Of a stretch of DNA of 64,000 nucleotides, positions 1 to 64,000 are shown one piece after another. Source of the DNA: a virus (Duplodnaviria > Caudoviricetes); the IMG/VR virus record IMGVR_UViG_3300021387_000106, positions 45,801-109,800 of that record, one strand, 5' to 3'. Every line of letters begins with the position of its first letter. The stretch's first letter is position 1. The notes beneath the pieces are model-generated. The model made no database searches. It was not told the origin of the DNA and was given only the letters and a program-made list of their open reading frames with translations. Made by a program: the position numbers and the translations under genes.

Positions 1-81
1 TGTAGTTTGTGGCTTTGTTGCTGCATGGCTCTACGATATGATTACATTCATTTATGTTTTTCTTCTATTCAAATATTTGCT

Positions 82-261
82 ATGGAAACAAAAAAAGAGA
101 TCACAATGATACGAAACTACCCAAGTGAAGTTGGAAATGGGGAGTTTAAGAAAAAGGTAAATGAGTTCCTTAAAGCAGCCAACTTCAACGTAAAGTTTAA
201 TGGTGACGATGTTATTGTATTCGCACAAAACCAAAAAATCGACAAGAGGTTCATTAAATAA
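82..261 (+). CDS. Small hypothetical protein (METKKEIT...)
   Basis: ORF track 7..261; the ATG at 82 looks the most plausible start. It converges on the terminator at 266-289. Confidence 0.5.
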   Translation: METKKEITMIRNYPSEVGNGEFKKKVNEFLKAANFNVKFNGDDVIVFAQNQKIDKRFIK

Positions 262-302
262 AAAAGCGGTTGTCCTCACGGATGACCGCCTCCCTTTTTT
301 TT
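262..302. terminator. Bidirectional intrinsic terminator
   Basis: Hairpin GCGGTTGTCC-TCAC-GGATGACCGC with an A-run on the left and a T-run on the right, between convergent genes. Confidence 0.75.
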
Positions 303-326
303 ACTAACTAATTTTAAACGTATGAA

Positions 327-878
327 TCAGAAATTATATCCTGCACCAAAACCGATACCAGGTTGAACACCTTTAGGAGTCAGATATAAGCCTCCCTGCA
401 AGCCAAAAGTCCATTTCTTTTTCCTCGTTATCGTTGTGGTTATATTATTGGTGATAATCTTACTTCTTACAAAAATACTATCCAATGAGGCATGATAACC
501 ACTCACATAAGCGGTATAGCAACTATCCTCATAAATCTTCTGAGTAATAGGTATCTCGTAGGTTGAATCCGTCTCGGTAATATCCCCATCGGAAATAGTC
601 TCAGGAATAGAGTCGGAACTAACCCCATTCTCAGAGATTAATTCCAACTTAGGTTTCTTAATCGGCTTCTTAACGCTGATTGTATTCACTTCTTTCTCAC
701 TCACTGGCTTTGGATCAATAAAAGAGTCAGTCTTGATTTCCTCTTTCGTTTCCTTAACCACCTCTACCTTCTCAACTGGCTTAGCCTTGGCATCCCTATA
801 CTGCTTGTAATTGAAGAATAGAGAAATGCCAAGACCAACCACCAAAAAGAGTATTACATAAAATACAGATTTCTTCAT
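327..878 (-). CDS. Membrane-anchored lysis accessory protein (spanin-like)
   Basis: N-terminal transmembrane segment (SVFYVILFLVVGLGISLFF) and C-terminal beta strands ending in Phe (GIGFGAGYNF). The start overlaps the endolysin stop. Confidence 0.55.
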   Translation of the reverse strand: MKKSVFYVILFLVVGLGISLFFNYKQYRDAKAKPVEKVEVVKETKEEIKTDSFIDPKPVSEKEVNTISVKKPIKKPKLELISENGVSSDSIPETISDGDITETDSTYEIPITQKIYEDSCYTAYVSGYHASLDSIFVRSKIITNNITTTITRKKKWTFGLQGGLYLTPKGVQPGIGFGAGYNF

Positions 879-1336
879 ACCTTCATTTCTTGAATGTCTT
901 TGTACTCCTCCATTGCTGAAAAACAAGGGCATAGTTTTATAAATTCTGATGGATCAATCTTTCCGTTATGGTTCTTATCGGGAGAAATATCCCTATGACC
1001 CATAATCTTTGCGTTGGGGTACTTCTTATGCAGCTCAGTAAGAACACGACGCAATTCTGCCTTTTGTGCATCAGTGCGGTTGTCAATACCATTTGGATGC
1101 TGCTTGTCAATACCACCAATCCATGCAATGTTTATCGACGTTGAGTTGTAACCCTTCACACCATTACTAACGTAATCCTCATGGAGAATCTGAGTAGTCT
1201 TACCTTCCTTGTCTATCAGATAGTGATAGCCTGGATAACGCCAACCCTTGCGCCTGAACTCTGCCAAAATGGATTGAACAGAAGCGTTTAAGGAACTGGC
1301 TGTGCAATGTACGAAAATCCTATTAATCGTTCTCAT
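875..1336 (-). CDS. Endolysin, N-acetylmuramoyl-L-alanine amidase (Amidase_2, T7 lysozyme-like)
   Basis: Motifs HCTA, GYHY, GVKGYNSTSINIAWIGG, GHRD and KLCPCF. Confidence 0.92.
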   Translation of the reverse strand: MRTINRIFVHCTASSLNASVQSILAEFRRKGWRYPGYHYLIDKEGKTTQILHEDYVSNGVKGYNSTSINIAWIGGIDKQHPNGIDNRTDAQKAELRRVLTELHKKYPNAKIMGHRDISPDKNHNGKIDPSEFIKLCPCFSAMEEYKDIQEMKV

Positions 1337-1388
1337 ATAGCATAATTATTTATTGGTTCTACAAAATCTTCTCCACAAAATTACCTTC

Positions 1389-1727
1389 TTAGAAATCGTC
1401 GCGGTCAAGAATAGTGCGAGACTCTTCTTTCTTGCGACCACGTTTTTTTCTCGGCGATACATCGGGCATGACTGGTTTACCATCGTTACCATACTGGCGT
1501 GTAAACTGATACCCAGCAACTAAGGCAGCACTCGCTCCTATCAGATACGGATATATCGTTATCCACCATTCGGGCATGATAGCACCCGACATCATGCAGG
1601 CTGAGTTAATACCAAGTGCAACCGTTGAGATAAAAGCACAGACCCATTGGACTCTCCTGAATACCTTTGGAGTCCGTGCTTTCCATCTGGATTTGGCTTC
1701 CTGCCACCACATCTTAATCTTCTTCAT
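1389..1727 (-). CDS. Putative holin (two transmembrane segments, basic C-terminal tail)
   Basis: Two hydrophobic segments and a charged C-terminus, directly upstream of the endolysin. Start moved to MKKIKMWW. Confidence 0.6.
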   Translation of the reverse strand: MKKIKMWWQEAKSRWKARTPKVFRRVQWVCAFISTVALGINSACMMSGAIMPEWWITIYPYLIGASAALVAGYQFTRQYGNDGKPVMPDVSPRKKRGRKKEESRTILDRDDF

Positions 1728-1731
1728 AAGT

Positions 1732-2001
1732 TTAACCTTTGTCGATGATACATAATGTTGTGTTAATCTTAGCAACATTGACTTTAATCTCGTTGATACC
1801 TTCAAGAATCTCGTCAATCTTGCCAGAGTGGGAATCCACGCGGTTTTTCAAACTTTCCGCCAGCACCTCCAACACGGCAATACGCTTCTCCGCATTAAAA
1901 ACTTCGTCCTTTAATTTGTGAATCAGCGTAAAGTACGTGCCGAACACCGAAATCAGCACCGTAATGATGTACGGCCACAACTCATTAGCAACTGCTGACA
2001 T
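1732..2001 (-). CDS. Single-TM coiled-coil protein (holin/antiholin-like)
   Basis: N-terminal TM segment followed by a heptad coiled coil, within the lysis cluster. Confidence 0.55.
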   Translation of the reverse strand: MSAVANELWPYIITVLISVFGTYFTLIHKLKDEVFNAEKRIAVLEVLAESLKNRVDSHSGKIDEILEGINEIKVNVAKINTTLCIIDKG

Positions 2002-2013
2002 GATAGCAAATAA

Positions 2014-2487
2014 TTAATGAATGAAACAATAAGCAAAGATGGTAAGCATACAAGCAACCTCAACCCAGAAAAGGTTCTTGCTTCCATCCTTTGCAGCGAG
2101 AGTGTAACCAACGTATAAGAACCAAAGCAACAGCAAATGAGGGTGGTTGAAATATACCAACATCTGCGAAGCGAGTCCTGCAACGATGGCGGCGACGTTG
2201 TGCATGGTGTTCTTTTCATTGGCAAGCAACGGAGTAGCACCAACAGCACCAATTCCTACTATTGTAAGGAAAGCGAGAAATTCAGTCATTGGAGTAGCCA
2301 AATCTAAAAGCACGGGAGCCAAAAGAGCTGCAACGGCAAACATGACAGCACTGAATATCCACTTACCAGTAGTAGGTAGAGTGAATACCGTAGAGGAAAT
2401 ACTATTAGGTATCTCCTTGGTATGGTATATCATTGCCCCCACGTAGAGAGCAATGATAACCAATGCGATTACAACTAACAGAGTCAT
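2014..2487 (-). CDS. Multi-pass membrane protein
   Basis: About 5-6 hydrophobic segments in 157 aa. Confidence 0.65.
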   Translation of the reverse strand: MTLLVVIALVIIALYVGAMIYHTKEIPNSISSTVFTLPTTGKWIFSAVMFAVAALLAPVLLDLATPMTEFLAFLTIVGIGAVGATPLLANEKNTMHNVAAIVAGLASQMLVYFNHPHLLLLWFLYVGYTLAAKDGSKNLFWVEVACMLTIFAYCFIH

Positions 2488-2490
2488 AGA

Positions 2491-3033
2491 TTATTCCTCC
2501 ACAGTTTCAGAGTTGTTGTAAGGGCTGAAATCGAAGTTGTCCTTGATAGTCCAACCTTCCTGATAGCAGGTCTCTATGTAAGCCAAGCCACCGAGATAGA
2601 ACTGAACCAGTTCCTCGAACGACTGGAAAATCTCGTAGAGAGCCTTTCCTTCTTCGTCCTCAGAAACTTTGTACTTCATGGGGAACGTTACGAGATTAGG
2701 ATATTCCTTGGCAGCATCGTGCTTTGCCTTGAAGTTTTCCTGATTCTCATTAGAGAGCCAAACCTTAACAGTCTTACCCTCGTCGTCACCATGAAGGATA
2801 GTCCACTCATAGCCATTGAGAATCTTTTCATCAGTCGTAGCGTTGATGTCGTCGATGATGGCTTTCTTGATTTCAGCAAAGTCAAGATGTGAACGCTGCT
2901 TTTTGTAAACATACACCTCAACCCACTCTGCATGAGTGTCATCAACCTCTGTAAGGTTGTAACTGATAACAATGCGGCTTGCGTCCTCTTTGAGGTAAGC
3001 AAATTCCGACTTCAAACCAAAAACCTTGTTCAT
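2491..3033 (-). CDS. Tail-fibre-associated protein (DUF4376-like)
   Basis: The segment VWLSNENQENFKA...FPMKYKV resembles small proteins that follow tail-fibre genes. The start overlaps the RT stop (ATGA). Confidence 0.5.
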   Translation of the reverse strand: MNKVFGLKSEFAYLKEDASRIVISYNLTEVDDTHAEWVEVYVYKKQRSHLDFAEIKKAIIDDINATTDEKILNGYEWTILHGDDEGKTVKVWLSNENQENFKAKHDAAKEYPNLVTFPMKYKVSEDEEGKALYEIFQSFEELVQFYLGGLAYIETCYQEGWTIKDNFDFSPYNNSETVEE

Positions 3034-4235
3034 AATCGTTTCTTTTTAAATTGTTTATAAAAAATGAATTTATCTGTAAACTTCGTCAGATCTTGATTGA
3101 ACACTCCTATTTTCAAAATATCTTTCTTTAGGAATAGTTTCCTGCAAAGATTGTATGATTTGGTGTGTTGGAATATACCTAAATACGAATTGATGGAACG
3201 GACAATCTTCCAAGGTTTTGAGAAATCGAACTCCAAAATCTTTTTCTTCATTCTCTCCAGTGAATGATTCGATATGTATGTTCGCCAAGGCTTGATGTAC
3301 GCTCCCAAGAACTCTGTTCCGTTGTGTACCTCCGAAATCTCCAATTTTCCTCTGTGCAATTCCAATCCTAAGTTTTCTCGAAGGAAATCTATTATTTTTG
3401 GAACTAAGCTCAGAAGCCATTCTTTGTCGGAACTCACTACTGCCGCATCGTCCACATAACGACCATAATAACGGCATTTCATTTCTCGCTTCATGAACTG
3501 GTCGAAAACATTCAGGTAAACGTTCGAGAATAACTGACTTGTCAAATTGCCTATTGGTAATCCAAGACCATCTTCCAAGTGCAGCATACTCTTTGCAGGG
3601 TCTAAACCATCCCAATCGGACTTGTCGCCACAAATGACACAATTCTCCTTGGGATTCAGCATAACGATAACTTCCGTAAGCCATATTACAAAGTCCATAT
3701 CCAAAACTTCGCCCCACGTAGTATCTTCGTATTTCGATATAGCGTGAGTTTCCATTTTTCTCAAACTTCCAATAGCTATTTCCAAAAGCCGTTTCCTCAC
3801 GATGTGCATAAAGTAGCCCCTTATATCGAGGTGCATCACATAGCACTCTCTTTGCCAGTTGTGACTTTCCTTTCTGCAAAAATCCGTAATTCTCGCTATT
3901 CCATAATGAGTACCACGATTCTTGATGCAACTGTACGTGTCCTGAATAAAAGTCCTCTCGTATAGCTGATGCGTATAGTTGAAATACAAGTGGTGTACTA
4001 TTCTGTCTCTGAACATTGCAGCGAATATCTCTCGCTTTTTGGGATAATCCACAATGAAACATTTCGATGGAAGAGGTTTGTAATTCCGCGAATACAAATC
4101 CTCGCAAAGTCCTTCCATATTCCGTTTGAGATTCTTTTCCCAAGAGACTACATAACACCTCGCACTCTTGTTTATTTTCGCATCGTAGAACGCTTGATAG
4201 AGGTCGAGTAGAAGCTGTTGCTTTGTAAGTTCCAT
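3030..4235 (-). CDS. DGR reverse transcriptase
   Basis: PKKREIFAAMFRDRIVHH, LDIRGYF, GLPIGNLTSQLFSNVYL (DGR-type IGxxxSQ) and RYVDD motifs; adjacent to the TR. Confidence 0.96.
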   Translation of the reverse strand: MELTKQQLLLDLYQAFYDAKINKSARCYVVSWEKNLKRNMEGLCEDLYSRNYKPLPSKCFIVDYPKKREIFAAMFRDRIVHHLYFNYTHQLYERTFIQDTYSCIKNRGTHYGIARITDFCRKESHNWQRECYVMHLDIRGYFMHIVRKRLLEIAIGSLRKMETHAISKYEDTTWGEVLDMDFVIWLTEVIVMLNPKENCVICGDKSDWDGLDPAKSMLHLEDGLGLPIGNLTSQLFSNVYLNVFDQFMKREMKCRYYGRYVDDAAVVSSDKEWLLSLVPKIIDFLRENLGLELHRGKLEISEVHNGTEFLGAYIKPWRTYISNHSLERMKKKILEFDFSKPWKIVRSINSYLGIFQHTKSYNLCRKLFLKKDILKIGVFNQDLTKFTDKFIFYKQFKKKRL

Positions 4236-4272
4236 AAAAGAAAAGTAAAAAAAGGATGATTAGTACTGTTAG

Positions 4273-4459
4273 CTGAACCGGGCGCACAGCAAAACCGTTG
4301 TACCGATTGTTGTTGTTCTGCGGATTGACACCACCAGAGTTGAAGTTCAAGTTGCGAGCATTGCGCGCAGAGTTGAACGAAGCAGACCAGTAGTTGCCGT
4401 TCGAACCGCGATTGTTCCAACTCGTACCATTGCCGTTGCCACTACAAGCAAAAAAGAGT
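4273..4459 (-). ncRNA. DGR template repeat (TR)
   Basis: 187 bp colinear with 5313-5499 and rich in AAC codons. All 17 differences I counted are at minus-strand adenines of this copy. Confidence 0.95.
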
Positions 4460-4611
4460 TTTCGACCACAACCTTGCACGATAGCCAAAAGGGACCAAAG
4501 GAACCATTCGGCATCTTTGATTTTTCCCGACTCTAAAAGAGTAAGGACGTGTAGCCTATGTAAATCATACTGAACCATCCTTCATTAATTACTATTTTTT
4601 CTAATAATCTG

Positions 4612-5172
4612 TTAGAACAAAGCAATCAAACGCTTGCGAACATCACGCAAAGTATCTAACGCATCCTTGGGCGACAGCTCATCAATAGGCAACGCTATGA
4701 TGTATCTGTAAATATCCGATATGCGCATAAACTGAGGAACTTGCTGCTGAATTTCTCGTTCTTCACGTTTCTTTTTCTTGCTCTCGATAATAGGAAGTGA
4801 TTCTTTCCATTCCTCTTTCATGGCGATTAGTTCTTCAAGAGACTTCTCGTAGAAATCTGAGGGCATTGGAATAATCACGTCAACACGATTGTCATCAACT
4901 GGCAGGAACGTTACGCTACCATCATTGGGGATATACTTCTCAATTGACTTTGCAGGGAATCCCACAAATGCGTCAATTGTTTCATCTTTCATTTTCTTGG
5001 CGATAACCTTCAAAGGATTATTAACCGACTCACCAAATGGATATTTGCTCATTAACCATGCGCTCCAGTCGTGAGCGTGATAGAAGTTACCTTCCTTAAC
5101 GAAGTGAATAATGTTCCACTGAGATTGTTCCTGCCTGGAACTCTCCAAATTTATGATTTCAGATAAATTCAT
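4612..5172 (-). CDS. DGR accessory protein, MutS-domain-I-like (MSL type) rather than Avd
   Basis: Occupies the accessory-gene slot between VR and TR. IIHFVKEGNFYHAHDWSA resembles the MutS_I GxFY motif. Confidence 0.65.
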   Translation of the reverse strand: MNLSEIINLESSRQEQSQWNIIHFVKEGNFYHAHDWSAWLMSKYPFGESVNNPLKVIAKKMKDETIDAFVGFPAKSIEKYIPNDGSVTFLPVDDNRVDVIIPMPSDFYEKSLEELIAMKEEWKESLPIIESKKKKREEREIQQQVPQFMRISDIYRYIIALPIDELSPKDALDTLRDVRKRLIALF

Positions 5173-5209
5173 CCTTATCTTTGTTTTTATTATTTTTATT
5201 TTATTTATT

Positions 5210-5284
5210 AACCAATTCCATTACGGAGGTGGTCTTAGGCCGCTTGGTGCGGCCTTTGTCCGACCACTCCGAATGGATTGGGTT
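5210..5284 (-). promoter_or_regulatory. Nested hairpin/cruciform downstream of VR (DGR target-recognition element)
   Basis: Inner AGGCCGC-TTGGT-GCGGCCT (5237-5255) nested in CGGAG(G)TGGTC/GACCACTCCG and TCCATT/AATGGA arms. Confidence 0.65.
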
Positions 5285-5309
5285 GTTGTTCTGATTGGCT
5301 CAGTATGAT

Positions 5310-6413
5310 TTACTGAACCGGGCGCACAGCAAAACCGTCGTACCGACGGTCGTAGTACTGCGGATTGACACCACCAGAGTAGAAGACCAAGTTGCGAGCA
5401 TTGCGCGCAGAGTAGAACGAAGCAGACCAGTAGACGCCGTACGAACCGCGACTGCCCCAACTCGTACCATTGCCGTAGCCACTACAAGCAAAAAAGAGTA
5501 AGTTACCATTAATCTTCGACTTCAAGTAGATACCAACAACACCATTCACGGTTACACGCTTGTCAGTAGTACCAGCAGCGATTACCGTAGTGCCATCAGC
5601 CTGAACGAAGTCGCAATTATCGAACAACTCTTTAAATTCTTCCGTAGTAGGCATTCGCCAAGGTGCGCCAAGATTAGCGCGTGCAGCATCCTGAGAGGGA
5701 GCCATGTTAGCGGTCAACTTGTTACCTGGTGTGTCACCATAAACTTGTCCGTCATACCAAGGCTCTTCTGCATTAACACCACCCCAATTGTAATCGAATG
5801 AAGAGGTATCTTTCGGATTGTGTCCGTCAGTGTTACCCCAAGAGAAGAATGTTTTCTCGTACTGGAAGGCACTGGCAGCGAACTTGTCAGCCTGAGTGAG
5901 GTCAATATCAGAATCAGCCCAAAGCAAGCCACTTGGCAGACCCATATCTACAAGGTGGTTAGTTGGAGTTTGGCTCTGTTCGAGACCCAACATTCCTACC
6001 ATATTCCAAGCAGAACCATCATACTGGAATTGTACGATAGTCTGAGCCTTGATAAGACCAGGCTGAACAGCTTGACCGTTTACCTTAATGGATTTTGCGC
6101 CAGTGCTATTCACGTTAAGCGTTGCTCCTGCTGCCTGATTAGCATACTTGAAGAATACGCTCACGATACCATTCTTTAGCAGAACGAAGTTGGAAATAGC
6201 GACAGTCTTTGCAATCGTTGTTGCGGCTGTTTCGCAATTACCATATCCGTTACCAGACTTCGCCATATCCTGAACCAACTGCTGTGCAGGGTATTTACCC
6301 GCAGGAGTTCCGTCAGGATTGTACAGCATGACCTCCTGAGTTGCACCAGGTGCAGCCTGAGTGAGACCCGATTGAACCGCTTTCAAAGCGTTAATCATAG
6401 AAATACTTTCCAT
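5310..6413 (-). CDS. DGR target protein: tail-fibre/receptor-binding protein with C-terminal CLec-like domain
   Basis: VDMGLPSGLLWA and WRMPTTEEFKEL motifs, C-terminal YWSAS...GFAVRPVQ, and the VR at its 3' end. Confidence 0.9.
   Translation of the reverse strand: MESISMINALKAVQSGLTQAAPGATQEVMLYNPDGTPAGKYPAQQLVQDMAKSGNGYGNCETAATTIAKTVAISNFVLLKNGIVSVFFKYANQAAGATLNVNSTGAKSIKVNGQAVQPGLIKAQTIVQFQYDGSAWNMVGMLGLEQSQTPTNHLVDMGLPSGLLWADSDIDLTQADKFAASAFQYEKTFFSWGNTDGHNPKDTSSFDYNWGGVNAEEPWYDGQVYGDTPGNKLTANMAPSQDAARANLGAPWRMPTTEEFKELFDNCDFVQADGTTVIAAGTTDKRVTVNGVVGIYLKSKINGNLLFFACSGYGNGTSWGSRGSYGVYWSASFYSARNARNLVFYSGGVNPQYYDRRYDGFAVRPVQ
5313..5499 (-). repeat. DGR variable repeat (VR)
   Basis: Matches TR 4273-4459 at offset 1040, with only A-to-N changes. 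Confidence 0.95.
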
Positions 6414-6452
6414 AAATACTTATTTTTAATTAATAAAAAAACAATTTCCTTT

Positions 6453-6977
6453 TTAACCCTGAGTGACAACGTTCTTTGGCATCAGTTTGACTAATGCTTT
6501 AAACATATCATCTACGGTATAGTTGACACCATTGAAGGCGTAAGTATCAGTGGGCTTAACGGCATTAGTGGCATTGCTACGTATTGTAGCAAGGTCATTA
6601 ATAGCATCCTGCTTTGCAGAGAGAGCAGTATTAATGCTATTAACCCAATACTCAATAGATGCGTCCGTAAATATCTCCCAATCGGTATTAGCTGCACCAT
6701 TTGACACTACAAACGCTATCTTTCCGTTTACGGTATGGTAAACGAAAGCACCACTCACAATCACCATCGTACACGGCAGATTACTCGTTGCCTTTGTAGA
6801 GCGATACAACACACCGTTAATACCTACGACAGCGTTCTTGACAAACGTACTCGACGGTGTAAGCGAGTTGACATTTACAGGGTGCAGCATTTCATCAGAG
6901 AGTAAACTTTCCTTAAATTCAAGAAGTTCGCGCGCTCTGATAATTCTATTTGGGTTTGTAAGTTCAATTTCTGCCAT
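6453..6977 (-). CDS. Tail-fibre module protein
   Basis: In the tail-fibre operon; N-terminus is paralogous to 7068..7739. Confidence 0.6.
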   Translation of the reverse strand: MAEIELTNPNRIIRARELLEFKESLLSDEMLHPVNVNSLTPSSTFVKNAVVGINGVLYRSTKATSNLPCTMVIVSGAFVYHTVNGKIAFVVSNGAANTDWEIFTDASIEYWVNSINTALSAKQDAINDLATIRSNATNAVKPTDTYAFNGVNYTVDDMFKALVKLMPKNVVTQG

Positions 6978-7067
6978 AATCTCTTACTTTCTTTTAATTG
7001 TTCAACATAATCAGTTTCTTGTGTAAGGTGCGAGGGATATTGCACCCTCACACCTTAGAGAAAAAGA

Positions 7068-7739
7068 TTAATCAGAGGGGAACATTTCGGCAATGTCCTC
7101 AGAGGTGGCATAAATCACACCATCCAGCTTCTCTTTGTCAGCAGCAGAAAGCAGACCTGCCTGACCGCCAACGCCAGATGCGGAAGGAGTCGCGCTTTGC
7201 ACGGTCTTCTTGTGCGGAGTGATGACACCCTGCGCGTTCTGGCTGATGCTGTCGATGAAGGTCAGACCGCTACCATCGGCTGAAGGATCAGAAACGGCAC
7301 TCTGAACGGTCTTGTAGCCACTCAGGTCAATCTTAACCGAGTAAGCGTTGAACTTGTAAACGGTAGTACCATCGTTGTCAACGGCAACGATACCAACGTC
7401 AGTACCAGCCTTAACCGTCTCACCTGCACCATCTACCCAATCAGAAGTAGTGGTAGCATCGGTAGTCAGGTTGTAAACCTTACCGAGGTTAGCTTCAACA
7501 AGCAGAGCCGAAGTCAGCTCATCAGCAGTCTTGTTACCACCGGGCTTGTAAACAGCCGAAATCTCAGTACCAATCTTAGTGAGCAACTCTGCGAGAGCAC
7601 CCTCTACGGTTGATGCGTTAAGACCCTGAATTGTTGCAATAGCCTTGCTCTGGAGAATAGCCTCCAAGTAGCCTTTGAACTCCAAGAGTTCGTTCGCGCG
7701 AATAATGCGCTGCGGATTTGTCAGATTAATGTCTGCCAT
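7068..7739 (-). CDS. Tail-fibre module protein
   Basis: Ala/Thr/Gly-rich fibre-like sequence (GLLSAADKEKLDG); shares terminal motifs with both neighbours. Confidence 0.65.
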   Translation of the reverse strand: MADINLTNPQRIIRANELLEFKGYLEAILQSKAIATIQGLNASTVEGALAELLTKIGTEISAVYKPGGNKTADELTSALLVEANLGKVYNLTTDATTTSDWVDGAGETVKAGTDVGIVAVDNDGTTVYKFNAYSVKIDLSGYKTVQSAVSDPSADGSGLTFIDSISQNAQGVITPHKKTVQSATPSASGVGGQAGLLSAADKEKLDGVIYATSEDIAEMFPSD

Positions 7740-7804
7740 AATACCTAAGTTTTTTAATTTAACAATAAAGTGAACTATACTGAGTGTGTATTGCTACACG
7801 TTAC

Positions 7805-8053
7805 TCATTCTGTTTTAGGAAACATTTCCTGAATGTCCGATGACGAAGCAAAGGTGTCAGGATTCATGTCATCGATTTCGATAGTACCATCCTTGATAGC
7901 ATCAGAATCAATGCTATCATGTGCAGGTATTCCGCCATTGGGGAACTCGAAAATCTTACCCCAAATTTCGAGGCTCAAAAGATGGAGTTTTCCATCCCTT
8001 TCCTCAAAGTGGTATTTTACACCACCATTGATGTAGATTTTTTCTTTAGCCAT
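7805..8053 (-). CDS. Small tail-fibre module protein
   Basis: C-terminus (FASSSDIQEMFP) is paralogous to that of 7068..7739. Confidence 0.55.
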   Translation of the reverse strand: MAKEKIYINGGVKYHFEERDGKLHLLSLEIWGKIFEFPNGGIPAHDSIDSDAIKDGTIEIDDMNPDTFASSSDIQEMFPKTE

Positions 8054-8082
8054 AATTTTTATTTTTTTATTGTTCTACAATT

Positions 8083-11000
8083 TTAGTTTACAGGTTCAGC
8101 ATAATCAATAACCTTCCAATAGATAATTTCCTTTCCATCGTTATCATCTGCTTTCAAACAACACTCCAATTCAACACAATTTCCGTTATGTAGTGTTCCG
8201 CTTGTAGTTGACCCATCAGAATTGTATCTTAGTGTCATTGGTATGTTTTGACCAGATTTGTTGTATATCAACAAGGTCGTTCCAACAAAGGAACGAATAT
8301 CATCAATTTGCTTTGAAGTATATCTTGAAGCCAAATATGCTGACATTAGCGGCAAAGTCAAATATCCATAAGTACCAGTAGAAAGTTCGATGAAACTACC
8401 ACATTTATCAAAATCCAATACGGTAGCACCGGCTATATCGTCACGTTTGTACTGGCTGATATTTGATGTGGTGATAATGGTCTTTTTCTTGCGAATGAAA
8501 CCATTGATAAAACAATCTTTCTGATACGATCTTCCCGTCAGCAGGTCAACTGCAAAGTTTGGTGCAAAACCAAATTCAGTAGCCACTATATTCGACACCT
8601 TGCTACTTCCATTTTCAGAACTACTTGACGTTGTATGTTCAACTCTCAGATAGTAAGTGCCACTCTCCATAACCGTGAAAGTGAGAGTTTTTTCAGTTTC
8701 AGTAAAAGAATCCCATACCAATGAAGCAGCGAATATGTATTCCCATACTCCAGTTGTTGCATTTACCTTGAGCTGATAGAGTTTTAAGTAAACCTTATTA
8801 GTCGAATAGTCGTTGCGATAACCCTTCGCTTTAATAACCAAGTCACGACCCTGCGTAAGTGTCATGCTACCAAAATATCCAGAATCAGCAACATTGTATG
8901 CAAGTGTCTTCGTTACGTCATTAACCTTTATGATTCCGTTTCCCAATGGGTCATTACCATTGAAAGCCATATAAGCAGCAACACCTCCATGAGTGTTACT
9001 ATCATTATAAACCGTTCCGTTAATCGTACCTTTTGCAGAGAAAAGCCAATCTCCGCTAACCACACCTGAACCTAACTTTGCAAAATCAGCAAATAGATAC
9101 TTCGTGCGAAGAAGGTTATAGCGATTCAGCCCTTCCTCCCAATAATCAGTGTCAGAGGGACCGTGATGCACACCGTCGCCATCAACATTAGTGGAAGTCT
9201 TTAGAACATATAGTTTGGTTTCGGTAGAACCTGCAACTGGAACTTCAACAGCAACGGTCTGGGTGTCGTTACTACGATAGATAAATGCCGGATCATATTC
9301 TCCTGCTATATAGCACATCTTTCCAGTATCACCCTTGATACTTTGTCCGTTTATACCATATATTTCTATCTGAATACTCTCACGGGCAACCTCAACACCA
9401 CCGACTCGTAATACAGCAAGGAAGATTTCTTCTTCACTCCACCCTTGATTGTTATACAGCGTAGTAGAGAATGTTCCTGCATTTGAACCAGTTCCAACAC
9501 TAAATTCTCCAGTATTGAAGTTATATACGTCACCATCCTTTTCAATATAGTACAAATCAAGCATGGATGAAGTAAGAGAGGTAAAAACAGTTGTATTACC
9601 GCCCTCTACCTTATATACTTTCCCCTTGATGTTGACGTGCATCTTACCGCCTGAGTAGTTTGGATCGTTGGCAAACACGCTTCCTGCAAGGGAAATTTTA
9701 TAGGTTACAGCATCGTCACCTTTCGCACCATCGTGAGTATGGCTAATGCAAGTACCAGTTATAGAACTTGCGCTAACACTCGTACATTTATATGTTGCAG
9801 TATGCGTAAGCAAAGAATCACTTGCTTTACCAGTAACTACAAAATAATCACCGACACGACACGTAGTTAGGTCGCTATCTCCAGTACGTTTTGAATAACT
9901 CTCAGAATGACCTAATTCAGCATAAGTATTCCAGTTTGCTTCTGTGTATAGATTGTTTCGAGTCAAAGTTAATGCAATGCTATAACCAATATCGCCAGTA
10001 GCACCATTCTGTACACTACCTATTCCTTCTCTATCAAGCAAATTACCATCCTTGCGTAACACCCAATCTATCACACCATCGTAATTGCTATAAAGAGTGA
10101 TTATGTCGTGATAATTGATTTCCGAATCTGCATTACCCATATACGACTGAGTAACTTCCTGCTCAGAGTTGTTTCCTTTTTTATAGAACAATTTAAGTCC
10201 TTCTGTAAAGAATCCCAAAACAGTATTTATCTCAGTTTCGGTATTTCCGACTCGCTTAATAACTTTAAAAGTTATATAGTCTGATAGAGGTGTTCCACTA
10301 TTATCCTTTGTTACTACGTCTGTTGATGGTAATAAACTATACAATGTTACTGGATCACCATTTGCTCCTGCACGTACTCCGTTTAGGATGAAGTGTAATG
10401 TTTGGTCGCCACTGCCAGTACCAGCGATAATGATTGTAATATCGTTGGTTTCTGCAAGAGACTTGTTGTTTTCTACACGAATCCGAATTGTCTTTGCACT
10501 CGAATTAGGAGTAACCTTAATGTTGTTGATTGTTTGTTCGGTGGTTTGTTCAGTGCCATTATTGACCTTGTATGACAACTTTGTTAAGTCCATTGGCGAA
10601 GAGCCGTGCCACAACTTTAGATTGATAGTCTTGTCATAAGCACTCGAAGTGTTTCCGTCATGCGTACACGCAACACTATCTATTTCGTTATCCAAGTCGG
10701 CAAAGTAAGGACTCGTACCATCAGTACCATCAGTAATAAGACCGATAGTTTCCCTATCTACGACAACATTATTAACACGAAGGATAAAAACAACATTACT
10801 CGTAACCTGATTAACCTTAATACTTGTTGCCGTGTAATCAGTTTCACTACCACCATTAAGGCTGTATTTCAGAGAATACTCAGAAGCAGCAGGAGTACTT
10901 TGCGTACCACCAACATTCTTCGTTACGTCACAAGTAATATAAGTGTTGCCAGTAGGAACGTAGGTATTATCTTTCTTCTTTACGATTTCCTTAATACTTG

Positions 11001-12006
11001 GTACTAAGCGATACAAAGCGGCATGGTCGCCATTGAGGGAAGCACGTACACCATTGACCTTGAAATAAAGGTTACGAGTAATTGTCTCACCATCAACAGT
11101 AGCAGTAAGCGTAATACAGAACGTGGTGACATTTGCTAAAGTTGGAGTAGTCGAGAACTTAACCTTAATATTACCAGTAGTATTATTCCAAGTAATCGTT
11201 ATTCCACCTTTGGCAGTTCCATTGGTATATGCAGCACCAGACGGACTATCATCACGAACTGATATAGTTGGTGTTAGCTTAGTAGAACCATGATAGAGAG
11301 AAACATTTGTTTCAACAGTTTGGTCACTCGAAGGTTTTCCGTCATGCGTACACGCAACACTATCTATTTCGTTATCCAAGTCGGCAAAGTAAGGAGAAAT
11401 GCCATCCTCCAAGAGCTTCGTTGCAGGGTCGCTCCACTCCGACGCATTGATAACGTCAGTATTGCCGTTGCTGACAGCCATTGCCTGACGTACCCAACAA
11501 GGATAATGATTATTGTCAGTAGCAGGAATTTGCGTACTCCAACCATTCAAAGTGCCTGAAAGCGTACCAGCCTCAGTACTACCTACTTTCTTGAAATAAT
11601 AGGTAGCACCATCGGCAGGCTTATCAGTCGGCTGCGTCTTATTGCGCTTGTAGATGAATACTGGAGCAGAATTTACACCGTCAGCAACATACTCCACTGG
11701 AGTACTCCAATCAGATGCAGCAATATCATCAGTGTCAGACTGACTACGAGCAATAGCCATGATAACATACAACTTTGTTCCTGCAACCGTCTCAGGGATA
11801 GACTGACTCCAACCATTATAATAAGACGACGCACCCGAAACCCTACCAGTACTGAAAGTATATGTTAGAGTACCAGTAGGGCGGTCATTATTTGTCAAAG
11901 CAGTAGCCGAACGACGATAAAGGGCAACTTGGGCTGTGTTATAACCGTTATCGCCATTATTACCGTCGATAACACCTTCAAATACAATGCCTCCTGATGC
12001 TTTCAT
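8083..12006 (-). CDS. Large tail-fibre/tail-tip protein with internal domain duplications
   Basis: 1307 aa, beta-rich; repeated SPYFADLDNEIDSVACTHDG...NGVRA...LY.L.PS module and GxxG linkers. Confidence 0.75.
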   Translation of the reverse strand: MKASGGIVFEGVIDGNNGDNGYNTAQVALYRRSATALTNNDRPTGTLTYTFSTGRVSGASSYYNGWSQSIPETVAGTKLYVIMAIARSQSDTDDIAASDWSTPVEYVADGVNSAPVFIYKRNKTQPTDKPADGATYYFKKVGSTEAGTLSGTLNGWSTQIPATDNNHYPCWVRQAMAVSNGNTDVINASEWSDPATKLLEDGISPYFADLDNEIDSVACTHDGKPSSDQTVETNVSLYHGSTKLTPTISVRDDSPSGAAYTNGTAKGGITITWNNTTGNIKVKFSTTPTLANVTTFCITLTATVDGETITRNLYFKVNGVRASLNGDHAALYRLVPSIKEIVKKKDNTYVPTGNTYITCDVTKNVGGTQSTPAASEYSLKYSLNGGSETDYTATSIKVNQVTSNVVFILRVNNVVVDRETIGLITDGTDGTSPYFADLDNEIDSVACTHDGNTSSAYDKTINLKLWHGSSPMDLTKLSYKVNNGTEQTTEQTINNIKVTPNSSAKTIRIRVENNKSLAETNDITIIIAGTGSGDQTLHFILNGVRAGANGDPVTLYSLLPSTDVVTKDNSGTPLSDYITFKVIKRVGNTETEINTVLGFFTEGLKLFYKKGNNSEQEVTQSYMGNADSEINYHDIITLYSNYDGVIDWVLRKDGNLLDREGIGSVQNGATGDIGYSIALTLTRNNLYTEANWNTYAELGHSESYSKRTGDSDLTTCRVGDYFVVTGKASDSLLTHTATYKCTSVSASSITGTCISHTHDGAKGDDAVTYKISLAGSVFANDPNYSGGKMHVNIKGKVYKVEGGNTTVFTSLTSSMLDLYYIEKDGDVYNFNTGEFSVGTGSNAGTFSTTLYNNQGWSEEEIFLAVLRVGGVEVARESIQIEIYGINGQSIKGDTGKMCYIAGEYDPAFIYRSNDTQTVAVEVPVAGSTETKLYVLKTSTNVDGDGVHHGPSDTDYWEEGLNRYNLLRTKYLFADFAKLGSGVVSGDWLFSAKGTINGTVYNDSNTHGGVAAYMAFNGNDPLGNGIIKVNDVTKTLAYNVADSGYFGSMTLTQGRDLVIKAKGYRNDYSTNKVYLKLYQLKVNATTGVWEYIFAASLVWDSFTETEKTLTFTVMESGTYYLRVEHTTSSSSENGSSKVSNIVATEFGFAPNFAVDLLTGRSYQKDCFINGFIRKKKTIITTSNISQYKRDDIAGATVLDFDKCGSFIELSTGTYGYLTLPLMSAYLASRYTSKQIDDIRSFVGTTLLIYNKSGQNIPMTLRYNSDGSTTSGTLHNGNCVELECCLKADDNDGKEIIYWKVIDYAEPVN
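10652..11395. repeat. Perfect 60-bp direct repeat (10652-10711 = 11336-11395)
   Basis: TTTCCGTCATGCGTACACG...CAAAGTAAGGA is identical in both copies, 684 bp apart and in frame. Confidence 0.9.
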
Positions 12007-12024
12007 GTATGTTTCTTTAATTGA

Positions 12025-13290
12025 TTAGAACTCTGATGATTGAGCGTGAATCTTAACAGGACGTTGTACCTTGTTGCCGTTCGCATCCGTCAGAATCACG
12101 TCCTGATAGCGGAGTGAGCAATAAGTCTGACCTGATGTAGAAGGAACACCAGGCAAATCGCTGATTGTCTCTCCAGTATTGGCATCGTCAGCATTGAACG
12201 TCCAAGTAACGTTTGCGGCACTACTGCCTTCGGGGAACGTGTCTCCCTTATCGGTGTAAAGTTTCGGGAAGATGTACTTCGTCTGTCCTGTCCTCATACG
12301 GAAATGAGGTTCAAGACCAGTCAGTTCAGTACCGCCAGTACCAGCGACATTATCACAGATAAGCCACTTTACAGCGTAAGGGTCTGACAAGTCATAAACG
12401 GCAGAAGTACCACTTGCGAGTTCATTGCCTGATGCGTCATAAACACGGCAACGAATCGTCATAAGACAATCTACTGCCTCAGGCCCGATTGTAATCAAGT
12501 CGCCTGCTACTGCACTCTGACCTATCGTAATACCAGGAGTACCGCCAGTTGCGCTATGGTCTTTCAGTTCAACTTCCGTCGGGCCTGTAATGTCGAAGAA
12601 CTTGAATACTACACCAGTCAGTTCAGACGTATTGACTGCAACACCATTGTAGTAGAGTCGAGCCAAACGCTGAGTTGACTGAATAGAATTGTTGTTGTTC
12701 GTCATTATGAACTTTGGAACATTCAACGGAACGTGAAGTTCAACTGAATATCCTGCATTTGCATCAGCAATAGGACGGATTGCAATATCCTTACCGATTT
12801 CAGAGAAACTAATTTGACCGCCACTGCTAACAACAGTACCATCAAAGGAAATGCGGTCATCATCAGGATTCAGAACAGCATCGGCAGGATTGCCAATGAA
12901 CATAATACAAGGAATATCAGTGCCACCATAGCTATATGTGGTACGCATCAACAAACCTTCAACACCGCCCTGACTCGTAGAAATACCAGTCTCGCCATCG
13001 AAACCAACAACAGCATCGTTATAGCGAACGGCAGTAATGTTGAGAGTGTTGGTAATATCCTGACCGCTACTTGTATCATAAGCACGGATGATGATTCGAG
13101 GTAGCGTAGCTTTCTCTTCTGCTGTACCATGCTGCCAAATGTTAGCCCAATCTGGAGTACATTTCGCTTCATCGTAATACTGAGTAAGCGATACTGGATT
13201 ACCACTGGCATCAACAACAGCAATGTCATAAACAACGGTAGTTCCGTCGATAACGCCTGACAATACCAGGCCTGCATTAACTCTATTCAT
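12025..13290 (-). CDS. Minor tail/structural protein
   Basis: 421 aa, beta-rich, within the tail operon. Confidence 0.6.
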   Translation of the reverse strand: MNRVNAGLVLSGVIDGTTVVYDIAVVDASGNPVSLTQYYDEAKCTPDWANIWQHGTAEEKATLPRIIIRAYDTSSGQDITNTLNITAVRYNDAVVGFDGETGISTSQGGVEGLLMRTTYSYGGTDIPCIMFIGNPADAVLNPDDDRISFDGTVVSSGGQISFSEIGKDIAIRPIADANAGYSVELHVPLNVPKFIMTNNNNSIQSTQRLARLYYNGVAVNTSELTGVVFKFFDITGPTEVELKDHSATGGTPGITIGQSAVAGDLITIGPEAVDCLMTIRCRVYDASGNELASGTSAVYDLSDPYAVKWLICDNVAGTGGTELTGLEPHFRMRTGQTKYIFPKLYTDKGDTFPEGSSAANVTWTFNADDANTGETISDLPGVPSTSGQTYCSLRYQDVILTDANGNKVQRPVKIHAQSSEF

Positions 13291-13291
13291 A

Positions 13292-13477
13292 CTACTTTAC
13301 TCCTTTCGTGACTTTTGAGCGAAGTTCATTAAGAACTGCTGAGTTTGGTACTAAGGTAACTCCTTCAAGGGCTCCCATCGTTCTTGCCTCACGTCCGCTA
13401 ACGATAGCACGACCATCAGGCATTGTCTCATAATGTCGGTCTTTGGGTAATCGTGACCTTTCAATCAGTATATACAT
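13292..13477 (-). CDS. Small tail-operon protein
   Basis: Fills the gap between neighbouring tail genes with tight spacing. Confidence 0.55.
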   Translation of the reverse strand: MYILIERSRLPKDRHYETMPDGRAIVSGREARTMGALEGVTLVPNSAVLNELRSKVTKGVK

Positions 13478-13495
13478 ATCTCTTAATTTTTAGTT

Positions 13496-14815
13496 TTAAT
13501 TGAATGTGGGTGCAATGACAAACTGATTATCCTCAACAACCTTTTCGCCACCATGAACTACCACAGAACAGCCGTTGTAAGTGGAAACATCAGCAAACAC
13601 AGAGTAACCTTCCGGGAAGGAGAAACCTTTATCTTTCGGGATAAAGGAGAGATTGGGTGCAGTACCCATACTATAAATAGTGCCAGTTTTCAAGTCCTGA
13701 GCTTTCCAATGAACACGGAACAGACAAAGTTTGTTCTGAGGAACTGGCTTGCTGTTATACATGATATTCATTTCAAAGGATGCAGGAATACTCATTTCAG
13801 TATCTTGCTTTGCACCAGTCAATTGTACGGGGTCTGCCTGCAACGTGTCATTCAGAGACATTGTAAGCTGTGTGGCATAGAATGGATTGATTTCCGATAA
13901 AGGACTCTTCCATTCGTCAGTTTCTTCTTTCCAACAGCCATAACAGCGAACACGGAACTTCGTATGAATCATACGAGCGTCGAGTGTCAATATCTTTGTC
14001 TTAACACCAGTAAGGCGATATGTCTCTATTTCTTCATCGGTAAATGGTCGCCAACCAGTAACGGCTGTGCTATCCTCAGTAACCCACAAGTAACTTGCAT
14101 TGGCATCGGCAACGTTTCCGTCAACACCAACCAACTGCGCCTTGATTGTGCGAGTCCAAGGAATATCAAGAATGGTGCTTCCTGATGGGATAGTGTCAGT
14201 GAATGACAATGGATCAAGCAATACTTCATCACCACTATCACCTTTCATGACTGTCATTTCGGTATTGTAAACCTCAGTGCTAAAGTCAATACTACGCTCT
14301 ACTCTAACCGTCAGTCCAGTGCGTACATCTGTAAATTTCAATACGGCATAGATGGGAATAGCAGTAAGCTGTGGCACATTCCGATGTACTATCAAGCACA
14401 TATCGGGTACATTGTCACACCAAGGCGCATCACTTCCATCACTAATCAGATAATTCTCAGAACGCCATGCGGCTTCATGTGTCAACTCTCCAGTCTCAGG
14501 GTCGTAAATATCAACATCGTCGAGTATTTCCTGAGAGGGATTAACAATACGTCCAGTCTGATAGTCGCCATCTATCGGCATTTGCGTGTACCACTCAATA
14601 CCAGTAAGGGTAGCCCACCCATTCATTAAGTTGGCAGGGTCGTTTACGAATACCTTACCACCGAGAATACAAGGAACCCACTTTCTATCGTCCTCGTAGG
14701 TTTTCTCAGTAGTATAGTACATTTGTCGTACACTGCCACCAAGAACGGCAATCTCCGCACTTAAAGAAAGCGCGTCGAAAACTTGGTCGTTGGTATTTGT
14801 TCTACTTTTTATCAT
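13496..14815 (-). CDS. Minor tail/structural protein
   Basis: 439 aa, within the tail operon. Confidence 0.6.
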   Translation of the reverse strand: MIKSRTNTNDQVFDALSLSAEIAVLGGSVRQMYYTTEKTYEDDRKWVPCILGGKVFVNDPANLMNGWATLTGIEWYTQMPIDGDYQTGRIVNPSQEILDDVDIYDPETGELTHEAAWRSENYLISDGSDAPWCDNVPDMCLIVHRNVPQLTAIPIYAVLKFTDVRTGLTVRVERSIDFSTEVYNTEMTVMKGDSGDEVLLDPLSFTDTIPSGSTILDIPWTRTIKAQLVGVDGNVADANASYLWVTEDSTAVTGWRPFTDEEIETYRLTGVKTKILTLDARMIHTKFRVRCYGCWKEETDEWKSPLSEINPFYATQLTMSLNDTLQADPVQLTGAKQDTEMSIPASFEMNIMYNSKPVPQNKLCLFRVHWKAQDLKTGTIYSMGTAPNLSFIPKDKGFSFPEGYSVFADVSTYNGCSVVVHGGEKVVEDNQFVIAPTFN

Positions 14816-14827
14816 ATCTTGTCAATT

Positions 14828-17800
14828 TTAGAATACATAATCGGCGGGCATCGTTACTACTTGCCCCTCGTAACTGAATGATACGGTGCAACTGATAAGG
14901 ACTTTTCGGTATGTTATCATCCATCCGCTACCCATATCGCTGCGTACAACCTTAATCTTGTTAGTTCCAACGATTGTAGGAGTCCACGACAAATCTTCAC
15001 TCTGCTGCACAAACTCTTCTGTTACGCTATTATAGCCAGTAGAACGTTTCCATGCAATAGAGTAGTCAACGGCAGTTAATATCTGGTCTGTGATTTCCTC
15101 GTCACCAAACCATATACGCATAGTCAGAACAGTATCAATATTGCCGTTACTGAATGTGCGTCCGTTACTTGTCGTAATCTCACCTTTGTAAATAGCATCA
15201 CCACCAATAGCCTGCCAGTGAGTGCATCCCCAATGTGGCTCTTGTGTAGTTCCGTCGACAAGGCATTCCCATAAAATGCCATAGTTCCAACCCCTGCTTA
15301 TCTCTAAGTCAACTTTCAAGACTTTCATCATCTGCTCATGCAGTTGCTCGTCAGAAAGTGATGCAAATGCAGGATTATTGCGGTACAGCCTCCACATCGC
15401 CATTGTATAAGTCTTGAAATGATAGGGGTCGAAAATTTGGCTACCATTATAATCAATGGTTGGCTGTGGAATAGAGCTATCTGGGGCTACCCACTGACCT
15501 CTATCCTCTTTGATGATTTTCGCAGGATAGTTGGCAGCGTGTTGGTTGTCATAGAAAATGGTATTGACATACAACGACGGCAATTCCACATTCCAAAGCG
15601 GGTTGCCCTGTTGGTCATGCGGAAGGTTTGCCAAGTCAGGAAGAATACCAAGACAAAGAGCATAGTTGTTATCCTCAATGATTGGCTTGTCAACATTCCA
15701 AAAGAAGCTCAGTCGCTTATCGGTTGTAGAGAGAACCCATGACTGCTGCCTACCTAACTGGATTTTCTTTACAGAATCGCTATAAGAAGTCGGGTCGTCG
15801 CCGTTCTCCAGTCCGTCAGCAATATTACCACGTCTCGTAAGCGTGATGATTTTCTCGTAACCATCAGGATAGTTGGTATAATCTTCAAGCAATGCCTCTG
15901 TGTAGTCATCCGTAATCTCAGTACCAAGGAATGTGAAGTTTTTGGCTCCTGGCACTTCGGGGTCGCCATTGGGCTTCACACCATTGTAAGGTACAACCTT
16001 CATCGTGTTATTCGTGAGGTCAACACTTACAACTCTGACATAGCAAGTATAGTATGTTCCGTGGTCGAGTAAGTCATTTATCTTAGCGTAGAGAATATCA
16101 CCCGGATAGAAAGGAGTATGGTCGTTATCGTGGTCTTTGTGCATTGTAAGAACCATACGCTGACCATTATCAGAGAAATCTACCCTCTCTGTTGTATCGC
16201 CCTCAGTAAACGAATAGTCTGACTCCATCAACTGCAAGCGGTTGATGATAAGTTCCATGATTCTCAAAAATCCTCTGAACTCGCCTCCGTCTGCTTCGAT
16301 AACGCCTGATTTGGCATCCATCCAAATGCCATTACCATCAATAAAGCCTTGACGCGCATCCTTAGACTTTGCGATTCTGTCAAAGATAATATCAAGGAAT
16401 GTGGAATTGCCATCTGCGGTAATGCCATAACGCTCGCCACCGCCAACAAGAATACCATTCAAGAAGGTAATCAGTCCTGCTGCAACGTCATCAGTCAGTT
16501 TCGACAAGAAATATTCCTGTCCGTAACGCTTGATGAAAGCATTAATCTGAGATGCGCTGTAACCGCCACCGCCATTATATACATAGGAAGAAAGGCTGTT
16601 TACTTGCTGCTGAACACGCTGCAACGAACCAACTTGTTTGTCATTTCTCAGAACAACTTCATAAGTAGGTACTCCGTTATTGCCATTCTCCTTGATAGTA
16701 ATATTGTCGATGAATACGCTTCCTTCAACGTCCAAGTCCTCGTCATTGAACAGCATGAGCATACCAGCCTTTAGCGTATCATGCAGACTGATAGTAGTTA
16801 AAGGATTCTGTTGCGCCCTCTCATGCTGACGTGCCATGAATATTTCATCTATCTTTGGAAGATAGGTAAAGCGAGTATAGTTATTGTTGAGAAGCCAGTA
16901 AATAGACTTACGCAACATCTTCACGCTTGCAGCCCATATATAGCTGCTATCGGATATATCAATATCCAAAAGCACAAAGTGGTCGCCAACACGAATCTGA
17001 TATGCTTCATCGGCTCTTGCAGCCTCACCAATTGCTGCGTGAGAGGAATAAGGAAACCAAAGGTCAAGTGCATCATCGTGATAACGATCCAAAGTCAGAA
17101 TCCAACCATTGTTGCCATCCTTCACGATGTTCTTTACTTCGAAATCCCTTGCACCGCAATAGCCATCCTTCATAGAGATAGTAAGGCTACCAGTGTTTTC
17201 AACAGCCTCTTCAAGGTCGAAGCCAATATCTTTGAGTTTGATTTTAAACGGCTCAATTTCTGCTTCTGGCTCAAAAACACCATTATCTTGAATGACATCA
17301 GCAGAACGGATTTCATCAAGACGTTCAGTAGATGAAGTGCCGAACACGTCACCAACTGTCAAACCTTCAATGCTTGGGTAAACCTCTTGCAGTCCATTAT
17401 CGTCATTTTCCTCGTTGAACTGGATATTACCCTCTTTGATTCCTATTTCGTCCGCATTGCCACTTGTAATATAAGGACGCAAACGTTCATTAGAGAAACG
17501 AAGGATATGCTCACCCTCAATGTTCATAAGAGGCTCACCCCATGCAGTTTCAGGATTCTTCCTCACATAGACATGAGTGATACCATCAACAATTTCAGTC
17601 TTACACAACTCACTGAGTGCATATCTTGGGAAACCAGGGAGCATAAGGGTATTGACCGCCATATTGTTAGGCATACCATATTCGGCATAGTCTATATGGT
17701 TTGTAGGCCAATAATTCTTATCTATACCACTCTTGATGATAACCTTATCGCCAACCTTGATAGCTGCAACGAAGCCGTTCATCTGTTCAGGGCTACGCTC

Positions 17801-18907
17801 GTCTCTGTCATCATGGTCTGGGTCTGAACATTCTGCATACAGACGACATCTATTATCTGAACTTGTATATTTGGTGACATAGCCTTTAATGGTATATCCG
17901 TTAGCTTCCATCGTAATGATGTAGTAAGGAGATTCATCATCACCTGGATAATCAGAAGAACGCTTTGTAAACAGAATAGCCGAAAAATCTATATCAAAGA
18001 GTAATTCAACTCCAATATAGCCACTAACAGAGTTGTACTTGTTCTTAATCTCTACAACGTTTAAGTAGAATTGCTTGTTCAAGTCGGCATAATAGCGGAT
18101 AGGCAAATTCTTGTCAGAACCATAAGCAAACAATCTCGTTACTACTTGTTGGTCTTGTTCTGCCTTACGCTCAATGGCATAAAGTCCTTTGTTCTTTCCG
18201 TATCGGAAAACGTGGTCGACGGGCAAACCCTCACCACCGACAATCAAAGCACGACCTTTAGTAATGAAATTCAGTCCGAAATTATTCTTGATGAACTCCA
18301 ATCCCTGACTTACCGAAATCTTGTCAACTGAGATATTCACATTGAACTTCTCATTATCAACGGCAGCAGTCGGGTTGCTATGGTCTGTACCAAAAGTTTG
18401 CTCCCATAAAGCGATTGCAGCAGCTTTCTTTGTGGGATTGTCGGCATATCGTTGAATGGTTCGGTTATAGTTGGGAGTGATATAAAGCCATTCGCTATTG
18501 TAGCGGTCTGTATTGGCTTGCAGTCTATCTACAAGGTCATCTATGGTTTCCGCATAGAATGAGAAAGTAGGCAGACTGGTATAGTGTATGTTGTTATCGT
18601 ACAGAACAACATCAAGAAAGCGCACCTCAGACAATTCGGCTGAACGTGCGGACATCTTAACATTCTCGTACTTGAAAGCCTCGCCATTGCTACTTTTACG
18701 GGCTTGCTTCAATGCAGAAGGTAAAGTGTAGATACTATAAACGTCATCACGATATATCAGATAATCGCCTATCTCCAGTTCAATAGGTGTAGGCGAAGTA
18801 ATCTTGATTGTAACATATTCCTCGCCCATCCAAATATCGTGATACTCCAAGTCGGTTGCAATGTACTTTACAACTCCACTCTTGTTATATATCGTCCACT
18901 TCTCCAT
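14828..18907 (-). CDS. Tail-tip/baseplate hub protein
   Basis: FRYGKNKGLYAIER...VVTRLFAYGSDKNLP resembles siphophage tail-tip hub proteins; follows the Dit-like gene. Confidence 0.7.
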   Translation of the reverse strand: MEKWTIYNKSGVVKYIATDLEYHDIWMGEEYVTIKITSPTPIELEIGDYLIYRDDVYSIYTLPSALKQARKSSNGEAFKYENVKMSARSAELSEVRFLDVVLYDNNIHYTSLPTFSFYAETIDDLVDRLQANTDRYNSEWLYITPNYNRTIQRYADNPTKKAAAIALWEQTFGTDHSNPTAAVDNEKFNVNISVDKISVSQGLEFIKNNFGLNFITKGRALIVGGEGLPVDHVFRYGKNKGLYAIERKAEQDQQVVTRLFAYGSDKNLPIRYYADLNKQFYLNVVEIKNKYNSVSGYIGVELLFDIDFSAILFTKRSSDYPGDDESPYYIITMEANGYTIKGYVTKYTSSDNRCRLYAECSDPDHDDRDERSPEQMNGFVAAIKVGDKVIIKSGIDKNYWPTNHIDYAEYGMPNNMAVNTLMLPGFPRYALSELCKTEIVDGITHVYVRKNPETAWGEPLMNIEGEHILRFSNERLRPYITSGNADEIGIKEGNIQFNEENDDNGLQEVYPSIEGLTVGDVFGTSSTERLDEIRSADVIQDNGVFEPEAEIEPFKIKLKDIGFDLEEAVENTGSLTISMKDGYCGARDFEVKNIVKDGNNGWILTLDRYHDDALDLWFPYSSHAAIGEAARADEAYQIRVGDHFVLLDIDISDSSYIWAASVKMLRKSIYWLLNNNYTRFTYLPKIDEIFMARQHERAQQNPLTTISLHDTLKAGMLMLFNDEDLDVEGSVFIDNITIKENGNNGVPTYEVVLRNDKQVGSLQRVQQQVNSLSSYVYNGGGGYSASQINAFIKRYGQEYFLSKLTDDVAAGLITFLNGILVGGGERYGITADGNSTFLDIIFDRIAKSKDARQGFIDGNGIWMDAKSGVIEADGGEFRGFLRIMELIINRLQLMESDYSFTEGDTTERVDFSDNGQRMVLTMHKDHDNDHTPFYPGDILYAKINDLLDHGTYYTCYVRVVSVDLTNNTMKVVPYNGVKPNGDPEVPGAKNFTFLGTEITDDYTEALLEDYTNYPDGYEKIITLTRRGNIADGLENGDDPTSYSDSVKKIQLGRQQSWVLSTTDKRLSFFWNVDKPIIEDNNYALCLGILPDLANLPHDQQGNPLWNVELPSLYVNTIFYDNQHAANYPAKIIKEDRGQWVAPDSSIPQPTIDYNGSQIFDPYHFKTYTMAMWRLYRNNPAFASLSDEQLHEQMMKVLKVDLEISRGWNYGILWECLVDGTTQEPHWGCTHWQAIGGDAIYKGEITTSNGRTFSNGNIDTVLTMRIWFGDEEITDQILTAVDYSIAWKRSTGYNSVTEEFVQQSEDLSWTPTIVGTNKIKVVRSDMGSGWMITYRKVLISCTVSFSYEGQVVTMPADYVF

Positions 18908-18920
18908 TGGCTATACAGGT

Positions 18921-19433
18921 TTATGATACAACAAGAAAGTGTTCGTCAAGAGTAGTCACGGGGTCTGTAACACGGAACTTTACCTTGAAACTGGCAATGG
19001 CATTGGGGTTTACGTCATCATAGAAATACATATCATTGGAAATATCCTTAACATAGATACCCCTTCGCCCAATTTTGGTGTACTCGTCATAAATGGCAAG
19101 CATGACTCCAGCAGTACTACCACTACTATCAGAGATATAGTCGATGAAGTTTCTGAGGTCTGATGAAATATCAGCCTCTACACCATCATACAAGAAAGTC
19201 ACATCTATATCATAAGCCTGGAACTTCAATCCATCCTTTGAAATGAAAACATCTTCGCCATCTTCATCTTTCCAGTCTCTCGTAGCCAACTCCTTAGTCT
19301 TTGGCTTGTGCATGAATGGCATTTCCTGACAAAGGACGTGATACTTCTGATATACATCAACAACGTCACCAACGTTCGTATAGTTAGTGCCGTCAAAAGT
19401 TTGTTTCTGTATAAGTATCTTCTTTGGTTCCAT
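18921..19433 (-). CDS. Distal tail (Dit-like) protein
   Basis: Position after the tape measure; DWKDEDGED...FKVKFRVTDP pattern. Confidence 0.55.
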   Translation of the reverse strand: MEPKKILIQKQTFDGTNYTNVGDVVDVYQKYHVLCQEMPFMHKPKTKELATRDWKDEDGEDVFISKDGLKFQAYDIDVTFLYDGVEADISSDLRNFIDYISDSSGSTAGVMLAIYDEYTKIGRRGIYVKDISNDMYFYDDVNPNAIASFKVKFRVTDPVTTLDEHFLVVS

Positions 19434-19449
19434 CGTTTAAAACTTTGCG

Positions 19450-19550
19450 CAAAAATAGTAATATATATTTACAAAAGAAATTATGATTTTCTAAAATCTT
19501 GACATTTAAGAGAGGTAAATTTGATTTTAGAGGCTCTTTGATTATCTTTG
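19450..19550. promoter_or_regulatory. Divergent promoter pair around a 22-bp motif
   Basis: Minus-strand TATTTTTG at 19450-19457, motif ATTTTCTAAAATCTTGACATTT at 19486-19507, plus-strand TATCTTTG at 19543-19550. Confidence 0.7.
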
Positions 19551-19574
19551 CAGCGATTGATTATTTTGAGACGT

Positions 19575-20090
19575 ATGGATAAACTTAACAAAACACTCAG
19601 GAATGATGCAATTGGATTCGGTCTCTGCCAACAGTGGCAAGGCGACTGGAAAAGCAATTGGGATAAGGAGAAAATGGTAGCCAAATTCTTTCAGGGAATG
19701 GATTTCTGCCTAAAGCACCGATTCCCGACAAACCAATTCATCATTGACAATTTCGATTTGGATTTCAGACGCAAGAGTAACGTACTTGTTGATGACAAAT
19801 ATTCTTTGCTGAATCCTATCCACGCTCTGATACTCGGCAGCTCTGAGAGTACCATACGCATGAACGCAAGAAATGGCTCTACCATATACATGAGAGATAA
19901 CAGCCACGTCAAACTACTGGCATCCGGCAACTCATTCGTAGTAGTCCATTTGCTCGACAATTCACAAATTGAGGTCAAAACACAAGATAAGGCTCACGTA
20001 GCTGTAATTACTCACTCAAAAGACGCAATACTTATCACAAATTGCAAGGACGTTGTTCTTAGAGAAGAATACAACTGGTTAAAAGAATAG
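19575..20090 (+). CDS. Hypothetical protein in opposite orientation within the tail module
   Basis: MDKLNKTLR start lies after a plus-strand -7 element; C-terminal beta-solenoid-like repeats (DNSHVKL, DNSQIEV). Confidence 0.7.
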   Translation: MDKLNKTLRNDAIGFGLCQQWQGDWKSNWDKEKMVAKFFQGMDFCLKHRFPTNQFIIDNFDLDFRRKSNVLVDDKYSLLNPIHALILGSSESTIRMNARNGSTIYMRDNSHVKLLASGNSFVVVHLLDNSQIEVKTQDKAHVAVITHSKDAILITNCKDVVLREEYNWLKE

Positions 20091-20181
20091 TTTTTTCATT
20101 GAACAATTGTTTTAGGTTAGTAGTAATATTTAGTAGTTTGTTTTTTCTGCAACATTATGTGTGTAATGTTACCGAAACGAG

Positions 20182-20214
20182 GAAGCGGAGATTCGTGAGA
20201 ACCCCCGCTTCTTT
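20182..20214. terminator. Terminator between convergent 19575 gene and tape measure
   Basis: GAAGCGGAG..TTC-GTGA-GAA..CCCCGCTTC followed by TTT. Confidence 0.55.
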
Positions 20215-20247
20215 GCAACTTTGCGACTTTTAAATATAGATATGAAA

Positions 20248-23200
20248 TTATTGAACTGAAATCTTATCTACACCATTTGCGAACTTGTCAAGACGATTGC
20301 TGATATTCTCTATCATACCATAGATTTTACCTGCCTCACTAAATGTTAGTGCCATTGCAGCTACGTTTCTGTCAATGTTTCGCAAGGTGGTATGTACCGA
20401 AGTGATTTGTTCGATGTACGAAGCCCAATACTCCTGAATGAACATTGTAATAAACATTCTGTTCATAGCAACATCAGCTCTGATAGCATTGACATAGCTT
20501 GCTATGATGTCGGCAGTTTCCTCAGTAATACTCTTAATAGAACCACTAAGTGAACTTTCGTCTCTATTCTTAATAGAGAGTCCAGCCTGATTAACACCAC
20601 GCTCAAATTCAGCCAAGAAAACCTCTCCTGCTTTGATTGCAGCCTCACCTTCACCTCCCTTTCCAAAGAACTTAGCAATAATATTTGTAACTTGCTTTGC
20701 ACTCTTTTCGGGATTATCTATGTCAAAAACGCCACCACTCCATGTTCCATCTGCGTTTTGAGTACCAAATAGCTTGTTCTGCAATTTCTGCATAATAGGC
20801 TCAATAATTGCCAATTGCATCATCTTGCCTGCAAGACTGCGAAGAATATCTTCAACAGCTTTCTTATATGCTTTAGCCATATTAGTACCATTTTCAAATG
20901 CAGTAGCAAGAGCATCAGTAAGTTGTTGCGCCCAACCTTTCATGTCAATGCTCCACAACTCATTTGCGAGATCAAGAGCGAAGTAATGTATTTGGTCGTC
21001 GAGTTCGGCAATTTTCTTTTTGTACTCTTCCATTGCCTCGCCCGAACTATCCTTCTTATCTTCTTCCTCATTGTACATTTGCATATACTTCTCTCTTTCG
21101 GAACGAAGATTGGCGAGTTGTTGTTTATAACCAGAACCCTCACCATTTTGCTGATAGTAGTTATACATGGCTTCCTCGGCAGCAGAATTAAATCCTCTAC
21201 CATATCGACTACCCTTTATTATTGCACCCGCAAGACCTGTCAACTTACTTGCGAAATCAACATTTTCTTGATGGTAGTATTGATTGGAATACAATTGACG
21301 CAAATTTCCTGAGTCATATCCTAACGTGCGCTGTCTTGTTTTCAGTATCAGTTCAGTATTGTTAGCAATACGAGACACTTCTTCCTTCAACTCCTGAATC
21401 CTACGTTCACGGCGCTTGTCATGGAGTTTTGCAAAACCAGTAATCGGAGCTGCAATCATGTCGATGGGTGAAGATATAACGCTACTTACAACACCACCTA
21501 TATTACCAGACATAGCGTTTTGCACAATATTGTTTGCAGGAGCAAGGAAAGAAGTACCAGCCTTGATACCATCACTCAAATCTCCCCAGAAGTTTGCAGC
21601 ACCAGTATTGCCTAATGCCTGGAACATATTAGCAAGAGATTGAGTAGCGTTTACCAATCCGTCAGCCACACCAGTAGCCATTTGCAGAATAGTTGCAAAA
21701 CTGCTAAGACTACCAATTACCTTTGATAGCTTGTTTTGCAAATCAACAAGATGCTTCTTTTCTTTCTCTTCATCTTCTGTAAGACCGCCATTTTTCTCTT
21801 TTGTTTCAAGAGCCTGCAATCTGTCTTTTGCAAATTCATTAGAACCTTTTAATCCACCTTGCATAAAGGCAGTAATGGTATTCTGAACACCAAAGAAAGA
21901 ATCTTCACGGAACTTATCAACAACATCACGAATCTTACGCATTTGTTCTGCGTAGGTCTTTGCGTCAATAGTTCCCTTTTTAACGGCTTTATTCAGAGAG
22001 TTTTCAACAGCTTTGGCAGCATCTTCAATAGCTTTCTTTGTCTGACCGATTGCGCCATTCATAAAGTTTATGTATTGCGCACCCATTTGGAATGTTTTCC
22101 ATTCCTTATCAGAATCAAGTTTAGCCATTGCAGCCTTATACTGTTCCTCAGTAATACCAAGAAGATTGCCGTTTGCATCCTTTTCACCATTCTTACGTTG
22201 GTCTCGCAATCTTGTAATAGCCGCAACCTCACGCTCATATTCGTCATTGATACGTCTAAGTTGTGCTTCATAGGTCATTACACTGCCAGTAACCTTTGCG
22301 AATATCTGAACGTCGTTTTTGTAAACGTCACGCTGCAAATCACGCCATTTCTGATATTCTTCAACAAGTCCTTTGATTTGCTCCTGATACTTCTTAACAG
22401 ATGACTCCAGTACTCCCCACCTTTCAGTATCTTCAAAAAGTTTCTGTATTTCGTCATCAGAAAGATTTATATCAAATTCAAGAGAATATCGCCCTCCTGC
22501 TTCCTCAAAGTCCTTTTCTATTTTTTGACGTGTAGCATCAGCAAGATTCTGAGTATTTCCATTCTTGTATTTTGCACCACTGAGCTGATTAGCCAAGGCA
22601 ACATCACCAGTAGATTCACGAACGGAATTGAATAAATCCCACGAACGGGTAAGATTGTCAAGTTGGATTTTAACCTTGCTTGCGAACTCGTCCATTTTGC
22701 GGTTGGCTTCCTCATAGTCCACGTTGCTGATAGCATCACGCAACTGCTTGATAGCCTCTACCATGTAAGAGTTCTTATGCTTTGGAGTCTTATACAACTT
22801 CATTGCCTCGTTGAGCAATTCAGTGAGATTCTTCTTATAAGTAGGAATGGAATCCAAAGTAAGATTGGTTTTCCAAGTCTTATTGAACTCGTCAAACAAT
22901 GGTTGGAACTGAGCCTGAACTTTCTTCAAAGCACCAGCCTCACCAACTTGTTTCTCGTACTTGTTATACCAGTCGTAGGCATCCTTGTAGAGTTTTGCAA
23001 TCTCACGCAAGCGTTTAGCCTCTTTATCCTCTTGCTTACCCTTGTTGCCTTTAGTCGGGTCTGTTTCAGGATAGCCCTCTTTCTTTAGCCAACTCTTATC
23101 TTCCTGAACAGCCATCAAAGCATCATAGTAAGGCTTGATTTCTTTGTCGATACGACTATAAATAGCTTGCGCACCATCCCAATCACCATTCATGGCTTTC

Positions 23201-26200
23201 TTCTGACCTTCAATAGCCAATTTATCCATAAGAGCGCGTAACTTATCTGCGTTCATCAGCACATCAGTATCAATGTTCAAAGTCATTTTAAGATGTGCTT
23301 GATTGCGTTTAAGATAGGCTTGCTTTTCCTTCAAGTCTTTCTGAACAGCTTGTGCAAATTCATCAAGACTCTTATCAAAGTTAGTCTTTATGGCGATATT
23401 CTCAACAAATACTTGTGATGCACGTTTCTGCCAGTCAGTTTTCAACTTAACGGCATTTAATTTTGCATCCAAACCATCACGATATGCCTCTGCATGATTC
23501 ATTCCAAGTTTCTCCATATCGTAACCCATAGACTCACCCCACTTAATAGTAAGTTCAGAATATTTCTGCAAGGCCTTTTCTGCCTCTTCTGGTGAAGTTG
23601 ATTCCTTGATGGTATTACCAACGAGACCCATGAATTGCTCCATTAATATACGCTTCTGCATTTCGTCGATAATACTACCCTGCATATTCTTAGGAAGGTA
23701 CTCACGCATAGCTTCAAGCATTAATCGAGTTGCATCTTCCATAACACGCGGGTCTGTAATACCTGACATAGAAAGCAGTTTCTTCATGTAGGTACTTATT
23801 GCATAGATAGCACCATCGGGATCATTACTGAACTCGTTCACGATAATGGATGACATTTTCTCTGCCATTTCCTTTGTGTCTGCTTCGAGTTGTTGATATT
23901 GACCTCTAAGTGTTCTGCCAAAACCACCCTGAGTTGCATTTCTAAAGACTTTCCCTGCAAGAGTATCATATATGTCTCTATTCGGAACACCATTCTTAGC
24001 CCAATCTGCAAACAAATGGGAAAGTGCATCATTCTTTGAGCCAAGAGAATATTTCTTCTGCAATTCAGCAATTTTACCGCCTAATTGCTTATCAATTCTA
24101 TCTATGATTTCTTCGTTGATGCCGCTAATATCTTTCTCAGCATCATTCAGTCTCTCGGCATAATCCTTAATATCGGTAGTATAAGAATCTCCAAACAGAC
24201 GAGTAAACCAGTTAGAGCCTGCCACATCAACATCAGCATCAGTTATGACATTCGACATTGCTTCTGTCACATCGTTTGCATGACGAATACTTTCAAGTTT
24301 ACGGACAATTAACTTGAATTGCTCTACCTGATTGTTCATCTTGTCAATATCTACGAGGTCGCCCTCATACATTGGTGACAAATCGGCAAGTTTATTCTTT
24401 AGTTCCTCAATCCTTTGTGTCAAGTCCTCTTTGCTCAGTGCGTCGTCATTGAACTCTACAAGATTGGAAACAACACGTTTGCCTGCAACAAACTTTCCTG
24501 ATGCTTCATCAATACTCTTGATAAAGTTATCATCCTGCAATTCCTTGAATATATCACCAAGTACTTTCAAGTCGGAAGTTGCTTTCTCTGCAAGATCGTG
24601 ACTTGCTTCCTCTGCCTTACTCTTCATTTCGCTAACACGGGCAAACATATCCATAATGACCGTCAATGCAGCCATTGGTAAAGCAATCTTTCCAAAACTC
24701 CATATAGCCGAACCAGCCTTTCGGATTGCATTGCCTAATGTTATCCATGCAACACGCATCTTCGATACTGATGTTACACTTCTAAGTTCCCAAAGCATAA
24801 CAGCTTTTGCGTGACGTTCCTCTGCTGTTGCTGCCTTCATTGCAAGAACGGCTTCAAGGGCTAATTCCTTATTGATTTTACCCAAGGCAACTGCACGGAA
24901 CAATTCTTCCTGAGAGAGTTTCTTGGTACTCAGCAATACGGCAAGGTTACTTGCAGTCAGTTTGCCAGAAGTGGCATACCAGTGAGAATGAGTAGCAAGG
25001 AGTTTCCATTCCTCTGCTGTCAAAGCACGATATTCTTTTGCAAGACGTAGAATGTTGACCTCTTCTTTCTGATGCGCTGCTGCTTGATTCAGAACAGAAA
25101 CGGTATTAGCACCGATAGCTTGATTATACGCAAGAGTGGCTATCTTTGCAACACCTAATACTCCTACGACACCTAACATATCCTTACCATATCTTCCCCA
25201 TTCCTTTGCGCCTGCTGTAAGCGTTTCTGCAATTTTCTTCAATGCAGTACCAACACCACTTTCAGCAATTTCGCCATACATAATATCAAATGCGTCGCGC
25301 AAGTTCTTGAATTTGGCGTTAAGAGCCTGAGACATAACTTCCTGTGCCTCGTAGAACATACCACCTTCATCAGTCAACTGGCGCAAAACTTCCTGAACGT
25401 CCTCATAGGAAATTTCCTTCTTGCGGACTTTCTCACGAACTTGCTTTGTGCTGATACCAAGATTCTCAGAAAGCATCCTCAGTACTGGCACGTTACCCAT
25501 AGCGAACTGTCTCAGAGTGTAGCCGGACAAAGCACCCTCAGAACGAACGTGACCTAATGCCAAAGCGAGTCGGTCAACACTCGTACCAGTTGCAGCCGAA
25601 ATGTCTGCAAGTCGCTTAGTCCAATCGTAAAGTTCCTTGTATTCAAAGCCGTATGCGGTGAGTTGCTTTGACATCTTATCAAGTTCAACTACACCAAAAG
25701 GCGACTTAACAGCCAATGCTTTGATTTGTCCGAACAATTCCGTTGCCTGACCTGCATTTTGCAAGATAGCACCGATAGACAAACGCTGTTGCTCCAACAA
25801 ACCGCCAGTCTCAATAATACTATTAATAAAGGATTGTGCGCCCCAAACGGAAATATACTGCATAGCCAGCATCTTCAAGTCAGAAAGTACCTGAGATTGC
25901 CCCTTCATGGAATCGGTAGCACCTCTAATTGAATTGGCAAGACGTTGCTCTGATTCTGTAAGTTGGTTATTCACATTGGCAGCTACACGTTTATTTATAT
26001 TGAGCTGATGAATTGCATCGTTAGCTTCCTTATTTGCGGCATTGAGACCCATATTGCTTGCAATCTCTTTGCCAGAGGTGCCGTATGAAGAGAAACCAGT
26101 ACGTCCGAAGTTTGCCAATTCCTGCTGAATGGCACGAATCTTATCAATAGCGTTCTGCAAAGGAGTGGTATCAATGCCAGCCTTTGCGAAGTCAACCTTT

Positions 26201-29200
26201 ACGAGATTTAGCTTATCAATCCTATTACCAAGATTCTCAGCAGTACGCTGTGCAGCCTTCATTCTGCTTTCAGCATCCCTCAAATCCTGAGTAAACTGGC
26301 TCAGATTATTCTTATTGTAGAAAGAACTTGATTTGACGTTATTGTGTGCCAAAGCCTCAGAAGCCAACATTCCCTGACGGATTCCGAAATCCTGAACGGT
26401 GGCAGTATTGGAAGTACGACCATTATTGCTATAAATCTCCTTCATCAACTGGCGAACCTTTTCAAGATACTCGATGTATCTGTCAAGACCAGACACGTCA
26501 ACATTAGCCGTAATACCTCTTGCACGAAGGGCTTGCAACTCATTCAGCTTCGCACCAAGTTCATTATACTTAACGTAGGCATCATTTACGCTCTTGATTT
26601 CGTCTTTCAGACGTTTATCATCGGCTCTATCAGAACGTCTATTAGACTGTTGCTGTGCAGTAGTCAAACGTTCCTCAGACTTACGGAGTGCATCGGTATC
26701 ATCACGAAGTGTACGGATATTCTTAATACGCTTCTCAACAAGCACGTTGTTCTGCATATCGGCAGGAGTCATACCTTTCAGCAAGTTCAACTGACCCTGC
26801 AACTTGCTACGTGCATCAGTGAGAATAGTCATATCACGTCCTGGGGTGGCAGTACCGCGACTGATAGCGGAATCCAACTTACGCATTTGCGCCTCAGTAC
26901 GCTCTATTTCCTTCTGAATATCCTTTTGAGCCTGAATAGCCGCTTTAGCCTTTTCTTGCTCTGCCTTTGCGTAGGTTTTCATCTGAGACTCCTGCCAACG
27001 CTCAACATTCTTCTGGTATTCCTGTTCCTGCCTTGCAGCTTCTTTCTTCGACTGGTTGGTAAAACGCTCTACCTCTTTATTATATTCATTCTCTGCCTTG
27101 ATGCGCTCCCTTGTGAAAGCGTTCAAGTCAGTAACCATTTGCTTAGAGTCTTTAAGCGTATGGGTATTGTCGGGATTGATGACGGAAGCATAGCCGTGAC
27201 GAGTACCAAGCAATTGCTCATTCGTCATGGCAGTAAGAATCTCCTGCTTGATAGCGTTCAATCGGTTAATCTGCTGTGCAACGGCTTTCGTCATATCTTC
27301 ATCAGCATACTGCGAAGCGTTGCGCCATGCTCTCATAATACCTTGAATGGCATCCTGAACGTTATAAAGTCCAGTTTCAAGACGTGTGGTATTCCATTGC
27401 TTGATAGAGGCATTGGCATCAGTCAATGACATATCCTTTACCAATTGCCTTGCGGCGGCAGACGTATCGGTAATGCTATGTTTCAACTTGTCGTAATGAG
27501 CATTGAACATAGCAACATCATCGGCTCTACCAGGCAACGGCAACTTCAATGACTGAGGTGTATTCAGGAATCGGATAATATCGGGATTGTCACGATTCTG
27601 CAAGATAAGGCTTATCCATCTGTTGAGCGTTTGCAGATAGTTCATATTGGAATCTTGAACAGCTTGCAGCTTATCCATTCCTGCAACCTTATGACCTTCC
27701 ATATACTTAGAACTACCCTCTGCAAGTTTCATCATGCGCTCAATATGAGCTTGCTCCTTGATAAGTGTCTGAATGTTCAACTCACCAACACGATTGATGG
27801 TTTCCATAGCAGCACCTACACCGCCAAAGCCTTTCGAGCCAGTGGAATTGAACTCTTCAACACGCTCTTTGAGTTTCTGAATGGCAGTCTCAAAGGATTC
27901 GGCAGCACGACGACCAGAAAGAATTTCCTCAACTATCTTTTGGAAATCCTTAACGGCTTTGTCGCTCCACATTTCCTTAGTCTGCTTACCCATCAGCAAC
28001 TCACCATTGAACTTAGTGGCATCGGCTTTCAATGCACCAGGCTTAGAGAGCGTATCAGTCATAGTGGCTACCTTCTGCAACCACTCGTAATACTCTCTGA
28101 GCTTCAATAGTCTTTGCTCCAGTCCGTCATCACGAAGTTTCTGATTGCTCAGTTTCTCGTACTCAACGGCAATCTGAGTCAGAGCCTCATAGACATTCTT
28201 CGTATGGTTCTTTAATACGTCGAGGTTTGCATTAAGGGTGGTTTCGCTACCTTTCTTCTCTGATTGCATCTTCATACCCTCAACACTCTTCGAGAGTTCA
28301 TCAACCTTCTGCTTTGCACTGGCAGCATCACTTTCTACTTTCTTGAATGTCTCAGGTGTGACAATGGCTTTCAGAGACGATTCCATGCGATTTGTCGATT
28401 CCCACAACAAATCCATTGACTTTTTTAGTTGAGCAACTGCCTCATTGAGAGTCTTGATAGTAGGCTCAATAGATGACAAGTCAATGTTGAATGAAGGAAC
28501 TTGCACGTTCTGAACACCAGTTGCCTTCACCATTGCCAGTTTCTCCCATTGCTCTACGACCTGAGTAATCTTCTTACGCAGTTCCTCGAATTGGGCTACC
28601 ATCGTAGCAATAGTTCCTTTATCCTGACCCCATGAGCCGATAGCCATTTTGAGGTTATTGGTGGCAGTAGTCAGTTCTTGCGTAGCCGTAAGGAGTTTCT
28701 GAATAGCTTCTGCATTGGCTTTTGAGGCAGATGCAGCCTTATCTTCGGCAGAAGAAGTCTCATCAACTGCTGCTGCATTCTTTTTACGGGCCTGAGTTTC
28801 TTTCTGAATAGATTCGGTAGTCTGATTTTTCGCACGATTGGCACGTTCCTGACTCTCCGATATTTTTTCGAGATTCTTTGCACCTTCGCCAAGTGATTTC
28901 AAGTTCTTGGTACTCTCCTTAACGGAAGTGCCAGCAGCAGTAAGTACCTCAGAAAGATTCTTAAAGGCAGTGGCGAAGGAATCAATGATAGGACTGCCAG
29001 ACAACCCGGATTTCTTCAATTCATCCATCTGTGACTGAACAGCCTCCATTTCCTTTTTGACCTCAGTGAAAGCCCCCATCTTACCACCTGAGAACGATTC
29101 GCCTGAGCTCATGATGTATGCTGATTTCCTACTCAGCATATCCATTGTGTTAGCGAGTTCAAGGAACTTCGCAATATCCTCACGATTACCTCCCAATATG

Positions 29201-30108
29201 GTATAGAGATTCTTTGTAGCTAACGTGGCAACGGAAATCGAATCAGCGACACGAAGGATAGAAGCGGCAGTAGCTTGTGCCTGCGCTTCCTCGGCTTTCA
29301 AAGCGGCAGCAGCAGTATTCGTAGCAGTAGCCAAAGAATCCTCGCTGACCTTCACATCGGCTTTCTTCTCATTAAGATTGCCAAAGGCTTTAGCCAAAGC
29401 CTGCGCCATCTTGGAAGTTCCTTCATCTACCTTTGCGACATCAGTAGCCATATCCTTAACACCACTTCCAGTACCAAGGCTCTTCAACTGGCTAACCAAG
29501 GAACTGAAAGCATTGACAAGGGCATCTACCTTTGTAGTAAGACCGCCAACCTCACCAGAAAGCGACTCCATACCAGCCTTTGAACCACCGATACGAGCCA
29601 TATTCTCCTGAATGGTGTTACCCATATTCTTGAAGGTGTCCATTGTGGCACGGGCTACATTCTCGCTCAAACCAAATTCCTTCTCCAAGTTGGCTCTTGC
29701 GGTACGATACACCTGACCTAATGCCATAGTGGGACCAGTGACATCAGCCTGACCTTCTTTCAGTCCTGCTTTCTCCCTTGCTTTCTGATAGTTCTCATAG
29801 GCAACAGTCACTTTCTGCAACTGCTTTTCGAGATTGCTATAATCAATATCCTTTGGAATCATGCCAAGACGAACCATTGAGGCCTGCAAATTGTCAATCT
29901 TATGCAGCAACGGCTCTAACATCTTACCATCACCCAACTGCTTCAAAGCATCAAGGAACGTCTTTAAGTCGTTGGATTTCTCCAATTGCACCTTTAGACT
30001 GATAGAGTTGTCGGCCATCTTAGCAAGAGCCTTTACCTCTTCCAGTATCTTGTTGTATTCCTCGTTGGCACGTTTGATACCAACTTCAAACATGAGAGTG
30101 TTAGCCAT
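20248..30108 (-). CDS. Tape measure protein
   Basis: 3286 aa, helical; core LFGQIKALAVKSPFGVVELDKMSKQLTAYG...RLADISAATG; follows the tail chaperones. Confidence 0.92.
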   Translation of the reverse strand: MANTLMFEVGIKRANEEYNKILEEVKALAKMADNSISLKVQLEKSNDLKTFLDALKQLGDGKMLEPLLHKIDNLQASMVRLGMIPKDIDYSNLEKQLQKVTVAYENYQKAREKAGLKEGQADVTGPTMALGQVYRTARANLEKEFGLSENVARATMDTFKNMGNTIQENMARIGGSKAGMESLSGEVGGLTTKVDALVNAFSSLVSQLKSLGTGSGVKDMATDVAKVDEGTSKMAQALAKAFGNLNEKKADVKVSEDSLATATNTAAAALKAEEAQAQATAASILRVADSISVATLATKNLYTILGGNREDIAKFLELANTMDMLSRKSAYIMSSGESFSGGKMGAFTEVKKEMEAVQSQMDELKKSGLSGSPIIDSFATAFKNLSEVLTAAGTSVKESTKNLKSLGEGAKNLEKISESQERANRAKNQTTESIQKETQARKKNAAAVDETSSAEDKAASASKANAEAIQKLLTATQELTTATNNLKMAIGSWGQDKGTIATMVAQFEELRKKITQVVEQWEKLAMVKATGVQNVQVPSFNIDLSSIEPTIKTLNEAVAQLKKSMDLLWESTNRMESSLKAIVTPETFKKVESDAASAKQKVDELSKSVEGMKMQSEKKGSETTLNANLDVLKNHTKNVYEALTQIAVEYEKLSNQKLRDDGLEQRLLKLREYYEWLQKVATMTDTLSKPGALKADATKFNGELLMGKQTKEMWSDKAVKDFQKIVEEILSGRRAAESFETAIQKLKERVEEFNSTGSKGFGGVGAAMETINRVGELNIQTLIKEQAHIERMMKLAEGSSKYMEGHKVAGMDKLQAVQDSNMNYLQTLNRWISLILQNRDNPDIIRFLNTPQSLKLPLPGRADDVAMFNAHYDKLKHSITDTSAAARQLVKDMSLTDANASIKQWNTTRLETGLYNVQDAIQGIMRAWRNASQYADEDMTKAVAQQINRLNAIKQEILTAMTNEQLLGTRHGYASVINPDNTHTLKDSKQMVTDLNAFTRERIKAENEYNKEVERFTNQSKKEAARQEQEYQKNVERWQESQMKTYAKAEQEKAKAAIQAQKDIQKEIERTEAQMRKLDSAISRGTATPGRDMTILTDARSKLQGQLNLLKGMTPADMQNNVLVEKRIKNIRTLRDDTDALRKSEERLTTAQQQSNRRSDRADDKRLKDEIKSVNDAYVKYNELGAKLNELQALRARGITANVDVSGLDRYIEYLEKVRQLMKEIYSNNGRTSNTATVQDFGIRQGMLASEALAHNNVKSSSFYNKNNLSQFTQDLRDAESRMKAAQRTAENLGNRIDKLNLVKVDFAKAGIDTTPLQNAIDKIRAIQQELANFGRTGFSSYGTSGKEIASNMGLNAANKEANDAIHQLNINKRVAANVNNQLTESEQRLANSIRGATDSMKGQSQVLSDLKMLAMQYISVWGAQSFINSIIETGGLLEQQRLSIGAILQNAGQATELFGQIKALAVKSPFGVVELDKMSKQLTAYGFEYKELYDWTKRLADISAATGTSVDRLALALGHVRSEGALSGYTLRQFAMGNVPVLRMLSENLGISTKQVREKVRKKEISYEDVQEVLRQLTDEGGMFYEAQEVMSQALNAKFKNLRDAFDIMYGEIAESGVGTALKKIAETLTAGAKEWGRYGKDMLGVVGVLGVAKIATLAYNQAIGANTVSVLNQAAAHQKEEVNILRLAKEYRALTAEEWKLLATHSHWYATSGKLTASNLAVLLSTKKLSQEELFRAVALGKINKELALEAVLAMKAATAEERHAKAVMLWELRSVTSVSKMRVAWITLGNAIRKAGSAIWSFGKIALPMAALTVIMDMFARVSEMKSKAEEASHDLAEKATSDLKVLGDIFKELQDDNFIKSIDEASGKFVAGKRVVSNLVEFNDDALSKEDLTQRIEELKNKLADLSPMYEGDLVDIDKMNNQVEQFKLIVRKLESIRHANDVTEAMSNVITDADVDVAGSNWFTRLFGDSYTTDIKDYAERLNDAEKDISGINEEIIDRIDKQLGGKIAELQKKYSLGSKNDALSHLFADWAKNGVPNRDIYDTLAGKVFRNATQGGFGRTLRGQYQQLEADTKEMAEKMSSIIVNEFSNDPDGAIYAISTYMKKLLSMSGITDPRVMEDATRLMLEAMREYLPKNMQGSIIDEMQKRILMEQFMGLVGNTIKESTSPEEAEKALQKYSELTIKWGESMGYDMEKLGMNHAEAYRDGLDAKLNAVKLKTDWQKRASQVFVENIAIKTNFDKSLDEFAQAVQKDLKEKQAYLKRNQAHLKMTLNIDTDVLMNADKLRALMDKLAIEGQKKAMNGDWDGAQAIYSRIDKEIKPYYDALMAVQEDKSWLKKEGYPETDPTKGNKGKQEDKEAKRLREIAKLYKDAYDWYNKYEKQVGEAGALKKVQAQFQPLFDEFNKTWKTNLTLDSIPTYKKNLTELLNEAMKLYKTPKHKNSYMVEAIKQLRDAISNVDYEEANRKMDEFASKVKIQLDNLTRSWDLFNSVRESTGDVALANQLSGAKYKNGNTQNLADATRQKIEKDFEEAGGRYSLEFDINLSDDEIQKLFEDTERWGVLESSVKKYQEQIKGLVEEYQKWRDLQRDVYKNDVQIFAKVTGSVMTYEAQLRRINDEYEREVAAITRLRDQRKNGEKDANGNLLGITEEQYKAAMAKLDSDKEWKTFQMGAQYINFMNGAIGQTKKAIEDAAKAVENSLNKAVKKGTIDAKTYAEQMRKIRDVVDKFREDSFFGVQNTITAFMQGGLKGSNEFAKDRLQALETKEKNGGLTEDEEKEKKHLVDLQNKLSKVIGSLSSFATILQMATGVADGLVNATQSLANMFQALGNTGAANFWGDLSDGIKAGTSFLAPANNIVQNAMSGNIGGVVSSVISSPIDMIAAPITGFAKLHDKRRERRIQELKEEVSRIANNTELILKTRQRTLGYDSGNLRQLYSNQYYHQENVDFASKLTGLAGAIIKGSRYGRGFNSAAEEAMYNYYQQNGEGSGYKQQLANLRSEREKYMQMYNEEEDKKDSSGEAMEEYKKKIAELDDQIHYFALDLANELWSIDMKGWAQQLTDALATAFENGTNMAKAYKKAVEDILRSLAGKMMQLAIIEPIMQKLQNKLFGTQNADGTWSGGVFDIDNPEKSAKQVTNIIAKFFGKGGEGEAAIKAGEVFLAEFERGVNQAGLSIKNRDESSLSGSIKSITEETADIIASYVNAIRADVAMNRMFITMFIQEYWASYIEQITSVHTTLRNIDRNVAAMALTFSEAGKIYGMIENISNRLDKFANGVDKISVQ

Positions 30109-30186
30109 ATCTTCTATATTTTAATTATTGTCGCAAAATTTTCGTTCCAATCCACTTTCTACCAATAGCAAATGCAGAGCGTACTA

Positions 30187-30474
30187 TCACCCTGCATCCT
30201 TATCATTAGGAATCTTCTCTCCAGTAGCAAGGAAATGAGCCATATTGTACTTTCGCTTTGCCTTACGCTCTTTCCATTTCTCAACGGCTCTCTTCATCTT
30301 CACTTCATCGGGTCTGTAATTTGGATCGCCTGGTTTTGGTTTGTTGTTGTCATCATGTTTATACACCACAATAGGTTGGTCGATTGAACGCAACTCAATC
30401 TGCGCCGCAGTCCTGCCCCATAGCCATTCCCAATCATTAACCGAATACAAACCGAAGAAAAAATCCTTACGCAT
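30187..30474 (-). CDS. Tail assembly chaperone, second (-1 frameshift) segment
   Basis: In the -1 frame relative to 30474..31031, and that frame is open back to the A10 run. Confidence 0.65.
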   Translation of the reverse strand: MRKDFFFGLYSVNDWEWLWGRTAAQIELRSIDQPIVVYKHDDNNKPKPGDPNYRPDEVKMKRAVEKWKERKAKRKYNMAHFLATGEKIPNDKDAG

Positions 30475-31031
30475 TAGGAGGTACTGTCGGGCTTTTCCGT
30501 CGCCGCCTGCTGCTCCGTAGCGAGTCCTTGCAGGATAGCTTCTGCTTCCTCTGTCCTCATGTTCATCAGCGTAGCCCTCGCCCCTGTCAAGGACATGGTA
30601 GTCAACAAGAACGGAGTGAGCGGAATTTTTTTTTTGCCCTCTTCGATAAGTTCTTGCAGTTGGATATTATCGTACTGCCTGACATAATAGAACCAACGCC
30701 ACAAGTACCAGTAACGGAACTTTAATTTCCAGAAGCCATCAAGAACGATTATCGCAGCAGCCTTACAAGCCAACTTCGAGTCCTCTAAGATAGCATCCAA
30801 AGCGTTATCCTTTGCACCATCCTCATTGTCAGTATCGCCCTTGCGTATCAGCAAACGGCTCAACTTGTCTATCTGTCCGTTCTTCATCCAACGTACCTTG
30901 TACTTCTTCTTTGTACCAAGAATACCGACAATGGTAGCGTCGTTGTCACGGATGGAGGCGTATGTTCGCTGTGCCTCTACGGATGGTTGTTCCACCTTTG
31001 GTTCCTCAGTTTTCTTTCCCATAAAAGCCAA
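30474..31031 (-). CDS. Tail assembly chaperone
   Basis: Between the major tail and tape measure genes; contains a GGC-A10 slippery run at 30626-30635. Confidence 0.7.
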   Translation of the reverse strand: MAFMGKKTEEPKVEQPSVEAQRTYASIRDNDATIVGILGTKKKYKVRWMKNGQIDKLSRLLIRKGDTDNEDGAKDNALDAILEDSKLACKAAAIIVLDGFWKLKFRYWYLWRWFYYVRQYDNIQLQELIEEGKKKIPLTPFLLTTMSLTGARATLMNMRTEEAEAILQGLATEQQAATEKPDSTS

Positions 31032-31058
31032 GAATTAAATCAGTAATTTCTTAAAATT

Positions 31059-31098
31059 GAAAAAGGGCAGCGACGGCTCGAAGCAGTCACCGCCCCCT
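31059..31098 (-). terminator. Terminator after major tail gene
   Basis: Imperfect GC-rich hairpin with a minus-strand U-run. Confidence 0.45.
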
Positions 31099-31131
31099 CA
31101 TGAAGTAGGTATTTTGTGGAAAAGAAATTCC

Positions 31132-31710
31132 TTATGCCTGGAGTGACAGAACACCCAGAGCGTCGGCGGCAGCACCTTCCTGAATAGAACCAGTCAGTGT
31201 TACGCACAGAGGCTTGTTGGAACCGTCGAATACCACAGCAGCCATCAGCTTTGCCTTCTTTACGAAGAAAGCGTTCTCCTCGGTGTCGTCGAGAGCGAAC
31301 AGACCAAGGATGACAGCCTTGCGGATGCCAGAGAATACCTTACCCTGATAGGTCTTACCCTTGAATACGTTTCCTTCGCCGGAAGCGCCGTTGATGGTGA
31401 GGTCAGCAGAAGTGAATCCGCAGAACGTCAGAATGTCGGTGTCATGGCAAGGAATCTCAATGGTGATCTCAGTGTCACCAGGAGTCATCTTGCTCGTCCA
31501 GTACACACCCAGACCATGAATCTTGAATCCATCAGTCGTAGGAGTACCCTCAGAGTAGTTGAAACCAGAGTCCTCAGAGCAAGGGAACTCACACATCTTA
31601 GTCTCGTCGAGAGTGATAACACCCTCAGTAGCGGTGAAGCCACCCTTCATTGCAAAGAGCGAACTAATACCAGTCAGGACGTTAGCCTGCATTTGAGCCT
31701 TTGTTTTCAT
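31132..31710 (-). CDS. Major tail protein
   Basis: Position, size (192 aa) and strongly biased codon usage typical of highly expressed genes. Confidence 0.7.
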   Translation of the reverse strand: MKTKAQMQANVLTGISSLFAMKGGFTATEGVITLDETKMCEFPCSEDSGFNYSEGTPTTDGFKIHGLGVYWTSKMTPGDTEITIEIPCHDTDILTFCGFTSADLTINGASGEGNVFKGKTYQGKVFSGIRKAVILGLFALDDTEENAFFVKKAKLMAAVVFDGSNKPLCVTLTGSIQEGAAADALGVLSLQA

Positions 31711-31723
31711 AATCTAATCTTAT

Positions 31724-32152
31724 TTAATTGTTATTAAATGAATTAACCTTAGTCCTTAAATCGAAAGTAACCGTATAGACAAAGAAATTGTTTCCGTCAT
31801 AACCGCGAGAAAGCACAACTGGATTCGTAATCTTTATGTGCTGTGCGCTATATGGAAAATTGCTCTTTACGTCATGTACCAAATCGGAAATCGAATTTCC
31901 GTTCAAAGTAGAGTCAGTTTTAGCACGGGCGAAACAATAGAAAACACCAGTGGTTTTGAGCGAGAAATCGCTATTGCCAACAACAATGTCATCAATGTCA
32001 GTAGGCAGGTCGATAACAACAAACGTTTTCATCTTATCAGAGACAGCATCAGGACGTTTGCCCCAAAAGATATAGTCCTCTGACATGAACTGAGCGAGAT
32101 AGTCCGTCAGCTCATTGTAGATGATTGAGATTGGTGTTTTCGGTGCTGCCAT
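31724..32152 (-). CDS. Tail terminator/completion protein
   Basis: Synteny and size. Confidence 0.55.
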   Translation of the reverse strand: MAAPKTPISIIYNELTDYLAQFMSEDYIFWGKRPDAVSDKMKTFVVIDLPTDIDDIVVGNSDFSLKTTGVFYCFARAKTDSTLNGNSISDLVHDVKSNFPYSAQHIKITNPVVLSRGYDGNNFFVYTVTFDLRTKVNSFNNN

Positions 32153-32155
32153 AAC

Positions 32156-32734
32156 TTACGCTGCCTTTAAGCCTATAAACTGAACTGCTGCCTTTTCGGT
32201 AGCTTTCTTTATCTGCAAGTAACCCGCCGTATGCCTTTGTTGCTCGATGAACTCTGCATATTCCACCGTATAAGCTACCACGATAGTAAACGGAACGTCC
32301 ATTGTCGGTGAATAGCTGTTGGCGAACTTCGCTGCATCCTCATAACCCCAACGTCCGTTGACTGGAATAGTCGGGCGATACCTTGAATCGCGTTGGTCGT
32401 AGTCGGGATGGAAATGATACAGATTCTTTCTCGCTTTACCCCTCGTAGTCACAGATGACATCTTTGGCGCAATTGCAGGCTTTACCTCTTCTGCTGCAAA
32501 GAAGAAATCCACAGTCTTGGGAATCCTCTTAGTCCTCGTATAGAGAATGACAACAATAGAGTTTAGCAAGTTACCAGTGAAGTTGTGCGCATTTCTATCA
32601 CGCTCCCTGAACTCAATGGCAAGGTCGAGAGTCTGACCGCACCACTTGAAAAGAGTGTCGTAGATGGTTTGCTCCATCAAACGCTCAAAATCGCGTGCAG
32701 CCTTTTTGACTACCATTACATTAGTTCCTGCCAT
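32156..32734 (-). CDS. Neck/tail-completion protein (HK97 gp10-like)
   Basis: NFTGNLLNSI and VEYAEFIE motifs; synteny. Confidence 0.6.
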   Translation of the reverse strand: MAGTNVMVVKKAARDFERLMEQTIYDTLFKWCGQTLDLAIEFRERDRNAHNFTGNLLNSIVVILYTRTKRIPKTVDFFFAAEEVKPAIAPKMSSVTTRGKARKNLYHFHPDYDQRDSRYRPTIPVNGRWGYEDAAKFANSYSPTMDVPFTIVVAYTVEYAEFIEQQRHTAGYLQIKKATEKAAVQFIGLKAA

Positions 32735-33080
32735 AATTCCAAAGAATGTGAGTTCCTAAATTACTCGGCATAATGTCCTTCACAAGTCCGTATTCAGTAT
32801 ATCCGAATTTCTGAACCTCAACTATATCACCTTCTTGCGGTATTGTCTCTTCCGTCCATTCATCCTGTTTCTGAGGCAGTGACAGCTTTCTGTTAGAAGA
32901 AATAAGTTCTCCACTGCTTGATGTAGTATTGAAGTCGAAACTCCTGCAAACCCCCTCATAAATAACAACAGATTCCTGCTCATCGTCATCGTTGCGAGGG
33001 CTTTTACTCTGTGTGGCACTGCCTCTTACGACTCTGCTGATTTTGCAAGTATGCGGAAAACGAGGGTTATCTACTGGCAT
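32721..33080 (-). CDS. Head closure protein
   Basis: Synteny; RFPHTCKI start; beta-rich. Confidence 0.55.
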   Translation of the reverse strand: MPVDNPRFPHTCKISRVVRGSATQSKSPRNDDDEQESVVIYEGVCRSFDFNTTSSSGELISSNRKLSLPQKQDEWTEETIPQEGDIVEVQKFGYTEYGLVKDIMPSNLGTHILWNYGRN

Positions 33081-33085
33081 AGTGA

Positions 33086-33508
33086 TTATCTTTTACGGGT
33101 TCCTCCGTAGTGACGGATATTGTGAAAGCCATGACCGACCATCCCCCAGGCATTGTTCCCGATTGTATCAAGATTATACTTGGCGAATATATCGTTAGCC
33201 ATGCGCAAAAAACGATTCAGAACGTTAGCCGACATCTGTTCACCACCTTCGGCATGAGACCAGTCACCATCCTTATCAGAACGTTTCTCGGACATAGTTG
33301 GAGAGCCTGCAATCCAAACATACAAGAACGCAGTAGATAAATCCAACTGCTTCTCAGAAAGGGTTGAAACCTCTGTACCTGCCTTAATAGTTCCTGCCTT
33401 TACGGATGCGTCGGCAAGAATGGTTTTCAAGGCATCGTCCGTAACGAGAATGTTACGGACTTTGCCTCTCAGGTATTGCTCTATCGTGAAAGAATTTTCA
33501 GTAGGCAT
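33086..33508 (-). CDS. Head-tail adaptor protein
   Basis: Immediately follows the major capsid gene. Confidence 0.55.
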   Translation of the reverse strand: MPTENSFTIEQYLRGKVRNILVTDDALKTILADASVKAGTIKAGTEVSTLSEKQLDLSTAFLYVWIAGSPTMSEKRSDKDGDWSHAEGGEQMSANVLNRFLRMANDIFAKYNLDTIGNNAWGMVGHGFHNIRHYGGTRKR

Positions 33509-33543
33509 ATTCTTTGTCGCTTAATTACTTCCAATAACAGAGA

Positions 33544-34686
33544 TTACTCGTGATATACGGTTGCGATACCGTAGTCGTGAGTGTTGTTGAACACCGGGCC
33601 TGCGTAGAGTTCGCAATCCACGATATTCATCATAGGACGATCCTGCCAAACATTCTGAACGGCAATACGACCCTCTACGAAAGAGGTACGAACGCTGTCA
33701 TTGTGTGCGCCAGCCTCGGCACGGTCTTTCAGGATGGAGTTCATGCACTTCATCTCGAATGGACGATATGCGCGGCTTGCAGCAACCATGTTGTGAATGT
33801 CGAAAGCTGGTTCATCGTTCACGGGCTTTCCGTCCTCTTCGTGGCGAGACTTGAAGTCGATGACCTGGAAAGGCCAAATCTTCATGTCGTTGTGCAACCA
33901 CTGGAGAACGTCAGAGTCAACTACCTTAACCAGCGTTGGTGAGAAGTAGTTCTTAGAAGCAGTGTAAGCGTTGCGAACGCTTGGGTGCTTGATAATCAGG
34001 TCGAGCAGACTCTTAGACAGCTTCCAGTGATCCACACCAAGATTCAGGGTCTCAGTGTAATACTTTTGGAACGCCTTAACATCCTCGATGATGTCAGCAT
34101 CCTCGTTGGCAACGAGTTTACCACCCTCATACTTGAACCACTCCTTACCAGTGTCGGGAGAAACAAAGTTCTCGTCGGGAATCTGGAACTTGAAGTCGAA
34201 CTTGTAGCCATCAACGGCAACATCGTGAATCTCACCAGTTGACATTGCCTGCAACGTCATATAGGTAAGTTCGTTGTGTACGCCGCCAAGCATATTCTGT
34301 GAGTTGGTGATGAAGCAGTCAACCAACGACTCGCCAAACGTCATATCATTGAGCTTCGAGATACGACGAAGTTCAATCATGTCGTCCTGAGTGATGTTGA
34401 AGCCATGACCTACCTGGGGCAGAGTTCCACCGTAGATTTCCCAACCCATAGTGCTGCGCTGTGGCTTCTCAGAGTGAGTACCCAGAACAGATGCACGAAC
34501 GAGAATAGGAGTCTTCTTGATGCCCTGCTTCCACTCACGCTCATTGGTCGGTTTACCCCAAGACGCAAACTGACGCCAAAGTGCCTGATTGTACTTTGCG
34601 TTAGCGTTGTCGAGGATAAGACCAAAATTCTCAGCATCTACATACTGATGCAGACCGCTGATTCCGTAAAGTCTTGCGTCTCTCAT
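33544..34686 (-). CDS. Major capsid protein
   Basis: 380 aa with high-expression codon bias; ELTYMTLQAMSTGEI resembles lambda gpE-type capsids; follows the scaffold and decoration genes. Confidence 0.8.
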   Translation of the reverse strand: MRDARLYGISGLHQYVDAENFGLILDNANAKYNQALWRQFASWGKPTNEREWKQGIKKTPILVRASVLGTHSEKPQRSTMGWEIYGGTLPQVGHGFNITQDDMIELRRISKLNDMTFGESLVDCFITNSQNMLGGVHNELTYMTLQAMSTGEIHDVAVDGYKFDFKFQIPDENFVSPDTGKEWFKYEGGKLVANEDADIIEDVKAFQKYYTETLNLGVDHWKLSKSLLDLIIKHPSVRNAYTASKNYFSPTLVKVVDSDVLQWLHNDMKIWPFQVIDFKSRHEEDGKPVNDEPAFDIHNMVAASRAYRPFEMKCMNSILKDRAEAGAHNDSVRTSFVEGRIAVQNVWQDRPMMNIVDCELYAGPVFNNTHDYGIATVYHE

Positions 34687-34707
34687 AATGCAAATCTCCT
34701 TTTAGTT

Positions 34708-35358
34708 TTACTTGCGGTTCGAGAATCGGAAGAAGCAGCCATTGTCTGCCAAAGCCTTTTTGAGGCTTGCTGTCAGAGGCGGCATACGACGCTCAAGAAC
34801 GGGTTTGTCGATACAGTTCCAAACCGCATCTACGTCAATGGCGTAGGCATCGGGGTCGAGAACATTGTCACAATAGGTCAAAGCGTTAGGAACAACCTTC
34901 ACCTTCTTGTCTGCACCAGCCTCGGCGAGAACATCACCAACTGAGATTCCTTCGACAGAATCAACAGTCAGAACGTCAACGTCAAGTGCGCTTGCGTCAA
35001 TGCTTGCAATGGTAGCAACCTTGGCGGCAGCAGTGGCGAGGTCAGAACCTACGACGATGAGTTTCATGCCAGACTTAGCAATACTGCCAGTCTCAAACTT
35101 CTCTACGGTGATAGTGTTGTTCTCAGAATCAACAGCAGTCACCTTGAACGTGAACAGAGGAACGATAGAACGTACTCCTGCGGTCTCGTCTGCGAACACC
35201 AACGTGCCTGCTGCCATCGCATTAGGATAGAGAGGCATATCGGCAATCTTGCAGTCAAAACCACCAACGAGCAAAGTAGGTTTAGCCTCGTAGCACTTAC
35301 GGACACCACCCCAATTCTTCGACCACTTCACGTAGTTGTTGATAGTTCCTTGTCTCAT
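34708..35358 (-). CDS. Head decoration protein
   Basis: Between the scaffold and capsid genes; high-expression codon bias. Confidence 0.6.
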   Translation of the reverse strand: MRQGTINNYVKWSKNWGGVRKCYEAKPTLLVGGFDCKIADMPLYPNAMAAGTLVFADETAGVRSIVPLFTFKVTAVDSENNTITVEKFETGSIAKSGMKLIVVGSDLATAAAKVATIASIDASALDVDVLTVDSVEGISVGDVLAEAGADKKVKVVPNALTYCDNVLDPDAYAIDVDAVWNCIDKPVLERRMPPLTASLKKALADNGCFFRFSNRK

Positions 35359-35418
35359 TTTTGAAAAATTTTTATATTACACAATAAATGGTTTTTGAAT
35401 CCACCTCAACTTAGAGTT

Positions 35419-36288
35419 TTAACAGAAGGTTTCTTCCATCTGTTTTGAATAGTTCTGGTTATCCTCGGCTTCCTTCTTCAATTGCTCAATACGGCTCTTT
35501 ACGTAGGAATTGTCGCCACCTGCTTCACCGCCAGTACCATCACCGCCGAAAGGTTTGCCACCGTCGCCATAGGCTTCCTTGTAAACGGATTCGTACTCCT
35601 TTTTCACTTTGAGTTTCAAAGCGTCGATGTCTGCATCGGCAACCTTCTCGATTCCTGCAACAACATTCTTTACAGCGAGGTTGATTGCAAAATCCTTTGT
35701 GGCTTTCTCACCAGTCAGGAAATCTTTGAGTTCCTTACCGATAGAAGCAAGTTTAGCCTGCTCCTGTGCGGCTGTCTGGGTCTTGATGAACTCAGATGTG
35801 GCATTGAGCTGAGTGCCAAGCAATCCACTCTTGCCATCCTCACCAAAAAGTTTCTTGTTGTAATCTTCGAGAGCCTTGGTAACGATATTAGCAACATCAG
35901 TGTTTTCTCCACCTTTGCCACCTTCGCCGCCAGTGCCTCCAGTACCGCCAGTGCCACCGCTTCCACCAGTACCGCCACTGCCTGCATGGTCTTTCTCCCA
36001 CTGGGCTTTAGCTGCTGCAACGGCATCGTCGATAGCTTTCTGCTGTTTCGTCTTGTTCTGAGTCTCGAAGTCTTGTGCGAACTTCATGCGGCTCGATTTT
36101 GCCTGACCCGCAAAGTTGGTTAGAACCGTGATAGGCTCTTTCCAAGTGTCATCAACAATCTTCGTATCGTCAGCGAAACGAGGTAAATACAAATCGGCCA
36201 TAGCCTCAAAGGTCTGGTCGCTGATGAACTCTAAGTTGTCTTCTCCAACGCGAGTTCTGAACTCTGAAATTAAGTTTGTCTTCTCCAT
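35419..36288 (-). CDS. Capsid scaffold protein
   Basis: Helical, with a GGTGGSGG linker. Start moved to MEKTNL, downstream of the promoter at 36321-36328. Confidence 0.65.
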   Translation of the reverse strand: MEKTNLISEFRTRVGEDNLEFISDQTFEAMADLYLPRFADDTKIVDDTWKEPITVLTNFAGQAKSSRMKFAQDFETQNKTKQQKAIDDAVAAAKAQWEKDHAGSGGTGGSGGTGGTGGTGGEGGKGGENTDVANIVTKALEDYNKKLFGEDGKSGLLGTQLNATSEFIKTQTAAQEQAKLASIGKELKDFLTGEKATKDFAINLAVKNVVAGIEKVADADIDALKLKVKKEYESVYKEAYGDGGKPFGGDGTGGEAGGDNSYVKSRIEQLKKEAEDNQNYSKQMEETFC

Positions 36289-36320
36289 ACTTAATGTTAA
36301 ATTGAAGTAAAAATTCGTGA

Positions 36321-36422
36321 CAAATTTAAATAGAAATATGTGTTCTGAGATTTGGAATTTTCTAAAATCTTGACATTTTAGACGCAAATAACCCTTTTAA
36401 ATAGGCATTTGTCTTATTTTTG
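36321..36422. promoter_or_regulatory. Divergent promoter pair around the same 22-bp motif
   Basis: Minus-strand TAAATTTG at 36321-36328, motif at 36357-36378, plus-strand TATTTTTG at 36415-36422. Confidence 0.7.
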
Positions 36423-36449
36423 CACTGATTTGTAAAGATTTATGCTTAT

Positions 36450-39104
36450 ATGGAGAAATTTACAGGACTTACGACTACCGATGGAAAACCCGTAATATCC
36501 AATGAATTTATTGCGGACTTACGGGAGCGTGAAAAAGACAAGATTCAATCAAATAATTTTGTCGCTCAGGTTGGTCCCCAAGAGGATGACCTTCACGCTT
36601 CCGTTGACATTCTGATTACTGGCGGTAATCGTGGTGGTGGAAAAGCCAATACTTACTATACCCCGATAGTTACTCCCTATGGTTATAAGAGAATGGGCGA
36701 ACTTGAAGTTGGTGACGAAATATGTACTCCATACGAAGGTGTGCAGAAAGTCACTAACATATTCGAGCAAGGCGAAAAAACCATTTATAGTTTCCATTTC
36801 GATGACGGAACAAGTGTTCAATGTATGGACGAACACCGATTTTGGGCTAAACTGACAGCATCTGGCGACTATAAGGAACTGACTGCAAGGGAGATTATGA
36901 ACAACTACAAGTTGGGATTGAAGAATCCGCAATCTCTACGTTCAGGTCGTGAATACACCGAGATTCCTCTTTGCGGAGAGGTGAAGATGCAGGAGAATGT
37001 AACTCCTATTGACTTACCTATCCACCCATTCCTCTTTGGTCTTATAGCAGGGAAAGGTGTTTGGCATTTCGCAAAGATTGGTGTATCAATCGTAAACGCT
37101 CCAAGAGTATTGCAGTTTGCCTACAAAATGGGTTACAAGCCAAAGAAGATTAATGGTTTCTATTACCTCAAAGGAATAACCGATGAAAACAGACGGATGA
37201 TTACGAAATGCCGTGCAGAGGAACCATCCTTTATACCTCAGGAATATTTGACTGCAAGCATAGAAGCACGTTGGGATTTGGTACGAGGTATTTTGTACTC
37301 TGGAGGTAGATCAAAGAATAAGCATCCTTATCTTGCACTGCCTAACAAACGTTTCGTTACGCAATTCGCTGAACTTGTCCGTAGTCTTGGTGCTTGGGCG
37401 AAAGTGTCAGAAATTACCGATGACCCTGAAAAGGTTGGGTACTGGCAATGTATAATGATTTTCCCCAATGACAAGGAAGCATGGCAGAAGTGCGATTATA
37501 AAAACATGGCACACATCAATGCCGATAAGATGGTTAGCCCGACACAAAGAGGCTGTTTGACAAAGAAGATTCTCTATATCACAAAACAAGACCATAAGCA
37601 AAAATGCAGATGTATAACGGTTTCTGGCAAGCATCACTTGTATATGACTGATGCTTTCACTATCAACCACAACACGTTTACTTTGCTCATGGAACCATTA
37701 TATGACATCGACAATCCACGATTCAATGGTGTCATATTCCGAAAAGAGAAAGATGACCTTAATAATATTATACGCACGTCGCGCCTGATGTATAGTCCTT
37801 TCGGACACTTCAACAAGTCTAAGGATGATTTGACCTGGTACTTCGATAACGGCTCTGAATTGTCATTCCAGTACTATGCTGATGCGTTTGATGACTTCAA
37901 AGACAGATTCCAAGGACGTGAGTATTCCTTTATCGGTGTGGACGAGATTACGCAGATTGAGTTTGAAAAGTTCAAGTATCTCGTAACGAACAACCGAAAT
38001 TCAGCTTTCATCAAGAATAGGATGATTGGCACTTGCAACCCTGACCCTCTTTCATGGGTACGCAAGTTCATTGACTGGTGGATTGATGAAGATGGATTCC
38101 CAATCAAAGAGCGAGACGGAGTTATCCGCTACTGCTACATGAAAGGCGATTCCGTTGATACAATCGTTTGGGGTGATACCCGTGAAGAGGTCTATGAGCA
38201 ATGTAAGGAAGAGATAGATAAACTATGGGAACCTGAATATGAGGAAATGGGCTATACCAAGGAATCTATGTTCACGAAAGCCGTTACATTCATTCGTGCT
38301 GAGCTGAAATACAACCGCAAGCTGTTGCAGACCGACCCATCGTATTTAGGAAACCTCGCACAACAGGGAGAGGAACAGCAAGCCCGTGACCTTCAAGGAA
38401 ACTGGAACTTCATGGCAATGGGTGATGACCTTATCAAGATGATTCATTTGCAGCGTTGCTTTGAGAATCCGCAAATGATTGGTGACGGAATACACAGAGC
38501 CAGTTGTGACGTTGCTTTCACTGGTGGCGACAATTGCGTACTTTGGCATTGGATCGGTTGGCACGTAGCTGATGTGTTCGTCTGTAAGCTCGATTCGGTG
38601 AGTACTTGCAATGCTATCAAGGCGAAACTCGACGAATGGGGAGTGCTGGAAAAGAATTTTGTATATGACCTCAACGGATTAGGACAGACTTTCAAAGGTT
38701 TCTTCAAACAAGCACGTCCGTTCAATAACGTTGAGGCTGTGGAACAGAAATACAAAAACATCTACGACAGCAAGAAGTCGCAGTGTATGTATCTCTTTGC
38801 AAAGAAGATTATCGACGGAGAAATCAGTTTCTCACCTGAATTGCTCGATAGAAAGTTTGAAGTTGGTAAGAGAAATGGAAAGAAAGGTCAAGTGATGCGA
38901 CTCAGAGACATTCTGATGTTAGAGCGCAAATGCGCACGTCAGGATGAATCGAAAGCCGATAAAGGATGGTGTGTCATCAAGAAGGAACAGATGAAGCAAC
39001 TCGTAGGTTGGTCGCCTGACTTCTTTGAATCCTTGATGATGCGGCAGGACTTTGATGTAAGTCGCAAAACCGTGACTATTCCCGGTTGGGTTCGTAATTT
39101 CTAA
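36450..39104 (+). CDS. terL: Terminase large subunit with intein
   Basis: Walker A GGNRGGGK/T split by the intein, Walker B FIGVDEITQ, GTCNP, and nuclease-domain CDVAFTGGD and SPDFFES. Confidence 0.92.
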   Translation: MEKFTGLTTTDGKPVISNEFIADLREREKDKIQSNNFVAQVGPQEDDLHASVDILITGGNRGGGKANTYYTPIVTPYGYKRMGELEVGDEICTPYEGVQKVTNIFEQGEKTIYSFHFDDGTSVQCMDEHRFWAKLTASGDYKELTAREIMNNYKLGLKNPQSLRSGREYTEIPLCGEVKMQENVTPIDLPIHPFLFGLIAGKGVWHFAKIGVSIVNAPRVLQFAYKMGYKPKKINGFYYLKGITDENRRMITKCRAEEPSFIPQEYLTASIEARWDLVRGILYSGGRSKNKHPYLALPNKRFVTQFAELVRSLGAWAKVSEITDDPEKVGYWQCIMIFPNDKEAWQKCDYKNMAHINADKMVSPTQRGCLTKKILYITKQDHKQKCRCITVSGKHHLYMTDAFTINHNTFTLLMEPLYDIDNPRFNGVIFRKEKDDLNNIIRTSRLMYSPFGHFNKSKDDLTWYFDNGSELSFQYYADAFDDFKDRFQGREYSFIGVDEITQIEFEKFKYLVTNNRNSAFIKNRMIGTCNPDPLSWVRKFIDWWIDEDGFPIKERDGVIRYCYMKGDSVDTIVWGDTREEVYEQCKEEIDKLWEPEYEEMGYTKESMFTKAVTFIRAELKYNRKLLQTDPSYLGNLAQQGEEQQARDLQGNWNFMAMGDDLIKMIHLQRCFENPQMIGDGIHRASCDVAFTGGDNCVLWHWIGWHVADVFVCKLDSVSTCNAIKAKLDEWGVLEKNFVYDLNGLGQTFKGFFKQARPFNNVEAVEQKYKNIYDSKKSQCMYLFAKKIIDGEISFSPELLDRKFEVGKRNGKKGQVMRLRDILMLERKCARQDESKADKGWCVIKKEQMKQLVGWSPDFFESLMMRQDFDVSRKTVTIPGWVRNF
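36645..37673 (+). mobile_element. Intein (343 aa, Ala1, degenerate LAGLIDADG domain)
   Basis: Begins ANTYYTPIVTPYG...GDEI and ends CRCITV...TINHN/T. Removing it restores GGGK-T. Confidence 0.9.
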
Positions 39105-39116
39105 ATACATAACGTT

Positions 39117-40883
39117 ATGGAGACTATAAAAGAAACTATCAAGATGCCACTAAGGGAACTTCTTACCAAGAGACCCTTCACACGCATCATGCCTGATGGT
39201 CATTACGATCATGGCGAATTTACGGGAGAGGTGAAAGAGGAATCTCCAGTAACCGACTTCCTATTGCGTAAAAGGGTCACTCAGGAGGATTTTCTTCGTG
39301 AACTCGACCCATGCGGACACCTTATCAATGACCGCGAATATTATCCTGACATTTGGCGCAAGAGCGAAGATGGACTTTGGTACTTAGAGGAAGTACCTCG
39401 CTATTCATTCGCATACCAATGGATAATCTTGCAGAACCAACTCACGCACTTAACTGGTAACGACGTTCAATTTGAACTCGCAGAGGAAGAAAGCGAAGAG
39501 CATTTAGATGTGTTCTCGGCTTTCAAGGCAGGATGGGCTGACAAGAATATGGAAGTTGCCTGGTATCAGTTCGCAAAATCGGTCAAATCAACTGGCGACG
39601 CTGCCTTTGTCGCTTACCTCGACAAGGGAGAGTTCGGTTGGAAGGTGCTTTCTTTCCTCAATGGTGATAGATTGTTTCCTCACTACGACAACAAGACTGG
39701 TAAACTGAGTACCTTTGCACGTACTTACAGCAATTTCGATGATGAAGGTCGTATCAGCAAGCGTTACATCGACGTTTGGGATAACAAATACTATTATCGC
39801 TTTGTTGCCGATGGCGACCCGAAGAATACCATTGAGAAGGTAAAACAGAGCATCTTCAATTTCTTCAATATTGATGGTTACAAACTGGAGTATGCAGAGG
39901 AACATGGATTTGACGAGATTCCTGTTTCATACCAACGTGACGATTTCGGGCCATGTTGGACTCTCTCGCAGGAAACTATCGACAACTACGAAATGGCTTT
40001 CTCTCGTCTCGCACAGAGCAACCACAATTTCGGACTGCCTATCATGTATGTCAAAGGCGAAGGTTCTCAGGAAGTGTCCTCAAAGGACATGAGCCATGCA
40101 AGCAAGGTATTCTTCCTGCCCTCAGACGGTGAAATGGGATTCCTAAACCGTCAGGATGCTTCCAATGCCTATAAGACGGAACTTGACATCTTGGAGAATC
40201 AGATTTATTCGCAGTCTAACGTTGTTAAGACTCCTGAACTGAAATCCGGCGACCTGCCAGCAGCAGCTATCAAGTTGCTCTATACTCCTGCATACAACAA
40301 GGCTATGTCTGACAGCAACGAGTACGCTCTCAGTCTTGACAAGATTGTGTATTTGTTCAAGTTCGGTTTCGGTATCGAGTCATTGCACCGCCTTGACTTC
40401 ATGAATACTCGAATCAGTCACTTCATCAAGCCTTACGTTCACCTGAACGAAACTGAGCTGACTACCAACCTCTCTATGCAAGTTCAGAACGGCTTCCTCT
40501 CTAAGCAGACAGCATCGGAGAAATCTCCATACGCTACACCGCGTGAGTGGGACCGCATCATTCGTGAGAAGAAGGAAGAGCAACAGCAGGAACTTCTACT
40601 TGAAGAGCAGAGACTTGAAATCCAGTCAGTGCAGCAAGTAGATACTCAGGAACAACTTTCGGAGATCAATACCGAACAGCAGATTGAGGTTGCAAAGGCG
40701 GAGAATCAGCTTAACGGCAATCAGCAGACCACTGACAAGAAAACAAAGAAAGTGAAATCCCATAAAGGTTCGTCCGCTACTGGTCGTGGACGTGGCAGAA
40801 CCAATCGTTCAGGTCGTAGATATGACGAAAACGGCAATTGGGAAGGTCGCAATAATTGGGATAATTGGAATCGCAACCATTAA
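39117..40883 (+). CDS. Portal protein (SPP1-like)
   Basis: Follows terL; HLTGNDV, EHGFDEIPV, IDNYE and GFLSKQTA features. Confidence 0.82.
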   Translation: METIKETIKMPLRELLTKRPFTRIMPDGHYDHGEFTGEVKEESPVTDFLLRKRVTQEDFLRELDPCGHLINDREYYPDIWRKSEDGLWYLEEVPRYSFAYQWIILQNQLTHLTGNDVQFELAEEESEEHLDVFSAFKAGWADKNMEVAWYQFAKSVKSTGDAAFVAYLDKGEFGWKVLSFLNGDRLFPHYDNKTGKLSTFARTYSNFDDEGRISKRYIDVWDNKYYYRFVADGDPKNTIEKVKQSIFNFFNIDGYKLEYAEEHGFDEIPVSYQRDDFGPCWTLSQETIDNYEMAFSRLAQSNHNFGLPIMYVKGEGSQEVSSKDMSHASKVFFLPSDGEMGFLNRQDASNAYKTELDILENQIYSQSNVVKTPELKSGDLPAAAIKLLYTPAYNKAMSDSNEYALSLDKIVYLFKFGFGIESLHRLDFMNTRISHFIKPYVHLNETELTTNLSMQVQNGFLSKQTASEKSPYATPREWDRIIREKKEEQQQELLLEEQRLEIQSVQQVDTQEQLSEINTEQQIEVAKAENQLNGNQQTTDKKTKKVKSHKGSSATGRGRGRTNRSGRRYDENGNWEGRNNWDNWNRNH

Positions 40884-40902
40884 TCTCTAATATATTGTAG
40901 GT

Positions 40903-41787
40903 ATGAGTGGAAAAGTAATAATAAACCTCGACACAGACCTCTATGTTGCGCCAACCCAATCAGAGATTAGCGCAGCTAAGAGGTTTGTACGTCAGAGAAC
41001 GGATAATGCAATCCACCTATCGGAACTTATCGACGCATTATTGCAGCAAGCAGCGAAATCAATCACGCTCGTTTGCTACAAATACAATATTGCGCCTGAG
41101 AACTTCGAGTATTCCGCCAATAAGGACTTGAAGAAAGAAGTCTATGAAATTCTTGATAACCTGGAGGATGAAATATACGCTCTTATAGAGGAATATTCCA
41201 CGAATATCACCAAGGATAAGGAAAGGAAAAAGGCTCTACTGGCTTGGTTGGTGCTTCTGAAAAGCAAAGGATTCGATGATTTGCGTTCATCATTGCACGG
41301 AAAGCTGATGCAGTTCGCATACGACCTCGAAGCGCAGATAGCTGCACAGAAATTAGTCGGAAACAATTCCGTAACAGCAGTTAGCCGCATACTGACAACT
41401 CTCCATAGCGTATATACGGCTCCTGAGATTCTTGCAGCGTTCAAAAAGAAGTCAAAAGCGTACTATATTCAGCAAAAAGGTGTGCATGAGGGTGGTAAAG
41501 GTCACTCTGCCAGTGGTGCTAATAACGTCATGTCATTCGGCAGACTTACCGCAGATATGGCATGGATGCACGAAAAGTACACCGAATTGAAGGATAATGA
41601 GCAAATTGCAGGCTTCTATGTTCTGAGAGGCAGCAATTACCCTTGCGATTTGTGCGATTCAATGGTAGGATTCCACTATATCAACGAAGTAGAGGCTTTC
41701 CCACCATTCCATGCGTATTGTAAGTGCTATATAGTGCCTATCAAAGGAAAGAGTTACGAAGAAACTATTGAACAAAACTTGATGTAA
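40903..41787 (+). CDS. Head morphogenesis protein (Mu gpF/SPP1 gp7-like)
   Basis: C-terminal CDLC...PPFHAYCKC motif; follows the portal. Confidence 0.75.
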   Translation: MSGKVIINLDTDLYVAPTQSEISAAKRFVRQRTDNAIHLSELIDALLQQAAKSITLVCYKYNIAPENFEYSANKDLKKEVYEILDNLEDEIYALIEEYSTNITKDKERKKALLAWLVLLKSKGFDDLRSSLHGKLMQFAYDLEAQIAAQKLVGNNSVTAVSRILTTLHSVYTAPEILAAFKKKSKAYYIQQKGVHEGGKGHSASGANNVMSFGRLTADMAWMHEKYTELKDNEQIAGFYVLRGSNYPCDLCDSMVGFHYINEVEAFPPFHAYCKCYIVPIKGKSYEETIEQNLM

Positions 41788-41788
41788 T

Positions 41789-42304
41789 ATGGTTTTTACA
41801 GAGAAATTGAAGAAAGAGGCGAAATCGGCAGGAGTAGAGCCGCAAAGCCTGATAATGGCTGATTTGCTGAGTATCGGCTACTCAGAATCAGACGCATATA
41901 ATATCGCATATCCTGAACGTGAGGTGTGGAATATCGAAAAGAATATGTCAACTCGCGACGGAATACTCAATGATAAGAAATTCAAGTCCGTTCTTGAACA
42001 GAGAATCCAAAGACAGCGTTCTGGTGTGATGATTCCACAGAAACTTTCGGAAATCGAACTCATTAGCCGTGAGGAATCGCTGAAAGAAATCCTTATGGCA
42101 GCTCAGAAACTCGCAATAGGATCTAAAGAGCGTGGTGATATGTTCATCAAGTACCAAGAGGCACTTGCTAAGATGCAAGAAACTACTGGCAATGGTGACA
42201 CAGTGAATATCTATCTCCCTCTGAAATGTATCAAATGCCCTTTATACGCTGATTTCTTGGAGAAAAAAGCGGAGAAAATAGAAGAAAGCCTTAATAAAAA
42301 ATAG
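41789..42304 (+). CDS. Hypothetical protein, possibly terminase small subunit
   Basis: HTH-like N-terminus (GYSESDAYNIAYP) and C-terminal CxxCP; last gene of the packaging block. Confidence 0.45.
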   Translation: MVFTEKLKKEAKSAGVEPQSLIMADLLSIGYSESDAYNIAYPEREVWNIEKNMSTRDGILNDKKFKSVLEQRIQRQRSGVMIPQKLSEIELISREESLKEILMAAQKLAIGSKERGDMFIKYQEALAKMQETTGNGDTVNIYLPLKCIKCPLYADFLEKKAEKIEESLNKK

Positions 42305-42396
42305 TGCATATCACGCAGCACTATCTCTTGCATAAATCTTTCAAGTCGTGGTAGGAGGCCGCCCGTGTCAGGGGTCAGACCTCCTTTAATTATCAC

Positions 42397-42431
42397 AAAA
42401 AACAAGGAGCATCACGTATGACACTCCTTGT
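42397..42431 (-). terminator. Terminator for the minus-strand 42-46 kb operon
   Basis: ACAAGGAG...CTCCTTGT inverted repeat with an adjacent A-run. Confidence 0.5.
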
Positions 42432-42471
42432 CCGAACAACAACAAACGGAACACAGTTTCACACCATGCCG

Positions 42472-43077
42472 TTATTTCTCCAGTACCTCAGATGCTTGCT
42501 CTGCTATCTCGTCCTGCTTTAATTCTTCCTCAGTAGGCTCATACTTAGCCATTTCAGCATCATAAGCAGCACGCCACTCCTGATAATCCTTACAAGTGCG
42601 CTTGACATCATTGATAAGATAGTCGTGTTTTTCGTCTTTCTTATCAAGAATTGTAGGACGTGCATAGATGGCAGAAACTATCTCTACTCCATGATGGAAG
42701 TAGCCGTTGCCAACGGAAGTGACATACAGCATATTCGACAGCAAGGTACGCAAGGCATTGAAAGAACCATCTCGCTCTTCCTTGGTCTTTTCCTCATTCT
42801 TCCAGTCGGCATACAACTGAGTGAGGAAGCCGAACATTTCCATACTCTGAGGAATAGAAATGTTCCAACCGCCAAGTAGGTTACTGATATGGATGCACTC
42901 GATAGGATAGCTGACAGACTTTGCCTTACGAGTACCATTACTCTTCTTTTTGATTTCCTCACGCTCTTCTGGTGTCGGAACACGGGTAATCGTTGACTTT
43001 GTGCGCCAAATCTTGAAGTTGCTGACCCTCTCTGCCTTATTGAAAGGGATAGCCATAGGATTAATGCTTGCCTCCAT
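42472..43077 (-). CDS. Hypothetical protein
   Basis: 201-aa ORF overlapping its upstream neighbour. Confidence 0.7.
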   Translation of the reverse strand: MEASINPMAIPFNKAERVSNFKIWRTKSTITRVPTPEEREEIKKKSNGTRKAKSVSYPIECIHISNLLGGWNISIPQSMEMFGFLTQLYADWKNEEKTKEERDGSFNALRTLLSNMLYVTSVGNGYFHHGVEIVSAIYARPTILDKKDEKHDYLINDVKRTCKDYQEWRAAYDAEMAKYEPTEEELKQDEIAEQASEVLEK

Positions 43078-43756
43078 TGAGTTTTTCCTTTAAGTCATTA
43101 AACAAATCCTCTAACGAAGGGAATAGACATTCCTCACGCGCCTGATAGCGACCATCGGGAGAATACACACGATAGCAGAAACCCTTATTGTCAGATTCGG
43201 CAGAACCGAATATGCGACCTTCCTTAACGATATTGCCAGCCATGAAGAATACCTTATCGTTATTCTTATACTTAGGCTTTGGTCCCTCGTTAATCTCATG
43301 GGCAAACCGACGAATATTTTCCAAAATCTTCTCTGACGGACGGTATCTGAAATTTTTCAGTTCCTCGAAAAAAGTTGGAAATGGTCTTGGTTTCAACTCG
43401 CTAAGATTGACTCTTAGAACAGCAAACGGATTCTCTCGCAAAGCAACACGCATCATTTCTGCATCATGCTTCTTTGCCAAACGCTTCTGCAAGCGGTTAA
43501 TCTTCTTATCCTGAATACGTATAGTTTCAAGAGCATCGGCAAGTGTCGGGTCATCGACAGCACTCTTACAAGCATAGAAGAGTTCCATATCGTCAGAATT
43601 GCCGAATGGATCAACCAACTTGATTGCTTCATTGTCGTCAATATCCTCTCCATCAAGTATAGCCTTACATTGAGCCATGAACTTAAAGCAGAGTTTGACC
43701 TGCGCCCGAAGTTGTTCAGGCGTCAGGTCTTTCAGTGCATCATAATTCTTTTCCAT
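43061..43756 (-). CDS. Hypothetical protein with C-terminal SH3-like segment
   Basis: 231 aa; PKYKNNDKVFF...EECLFPS pattern. Confidence 0.65.
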   Translation of the reverse strand: MEKNYDALKDLTPEQLRAQVKLCFKFMAQCKAILDGEDIDDNEAIKLVDPFGNSDDMELFYACKSAVDDPTLADALETIRIQDKKINRLQKRLAKKHDAEMMRVALRENPFAVLRVNLSELKPRPFPTFFEELKNFRYRPSEKILENIRRFAHEINEGPKPKYKNNDKVFFMAGNIVKEGRIFGSAESDNKGFCYRVYSPDGRYQAREECLFPSLEDLFNDLKEKLNGGKH

Positions 43757-43767
43757 ACGCTACTATT

Positions 43768-44568
43768 TTACTCTTTTGCAGCCTTTGGTGGGCGACCAAC
43801 CTTCTTTTTCTCAGTCTCGGTGGCATTACCAGTACCATCGGTGGGAGTCTCGCCCTCGTCAACTGGCTTCTCGCCATTGTCGGGAGTCTCAACAGTACCG
43901 GGATTCTCAGGATTCTCGGCAACACCAGCACCCTCTCCAGTACTTTCACCAGTACCCTCGCCTGAATTTTCAGCAGCAGCAGCTTCCTTGGCGGCTTCCT
44001 TCAATGGAGCCTCAATATCTTCAAGGCTCTTACCACCGATAGCCTCCATATAGGCAGCAGAAAGGGCTTCCAAGCCGTTCTCGTTCAGGAACAATACACG
44101 CTCATCATTACCCATTTCGGGAGTAGAAGCCTTTTCAAGAACTGCATGAGTGGCTTCATTGGAAATGTCGATGACCTTATACTGATTCAACAACGTAATG
44201 ACAGCAGACCAAATCTTTGCCTCTGCCTGACGCTTGCTCTCAGCAGCAGCCTCTTCATTGAATCCAGCATCAAGCAAAGCGGCAATACGCTCTTCCTCAG
44301 GGAGTGCCATAATCTCGGCAACCTTATCCTTGCGGAGTTCTGCAAGATGTTCCTGGGCGAACTTCTGCTCAATCTCGTCAGCCTCTTTGTCAAGGCCTGC
44401 ACTGCGAAGGGCAGGAATAATCTTGTCCTTTGGCAGACGCATGAGTGAATCAACAAGAGCCTTACGCTCGTCCTCTGTGTAAGTCTGCTTCTGTTTGCCT
44501 ACGTGCAAATTAATAGAAGCATCGCCGTCAAACGGCTTCGGGTTACTTCTTCCAACTCTAATTCCCAT
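43768..44568 (-). CDS. Acidic helical-repeat protein with AT-hook-like tail
   Basis: Repeated units (ALRSAGLDKEA, ALLDAGFNEEA, FLNENGLEAL); C-terminal KKKVGRPPK. Confidence 0.7.
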   Translation of the reverse strand: MGIRVGRSNPKPFDGDASINLHVGKQKQTYTEDERKALVDSLMRLPKDKIIPALRSAGLDKEADEIEQKFAQEHLAELRKDKVAEIMALPEEERIAALLDAGFNEEAAAESKRQAEAKIWSAVITLLNQYKVIDISNEATHAVLEKASTPEMGNDERVLFLNENGLEALSAAYMEAIGGKSLEDIEAPLKEAAKEAAAAENSGEGTGESTGEGAGVAENPENPGTVETPDNGEKPVDEGETPTDGTGNATETEKKKVGRPPKAAKE

Positions 44569-44597
44569 AATCGTAAATATTTAAAGGTGAATAAAAA

Positions 44598-44924
44598 TTA
44601 TTTTCCAATCTGCATTGACTGATATTTCCTATACATTGTCGCAATGACAAGTTTTGAGAGAGTATGACTATGAAATGCGCCGAAAATTCGCAACTTCTTA
44701 GCCACTAACGGCTTCATGAACCAGAAACTATTATCATACATTTTTTGATAATACTCTGTTATGACACGATAGTATTCAAGTTTGGCTTTCAGCAAACCCT
44801 CATACGCCTCGGCAAAGATGACGGAATCAATGCCGTATTCCTCGATAATGAGAAGTGCCCTTGCGCTTTTCTCCAACTCAGCACCTTTCTCTTTCGTGTA
44901 TTCTCTGAATCCATTATAATTCAT
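44598..44924 (-). CDS. Hypothetical protein
   Basis: Start overlaps the upstream stop (ATGA). Confidence 0.6.
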   Translation of the reverse strand: MNYNGFREYTKEKGAELEKSARALLIIEEYGIDSVIFAEAYEGLLKAKLEYYRVITEYYQKMYDNSFWFMKPLVAKKLRIFGAFHSHTLSKLVIATMYRKYQSMQIGK

Positions 44925-45331
44925 TTGCTTTCACTTTTAGTTTCGTCAACAAAATCACATGGTGGCATCGTCTGCAAGCGATAGGCAAGGATGGTCTTCC
45001 TGCCCTCAACAATCGCCCGACATATTCTATGCGCACCATCAGCAATCTGACCCAAATTGTCAAGAATGATAGGTATCTCGATGTCGCAGTCCATGCAACG
45101 CTTCATCTGCCAAATGAATTCGTCCATAGAAGATACGGAGAAATGCAACACAGAGAGGTCGAGACCCGCAAGAGGCAACTCGAACGGCTCCAGTCGTTGA
45201 TTATGGCACGCACGATACAACGTAGTAGCCATCCAGTGCTCACGCCCGCGAGTATAAACGCTTTCGCTGAACTCAAACGCTCCCAAGTCAATAACAGGAG
45301 GCTCATGTACTATTATATTTCCTTTCTTCAT
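44921..45331 (-). CDS. ParB/Srx-like domain protein
   Basis: PIILDNLGQIADGAHRICRA matches the ParB DGxHR motif. Confidence 0.7.
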   Translation of the reverse strand: MKKGNIIVHEPPVIDLGAFEFSESVYTRGREHWMATTLYRACHNQRLEPFELPLAGLDLSVLHFSVSSMDEFIWQMKRCMDCDIEIPIILDNLGQIADGAHRICRAIVEGRKTILAYRLQTMPPCDFVDETKSESK

Positions 45332-46776
45332 ATATACAAATGAGCGAATTTATCATCATCAAAGAACAGATAATAGATATTACCGATGTTCTTATGGTCT
45401 TTCTTCACACCCATACGAGTCATGGCACGTCCGAATCCGTTAAATTCCTCATGCTCATAGCCCATAGAGTCACACCAAAGACAATACTCCTGAAAGAGCG
45501 CATTTGCCAACACAATCTTTGGCTTTTCATCCAAATTGCCGACACGGAACGTCTCTCTGATACCATTATCATCAAAGAATACCCTCACAGTCTGCTTATT
45601 CTCTATCATATACTCACGCTTTGCCGACTCGCTGACACCAGCACCGACAAAAGAGAAATTATCAGCAGCCAACTTCAAATAGCCCTGCATCATCCAGTTA
45701 CGAATACCCGAATACTCACTTCTCAGAACCGAATCAAGGTCACGTCGAATATCCTTGTCCGTCACCTTCGCCCTGAAAGGAATGAATACCAACCTTCGCA
45801 TCATTGCCTTATCAAGATTGCTGTTCGTCGGCTTCCTATTCATGCTGAATATCATAAACGGAATATCATACGCTATCTCGAAATCACCGCCAATGCGTCT
45901 TATCGTCTGAGGTGAACCGCTACATAACGACTTGAAAGCATCCTCATGCCTGGTAATGTCATAACTCTGCACCTCGTCACATATATTGAACGTGCGCCCG
46001 ACAACTCCTGCAAGCAATCTCGCCCTTACATCAGGATTGCCACTGACAAGATTACTCAATGACTCCACGCTGATATTCCAAGCACCAAGCACACCTGTTA
46101 TGACATTCGTGATAGTGGTCTTACCATTACCGCCACCGCCAATCATCCATAAACTCTCTTCGACCCTATGGCTCATAGTGGCACGATTCACACAACCAAG
46201 ACCCAAATACTTCTGTAACGTCAGTATCTCACTATCGGGTAATATCTCACCAAGGAAATGAATCCAGTTCGGGCAGGTAGCATTTGGATCATAATCATAA
46301 TCCAACAACTGAGTAACTGCCATCCTATCCCGGAACTCATAGCGTATCGGATTGCTCACATCGGAGAAATCCCAAACACCATTTCTGAAACCTACCAAAG
46401 AAGGACTTACACACAAAGGACTCATAATAGCACCATCACGCAGACTGCCAGCCAACTTCTGACTACTCTTGACAATATCATCCTTACCAATACCCAACTT
46501 ACGCAAAGCATCACGCAAAGCATACTCCATACAGCTATTAGTGGCTTTGTCAAAAGGCTTCCATACCATGCCATCAAAGTAATACACAACACCATGCAGA
46601 CTTCTCAGACACTTCCTGCCAATATCACATACGAGATTTTGGTAATCATAAAGCCTATCACCATAACGCTGCTGATGGTAAGCCTCTACAACACGCTTCT
46701 TATCAACACCAGATGCAAACTCGTCTCGTAACTGGCGTATCAATCCGTCCTGTGATGATTTTATCCCTTTTTCCAC
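45328..46776 (-). CDS. SF3 helicase, D5/P4 primase-helicase C-terminal type
   Basis: D5_N-like GFRNGVWD...YDPNATCPNW, Walker A GGGGNGKTT, Walker B ICDE, motif C FSMN and arginine finger MRR. Confidence 0.85.
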   Translation of the reverse strand: MEKGIKSSQDGLIRQLRDEFASGVDKKRVVEAYHQQRYGDRLYDYQNLVCDIGRKCLRSLHGVVYYFDGMVWKPFDKATNSCMEYALRDALRKLGIGKDDIVKSSQKLAGSLRDGAIMSPLCVSPSLVGFRNGVWDFSDVSNPIRYEFRDRMAVTQLLDYDYDPNATCPNWIHFLGEILPDSEILTLQKYLGLGCVNRATMSHRVEESLWMIGGGGNGKTTITNVITGVLGAWNISVESLSNLVSGNPDVRARLLAGVVGRTFNICDEVQSYDITRHEDAFKSLCSGSPQTIRRIGGDFEIAYDIPFMIFSMNRKPTNSNLDKAMMRRLVFIPFRAKVTDKDIRRDLDSVLRSEYSGIRNWMMQGYLKLAADNFSFVGAGVSESAKREYMIENKQTVRVFFDDNGIRETFRVGNLDEKPKIVLANALFQEYCLWCDSMGYEHEEFNGFGRAMTRMGVKKDHKNIGNIYYLFFDDDKFAHLYI

Positions 46777-46856
46777 TATATATAAAACAATAATATAAAT
46801 ATTATAATACCCAATTAAGAAATATTACTTCATTTACTTCATTTTGCTTCACAGCA

Positions 46857-46914
46857 CAAAGATAAACACCTTTATTTAAAGGCATTGCGAATGATTTCTA
46901 AAATCTCGCCATTT
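46857..46914 (-). promoter_or_regulatory. Promoter with variant 22-bp motif upstream of the helicase operon
   Basis: Minus-strand TATCTTTG at 46857-46864; TTTCTAAAATCTCGCCATTT at 46895-46914 (18/20 match). Confidence 0.6.
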
Positions 46915-47381
46915 GAGAGCAAAATTGCTTCAAAAACACCCATATTGCTTCAAAACAACCATCATTTAACAATTAATTAACCCAAAAAACACCTCGTTTT
47001 ACCCCAAAATGACGCATTTTTCACACAATATTTACTACACCATTTCACCAAATGTTAAACAATTAACACTCGAAATGTTAAAATTGAAAATTAAAAAATT
47101 AAAATAAAAAATTTTTGTGGGAAGTCACAAACACCGTTTGGTCGATTTTTGCAGGGGGCTCCCCTCCATATTTTGTAAACATTTTAGATAAAAGGTTATA
47201 TTATATGTATAATGTAACTAACTGAAAATCAATTAGTTAGACGTACTTTTGAAGTGGGGAAAATCGTCTCCTTTGTCCTTTATTTTCGTACTTATTGAAG
47301 ATGATAAAAAACGTTTTTTGCTTTCAGGCTTTTAGTTGCAAATAATGAAGTATCTTTATTGCACATATATTATAATGTACG

Positions 47382-47389
47382 TACATTTG
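47382..47389 (+). promoter_or_regulatory. Bacteroidetes -7 promoter element for the right-arm transcript
   Basis: TACATTTG followed by CAG, 165 bp upstream of the first plus-strand gene. Confidence 0.55.
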
Positions 47390-47554
47390 CAGTGCATCTA
47401 CTTAGTAGGTGTGCGCTGTTTGACGTTCTGAGGTTACTGCTAAGGCTGCTGAGGCACTTGCTGAGGCTCTGAGGCTCTTAGTAGACTACTCACGCAATAG
47501 GGCGCTCGTTCTTTGACTTATTTACATTGTTTCACTCTTTAATACATTATCATT

Positions 47555-48634
47555 ATGGAAAAAAAGGTTTTAATTAGTGCACTTGCTGCACTCGTTCGTC
47601 CGAGTTTTAATGTTGCTTCTTATGAGGCTGAGTATTTAACTAAGGCTTTTGCTGCTGCTAAGGGTGATGCTAAGGCATTTGCTGAGGCTGTTGCTGCTAA
47701 GGATTCTGAGGTTGCTAAGGCTGCTGAGGATTGGAAAAAGGCAAATGCTGAGGCACTGGCTAAGGCTGAGGCTGCTGCTACTCCTTATCTTATTATCCGT
47801 ACCTTATTAGATAAAAAGGCTAAGGCTGAGGCACTTGTTGAGGCTAAGGCTGCTAAGTTGGCTAAGGCTACTGAGGCTAAAAAGGCTGAGGCTGCTGAGG
47901 CGCTGGCTAAGGCTAAGGCTGAGGCTCAACCAGTTCGGGCACTTGCTGAGGCACTTGCTGAGGCACTTGCTTTTGTTAGTAGTCCGACTGCTGAGGCTAA
48001 GGCTGAGGCTCTTGCTAAGGCTCTTGAGGTTGCTGAGGCTGAGGCTGCTAAGGGTGTTTTCAATATGTATTGGGATTGTAATAATACTGAGGGCACTCGT
48101 TTAACTGCTGAGGCTGATGTTTACTATTTGCCTACTTCTTTGGGATTCGCTGAGGCTGCTGCTAATTGTCTGCTTAGTTACTCCGTTTTTGCTGAGGTTG
48201 CTGTTAGACGTGCTAAGGCTGCTGAGGCTATTGAGAATCTTCTCAACGGCTTAACTGATAGGATGGTTAAATGCATCGAAAAAGGTGCAAAGATTGAGGC
48301 TGTTAGGGCTAAGTTGTCTGAGGCACTGGCTGAGGCTGAGGCTAAGGCTGCTGCTAAGGCTGAGGCTCTTGCTGCTGAGGCTGCTGCTAAGTTTAAGCGT
48401 GTTTCTCTAACTGCTGAGGCTGCTGAGGCTGCTGCTAAGGCTGCTGCTTGCAAGGTTGGCACTGCTGCTAAGAAAAAGGCTGAGGCTGAGGCTAAGAAAA
48501 AGGCTAAGGCTGCTGAGGCTGCTGCTACTGCATGGAACGTGTTTAAACACGAATACGCTGAGGCTGCTGCTAAGGCTGAGGCTGAGGCTTTTGAGGTTGC
48601 TGAGGCTGTTGAGGCTGAGGCTGCTGCTAAGTAA
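47555..48634 (+). CDS. Ala/Glu/Lys-rich low-complexity helical protein
   Basis: 359-aa ORF with a TTTAATACATT...ATTATG leader and unique non-repeat islands, followed by a terminator. Confidence 0.7.
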   Translation: MEKKVLISALAALVRPSFNVASYEAEYLTKAFAAAKGDAKAFAEAVAAKDSEVAKAAEDWKKANAEALAKAEAAATPYLIIRTLLDKKAKAEALVEAKAAKLAKATEAKKAEAAEALAKAKAEAQPVRALAEALAEALAFVSSPTAEAKAEALAKALEVAEAEAAKGVFNMYWDCNNTEGTRLTAEADVYYLPTSLGFAEAAANCLLSYSVFAEVAVRRAKAAEAIENLLNGLTDRMVKCIEKGAKIEAVRAKLSEALAEAEAKAAAKAEALAAEAAAKFKRVSLTAEAAEAAAKAAACKVGTAAKKKAEAEAKKKAKAAEAAATAWNVFKHEYAEAAAKAEAEAFEVAEAVEAEAAAK

Positions 48635-48657
48635 CTTAAAACTCTCTTTCTAAGTTT

Positions 48658-48712
48658 GAGGCTAAGGCTTAACCAGTCTTAGCCTCTTTCTTACTTTCTT
48701 TTTTTTCTTTTC
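48658..48712 (+). terminator. Intrinsic terminator
   Basis: GAGGCTAAGGCT-TAACC-AGTCTTAGCCTC followed by a long T-rich tract. Confidence 0.7.
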
Positions 48713-49296
48713 TGAGTGAGGCACTTGCTTGTAAATAAGTCGAATTATTAAATATGTATGGTTACTAAAAAGGTTAAGGCTGAGGCACTGGCTGAGGCTG
48801 CTGCTTTTATTGTGTTCGATTCACAAAATATTTGCTATTACCTTTTTGTTTGGTTTTTATTTTCTGAGGCTGCTGCTGAGGAAAATAAATTTTAGTTTAC
48901 TTTGAAAATATTTTTTTCTTAGACTACACAAATAAAAAGGCTGCTCTTTGACAAAATGAAACGAAATAAATATTGTTTGGAAAAGTTTTCATTTAGATTT
49001 TATTCTTTTAGATTTTAATTTTCTTAGATTTTATTTCGTGAACACTGCAAGGCTATTACCAGATTTTACTTTTTTATAAAGATTGATCTTGCGAGCTTTG
49101 CAGAATTGATACAAGATATAATTCATAATTGAGTTTTATCAGATGCAGGAGAGTGCAATACGGCACTCTCCTTTGTTGTTTGGATTTTATTTTTTGTTTT
49201 GATTGGTTATTCCTGATTTCAAAATATTTTTTTGAGATTTGGATTTGAGTTCGATTCTCAATCTTAGCGCAATTAATTTTTAAAACTCAAAAGATT

Positions 49297-49521
49297 ATGA
49301 AAAGAAAAGATTACTATTTAGTTCGTGACAATATCTTAGGAATTGTCATTGGTGGTTTTACTGTGATCGCTGATTACGAGTTACCAATTTCCATTTCCAC
49401 AAAAACATATTTGCAATATGTGGAAAATAAGAGAAAAGCAATTTGCAGAGAAATGCACCTGAAAGCAAATTGTTTTGAATCTTGGTTAGTAGATTTAGTT
49501 ACCTACCGTAACCGCTTATAA
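49297..49521 (+). CDS. Hypothetical protein
   Basis: Preceded by the conserved TAAAACTCA...ATTATG leader. Confidence 0.65.
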   Translation: MKRKDYYLVRDNILGIVIGGFTVIADYELPISISTKTYLQYVENKRKAICREMHLKANCFESWLVDLVTYRNRL

Positions 49522-49662
49522 GATGTATAACTTAAAACTTAATTGAATTATGAAAAATCTATGTGAATTTGCCGAAAGTATTTTGGCACGGAACACGATC
49601 GAAACTTTTATTGAGATTATTTGCAGTTTGTCAGATGATGATGTAAAACAGATAATTGCAGG

Positions 49663-49971
49663 ATGAAAGTTTTGGATGATAGAAAGCGGTTAGACTATCA
49701 GCGTAGTTTAGCCGCACAATTTTTCTGCAAGAATTATTCGAGGGAGCAAAGATACCTGATTATTTTGCAGAGAGATTTGGAGAAAGGATTTCAAGCCATT
49801 ACGAGCTTGGGAATTGAGAAAGCGAAGTCTTTCCAGATATTTTATGATTTTCTTTTGGATTTTGAGAATCTGAATGAAAAGATGATTGAGTTTCGTTGGA
49901 GTGAAGATTTTCTGAATGAAAACGGAATTGACTATTCTGAATTGAAGAGATTATATCTCGCTGCGAATTAG
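49663..49971 (+). CDS. Hypothetical protein
   Basis: Coupled to an upstream 38-codon ORF (49550); its stop is the TAG of the hairpin loop. Confidence 0.65.
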   Translation: MKVLDDRKRLDYQRSLAAQFFCKNYSREQRYLIILQRDLEKGFQAITSLGIEKAKSFQIFYDFLLDFENLNEKMIEFRWSEDFLNENGIDYSELKRLYLAAN

Positions 49972-50017
49972 TTTTTGTGGCGAGGACTATTTATTCACTT
50001 TAAAACTCAATGACATT

Positions 50018-50305
50018 ATGAAAAAGAATCTGATTATTGTAGTGGTTACTGTTTTGTCGGTTTTCGCTATTGAGAGTGCGGTTTACTTTGGCTACTGGTG
50101 TAATAATCTCCACAAGAGATATTCTTTGGTGGTAAATCAGAATCGCAAAATGAGAAATGAGATTCGCAATTACGAGGAAATCTTGGATTCTATTGACAAC
50201 GTGCATCATCACGATTATTTGACAACGATTCGAGGTTACAAGGAATTGCGAGGTTACAATGAGATTCGCCCTGTTTATTCTTCTTTGCAGGTTGCTGCGA
50301 AGTAG
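50018..50305 (+). CDS. Hypothetical membrane-anchored protein
   Basis: N-terminal TM segment; follows a hairpin-leader element. Confidence 0.65.
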   Translation: MKKNLIIVVVTVLSVFAIESAVYFGYWCNNLHKRYSLVVNQNRKMRNEIRNYEEILDSIDNVHHHDYLTTIRGYKELRGYNEIRPVYSSLQVAAK

Positions 50306-50375
50306 AGAATGAATTAAAGATTGTAGCGGATTAGTTTCCGCTACGATTTCTATTTTCACTAATACATTATGAATT

Positions 50376-50663
50376 ATGAAAGCAAAGGATTTATTGAATT
50401 GGGTAGTAGATTTTAATCTCAATGGCGAGGATCTATTTTCCGTAGAGATTTCCGAGAGTGACGAATTTGAAAGTCAGAGTGATTTCATTGAGAAATTCTT
50501 TGGCTGTATTCCAGACAAGGAGATTCCGGCAGGAGATTACATTTACATTTGGTCTGACGTTTTGCCCTACGAGTTCTATGACAAGAAACTGGAGCAAAAA
50601 GCGGAGATTGCATTGAAAGCGCATGAGGATTACAAAATCTACCTTTTCCGAATTGAGGATTAA
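50376..50663 (+). CDS. Hypothetical acidic protein
   Basis: Follows a hairpin-leader element. Confidence 0.7.
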   Translation: MKAKDLLNWVVDFNLNGEDLFSVEISESDEFESQSDFIEKFFGCIPDKEIPAGDYIYIWSDVLPYEFYDKKLEQKAEIALKAHEDYKIYLFRIED

Positions 50664-50741
50664 GTACGATTATTCCTATTTGCTTGCAAAGTACGAGAAT
50701 TACTTTGCGAGTACGATTATAAACTCAAAAGTACGTGAATT

Positions 50742-51134
50742 ATGAATGAAAAGGTATTATCAATGGCAAACGATTCCGTTGCCTGGTATCTCAGAAACTT
50801 TAATGTTATTGGGATAGAGTACGAGAATGATTCGAGTTGGTTCTACGCTATTGGAAAGTACGAAAATTCTAATCAAGTGAATGTGTTATCGGTTGCGAAG
50901 AAAGATTCGGGCTGCAAGACTACTGTATTTGGGGATTTCAATTACTTTGCCATTCTCTATGCGTTACACGCTTGCGGATATTCTGCGAAATGGACTGCGA
51001 AAGGTTACGTGATGTGGCCCGTTTGGTATCTCAATCGTTTTGAAATGCAAAATTTCCTGATTGAGTACGACAAGATTATTTCAAAGTACGGATTTGATAG
51101 GCTATCGGTTGAAAGGAATACTTATCTCTCTTGA
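50742..51134 (+). CDS. Hypothetical protein
   Basis: Follows a hairpin-leader element. Confidence 0.7.
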   Translation: MNEKVLSMANDSVAWYLRNFNVIGIEYENDSSWFYAIGKYENSNQVNVLSVAKKDSGCKTTVFGDFNYFAILYALHACGYSAKWTAKGYVMWPVWYLNRFEMQNFLIEYDKIISKYGFDRLSVERNTYLS

Positions 51135-51194
51135 ATTATTCTGCAAGGATTAGTTTCCTTGCGGAGTACGATTTACTTTAATACATTATGAATT

Positions 51195-51419
51195 ATGAGA
51201 AAATTAGTTATCCTGACAATGGGCAGCGTTATTTTGTTGCCGTTCGTGTTCATTATCTGCAATTCTAATTGGATTTGTGGTATTCTTTCTTTGGTTGCTA
51301 TTTTGGCAATTACTATGACTGGAGATAGAAAGGACAGATTATTTTGGGGTTTGTACTGGAAGTATCTGAAATCTATCGTAAAGAAGTTGTTTCCATTACC
51401 AAAAGAGTATAGTTTATGA
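51195..51419 (+). CDS. Hypothetical two-TM protein
   Basis: Follows a hairpin-leader element; coupled to a 43-codon ORF at 51416-51547. Confidence 0.65.
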   Translation: MRKLVILTMGSVILLPFVFIICNSNWICGILSLVAILAITMTGDRKDRLFWGLYWKYLKSIVKKLFPLPKEYSL

Positions 51420-51628
51420 GGCAGCGTATTTGTGTGCAAACTCCCAATGGCGGATTTGCAGAGATCGCCGCTAAATGCGACGGAAAGAAATTGTGGACTG
51501 ATGGAATTAGATTTTGGCGAGGAAAGTTCTTGTGGTTTCCTTGGTAACTTATTGCTCTGAGCTGATTAGTTTCGGCTTGGAGTACGAGAAATTTATCTCA
51601 TATTGTTTAATTTAAAACTCGATTAATT

Positions 51629-52135
51629 ATGAAAAAGATTCAGAAAGAAGTCGTAATCAAGCGTTACGACACAATGTTTGTTGCCAACGATGGCACGGAG
51701 TTCACAACGGAAGAAGAGTGCAAGAAGTACGAAGAAAGTGCAAAGTGTGCTTTGATGGCACGTTACAATTTGCTTGTCATCAAGGAATCAGATTGCTTTT
51801 CCCTCTTTGGTTTTGGCTCTGACGAAGATGTTATCAATGTTGTAAAGGTTGAGTCTAAAGAAGATATAAATCTGATTCTGCAACTTTTGATTATCGAAAA
51901 TCCTTGGCATTACGATGAAAACAAGGCTGAAAATCCCGATGCTGCTGCAAGTAAGAAAGAAAATCTGAGAAAAGTAACTGAACGCCTGACGAAAGCATTG
52001 CAGGAAAAGGATTTGATTTTCATCGGACGTGGTTACGATTCTGATGGATTCTATTTCGAGGGAACTCGCAATGAGCATATCCGTGTGCTGGAGAATATCG
52101 GAAAAGAGAAATCGGAATCTGAAACTGGCGAATAA
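51629..52135 (+). CDS. Hypothetical protein
   Basis: FVANDGTEFTTEEECKKYE motif, common in small phage proteins; follows a hairpin-leader element. Confidence 0.75.
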   Translation: MKKIQKEVVIKRYDTMFVANDGTEFTTEEECKKYEESAKCALMARYNLLVIKESDCFSLFGFGSDEDVINVVKVESKEDINLILQLLIIENPWHYDENKAENPDAAASKKENLRKVTERLTKALQEKDLIFIGRGYDSDGFYFEGTRNEHIRVLENIGKEKSESETGE

Positions 52136-52207
52136 TCTATCTCTATTGTCGGAATGGAATTAGTTTTCTATTCCGATGCTATAAAACTCTAAAAGAAAGG
52201 AAATATT

Positions 52208-52345
52208 ATGAAGACGTTTGAACAGATTGCGTCACAATGTGAGCGCATTGCCAGACTTTACTACAAAGGTTTTGGCACAAAGAAGATGTTAGAAACGGCT
52301 GAGAGATTTTTCTTTTCTCAGCAGAAAGTCGGACTATGTTTTTAA
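52208..52345 (+). CDS. Small hypothetical protein (45 aa, below ORF-track cutoff)
   Basis: ATG follows the hairpin-leader element with loop at 52160. Confidence 0.5.
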   Translation: MKTFEQIASQCERIARLYYKGFGTKKMLETAERFFFSQQKVGLCF

Positions 52346-52356
52346 TCTGAAATATT

Positions 52357-52677
52357 ATGGATGCAATTAAGATTTCGCAAGAAAGTTTGGATGCTTTCAA
52401 GATTCAGAAAGAATCTCCATGTTGGCGAGAGGATGAAGTCTGCAATATGATTTCTGATTCTATCAATGAGCATTTTCGTGAAGAGAATAACGGATGCGAT
52501 TCTGACGTTTTCGTTGATGAAGTGATTGAGGATGGTGTGATTGCTTTGAATTGGCACACATTTTTAGATTGCTACGTTACGACTGACTACGTTACGAGAG
52601 TTGCAGCGTTTGTCTTTGAGAAATTCCCTGACGTTAAAACTATCATGTCGCCTTGCAAGGATTTTGAAAGGAATTGA
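52357..52677 (+). CDS. Hypothetical acidic protein
   Basis: ATTATG start; followed by a 47-codon ORF at 52680-52823. Confidence 0.65.
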   Translation: MDAIKISQESLDAFKIQKESPCWREDEVCNMISDSINEHFREENNGCDSDVFVDEVIEDGVIALNWHTFLDCYVTTDYVTRVAAFVFEKFPDVKTIMSPCKDFERN

Positions 52678-52888
52678 ATATGAAACAGATTGTTAAGAAT
52701 TTCCCTACTTTGCGGAAAGCGCAAAATTTCCTGCAAGGTTTGTATTCTCGCTACAATTATGTGAGATTGTCCGATTTTCCTAAATTCTCAGAAAATGGCG
52801 AATATGTTTTCACTGTTGACTGATTCCTTGACTTTGTGCGGATTAGTTTCCGCATGAAGTACGATTGTTTAACTCAAATGGATTAATT

Positions 52889-53068
52889 ATGGCTAAGATG
52901 TCTTTAAACAAACTGGTTGCTGTCAATTCGTACAATGCAAATAGTAATCTGATGTACGAATTGGAACGCAAGGGAGAAAAAGATAGTGTGCAATATCTTT
53001 GCTTGAAGAATGAGAATGAGCGTTTAGAAAAGCGTTATCCGAGTTTGCGCACAAATCTCTATTGCTGA
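52889..53068 (+). CDS. Hypothetical protein
   Basis: Start reassigned to the ATTATG after the hairpin. Confidence 0.6.
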   Translation: MAKMSLNKLVAVNSYNANSNLMYELERKGEKDSVQYLCLKNENERLEKRYPSLRTNLYC

Positions 53069-53127
53069 TTATATTTCCCTCTGATTAGATTCTGAGGGAA
53101 GTACAATTTAATTAAACTCAAACGATT

Positions 53128-53616
53128 ATGAATACAAACGATTTATGGAAGATTTTCACTACTGACAAAAGTATTGTGATTCTGACTGATGTGCCGAGAA
53201 ATTACCACAATGGCGACGGAGTTTATATCCTGATGAAACAATTGCAGGAGATATACGGAAGTAACCTTTGCAGTACACAAAAGTTTGATGAAAGATTCGA
53301 TAAGATTGAAGATTTCAATATCATTCTCAAAACTGGTTATAATCTCGACGGAAACAGATTGATTTGTGCGCATTTGTTCGATTTCGACCCTAAAACGAAT
53401 TTGCTTTTGGTAGATAATACCAAGAGTTTGCGGATGAAAGAAGATAACGAGTTTGTGTATCGTATTCAGAAAACGCAAATAAAATGTATTGATGGTTGGA
53501 ACGGATTGCGAAAGCACATTCTTTGGACTATGGGTAGAGATACCTGTTGGACTTTTTGGGGAGATGCACAATTTGGCGAACAAAAGATTATCTCACTTGA
53601 AAGAAAGTGCGCTTGA
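53128..53616 (+). CDS. Hypothetical protein
   Basis: Follows a hairpin-leader element. Confidence 0.7.
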   Translation: MNTNDLWKIFTTDKSIVILTDVPRNYHNGDGVYILMKQLQEIYGSNLCSTQKFDERFDKIEDFNIILKTGYNLDGNRLICAHLFDFDPKTNLLLVDNTKSLRMKEDNEFVYRIQKTQIKCIDGWNGLRKHILWTMGRDTCWTFWGDAQFGEQKIISLERKCA

Positions 53617-53677
53617 TTACTTTGGTGCAATTAGTTTTGCACCTAAGTACAATTTACTCACTTAAACATTATGAATT

Positions 53678-53950
53678 ATGATGTACGATTTCACTTTATT
53701 CTTTGAAGATTGCAATTCTAACTTTGCAGATTTCGATGAATTTGCAGAGAAGTGCGAGAACTTAGATTCAGTTTGTGATGTTGATTATGACAACGAGGAC
53801 GTTACTTTCTATGACTTTGCGTTTGGTTGTGACTATCGTCAAGGTTTCTGCGAAAAATCTCTCAATGCTGACAAGGATTTCAAGGATATGGCAAAACACC
53901 AGATCAAAGTTCAGAGCGAGTTTCGTTCTGCAATGGGAATGTGGTTTTAA
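53678..53950 (+). CDS. Hypothetical highly acidic protein
   Basis: Follows a hairpin-leader element; D/F-rich; followed by a 57-codon ORF at 53963-54136. Confidence 0.65.
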   Translation: MMYDFTLFFEDCNSNFADFDEFAEKCENLDSVCDVDYDNEDVTFYDFAFGCDYRQGFCEKSLNADKDFKDMAKHQIKVQSEFRSAMGMWF

Positions 53951-54187
53951 ATCTCAGAGAATATGAACGGAAAGAATTTCATTGTGGTGTATCAAGGAAT
54001 GTATTACACCAAACCGATGTGGGGACCGACATTTAGCCCTCACAAGAAAGATGCAACTCTTTTTACTGAAAAGCAGGCGAAAGAAGTTTGTCGTGATTTA
54101 CATGATTTCAAAGGAATCAGTTATCAAGCAGCGTGAGCGATTTGGGCATTAGTTTGCCCGAATCGTACCAATTAAAAACTCAATATT

Positions 54188-54379
54188 ATGGTTACAAAGA
54201 GTTACACCTACAAAGGTTATGAGATTCAGCGAAAAAGAGTAGTTGAATTGAAAAATGGACATTGGGAGCCAACAAAGCAATACGAGATTTATTCTTGTGG
54301 CTACATGATTCCCTGCATCGTTGATACGTTGAAAGAGGCGAAAGCTGAAATCAACCGAAGAATAGAATTATATTCATAA
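54188..54379 (+). CDS. Hypothetical protein
   Basis: Follows a hairpin-leader element; TLKEAKAEI motif. Confidence 0.65.
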   Translation: MVTKSYTYKGYEIQRKRVVELKNGHWEPTKQYEIYSCGYMIPCIVDTLKEAKAEINRRIELYS

Positions 54380-54455
54380 TTCGATAATGTATTTCCGGGT
54401 GCGCTCTATGAGAATAGTGCGTGCCTACTATTTATTAACTAAAACTCAGTGAATT

Positions 54456-54968
54456 ATGGAAAAATTAGCAGATTACGGAATCAGAATCATTAATCATGGC
54501 GAATGGAGTGACCCAGAAGTTCAATGGAAGAAATCAAGGTTTCAGACTTTGCTTTTCAACTATTGGGATTGTGTGGATTGTTTCGAGAATGACGATTACG
54601 ATTTTGACAACGAAGAAGATTGCGAATTGTTCTATCAGAATCTATTCGAGCTTACTCCAAGTGAGTATGATTATCCGCAAGTTTCTTACGAGTGGACTGT
54701 ATGGACTGATTCTGGCGACGGATTCTACGACGAAACTCTCTTTGATGATGCAGATTACTATAAAGTATATAAGCTATCTCCAAAGAAAGATTTCGTTTTG
54801 CACACGGCAGGGCAGGCATTAAAGCAGGCTTTGAGTTATGTTTTCGATTGCGGAATGAAGAATGTGGAAATTTCCGTTTTCCGTAGGGATGACAGACAGC
54901 GTGAGCGTGTTGCTCATTACATCATGCAGGGTTCTACTTTGCGAAATCAGATGAATTACACAAAGTGA
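54456..54968 (+). CDS. Hypothetical acidic protein
   Basis: Follows a hairpin-leader element. Confidence 0.7.
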   Translation: MEKLADYGIRIINHGEWSDPEVQWKKSRFQTLLFNYWDCVDCFENDDYDFDNEEDCELFYQNLFELTPSEYDYPQVSYEWTVWTDSGDGFYDETLFDDADYYKVYKLSPKKDFVLHTAGQALKQALSYVFDCGMKNVEISVFRRDDRQRERVAHYIMQGSTLRNQMNYTK

Positions 54969-55021
54969 GAGGGATTAGTTTCCCTTTCGCTTACTATTGT
55001 TTCACTAAAACTTTATGAATT

Positions 55022-55402
55022 ATGAGTAAATTACCTACGACTGGCAGAGAATTGCCAAGTCTTTACGTTACGATTATCCGTTCTTTCAGATGGACGCATT
55101 TCAATGGTACTGGAGAGGATAAATTTCCTGCAAAGAGCGTATTCTTTGAGATAATGAAGAAATATCGCTGCAAGAAACCTCAAACCGTTGCAAAGCACAT
55201 TCTAAAAGGCTACAAACCTTCCGCACATGAAAGAAAGTATTGCGCAAAGATTCTTACGGCTACACAATTCCTGAAAACGTTGCAGTTCATGCGCTACAAT
55301 GGCTATATGGAACGTGAACTTGCAAACATGATGATTCTTCCGCTTTCAGAATGGATTGTTTCGAGGACGAAAGAATATGATGAAGCGAAATGGTGTCTTT
55401 AA
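55022..55402 (+). CDS. Hypothetical basic protein
   Basis: Follows a hairpin-leader element. Confidence 0.7.
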   Translation: MSKLPTTGRELPSLYVTIIRSFRWTHFNGTGEDKFPAKSVFFEIMKKYRCKKPQTVAKHILKGYKPSAHERKYCAKILTATQFLKTLQFMRYNGYMERELANMMILPLSEWIVSRTKEYDEAKWCL

Positions 55403-55460
55403 ACTTTCGGGAGATTAGTTTCTCCCTGAGGTTCTACGTTTAACTTAACTCAATTTGATT

Positions 55461-55835
55461 ATGGAACATTTAACCGTTTATGTTTATCGTGACAAAACTA
55501 TTGGAGATTGCACTGCACATGGTGTTACGTCACGTCACGATAGAATTACGTTGCTTTGGGATTGTACTAAGACAGAAGCAATCAAGTATTGTGTTGATAA
55601 AGGAATCGACGTTGATGCTGCATTATGGCTGAATCCGAGAGTCCTTTGGAATGAATATTTGCCATTTGCAGAGCCATTGATTAAGCCAGCAGGTTCAGCA
55701 GGCCCAATGTTTGGTGGCAATTATATTTGCACAAGTGATTCTCGCTTTCCTTGTGTATGCGGAAAGTACGGCAAATATCCTATTCCCGTACATGACCGAT
55801 TTGAAACGCAGGAGTATTGCAACTCTATGGACTAA
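55461..55835 (+). CDS. Hypothetical phage protein
   Basis: GPMFGGNY..TSDSRF...PIPVHDRFE; start reassigned to the ATTATG. Confidence 0.7.
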   Translation: MEHLTVYVYRDKTIGDCTAHGVTSRHDRITLLWDCTKTEAIKYCVDKGIDVDAALWLNPRVLWNEYLPFAEPLIKPAGSAGPMFGGNYICTSDSRFPCVCGKYGKYPIPVHDRFETQEYCNSMD

Positions 55836-55893
55836 AACTTTCGGGCTATTAGTTTAGCCCAGAAGTTCAATGTTTCACTTAAAACTCAGAATT

Positions 55894-56130
55894 ATGTATT
55901 TAGAAACGACTTGTTGTGGGTGTGGAATCGAAAGATGGAACGCTCTAATGAAAGGAGCAAGAAAATGCTCTTACAAAAGACTGGTTGCACGTATAAAGAA
56001 AGAATTACCTGACTTGTACGAATCACTTGCATTGAATTTCTATAATCCTTGGGATGAACAATGCCAACAAACAAAGACGCATTTCATATTAGTACATTCG
56101 GGAATTGAGTATTTTATCCGCAAAAGTTGA
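55894..56130 (+). CDS. Hypothetical protein
   Basis: Start reassigned to the ATTATG after the hairpin. Confidence 0.65.
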   Translation: MYLETTCCGCGIERWNALMKGARKCSYKRLVARIKKELPDLYESLALNFYNPWDEQCQQTKTHFILVHSGIEYFIRKS

Positions 56131-56184
56131 GGGAGATTAGTTTCTCCCTCAACTACTATTGTTTCACTTAAAACTCATTGAATT

Positions 56185-57102
56185 ATGGAGAATTTTGAAG
56201 ATTTCAAGAAACGTAATGTTGGTTTCGATGAAGGCCGTTGGTATGGCTTGGACGAGTATTTTGACAAGACTATGCGTAAATGCTACGATGTGGCTCTGAA
56301 AGTAGAACAAACCTACAATGAATTGCATCCAAACATTAACGAGCCTCAGATTCTCGACATTGTGGAATTTGCAGACGATTTCGAGGTTTACAAGCGTGGA
56401 ATGATTTGCGAGAATCTTTATGGTAAAAGCGAGTTCGGTATGCTTTGTATTTGTGAACATGGTTGCTCTCACACAGATGGGAAATATTTCTCTACTGGTG
56501 GTGGTGCTTTCCGTCATATCCACAAATCTAAGTTGCGCTACGCTGGCGAAACTGAGAATGTAGTTTGGACTTGGGGTTGTTATGGTTCGGGCGCACATCA
56601 ATGTATATATTTCCCTCTGAAAGTTCGCAAATGGATTATTCCTTACGAGCAGCCAAAATTCGGCAGCAAAGTGTATATCAAGGGAAAGAACGCTAAAGAT
56701 ATGTACGGACGTGATTTAGATGCGGTTTGGATTGAGAATTTCGGTTCTTATTTCGGTCACGCTAAATCGTTCAATTCTATCAAGGCTTTCAAGGCATGGG
56801 CTGAATATGTTGGCTACAATAGTTATGCGTTTGACGGAACTTTTGAGCGTAGAAGTCAGCAGAAGATTCAACATCGTTGCATCGTTAAGATGGAAGATTT
56901 GCCAGAAAATGCAAAACCGATGAAAGTTATCGCTAATGGCAGAGTTCACGACGGATGGGTAGTAAACGACGGAATAACCATTACTGAGCTTTGGCTGAAC
57001 GCTTATGACCCTAACGAGGTACGACCTAAGTACGGCACAAAAGAATGGGATGATGAAATACAATTGTTCCACAAGTATTGTCGCAATCCTATGGGTGTTT
57101 AA
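56185..57102 (+). CDS. Hypothetical protein, possibly DUF4121-like
   Basis: STGGGAF...LRYAG...WTWGCYGSG...IYF pattern. The family assignment is from memory only. Confidence 0.6.
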   Translation: MENFEDFKKRNVGFDEGRWYGLDEYFDKTMRKCYDVALKVEQTYNELHPNINEPQILDIVEFADDFEVYKRGMICENLYGKSEFGMLCICEHGCSHTDGKYFSTGGGAFRHIHKSKLRYAGETENVVWTWGCYGSGAHQCIYFPLKVRKWIIPYEQPKFGSKVYIKGKNAKDMYGRDLDAVWIENFGSYFGHAKSFNSIKAFKAWAEYVGYNSYAFDGTFERRSQQKIQHRCIVKMEDLPENAKPMKVIANGRVHDGWVVNDGITITELWLNAYDPNEVRPKYGTKEWDDEIQLFHKYCRNPMGV

Positions 57103-57164
57103 CTCTCTTTGCTTTGCAGGGATTGATTTCTCTGCAAGGTACAATAATTCTAAAACTTTCAATT

Positions 57165-57710
57165 ATGAGACAAGAAGTGTATGATTTGAGGAAATTGGGC
57201 GATAATGCCTATAAGTTCCTGAATGAATGTAACGGACATACTGGAGTATTGTTCGAGAAGAATGTAGAATCTCACATTAACGAAATGTGGCGGTTGTGGC
57301 ACTCTCTTGATGGCACTTGGGATGAATCTTATCGTTACACAAAAGATTATCTTACGAAGATGTGCGAGGATATGCGTAAAAAGAAAATCCGCACAAAAGG
57401 TAAGTGTTTCCCTTTAAAGTCGGGTAATTCTATCTGCAATCAAATGAATCGTATTGTTGTGCTTGCAGGTGGTTATTCCTATGGCAATCCTAATGTTCAT
57501 CTGAAAAGAGCAATCAGTATCGTAGAGCATTACGGAAAGAATATTGCAGCAACAAAGGAATGGAAAGATGCCTATAAAGCTGGATATGATTGGGTAACAT
57601 CTGACATTACAAAGGTAGGATTTAGTTCCGTTGAATCAGAAGCCGTTACATCGGGCTATGCAAAGGCTTACGCTGTAAAGTTTCCCCGTGAGGTCTATGC
57701 AGCACATTAA
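57165..57710 (+). CDS. Hypothetical protein
   Basis: Start reassigned to the ATTATG after the hairpin. Confidence 0.7.
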   Translation: MRQEVYDLRKLGDNAYKFLNECNGHTGVLFEKNVESHINEMWRLWHSLDGTWDESYRYTKDYLTKMCEDMRKKKIRTKGKCFPLKSGNSICNQMNRIVVLAGGYSYGNPNVHLKRAISIVEHYGKNIAATKEWKDAYKAGYDWVTSDITKVGFSSVESEAVTSGYAKAYAVKFPREVYAAH

Positions 57711-57769
57711 CAACTTTGCAGGGATTAGTTTCCCTGCATTGTTCTAATTTAACTTAAACTCAAAGAATT

Positions 57770-58003
57770 ATGGAAGTAAAGAATTTATTCGTGAATTTCG
57801 AGAATGGCGAGAATTGCTTGGTTTACACCTACGATTTGTCTGAGGATGAAGTAAAGCAGTGGTGCGAGAAAGCAACCGACAACAAGGTAATTGAAGTATA
57901 TCATGTTCCTCAAAACGATTTGCAATACTACTGCATCGACGGAAGAGTTTGGGCAGATACGCCAGAACAAGTAGCCAAAGTCAGAAAGTATTTGGCAAAC
58001 TAA
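57770..58003 (+). CDS. Hypothetical protein
   Basis: Follows a hairpin-leader element. Confidence 0.65.
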   Translation: MEVKNLFVNFENGENCLVYTYDLSEDEVKQWCEKATDNKVIEVYHVPQNDLQYYCIDGRVWADTPEQVAKVRKYLAN

Positions 58004-58059
58004 ATGCTTAGAGGGATTAGATTCCCTCTGAGCTTCAATAAACTTTAAAACTTACAATT

Positions 58060-58467
58060 ATGGAGAAAACAAATTTATGGCCCAGACCATTAGACGAAAA
58101 GAATCTAACAACGGACTGGATTGAAGAAATGTTTGAAAGTGGCGGTTGGATGCCTACACCTTACTGCAAGAATGGTACATATCAGTATCTCACTTACATT
58201 GGCGAAACACTGGTTAAAGTTTCGTGGAAATTTGGCGAGAATCAGCTATCATTTATCGTACTTGTAGATATTGAGGGTTGTGATAAATATCTCAGTGAAA
58301 AGGCAAAGACAGCCATTGATAAGATTATTTCTATGATTGAGAATTGGGAGAAAGAAGTCAATGAGTACGCATCTGAGAGTTGTGAGGATATGCTTACTAT
58401 CCGCTACAATGAGGAAAAGAATCGTATTGATTTATTCTTCTACTGGTTGCCAAGCGAATCTCGCTAA
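58060..58467 (+). CDS. Hypothetical acidic protein
   Basis: Follows a hairpin-leader element. Confidence 0.7.
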   Translation: MEKTNLWPRPLDEKNLTTDWIEEMFESGGWMPTPYCKNGTYQYLTYIGETLVKVSWKFGENQLSFIVLVDIEGCDKYLSEKAKTAIDKIISMIENWEKEVNEYASESCEDMLTIRYNEEKNRIDLFFYWLPSESR

Positions 58468-58525
58468 TCGCTTGCACTCTCTTAATTGAGGGTGCGAGTA
58501 CAATTACATTTAAACTCAAAGAATT

Positions 58526-58666
58526 ATGGATGAATACAGAAAAGAACAAATCGAGGCTTTGGAAAAAGCTATTGAGTATTGTGAGAAAGGCGGTTGTACT
58601 GACGTTATACCTCGTATCAACCTGAGAATACACTGGTTAAAAGAAAATTGCAATTTCTACGATTAA
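58526..58666 (+). CDS. Small hypothetical protein (46 aa, below ORF-track cutoff)
   Basis: ATG follows the hairpin-leader element with loop at 58482. Confidence 0.55.
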   Translation: MDEYRKEQIEALEKAIEYCEKGGCTDVIPRINLRIHWLKENCNFYD

Positions 58667-58678
58667 AATGCTGATTCT

Positions 58679-58894
58679 ATGACTATCGGTTACTTTTACA
58701 AAGAGTATGTGATAAACGGAACAAAGTATTTCGTTTCTCAGTATGCAGATAAACCACATTTCGTAAAGCTATGGGAATATGGCTACGTTTATGAGAACTA
58801 TCGTATTGGCAATATGGTTTATCCTACAATGTGCGTCTCTATCAGTCGTGGGCTACGCTCACGTCCGAATCTCAAAAGACTATTCGGTGGTTAG
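58679..58894 (+). CDS. Hypothetical protein
   Basis: Its stop is the TAG of the hairpin loop at 58891. Confidence 0.6.
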   Translation: MTIGYFYKEYVINGTKYFVSQYADKPHFVKLWEYGYVYENYRIGNMVYPTMCVSISRGLRSRPNLKRLFGG

Positions 58895-58931
58895 TTCCAC
58901 TGGATAGCACATTAACTTAAACTCAGTAATT

Positions 58932-59198
58932 ATGAAGAAATTTAAATTCTACAAATGCCTATCAAGTCATGGTGTTTTCTTGGTAGCAAGAGATTGGGCG
59001 AATAACATTCTTGCAGAGTATTATCCACTCTACAAGGAGTTTCATCTAATCGACAAAAGCTATCCTGAACTGGAGCGTTATATGCGCTCTTACCATTTCG
59101 ACCATCAATTCGACGAGATTCCGAGATTCCGTCAGATGAACGAGTTCTTACTAAACAAAAGGAGAAATAACTATGCACTACAAGGATTACGACATTAA
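58932..59198 (+). CDS. Hypothetical protein
   Basis: Follows a hairpin-leader element. Confidence 0.6.
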   Translation: MKKFKFYKCLSSHGVFLVARDWANNILAEYYPLYKEFHLIDKSYPELERYMRSYHFDHQFDEIPRFRQMNEFLLNKRRNNYALQGLRH

Positions 59199-59523
59199 CA
59201 TTCGCATCAACATCAAGAGTTGGTTGTTAGGTGCTTACTCTCTTAGGAAGTTGCAGGAGTTTACCTATCTCGCAAGCGAGTTTGGTATGCACCCAAAGAC
59301 AAAGAATTGCTTTGAATACGGAAAGGCAGCATGATTAAGATTAGCGGACAGAGGATTAATCAAGAATATCTCAAACAAGATTTCTATCCTCACGAAATGG
59401 CAAATGGCACTATCATTATGGTTTCCTACGATGGTCGCTATTATTATTGATTTGTTCTTTTACCTACAAAGCTATCCTGATTAGGTTCGGGATTGCTTAC
59501 CATTAACTTTAACTCAATGAATT

Positions 59524-59841
59524 ATGTTACGGAAAGAACTTGTTGCAAAATTGGAATCTTTGGTACATAACAGATATTCCAAAGAGAGTTTAACCAAGAG
59601 GATTAATGAAATCTTTGGTGTAAATGACATCGAAATTGACTGGCATTGCTTTGAGGAAGAGCCATTCCTTACTGATTTTAATGCTATGTTCACTACCTAC
59701 GACAACGAAAAGGTTGCAAAGAATCTACGTGGAGATTTCGACATCTACTATTTAGAGTGCAAACAACCCAATCACATGAGCATGGAAGTTTACGTTACTG
59801 AGGTCGGCTACGAATTTAAGTACCGCCATTTCGATAAGTAA
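59524..59841 (+). CDS. Hypothetical protein
   Basis: Follows a hairpin-leader element. Confidence 0.7.
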   Translation: MLRKELVAKLESLVHNRYSKESLTKRINEIFGVNDIEIDWHCFEEEPFLTDFNAMFTTYDNEKVAKNLRGDFDIYYLECKQPNHMSMEVYVTEVGYEFKYRHFDK

Positions 59842-59916
59842 CATTACCTCTCTAATCTTACCCTTATCAGTTTAAGGGTGGGATTCCAATATTTATTAAC
59901 TTAAACTCAATAGATT

Positions 59917-60105
59917 ATGAACGAAAAATTAATGTGGCTTTTGGAGATTCACTTTAATCTCTTTCACTCTGATTTAATCAGCAGAGCATTTCACGATGAC
60001 AATGTATCTCTCGAAGATTTCATTTCCGGCTGCGAGAAAATAGGACTTGCAGAGAATGAAGATGAAGATTGCGAGTTTGTACCTGATGAATTTAAAAACG
60101 TGTAA
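59917..60105 (+). CDS. Hypothetical acidic protein
   Basis: Follows a hairpin-leader element. Confidence 0.6.
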   Translation: MNEKLMWLLEIHFNLFHSDLISRAFHDDNVSLEDFISGCEKIGLAENEDEDCEFVPDEFKNV

Positions 60106-60108
60106 GCT

Positions 60109-60606
60109 ATGAATAAGGAAGAAATTATCAAGCAGGCTAAAGAAGAGTTCAAAGATTTCTGTGCCGTTTTCTTGGGTAAGTCACTCGACGAAGTAGATAA
60201 TATCGTTCAGAGAAACGAAAGATTCTGTTTCGGAAGTGCAGATCCAAACACTGAGGAAGATATGCGTGATATTAATTACAAGCATATTCTTGCTACCGTT
60301 TGCCGAATTAACGGCAAAATGCGAATCTCAGAAAATGTGGAGTATTATCCTGATGATAGTTCAGAGTGTATTCGACTTGAATTGCCAGTGCTTGCAAAGC
60401 GTACTATAAAGATTGAAGTAGAAATCGAGTACGAGTATAACGTAAATCATCGTGCTTTGGTTGGTATGGATGAATCTTACATCGACGCTTGCGCAAAGGA
60501 CTTAGCCATTCAGCCTAATGGTAACTCTATCGTGGATGGTGTGAAACTGATTCACGTCTGCAATCGTGAAGAAAATGCCTGGTGGCTTATCAATAACGAT
60601 AAGTAA
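60109..60606 (+). CDS. Hypothetical protein
   Basis: Starts 3 bp after the upstream stop. Confidence 0.7.
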   Translation: MNKEEIIKQAKEEFKDFCAVFLGKSLDEVDNIVQRNERFCFGSADPNTEEDMRDINYKHILATVCRINGKMRISENVEYYPDDSSECIRLELPVLAKRTIKIEVEIEYEYNVNHRALVGMDESYIDACAKDLAIQPNGNSIVDGVKLIHVCNREENAWWLINNDK

Positions 60607-60661
60607 CTACTGGAGAGCGTGATTAGTTTCACGCTTTCTTGCTAATATAAACTCAATAATT

Positions 60662-60952
60662 ATGGAAACAAAAGAATGGTACATCAAGCATGGTTATACG
60701 AGTGAAGAGTATGCTAACCTCATGCGCTTTCACTCAGACCATAAGCGACGCATGGAAAAGCGACGTGCAATAACGAGAATCTGCAATCAGTTAGGACTAC
60801 AATTCCTTTCGTGTGATAGGAGTGTGAACGCTGATAGCTTAGAGAGTATCAAGGCTGCAATATCGGTGCTTAGAAGTAAGAAAATAGAGCCAGTAAAGGT
60901 ATTAGTATCTACGTGTGGTAGTTATCAGTATTCCGCTTTCTATGATTTCTGA
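60662..60952 (+). CDS. Hypothetical protein
   Basis: Follows a hairpin-leader element. Confidence 0.65.
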   Translation: METKEWYIKHGYTSEEYANLMRFHSDHKRRMEKRRAITRICNQLGLQFLSCDRSVNADSLESIKAAISVLRSKKIEPVKVLVSTCGSYQYSAFYDF

Positions 60953-61005
60953 GGGTGCAATCAGTTTTGCACTCCCAGACTATGTTTCACTAAACGTTAT
61001 GAATT

Positions 61006-61251
61006 ATGGCAAAGGTTACTGTTATTTATCTTAGTGTGAATCCAAGTTTCTATGACGTGCATAAATTAGCGAAGTTATCCTTTGACGAGGCAAAGAAGTT
61101 CATTGAGGATGACACTATCGGAGCTTGCTCTCACAAAGTAGTTGAACTGGATATGACGAAGTTTGCAGACTACAATTATTGTGCTGATGGTGCTGACTTA
61201 GGCGACTGGACTGATTCACTCTTAATGTGGATTCGGGTTAGTGGAGATTAG
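61006..61251 (+). CDS. Hypothetical protein
   Basis: Follows a hairpin-leader element; its stop is the TAG of the next loop. Confidence 0.65.
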   Translation: MAKVTVIYLSVNPSFYDVHKLAKLSFDEAKKFIEDDTIGACSHKVVELDMTKFADYNYCADGADLGDWTDSLLMWIRVSGD

Positions 61252-61291
61252 TTTCTCCACCTTCCCCATAAATACTTAAACTCAAACGATT

Positions 61292-61546
61292 ATGAAAACA
61301 AAGTACGAAAACGGATTACTCACATTTACTGAGGATTCTAAGAACGAAAAGATTTTTAGTGTCAATGGTACGAAGTATGGCGACGGAGATAGATTTGTTC
61401 GCCTGATGACTGAAAATGAGTTGAAGGAAGAAATTCCTGACGATTCCGATTGGAGTATGCCATTCGACAAAATGGAAGTAGGAGATACATCTACCTATGG
61501 CTACTGGTTCTACGACAAAGCAAACGTTATTGTTCGTGTTGCCTGA
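61292..61546 (+). CDS. Hypothetical protein
   Basis: Follows a hairpin-leader element. Confidence 0.65.
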   Translation: MKTKYENGLLTFTEDSKNEKIFSVNGTKYGDGDRFVRLMTENELKEEIPDDSDWSMPFDKMEVGDTSTYGYWFYDKANVIVRVA

Positions 61547-61608
61547 CTACTGAGGAAAAGCGGATTAGTTTCCGCTTTCCTGCAATTATTAACTTAAACT
61601 CAATGATT

Positions 61609-61992
61609 ATGGATAAAGATTATTCTCACATGGCAGGTAAGCACATCGTTATTGATGGTGTGAATTACTTTAGTAATGAGTATTTCGGCGACGGACTTTC
61701 AAACGGCTACGTTTACAAGAATGAGCAAGCCTTTTGCGAGAATCCTGATGAAGTATGTTACATACCAGAAGCCGCTTTCTCTGATGCTACGCCAGTAACT
61801 ATCGACGGAGTGGATTACTACTCACAAGAGGAAGTTGGCGGTTACTCTCGAAACGACCTAAAGGATTTAGTGACAGACGAAGAAGGAAACTATTTCGAGG
61901 ATTCAGAAGGAACTCTTATCGACGAAGAGATTCTTTTCTACTCTATCTTTTGGTGTTGCCCTGAAACAAGGTTGAACGAAATATACGATTGA
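61609..61992 (+). CDS. Hypothetical highly acidic protein
   Basis: Start reassigned to the ATTATG; internal IDGVxY repeat. Confidence 0.7.
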   Translation: MDKDYSHMAGKHIVIDGVNYFSNEYFGDGLSNGYVYKNEQAFCENPDEVCYIPEAAFSDATPVTIDGVDYYSQEEVGGYSRNDLKDLVTDEEGNYFEDSEGTLIDEEILFYSIFWCCPETRLNEIYD

Positions 61993-61994
61993 CT

Positions 61995-62249
61995 ATGAAA
62001 AGAGAAAAAGTAAAAGAATTGCTTACTGAGCTTATCGAGAGAGATTTCACTATCGAAGAGATTTCAAACCTCATGGGCGACGTGAAAAATTATCTCGACG
62101 AAAAGAGAGAATCTGAGCGTAAAGAGGAAGATGAAGAATATCGGAAAATTCATGCTACAAGTATTCCTCTCTATCGTAAATGGTTGCAAGAAACTCTTGA
62201 TTCGTATGGACTTGACTACACTATTGAAGATTTTGAAGAAGAGTTCTGA
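61995..62249 (+). CDS. Hypothetical acidic protein
   Basis: Directly follows the upstream stop. Confidence 0.65.
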   Translation: MKREKVKELLTELIERDFTIEEISNLMGDVKNYLDEKRESERKEEDEEYRKIHATSIPLYRKWLQETLDSYGLDYTIEDFEEEF

Positions 62250-62312
62250 CTATCGGTTAAGCAGATTAGATTCTGCTTAATCACTATTATTTACCTTTAA
62301 AAGTTGTGAATT

Positions 62313-62615
62313 ATGGAACAGAATCAAATTTGCGTATTGTTTTGGGTAAAGTTTACTTTCAACTACCCCGACATCAAAGAAGTAATCAAGTGGATTTGTG
62401 AGAAAACCGACAAAAACTGGCTCTACGACCATCTTTTGAACAAATTCTATCACTTGTACGACACATTCGGCAGTCATGCAGTTATGGGAATGTTCTACTG
62501 CGAAATCGACAAGGATTTGCGCGACGCTCTCACGGAATACGCTCTGACTGTTTGGGCTCCCGTTGGTATGTGCCATACATACGAGGAAGTTAAAGGCCTG
62601 CTTGGAATCAAGTAA
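62313..62615 (+). CDS. Hypothetical protein
   Basis: Follows a hairpin-leader element. Confidence 0.7.
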   Translation: MEQNQICVLFWVKFTFNYPDIKEVIKWICEKTDKNWLYDHLLNKFYHLYDTFGSHAVMGMFYCEIDKDLRDALTEYALTVWAPVGMCHTYEEVKGLLGIK

Positions 62616-62682
62616 AGCAATCTCCAGTTCCTTTAGGTAGGACTGGAGAACGAATTTAGTATTAACTTAAACTCATTGAATT

Positions 62683-63132
62683 ATGAAATTTATCACAACT
62701 TTAACAGACATCACTCACGATGACTTAGTAAATCTGCTTTGTACTGCAACGTATGGTAGTAATTACTTTATGTGTGCTATCAAGAAAGCTGACTATTATG
62801 GTACTGAACTTGAAAATCCTGATGATTGCCGAGAAGATAAATGGGCGAAAGTCCTGCTATCGGGCAAGCCTATCATTGTCAGAGATTACTATGCAGAAGA
62901 TGACAAAGATTTCTACGGAAACTTGCCGCATGATTACGATTGGAACAAGGAATGTATGAACTACACCGTCACGCTCGACGACATCAAGAAAGGACTTGAA
63001 AGAATTTTCCGTGAAGGTGGTTGGGGTGCATCTTACGTTATGGACTTGGTAGAGGATAACGGAGGGTTTGACTTGGACGAAGCGGAATCTGTATTGCAGC
63101 GTATCATTTTCGGTCAAGAAATCTACGGCTAA
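62683..63132 (+). CDS. Hypothetical acidic protein
   Basis: Follows a hairpin-leader element; C-terminal D...AESVLQ..IFGQEIYG. Confidence 0.7.
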   Translation: MKFITTLTDITHDDLVNLLCTATYGSNYFMCAIKKADYYGTELENPDDCREDKWAKVLLSGKPIIVRDYYAEDDKDFYGNLPHDYDWNKECMNYTVTLDDIKKGLERIFREGGWGASYVMDLVEDNGGFDLDEAESVLQRIIFGQEIYG

Positions 63133-63189
63133 CAACTGAGGGAGATTAGTTTCTCCCTTGGTTACTATACTCACTTAAACTTATGAATT

Positions 63190-63408
63190 ATGAGAAGAAT
63201 TGATTTAATCAAATGTAAGGTTGCAAGATTGGAAGTGCTTACTGGCATTGACTTTCAAGTGCTTGGTTGTAATGGAGAGTATAGTGTAACTACTAAAAGT
63301 GGAGTTCCTATTACGGCTTTTAACTACATGGGCTACTATCGTAAATCCAAAGACTTAGAAATCTATCTCGACGGAGTGATTGCAGGACTTGAATTTAATC
63401 AGAAGTAG
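63190..63408 (+). CDS. Hypothetical protein
   Basis: Follows a hairpin-leader element. Confidence 0.65.
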   Translation: MRRIDLIKCKVARLEVLTGIDFQVLGCNGEYSVTTKSGVPITAFNYMGYYRKSKDLEIYLDGVIAGLEFNQK

Positions 63409-63410
63409 TT

Positions 63411-63638
63411 ATGTATATCGTTAAGACTAACTATCCAATGGCTATGCACGATGTTGCAGAGTTCAAAAGAAAACGTGACGCAATGCGACGCTTTGCGAGA
63501 TTCCAAAGGTTCTTTGATAAGAATCGTAATCCCTACAAGTTATTCATACGAAATGACGGAAAGAAGCCATTGAGAGGCAGAATCCAAGTGGAGTATGGCG
63601 GTTTTTACTATTACGTTGAACTTTATAAGAAGGACTGA
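63411..63638 (+). CDS. Hypothetical basic protein
   Basis: Tightly spaced in the operon. Confidence 0.6.
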   Translation: MYIVKTNYPMAMHDVAEFKRKRDAMRRFARFQRFFDKNRNPYKLFIRNDGKKPLRGRIQVEYGGFYYYVELYKKD

Positions 63639-63640
63639 CT

Positions 63641-63862
63641 ATGATGTTAGACAGAGAACAATTGTCATGTGACCACGAAATCGCATTGACTAACCTAATT
63701 GAACTCGTCAGAGATTTGGGTCTTTTCGAGGAAGATGAAAGCGATGACACGTCGCTAATCACAACTGGAAAGACTCTCAATCTCGAAACGTTTTCAAAGA
63801 ATGACTGGCTATTATGCCTTGATGCTATTGGGGAGAAGGAAAATCCCTTCACAAAGGGTTGA
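63641..63862 (+). CDS. Hypothetical acidic protein
   Basis: Tightly spaced; its stop lies in the left arm of the next hairpin. Confidence 0.6.
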   Translation: MMLDREQLSCDHEIALTNLIELVRDLGLFEEDESDDTSLITTGKTLNLETFSKNDWLLCLDAIGEKENPFTKG

Positions 63863-63915
63863 GGTGGTTAATTCCACCTCTGCCTACTATTGTTTAACTC
63901 AAAACTCTATGAATT

Positions 63916-64000
63916 ATGGCAAACTTAGATTTAATCCAGAAGCGTTTCAATGAAACAAGAAAGATTTTCGGACACAGCGACGAGATTACAACAGCCTCAG
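63916..64000 (+). CDS. Hypothetical protein (truncated by window edge)
   Basis: ATG follows the hairpin-leader element with loop at 63868. Confidence 0.55.
   Translation, partial: MANLDLIQKRFNETRKIFGHSDEITTAS

Follow-up and report, generated by a model that had tools for sequence, protein, structure and literature searches.

Hairpin-foot motifs in composite intergenic cassettes of a Bacteroidota-type siphophage

The motif (A/T)C(A/G/T)AT, which a first-pass annotation had placed at a fixed distance from a recurring loop, is the 3' foot of a fixed-size hairpin inside a composite intergenic cassette. The cassettes come from the 109.7-kb complete genome of a siphophage with a host of Bacteroidota type, of which the window is a stretch of 64,000 nucleotides; positions are window coordinates unless given as genome coordinates. 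Each cassette is about 60 nt long and comprises the stop codon of the upstream gene, the hairpin, a foot word (R)AG-TAC-N-AT, a T-rich linker that varies in length, and a translation leader of Bacteroidota type, TTAAAACTCA-N4-6-ATTATG, in which the TAAAA upstream of the ATG matches the proposed ribosome-binding motif of Flavobacterium (PMC2483708). About 33 such cassettes in a single orientation delimit units of one to four genes in an array that spans 22 kb and consists of small genes, most of them unknown. A covariance model recovered 33 units at E<0.01, on the + strand only, from genome position 95030 to 5977. The interval originally marked, 52843-63890, lies inside this array but covers only part of it, since the array starts at about 49297 and continues beyond the window end to genome 1-5977. 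Individual units and the ordinary signals around them are listed in Table 1.

Table 1. Promoters, terminators and cassette units (window coordinates)
Position	Strand	Feature	Loop	Foot	Remarks
47359..47389	+	canonical Bacteroidota-type promoter			TTG-N20-TACATTTG; before first + strand gene (47555-48634), outside array
48658..48696	+	canonical intrinsic terminator			12-bp stem, long T run; after first gene
49147..49185	+	second canonical terminator			directly ahead of array
49203..49232	+	relaxed host-type promoter			TTG-N19-TATTTTTT; array head
49956..50020	+	cassette unit	TTAGTT 49968	ACTAT	12-bp stem, leader, ATG; upstream ORF stop = loop TAG
50319..50378	+	cassette unit	50331	TCTAT
50660..50744	+	four tandem foot words		AGTACG(A/T)	ends at ATG of 130-aa ORF
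51138..51197	+	cassette unit	51150	TACGAT
51554..51631	+	cassette unit	51566	TACGAG	long linker
52148..52210	+	cassette unit	52160	GCTAT
52831..52891	+	cassette unit	52843	TACGAT
53073..53130	+	cassette unit	TTAGAT 53085	TACAAT
53619..53680	+	cassette unit	53631	TACAAT
54137..54190	+	cassette unit	54149	TACCAA
54397..54458	+	cassette unit	GAGA	TACTAT	13-bp stem, tetraloop; dyad distance unchanged
54963..55024	+	cassette unit	54975	TACTAT
55403..55463	+	cassette unit	55415	TTCTAC
55837..55896	+	cassette unit	55849	TTCAAT
56125..56187	+	cassette unit	56137	TACTAT	perfect 12-bp stem; top match to model
57110..57167	+	cassette unit	TTGATT 57123	TACAAT
57713..57772	+	cassette unit	57725	TTCTAA	degenerate foot
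58005..58062	+	cassette unit	TTAGAT 58017	TTCAAT
58470..58528	+	cassette unit	TTAATT 58482	TACAAT
58879..58934	+	cassette unit	58891	CACAT	upstream ORF stop = loop TAG
59469..59526	+	cassette unit	TTAGGT 59481	TACCAT
59855..59919	+	cassette unit	TCAGTT 59867	TTCCAA
60611..60664	+	cassette unit	60623	TGCTAA
60949..61008	+	cassette unit	TCAGTT 60961	GACTAT
61236..61294	+	cassette unit	61248	degenerate	short stem; upstream ORF stop = loop TAG
61553..61611	+	cassette unit	61565	GCAAT	foot shifted 1 nt
62254..62315	+	cassette unit	TTAGAT 62266	CACTAT	foot shifted 1 nt
62619..62685	+	cassette unit		no TAC foot	different hairpin, standard leader
63134..63192	+	cassette unit	63146	TACTAT
63856..63918	+	cassette unit	TTAATT 63868	TACTAT	precedes 574-aa ParB-like gene crossing contig end

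The spacing between loop and foot was assessed in an alignment of 26 hairpins (window 49968-63868) anchored on the hexaloop TTAGTT or a one-mismatch variant. The C at position +14 after the loop, present in 24 of 26 units, was the most conserved column (1.93 bits), exceeding the loop itself, and it was accompanied by T+12 (20/26), A or T at +13 (23/26, A being the commonest), A+16 (22/26) and T+17 (19/26). The pattern (A/T)C(A/G/T)AT started at +13 in 14 units and at +12 in one, whereas 5000 shuffled versions of these linkers gave a best-offset count of 1.7 on average and 5 at most (binomial P ~7e-21 for the pattern and ~2e-17 for C+14). The fixed spacing first proposed from the letters therefore holds against shuffled sequence, and it is also true that few copies are shifted by 1 nt (loops 61565 and 62266, with that at 61248 degenerate).

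The helix preceding the foot comprises 12 bp, each of which shows compensatory changes among the units, and overall pairing is 94%; slid-register controls reached just 39-54% pairing, and RNAalifold independently predicted the identical helix. G.U pairs outnumbered A.C pairs by 42 to 6, which indicates that the helix folds in the sense transcript, and the sense strand folded better than the antisense by 4.7 kcal/mol. The first-pass annotation placed the motif at the stem base and called the stem imperfect in some copies. The placement stands, but the stem is not a short one: it has a full 12 bp around a 6-nt loop, 13 bp where A+13 pairs, or 13 bp around a tetraloop, and the motif therefore lies exactly at the 3' foot of the helix. 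The "ruler" is thus the constant length of the hairpin, with the foot T always 15 nt from the dyad.

Two related phages, G001 (IMGVR_UViG_3300028886_000066) and L017, carry about 25 and 8 units, respectively, with stems of 12-13 bp. Their loops vary (TTAGTT-like in less than half, otherwise GAGA, GAAA, TAAA and others), yet the geometry, the foot word (AAGTACGA) and the leader persist, and in all three phages the hairpin abuts the foot word to the exact nucleotide. With loops variable, stem length and foot word constant, and the foot T at a fixed distance from the dyad, the loop is neither a general recognition word nor the anchor of the spacing. Two mechanisms suggested at first pass are reduced accordingly: a ruler-type nuclease loses its loop binding, while cleavage at the foot has to be taken seriously as a rival, the G.U bias being evidence of a helix that functions in RNA; a bipartite promoter loses TTAGTT as its upstream box, while TAC-N-AT as a -10-like element remains plausible. 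Downstream of the stem, the relatives have the tails ACGAAAAUUA and ACGAUAAUUA, the last T of the hexamer is replaced by A in half of their units, and the AAGT part of the word sits within the paired stem with its sequence still conserved. Tandem foot words occur in G001 as well; of the four in the present phage (50660..50744), the second falls within a 13-bp hairpin, in its 5' arm and loop, and the third is at the foot of that hairpin. In G001, the counterpart of the unit at 57713..57772 keeps the stem but has TGGAAT as its loop and TACGAA as its foot. Homologues in G001 exist for only about 12 of the 55 array ORFs; these are collinear, with unrelated ORFs in between. A 283-aa tyrosine recombinase at the end of the array has a homologue of 42% identity in the same place in G001.

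The first-pass annotation correctly stated that the pattern recurring here is not the host consensus TAnnTTTG: TTG-N18-21-TAnnTTTG was found in full once in the region, at 47359 (a relaxed copy lies at 49203), and nowhere within the array. The canonical -7 boxes of this phage start with TAC, as the foot word does (TACATTTG and TACTTTTG), which favors a promoter reading of that word, and the first gene has a foot-like word and leader about 130 nt downstream of its canonical promoter. Since canonical or near-canonical promoters lie at the array head (47359, 49203) and none inside, one long transcript is possible; the relaxed promoter could drive such a polycistronic RNA. The ordinary terminators at 48658 and 49147 differ from the cassette hairpins in their long T runs, and about 9 of 26 units qualify under a simple terminator criterion. 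Neither an RNA polymerase nor a sigma70 region 2 was detected in the complete phage genome, where the sole match to a region 4-like search was a weak HTH in a small ORF; this argues against the earlier proposal of a promoter read by a phage sigma factor or polymerase.

Our preferred interpretation, which we hold tentatively and with somewhat less than even confidence, is that the cassette is a PeSL-type cistron-boundary module with a hairpin attenuator, a weak promoter and a recombination point. The hairpin would act in the transcript of the upstream gene as attenuator and 3'-end protector, and the DNA of the foot word, TAC-N-AT, would supply a weak, non-canonical promoter of the following unit with its -10-like core, to be read by the host polymerase, possibly with help from a phage factor. 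The predicted start lies about 7 nt further on, in many units at the A of TTTCAC, and the leader of about 20 nt that would result agrees with the 23-nt mode of 5' UTRs in Bacteroides (PMC7366714). The repeated cassettes might also be recombination points for gene swaps between related phages, a view favored by the few, collinear array ORFs shared with G001. T+12, A+13, A+16 and T+17 fit TAnnAT, and CAC or AAC at +23 to +25 in about half of the units puts a purine 7 nt past the hexamer; moreover, if the nine or so terminator-like hairpins terminate, transcription must restart downstream. Against the promoter, foot position 5 is A where TAnnTTTG has T, A occupies the second position in just 15 of 26 units, the nearly invariant C is left unexplained, and no -33 TTG was found at a usable distance, TTG-N23 being the best candidate. 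Exact abutment of the hairpin, seen in three phages, is needless for a promoter, and two minus-strand genes without the array leader (genome 23015 and 27236) are likewise followed by a TTAGTT hairpin with a UAC foot.

A serious rival, in our judgment only somewhat less probable, is hairpin-guided processing, in which one or a few long array RNAs from host-type promoters at the head would be cut by a host or phage endoribonuclease that recognizes the stable hairpin and acts at the single-stranded, A/U-rich foot UAC-N-AUU, so that a protective 3' hairpin stays on the message upstream while the one downstream gains a uniform leader. Selection of the helix in RNA, canonical promoters at the array head only, and a foot-to-apex distance fixed in three phages whatever the loop type, as structure-guided recognition would have it, all favor this model; the tails of the relatives are too U-poor for intrinsic termination, and the foot-like word and leader of the first gene would lie inside its transcript. 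The tails contain R-A-U-U-W, the older RNase E consensus reportedly given by Ehretsmann et al. in 1992. However, a 22-kb transcript must pass 33 hairpins, about one third with T-rich tails, the conservation of AAGT while paired in the relatives suggests read-out in DNA or in melted RNA, no nuclease candidate was identified, and the genome has no trans-acting antisense RNA to the word or leader. Classical bacterial RNase III substrates are longer than a 12-13 bp stem, and to our knowledge the most conserved element, U-A-C, fits no known nuclease specificity. The spacing of 11 nt between two highly conserved words in 24 of 26 units of this phage is also what a bipartite promoter would produce, with TTAGTT at about -27 and TAC-N-AT as the -10 element, served either by the host polymerase under a phage activator or by a sigma factor or polymerase of the phage itself. 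Its analogue is the T4 middle promoter with a MotA box centred at -30, in which 11-13 bp separate the box from the -10 element. We regard this arrangement as very improbable, given that TTAGTT-like loops make up a minority in the relatives, no sigma factor or RNA polymerase was detected in the genome, TTAGTT hairpins end other transcription units too, and a double-stranded DNA spacer would show neither covarying stems nor a G.U bias.

The remaining alternatives concern the word or the fold alone. A phage regulator binding the asymmetric AAGTACGA at each gene boundary and silencing the array, on the L5 stoperator model, would explain the roughly 8-fold enrichment of AGTACRA on the + strand of the array (22 copies against about 3 expected), the tandem words here and in G001, and three GTACG-containing words in the divergent control region 47240-47390, one of them immediately upstream of a canonical -7 box, in a phage that carries integrases and ParB/FtsK-like genes. 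This is very improbable in our view: no regulator was assigned, the word is scattered randomly in coding sequence outside the array, and its exact fusion to an RNA-selected hairpin would go unexplained. By analogy with mitochondrial transcripts, which are punctuated by tRNAs, the hairpin might mimic the minihelix of the acceptor and T arms, a 12-bp stack followed by discriminator A73 and C74-(C75)-A76, and be cut by host tRNA-processing enzymes such as RNase P or RNase Z. The 12-bp helix is indeed followed by A-C-N-A, ACCA is read in two units (54149, 59481), and the phage has a tRNA-Ser gene without encoded CCA; but only 3 of 26 units have C at +15, the loop does not follow the T-loop consensus TTCRANY, A-U takes the place of G-C as the first pair, and U at -1 is not conserved, which makes the mimic highly unlikely. 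Hairpins acting in DNA, either as N4-type promoters for an injected polymerase or as attC-like single-strand sites for the tyrosine recombinase at the array end, would suit small-ORF cassettes bounded by hairpins in the same orientation, but we consider them extremely unlikely. The fold forms on the sense rather than the template strand, and hairpin strand follows gene orientation in other phage modules as well; the recombinase scored 27 bits as an integron integrase, where the cut-off is 265, and the 30-nt unit lacks the R''/R' core words of attC sites, which measure at least 57 bp. The N4-type version is largely refuted, no virion polymerase being present: the 3286-aa protein is a coiled-coil tape measure without a DxDGD motif.

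Among known systems, the cassettes most closely resemble the PeSL (promoter-early stem-loop) terminator/promoter cassettes of T4-type phages (RB49/phi1, PST and nt-1), for which experiments established promoter, terminator and mini-circle activity (Arbiol et al., 2010, PMC2839356; Comeau et al., 2014, PMC4122927). Both have a stable stem-loop with G-T pairs upstream of or overlapping a -10 or -10-like region, and the small genes that both of them border have no known function and lie in a plastic region where genes are replaced cassette-wise between relatives. They differ in that the PeSL promoter matches the host sigma70 consensus and its stem-loop varies in position (five subclasses), whereas the -10-like word of the array departs from TAnnTTTG and its hairpin length and junction are fixed to the nucleotide in three phages. 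The array virus is furthermore a siphophage and, its host being of Bacteroidota type, has an A-rich leader in place of a Shine-Dalgarno sequence. The processing model has its parallels in RNase E sites beside T4 mRNA stem-loops and in the RNase III hairpins of the T7/T3 early transcript (e.g., R1.1), which likewise lie between cistrons of an early gene block and act in RNA; after the T7 cut the upstream message ends in a 3' hairpin, whereas cleavage in the array is hypothetical. The T7 sites number about five, exceed the array hairpins in length, with about two helical turns and an internal loop, and have no conserved single-stranded foot word. Intrinsic terminators share the G+C-rich stem directly after the stop codon and the T-rich stretch, but the first four bases after the array stem are A/T-C-N-A instead of T, and both the length of its stem and its loop are under constraint. 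The stoperators of mycobacteriophage L5 and cluster A resemble the array word in their roughly 30 asymmetric copies, which occupy short intergenic gaps and point the same way relative to transcription; unlike the array word, they are distributed genome-wide, lack a fused hairpin and answer to a known repressor.

We anchored 26 hairpins on the hexaloop TTAGTT, or on a variant of it with one mismatch, and counted the columns that follow the loop end. The conserved columns were T at +12 (20/26), A or T at +13 (23/26), C at +14 (24/26), A at +16 (22/26) and T at +17 (19/26), with the information at C+14 (1.93 bits) exceeding that of every loop position. The motif (A/T)C(A/G/T)AT started at +13 in 14 of the 26 units, as compared to at most five at any offset in shuffled linkers (binomial P ~7e-21). 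These counts confirm the fixed spacing between loop and motif described in the first-pass annotation. The stem itself is longer than had been assumed there: with G-T pairs allowed, it comprises 12 bp, or 13 bp when A+13 pairs, so that the motif, termed here the foot word (TAC-N-AT), starts exactly at the helix end. The hairpin is 30 nt long, and its base reads ACTTT...AAAGT followed by AC.

Aligning 24 units showed the 12-bp helix to be 94% paired, with variation on both sides of every pair; when the 3' partner was shifted by 1-3 columns as a control, the pairing fell to 39-54%. RNAalifold independently predicted the identical 12-bp helix. At non-Watson-Crick positions, G.T was found 42 times and A.C six times, a distribution that is still highly skewed when compared to the ~57:43 predicted from strand composition. 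The mean folding energy was -16.2 kcal/mol for the sense strand versus -11.5 kcal/mol for the antisense strand. The G.T excess and the better folding of the sense strand indicate that the helix is selected in this strand, and the selected form would most simply be the transcript. Two further TTAGTT hairpins are located on the minus strand in the midst of genes of this strand, which also bears their G.U pairs; since the G.U pairs follow the gene strand, RNA is favored over one replication strand. Several units within the phage have identical 16-18-nt hairpin cores, which points to copying or gene conversion between units. A search with the curated covariance models of Rfam 15 gave no match at E<=1 in window positions 46800-64000. 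Other RNA-based readings were rejected: a pseudoknot between loop UUAGUU and leader AACU(U)AA would have to accommodate an extra U in the majority leader (as judged by eye), and no covariation links the loop variants to the leader; arms of a trans-acting antisense RNA or a ribozyme would require a stretch complementary to the word or the leader, and the genome contains none elsewhere; and a hammerhead helix III would require a 5'-side GAA, which is not conserved.

The hairpin belongs to a unit whose element order recurs upstream of nearly every non-overlapping start codon of the array, namely stop codon, hairpin, foot word, T-rich linker, the box (C/A)ACTTAAAACTCA, 4-6 nt, and ATTATG. The upstream stop codon is found between -16 and +18 nt relative to the stem, and three ORFs terminate at a TAG within the loop. 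Hairpin and foot word are separated by a fixed distance, foot word and AAACTCA box by 10 to 32 nt, and box and ATG by a nearly fixed distance; the unit thus consists of two modules, the hairpin with its foot word and the leader. A covariance model built from 24 units and used to scan the genome at a threshold of E<0.01 identified 33 copies, all on the plus strand. Short or overlapping junctions inside the array are devoid of a unit, and therefore the units bound groups of one to four genes. At the convergent array end, the hairpin is present, and the foot word and leader are absent. Many leaders end with a doubled start, TTATGAATTATG; in the one case read frame by frame, the first ATG is not in the frame of the gene and starts a short, overlapping ORF. 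A minus-strand segment contains the reverse complement of the hairpin at genome position 4518 followed by a near-perfect array leader (CACTTAACTTAAACTCGAATTATG) with an ATG that opens fewer than 20 codons, and may represent a vestigial inverted cassette.

Units of the same type were found in two relatives, the complete 104.7-kb phage IMGVR_UViG_3300028886_000066 (G001), with ~25 units, and the 21-kb fragment L017, with eight. Their loops include TTAGTT, TCAGTT, TTAATT, TGGAAT, and the tetraloops GAGA, GAAA, and TAAA; the stems are 12-13 bp and the foot reads AAGTACGA(A/T)AATTA. The stem is 12 bp long with a hexaloop, 13 bp with a tetraloop, and 12 bp with a heptaloop. The T of TAC is therefore invariably placed 15 nt from the dyad (15.5 nt with a heptaloop), a rule also obeyed by a window unit with a GAGA loop and a 13-bp stem. 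In a matched pair of units from the window and G001, the stem is identical, and the loops and foot words differ. Because the dyad distance is constant despite the varied loops, the ruler is not counted from the loop word; what is constant is the helix length. The ruler proposed in the first-pass annotation is thus retained as a fixed spacing but loses the loop as its origin, and the loop, which varies in relatives, is not a general recognition word. No further relatives were matched among the phage records searched, and among those viral contigs with the word-plus-leader pattern that were scanned by the model, true units occurred only in G001 and L017. Two contigs encoding a ParB-like protein with 44-48% identity (L129 and L130) gave no covariance-model match. 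In a host search, 11 of the 120 pattern matches, all of them Bacteroidota-type bacterial contigs, were scanned and gave none either.

Approximately 12 of the 55 array ORFs have a homolog in G001 (35-82% identity). The shared ORFs are collinear, with unrelated ORFs in between, as expected of a plastic region where genes would be swapped at conserved boundaries. Ten larger array ORFs compared to Pfam gave only two matches, both sub-threshold (DUF4121 and LPD11). The weak domain matches in array genes are to DUF4121, LPD11, and ddrB-ParB, domains of conjugative elements and polyvalent proteins, and hint that the array holds entry-phase or anti-defence functions.

The virus record is 109,800 bases long, the window covering positions 45801-109800, and its first and last 107 bases are identical, indicating a complete, terminally redundant genome of 109,693 bp. 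Its products include a large terminase, a portal, a major head protein, and a 3286-aa tape measure, as well as a D5-type primase, a DnaB-like helicase, an SNF2/methylase fusion, two tyrosine recombinases, ParB-like and FtsK-like proteins, and a Rha-family regulator. The tape measure would imply an unusually long tail; its residues 1-1380 are rich in A, K, E, and L and match no domain family. One tRNA-Ser gene is present, and a TTAGTT hairpin is located ~600 nt downstream of it on the same strand. The domains DUF3874, Arm-DNA-bind_5, Phage_int_SAM_5, and, as a weak match, DUF4121 were detected, which we take to be typical of Bacteroidota elements. Full copies of the Bacteroidota promoter consensus TTG-N18-21-TAnnTTTG are present at operon heads, and together with these domains suggest a Bacteroidota host. 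The tetranucleotide CTAG does not occur in the 109.7-kb genome, where ~196 copies are expected from trinucleotide frequencies, and GATC (ratio 0.13), GGCC (0.17), CCGG (0.28), CGCG (0.35), and AGCT (0.47) are strongly avoided, which looks like restriction-site avoidance; GTAC, considered as another restriction-related word, is neither avoided nor enriched genome-wide (ratio 0.93).

The array head carries one canonical and one relaxed promoter, directly preceded by two ordinary terminators with long T-runs. No copy of TTG-N18-21-TAnnTTTG was found inside the array. The control region that separates the primase operon from the first plus-strand gene contains an inverted repeat, TAACTAA-N11-TTAGTTA, that includes the loop word and its complement, and three GTACG-containing words. 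One of these words, GTACGTAC, adjoins the 5' side of the canonical promoter's -7 box, with an overlap of three bases at the start of that box. The repeat and the GTACG words may be operators, or may have arisen by chance. The first plus-strand gene encodes a 359-aa, Ala/Glu/Lys-rich product with no family match in Pfam, PHROGs, or NCBIfam. The gene consists largely of GCTGAGG/GCTAAGG repeats, which also occur in its leader and in the following 45-codon ORF.

Coordinates of the array, its control elements, and associated features (w, window position; g, genome position; L001 and L002, stretches of the same genome)
Feature	Position	Strand
Tape measure gene	w 20248-30108	minus
Control region	w 47215-47390	
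Canonical promoter, full consensus	w 47359	
First plus-strand gene (region)	w 47555-48895	plus
Relaxed promoter	w 49203	
Doubled starts (also in about six other units)	w 50366-50378, 51185-51197, 53668-53680	
Doubled start read frame by frame	w 50369/50376	
Unit with GAGA loop and 13-bp stem	w 54397-54458	
Array genes with weak domain matches	w 56185-57710; L001:23-1747	
Unit paired with a G001 counterpart	w 57725	
Covariance-model copies	g 95030 across genome end to 5977	plus
Possible vestigial inverted cassette	L001:4484-4536 = g 4484-4536	minus
Hairpin at convergent array end	g 5937	
Further TTAGTT hairpins	g 23015, 27236	minus
tRNA-Ser (GCT), no encoded CCA end	L002:8827-8912 = g 27827-27912	minus

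The first-pass annotation had offered two explanations for the paired words, a ruler-type nuclease that binds the loop or a bipartite promoter read by a non-host sigma factor or polymerase. This interpretation is supported in part: the spacing of the two words stands, whereas the loop does not serve as a general recognition signal, and no phage polymerase or sigma factor was detected in the genome. No match to an RNA polymerase family or solved structure was obtained, and the two-barrel catalytic motif (DxDGD) is absent from all large frames. The 3286-aa protein was considered as a polymerase fused to a tape measure, as in Thermus phage P23-45, but it has only tape-measure domains and a coiled-coil composition, and likewise lacks both the DxDGD motif and any match to solved structures. 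Sigma70_r2 is absent, and the sole region 4-like match (14.7 bits) is a weak HTH in a small ORF. A hairpin promoter of the N4 type was rejected, as no virion RNA polymerase was detected and the G.U bias on the sense strand (42 versus six A.C) excludes a template-strand hairpin. The integron reading was likewise rejected. Integron attC sites measure 57 bp or more, with conserved R''/R' core words at the base of the stem; the hairpin here is only 30 nt and lacks these words. No integron-type integrase was detected, the two tyrosine recombinases reaching 27 and 34 bits versus a TIGR02249 cut-off of 265.

It is quite possible, if short of probable, that the cassette contains a promoter at the foot word. 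TAC-N-AT is compatible with TAnnAT, a C-A step follows 7 nt downstream in about half of the units, and TAC also begins the phage's own canonical -7 boxes. The predicted leader of ~20 nt agrees with the 23-nt mode of leader length in Bacteroides thetaiotaomicron (PMC7366714), and TAAAA just 5' of the ATG matches a proposed ribosome-binding motif of Flavobacterium (PMC2483708). However, the foot word differs from the host consensus at a conserved position, its second-position A, expected to be the most critical, is 58% conserved versus 92% for the third-position C, and half of the relatives' units lose the last T. There is no -33 element at a usable distance; CTTTG at the 5' stem base, tried in this role, is 23 nt from TAC, as compared to 18-21 nt in the consensus as searched here and 20 nt in the canonical promoter. 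Moreover, promoters already exist at the array head, and a promoter does not need nucleotide-exact abutment to a hairpin.

Each of these objections favors a signal at the RNA level, in which the transcript would be cleaved, or its 3' end formed, at the foot of a helix of measured length. This reading is a serious alternative, if somewhat less likely than the promoter: no enzyme for it was found, and the AAGT within the paired stem, conserved in sequence among relatives, is left unexplained by it. The hairpins lie between cistrons, and the helix is only 12-13 bp versus approximately two turns of double-stranded RNA in RNase III-type sites. A terminator rule of five T in 8 nt is passed by about nine of the 26 units and failed by the others and by most units of the relatives, so that partial termination is likely for some units and unlikely for the A-rich tails of the relatives. 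In a specific mechanism that we consider improbable, an endonuclease would dock on the fixed-length helix (15 nt from apex to foot), perhaps as a mimic of the tRNA acceptor/T-arm (12-bp stack, A73-C74-like tail), and cut at U-A-C, converting a long early transcript into ~33 hairpin-capped messages with identical leaders. Further readings, each considered less probable than the promoter and RNA processing, are a bipartite promoter that depends on an activator, an operator-like site, a mimic of a tRNA minihelix, and hairpin sites acting at the DNA level.

Little is known about how Bacteroidota phages express their early genes, which probably serve host takeover and anti-defence. Here, one unit of ~60 nt organizes a 22-kb array and is kept in at least three phages while most of the intervening genes are exchanged. 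Should the foot word act as a promoter, it would represent a non-canonical promoter class for the Bacteroidota polymerase and supply these bacteria, which are hard to engineer, with a compact and portable expression cassette; if it is a cleavage site, it would imply a structure-measuring RNase activity in this phylum. Under either reading, the cassettes would mark insertion points of new phage genes and thereby aid the reading of metagenomic phage genomes.

The general design, in which small early genes are separated by a hairpin with expression signals, has precedents in T4-type phages, and the surprise is therefore moderate. By its sequence features, the array appears to share the design of PeSL cassettes, for which promoter and terminator activity and recombinant mini-circles have been demonstrated. 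Each unit has a stable stem-loop, here a covarying 12-bp helix with a mean of -16 kcal/mol; the units are positioned between genes, here in 33 copies with the upstream stop codon near the stem and a leader ending at the ATG; and they flank orphan genes in a plastic region where relatives differ by gene replacement. The PeSL cassettes differ in having an early promoter that matches the host primary-sigma consensus, whereas only the -10-like TAC-N-AT is present here. Three features are particular to the array described here: an RNA hairpin of fixed length is coupled to a non-host-like word with nucleotide precision, this geometry is maintained in three phages whose loops differ, and the setting is that of Bacteroidota.
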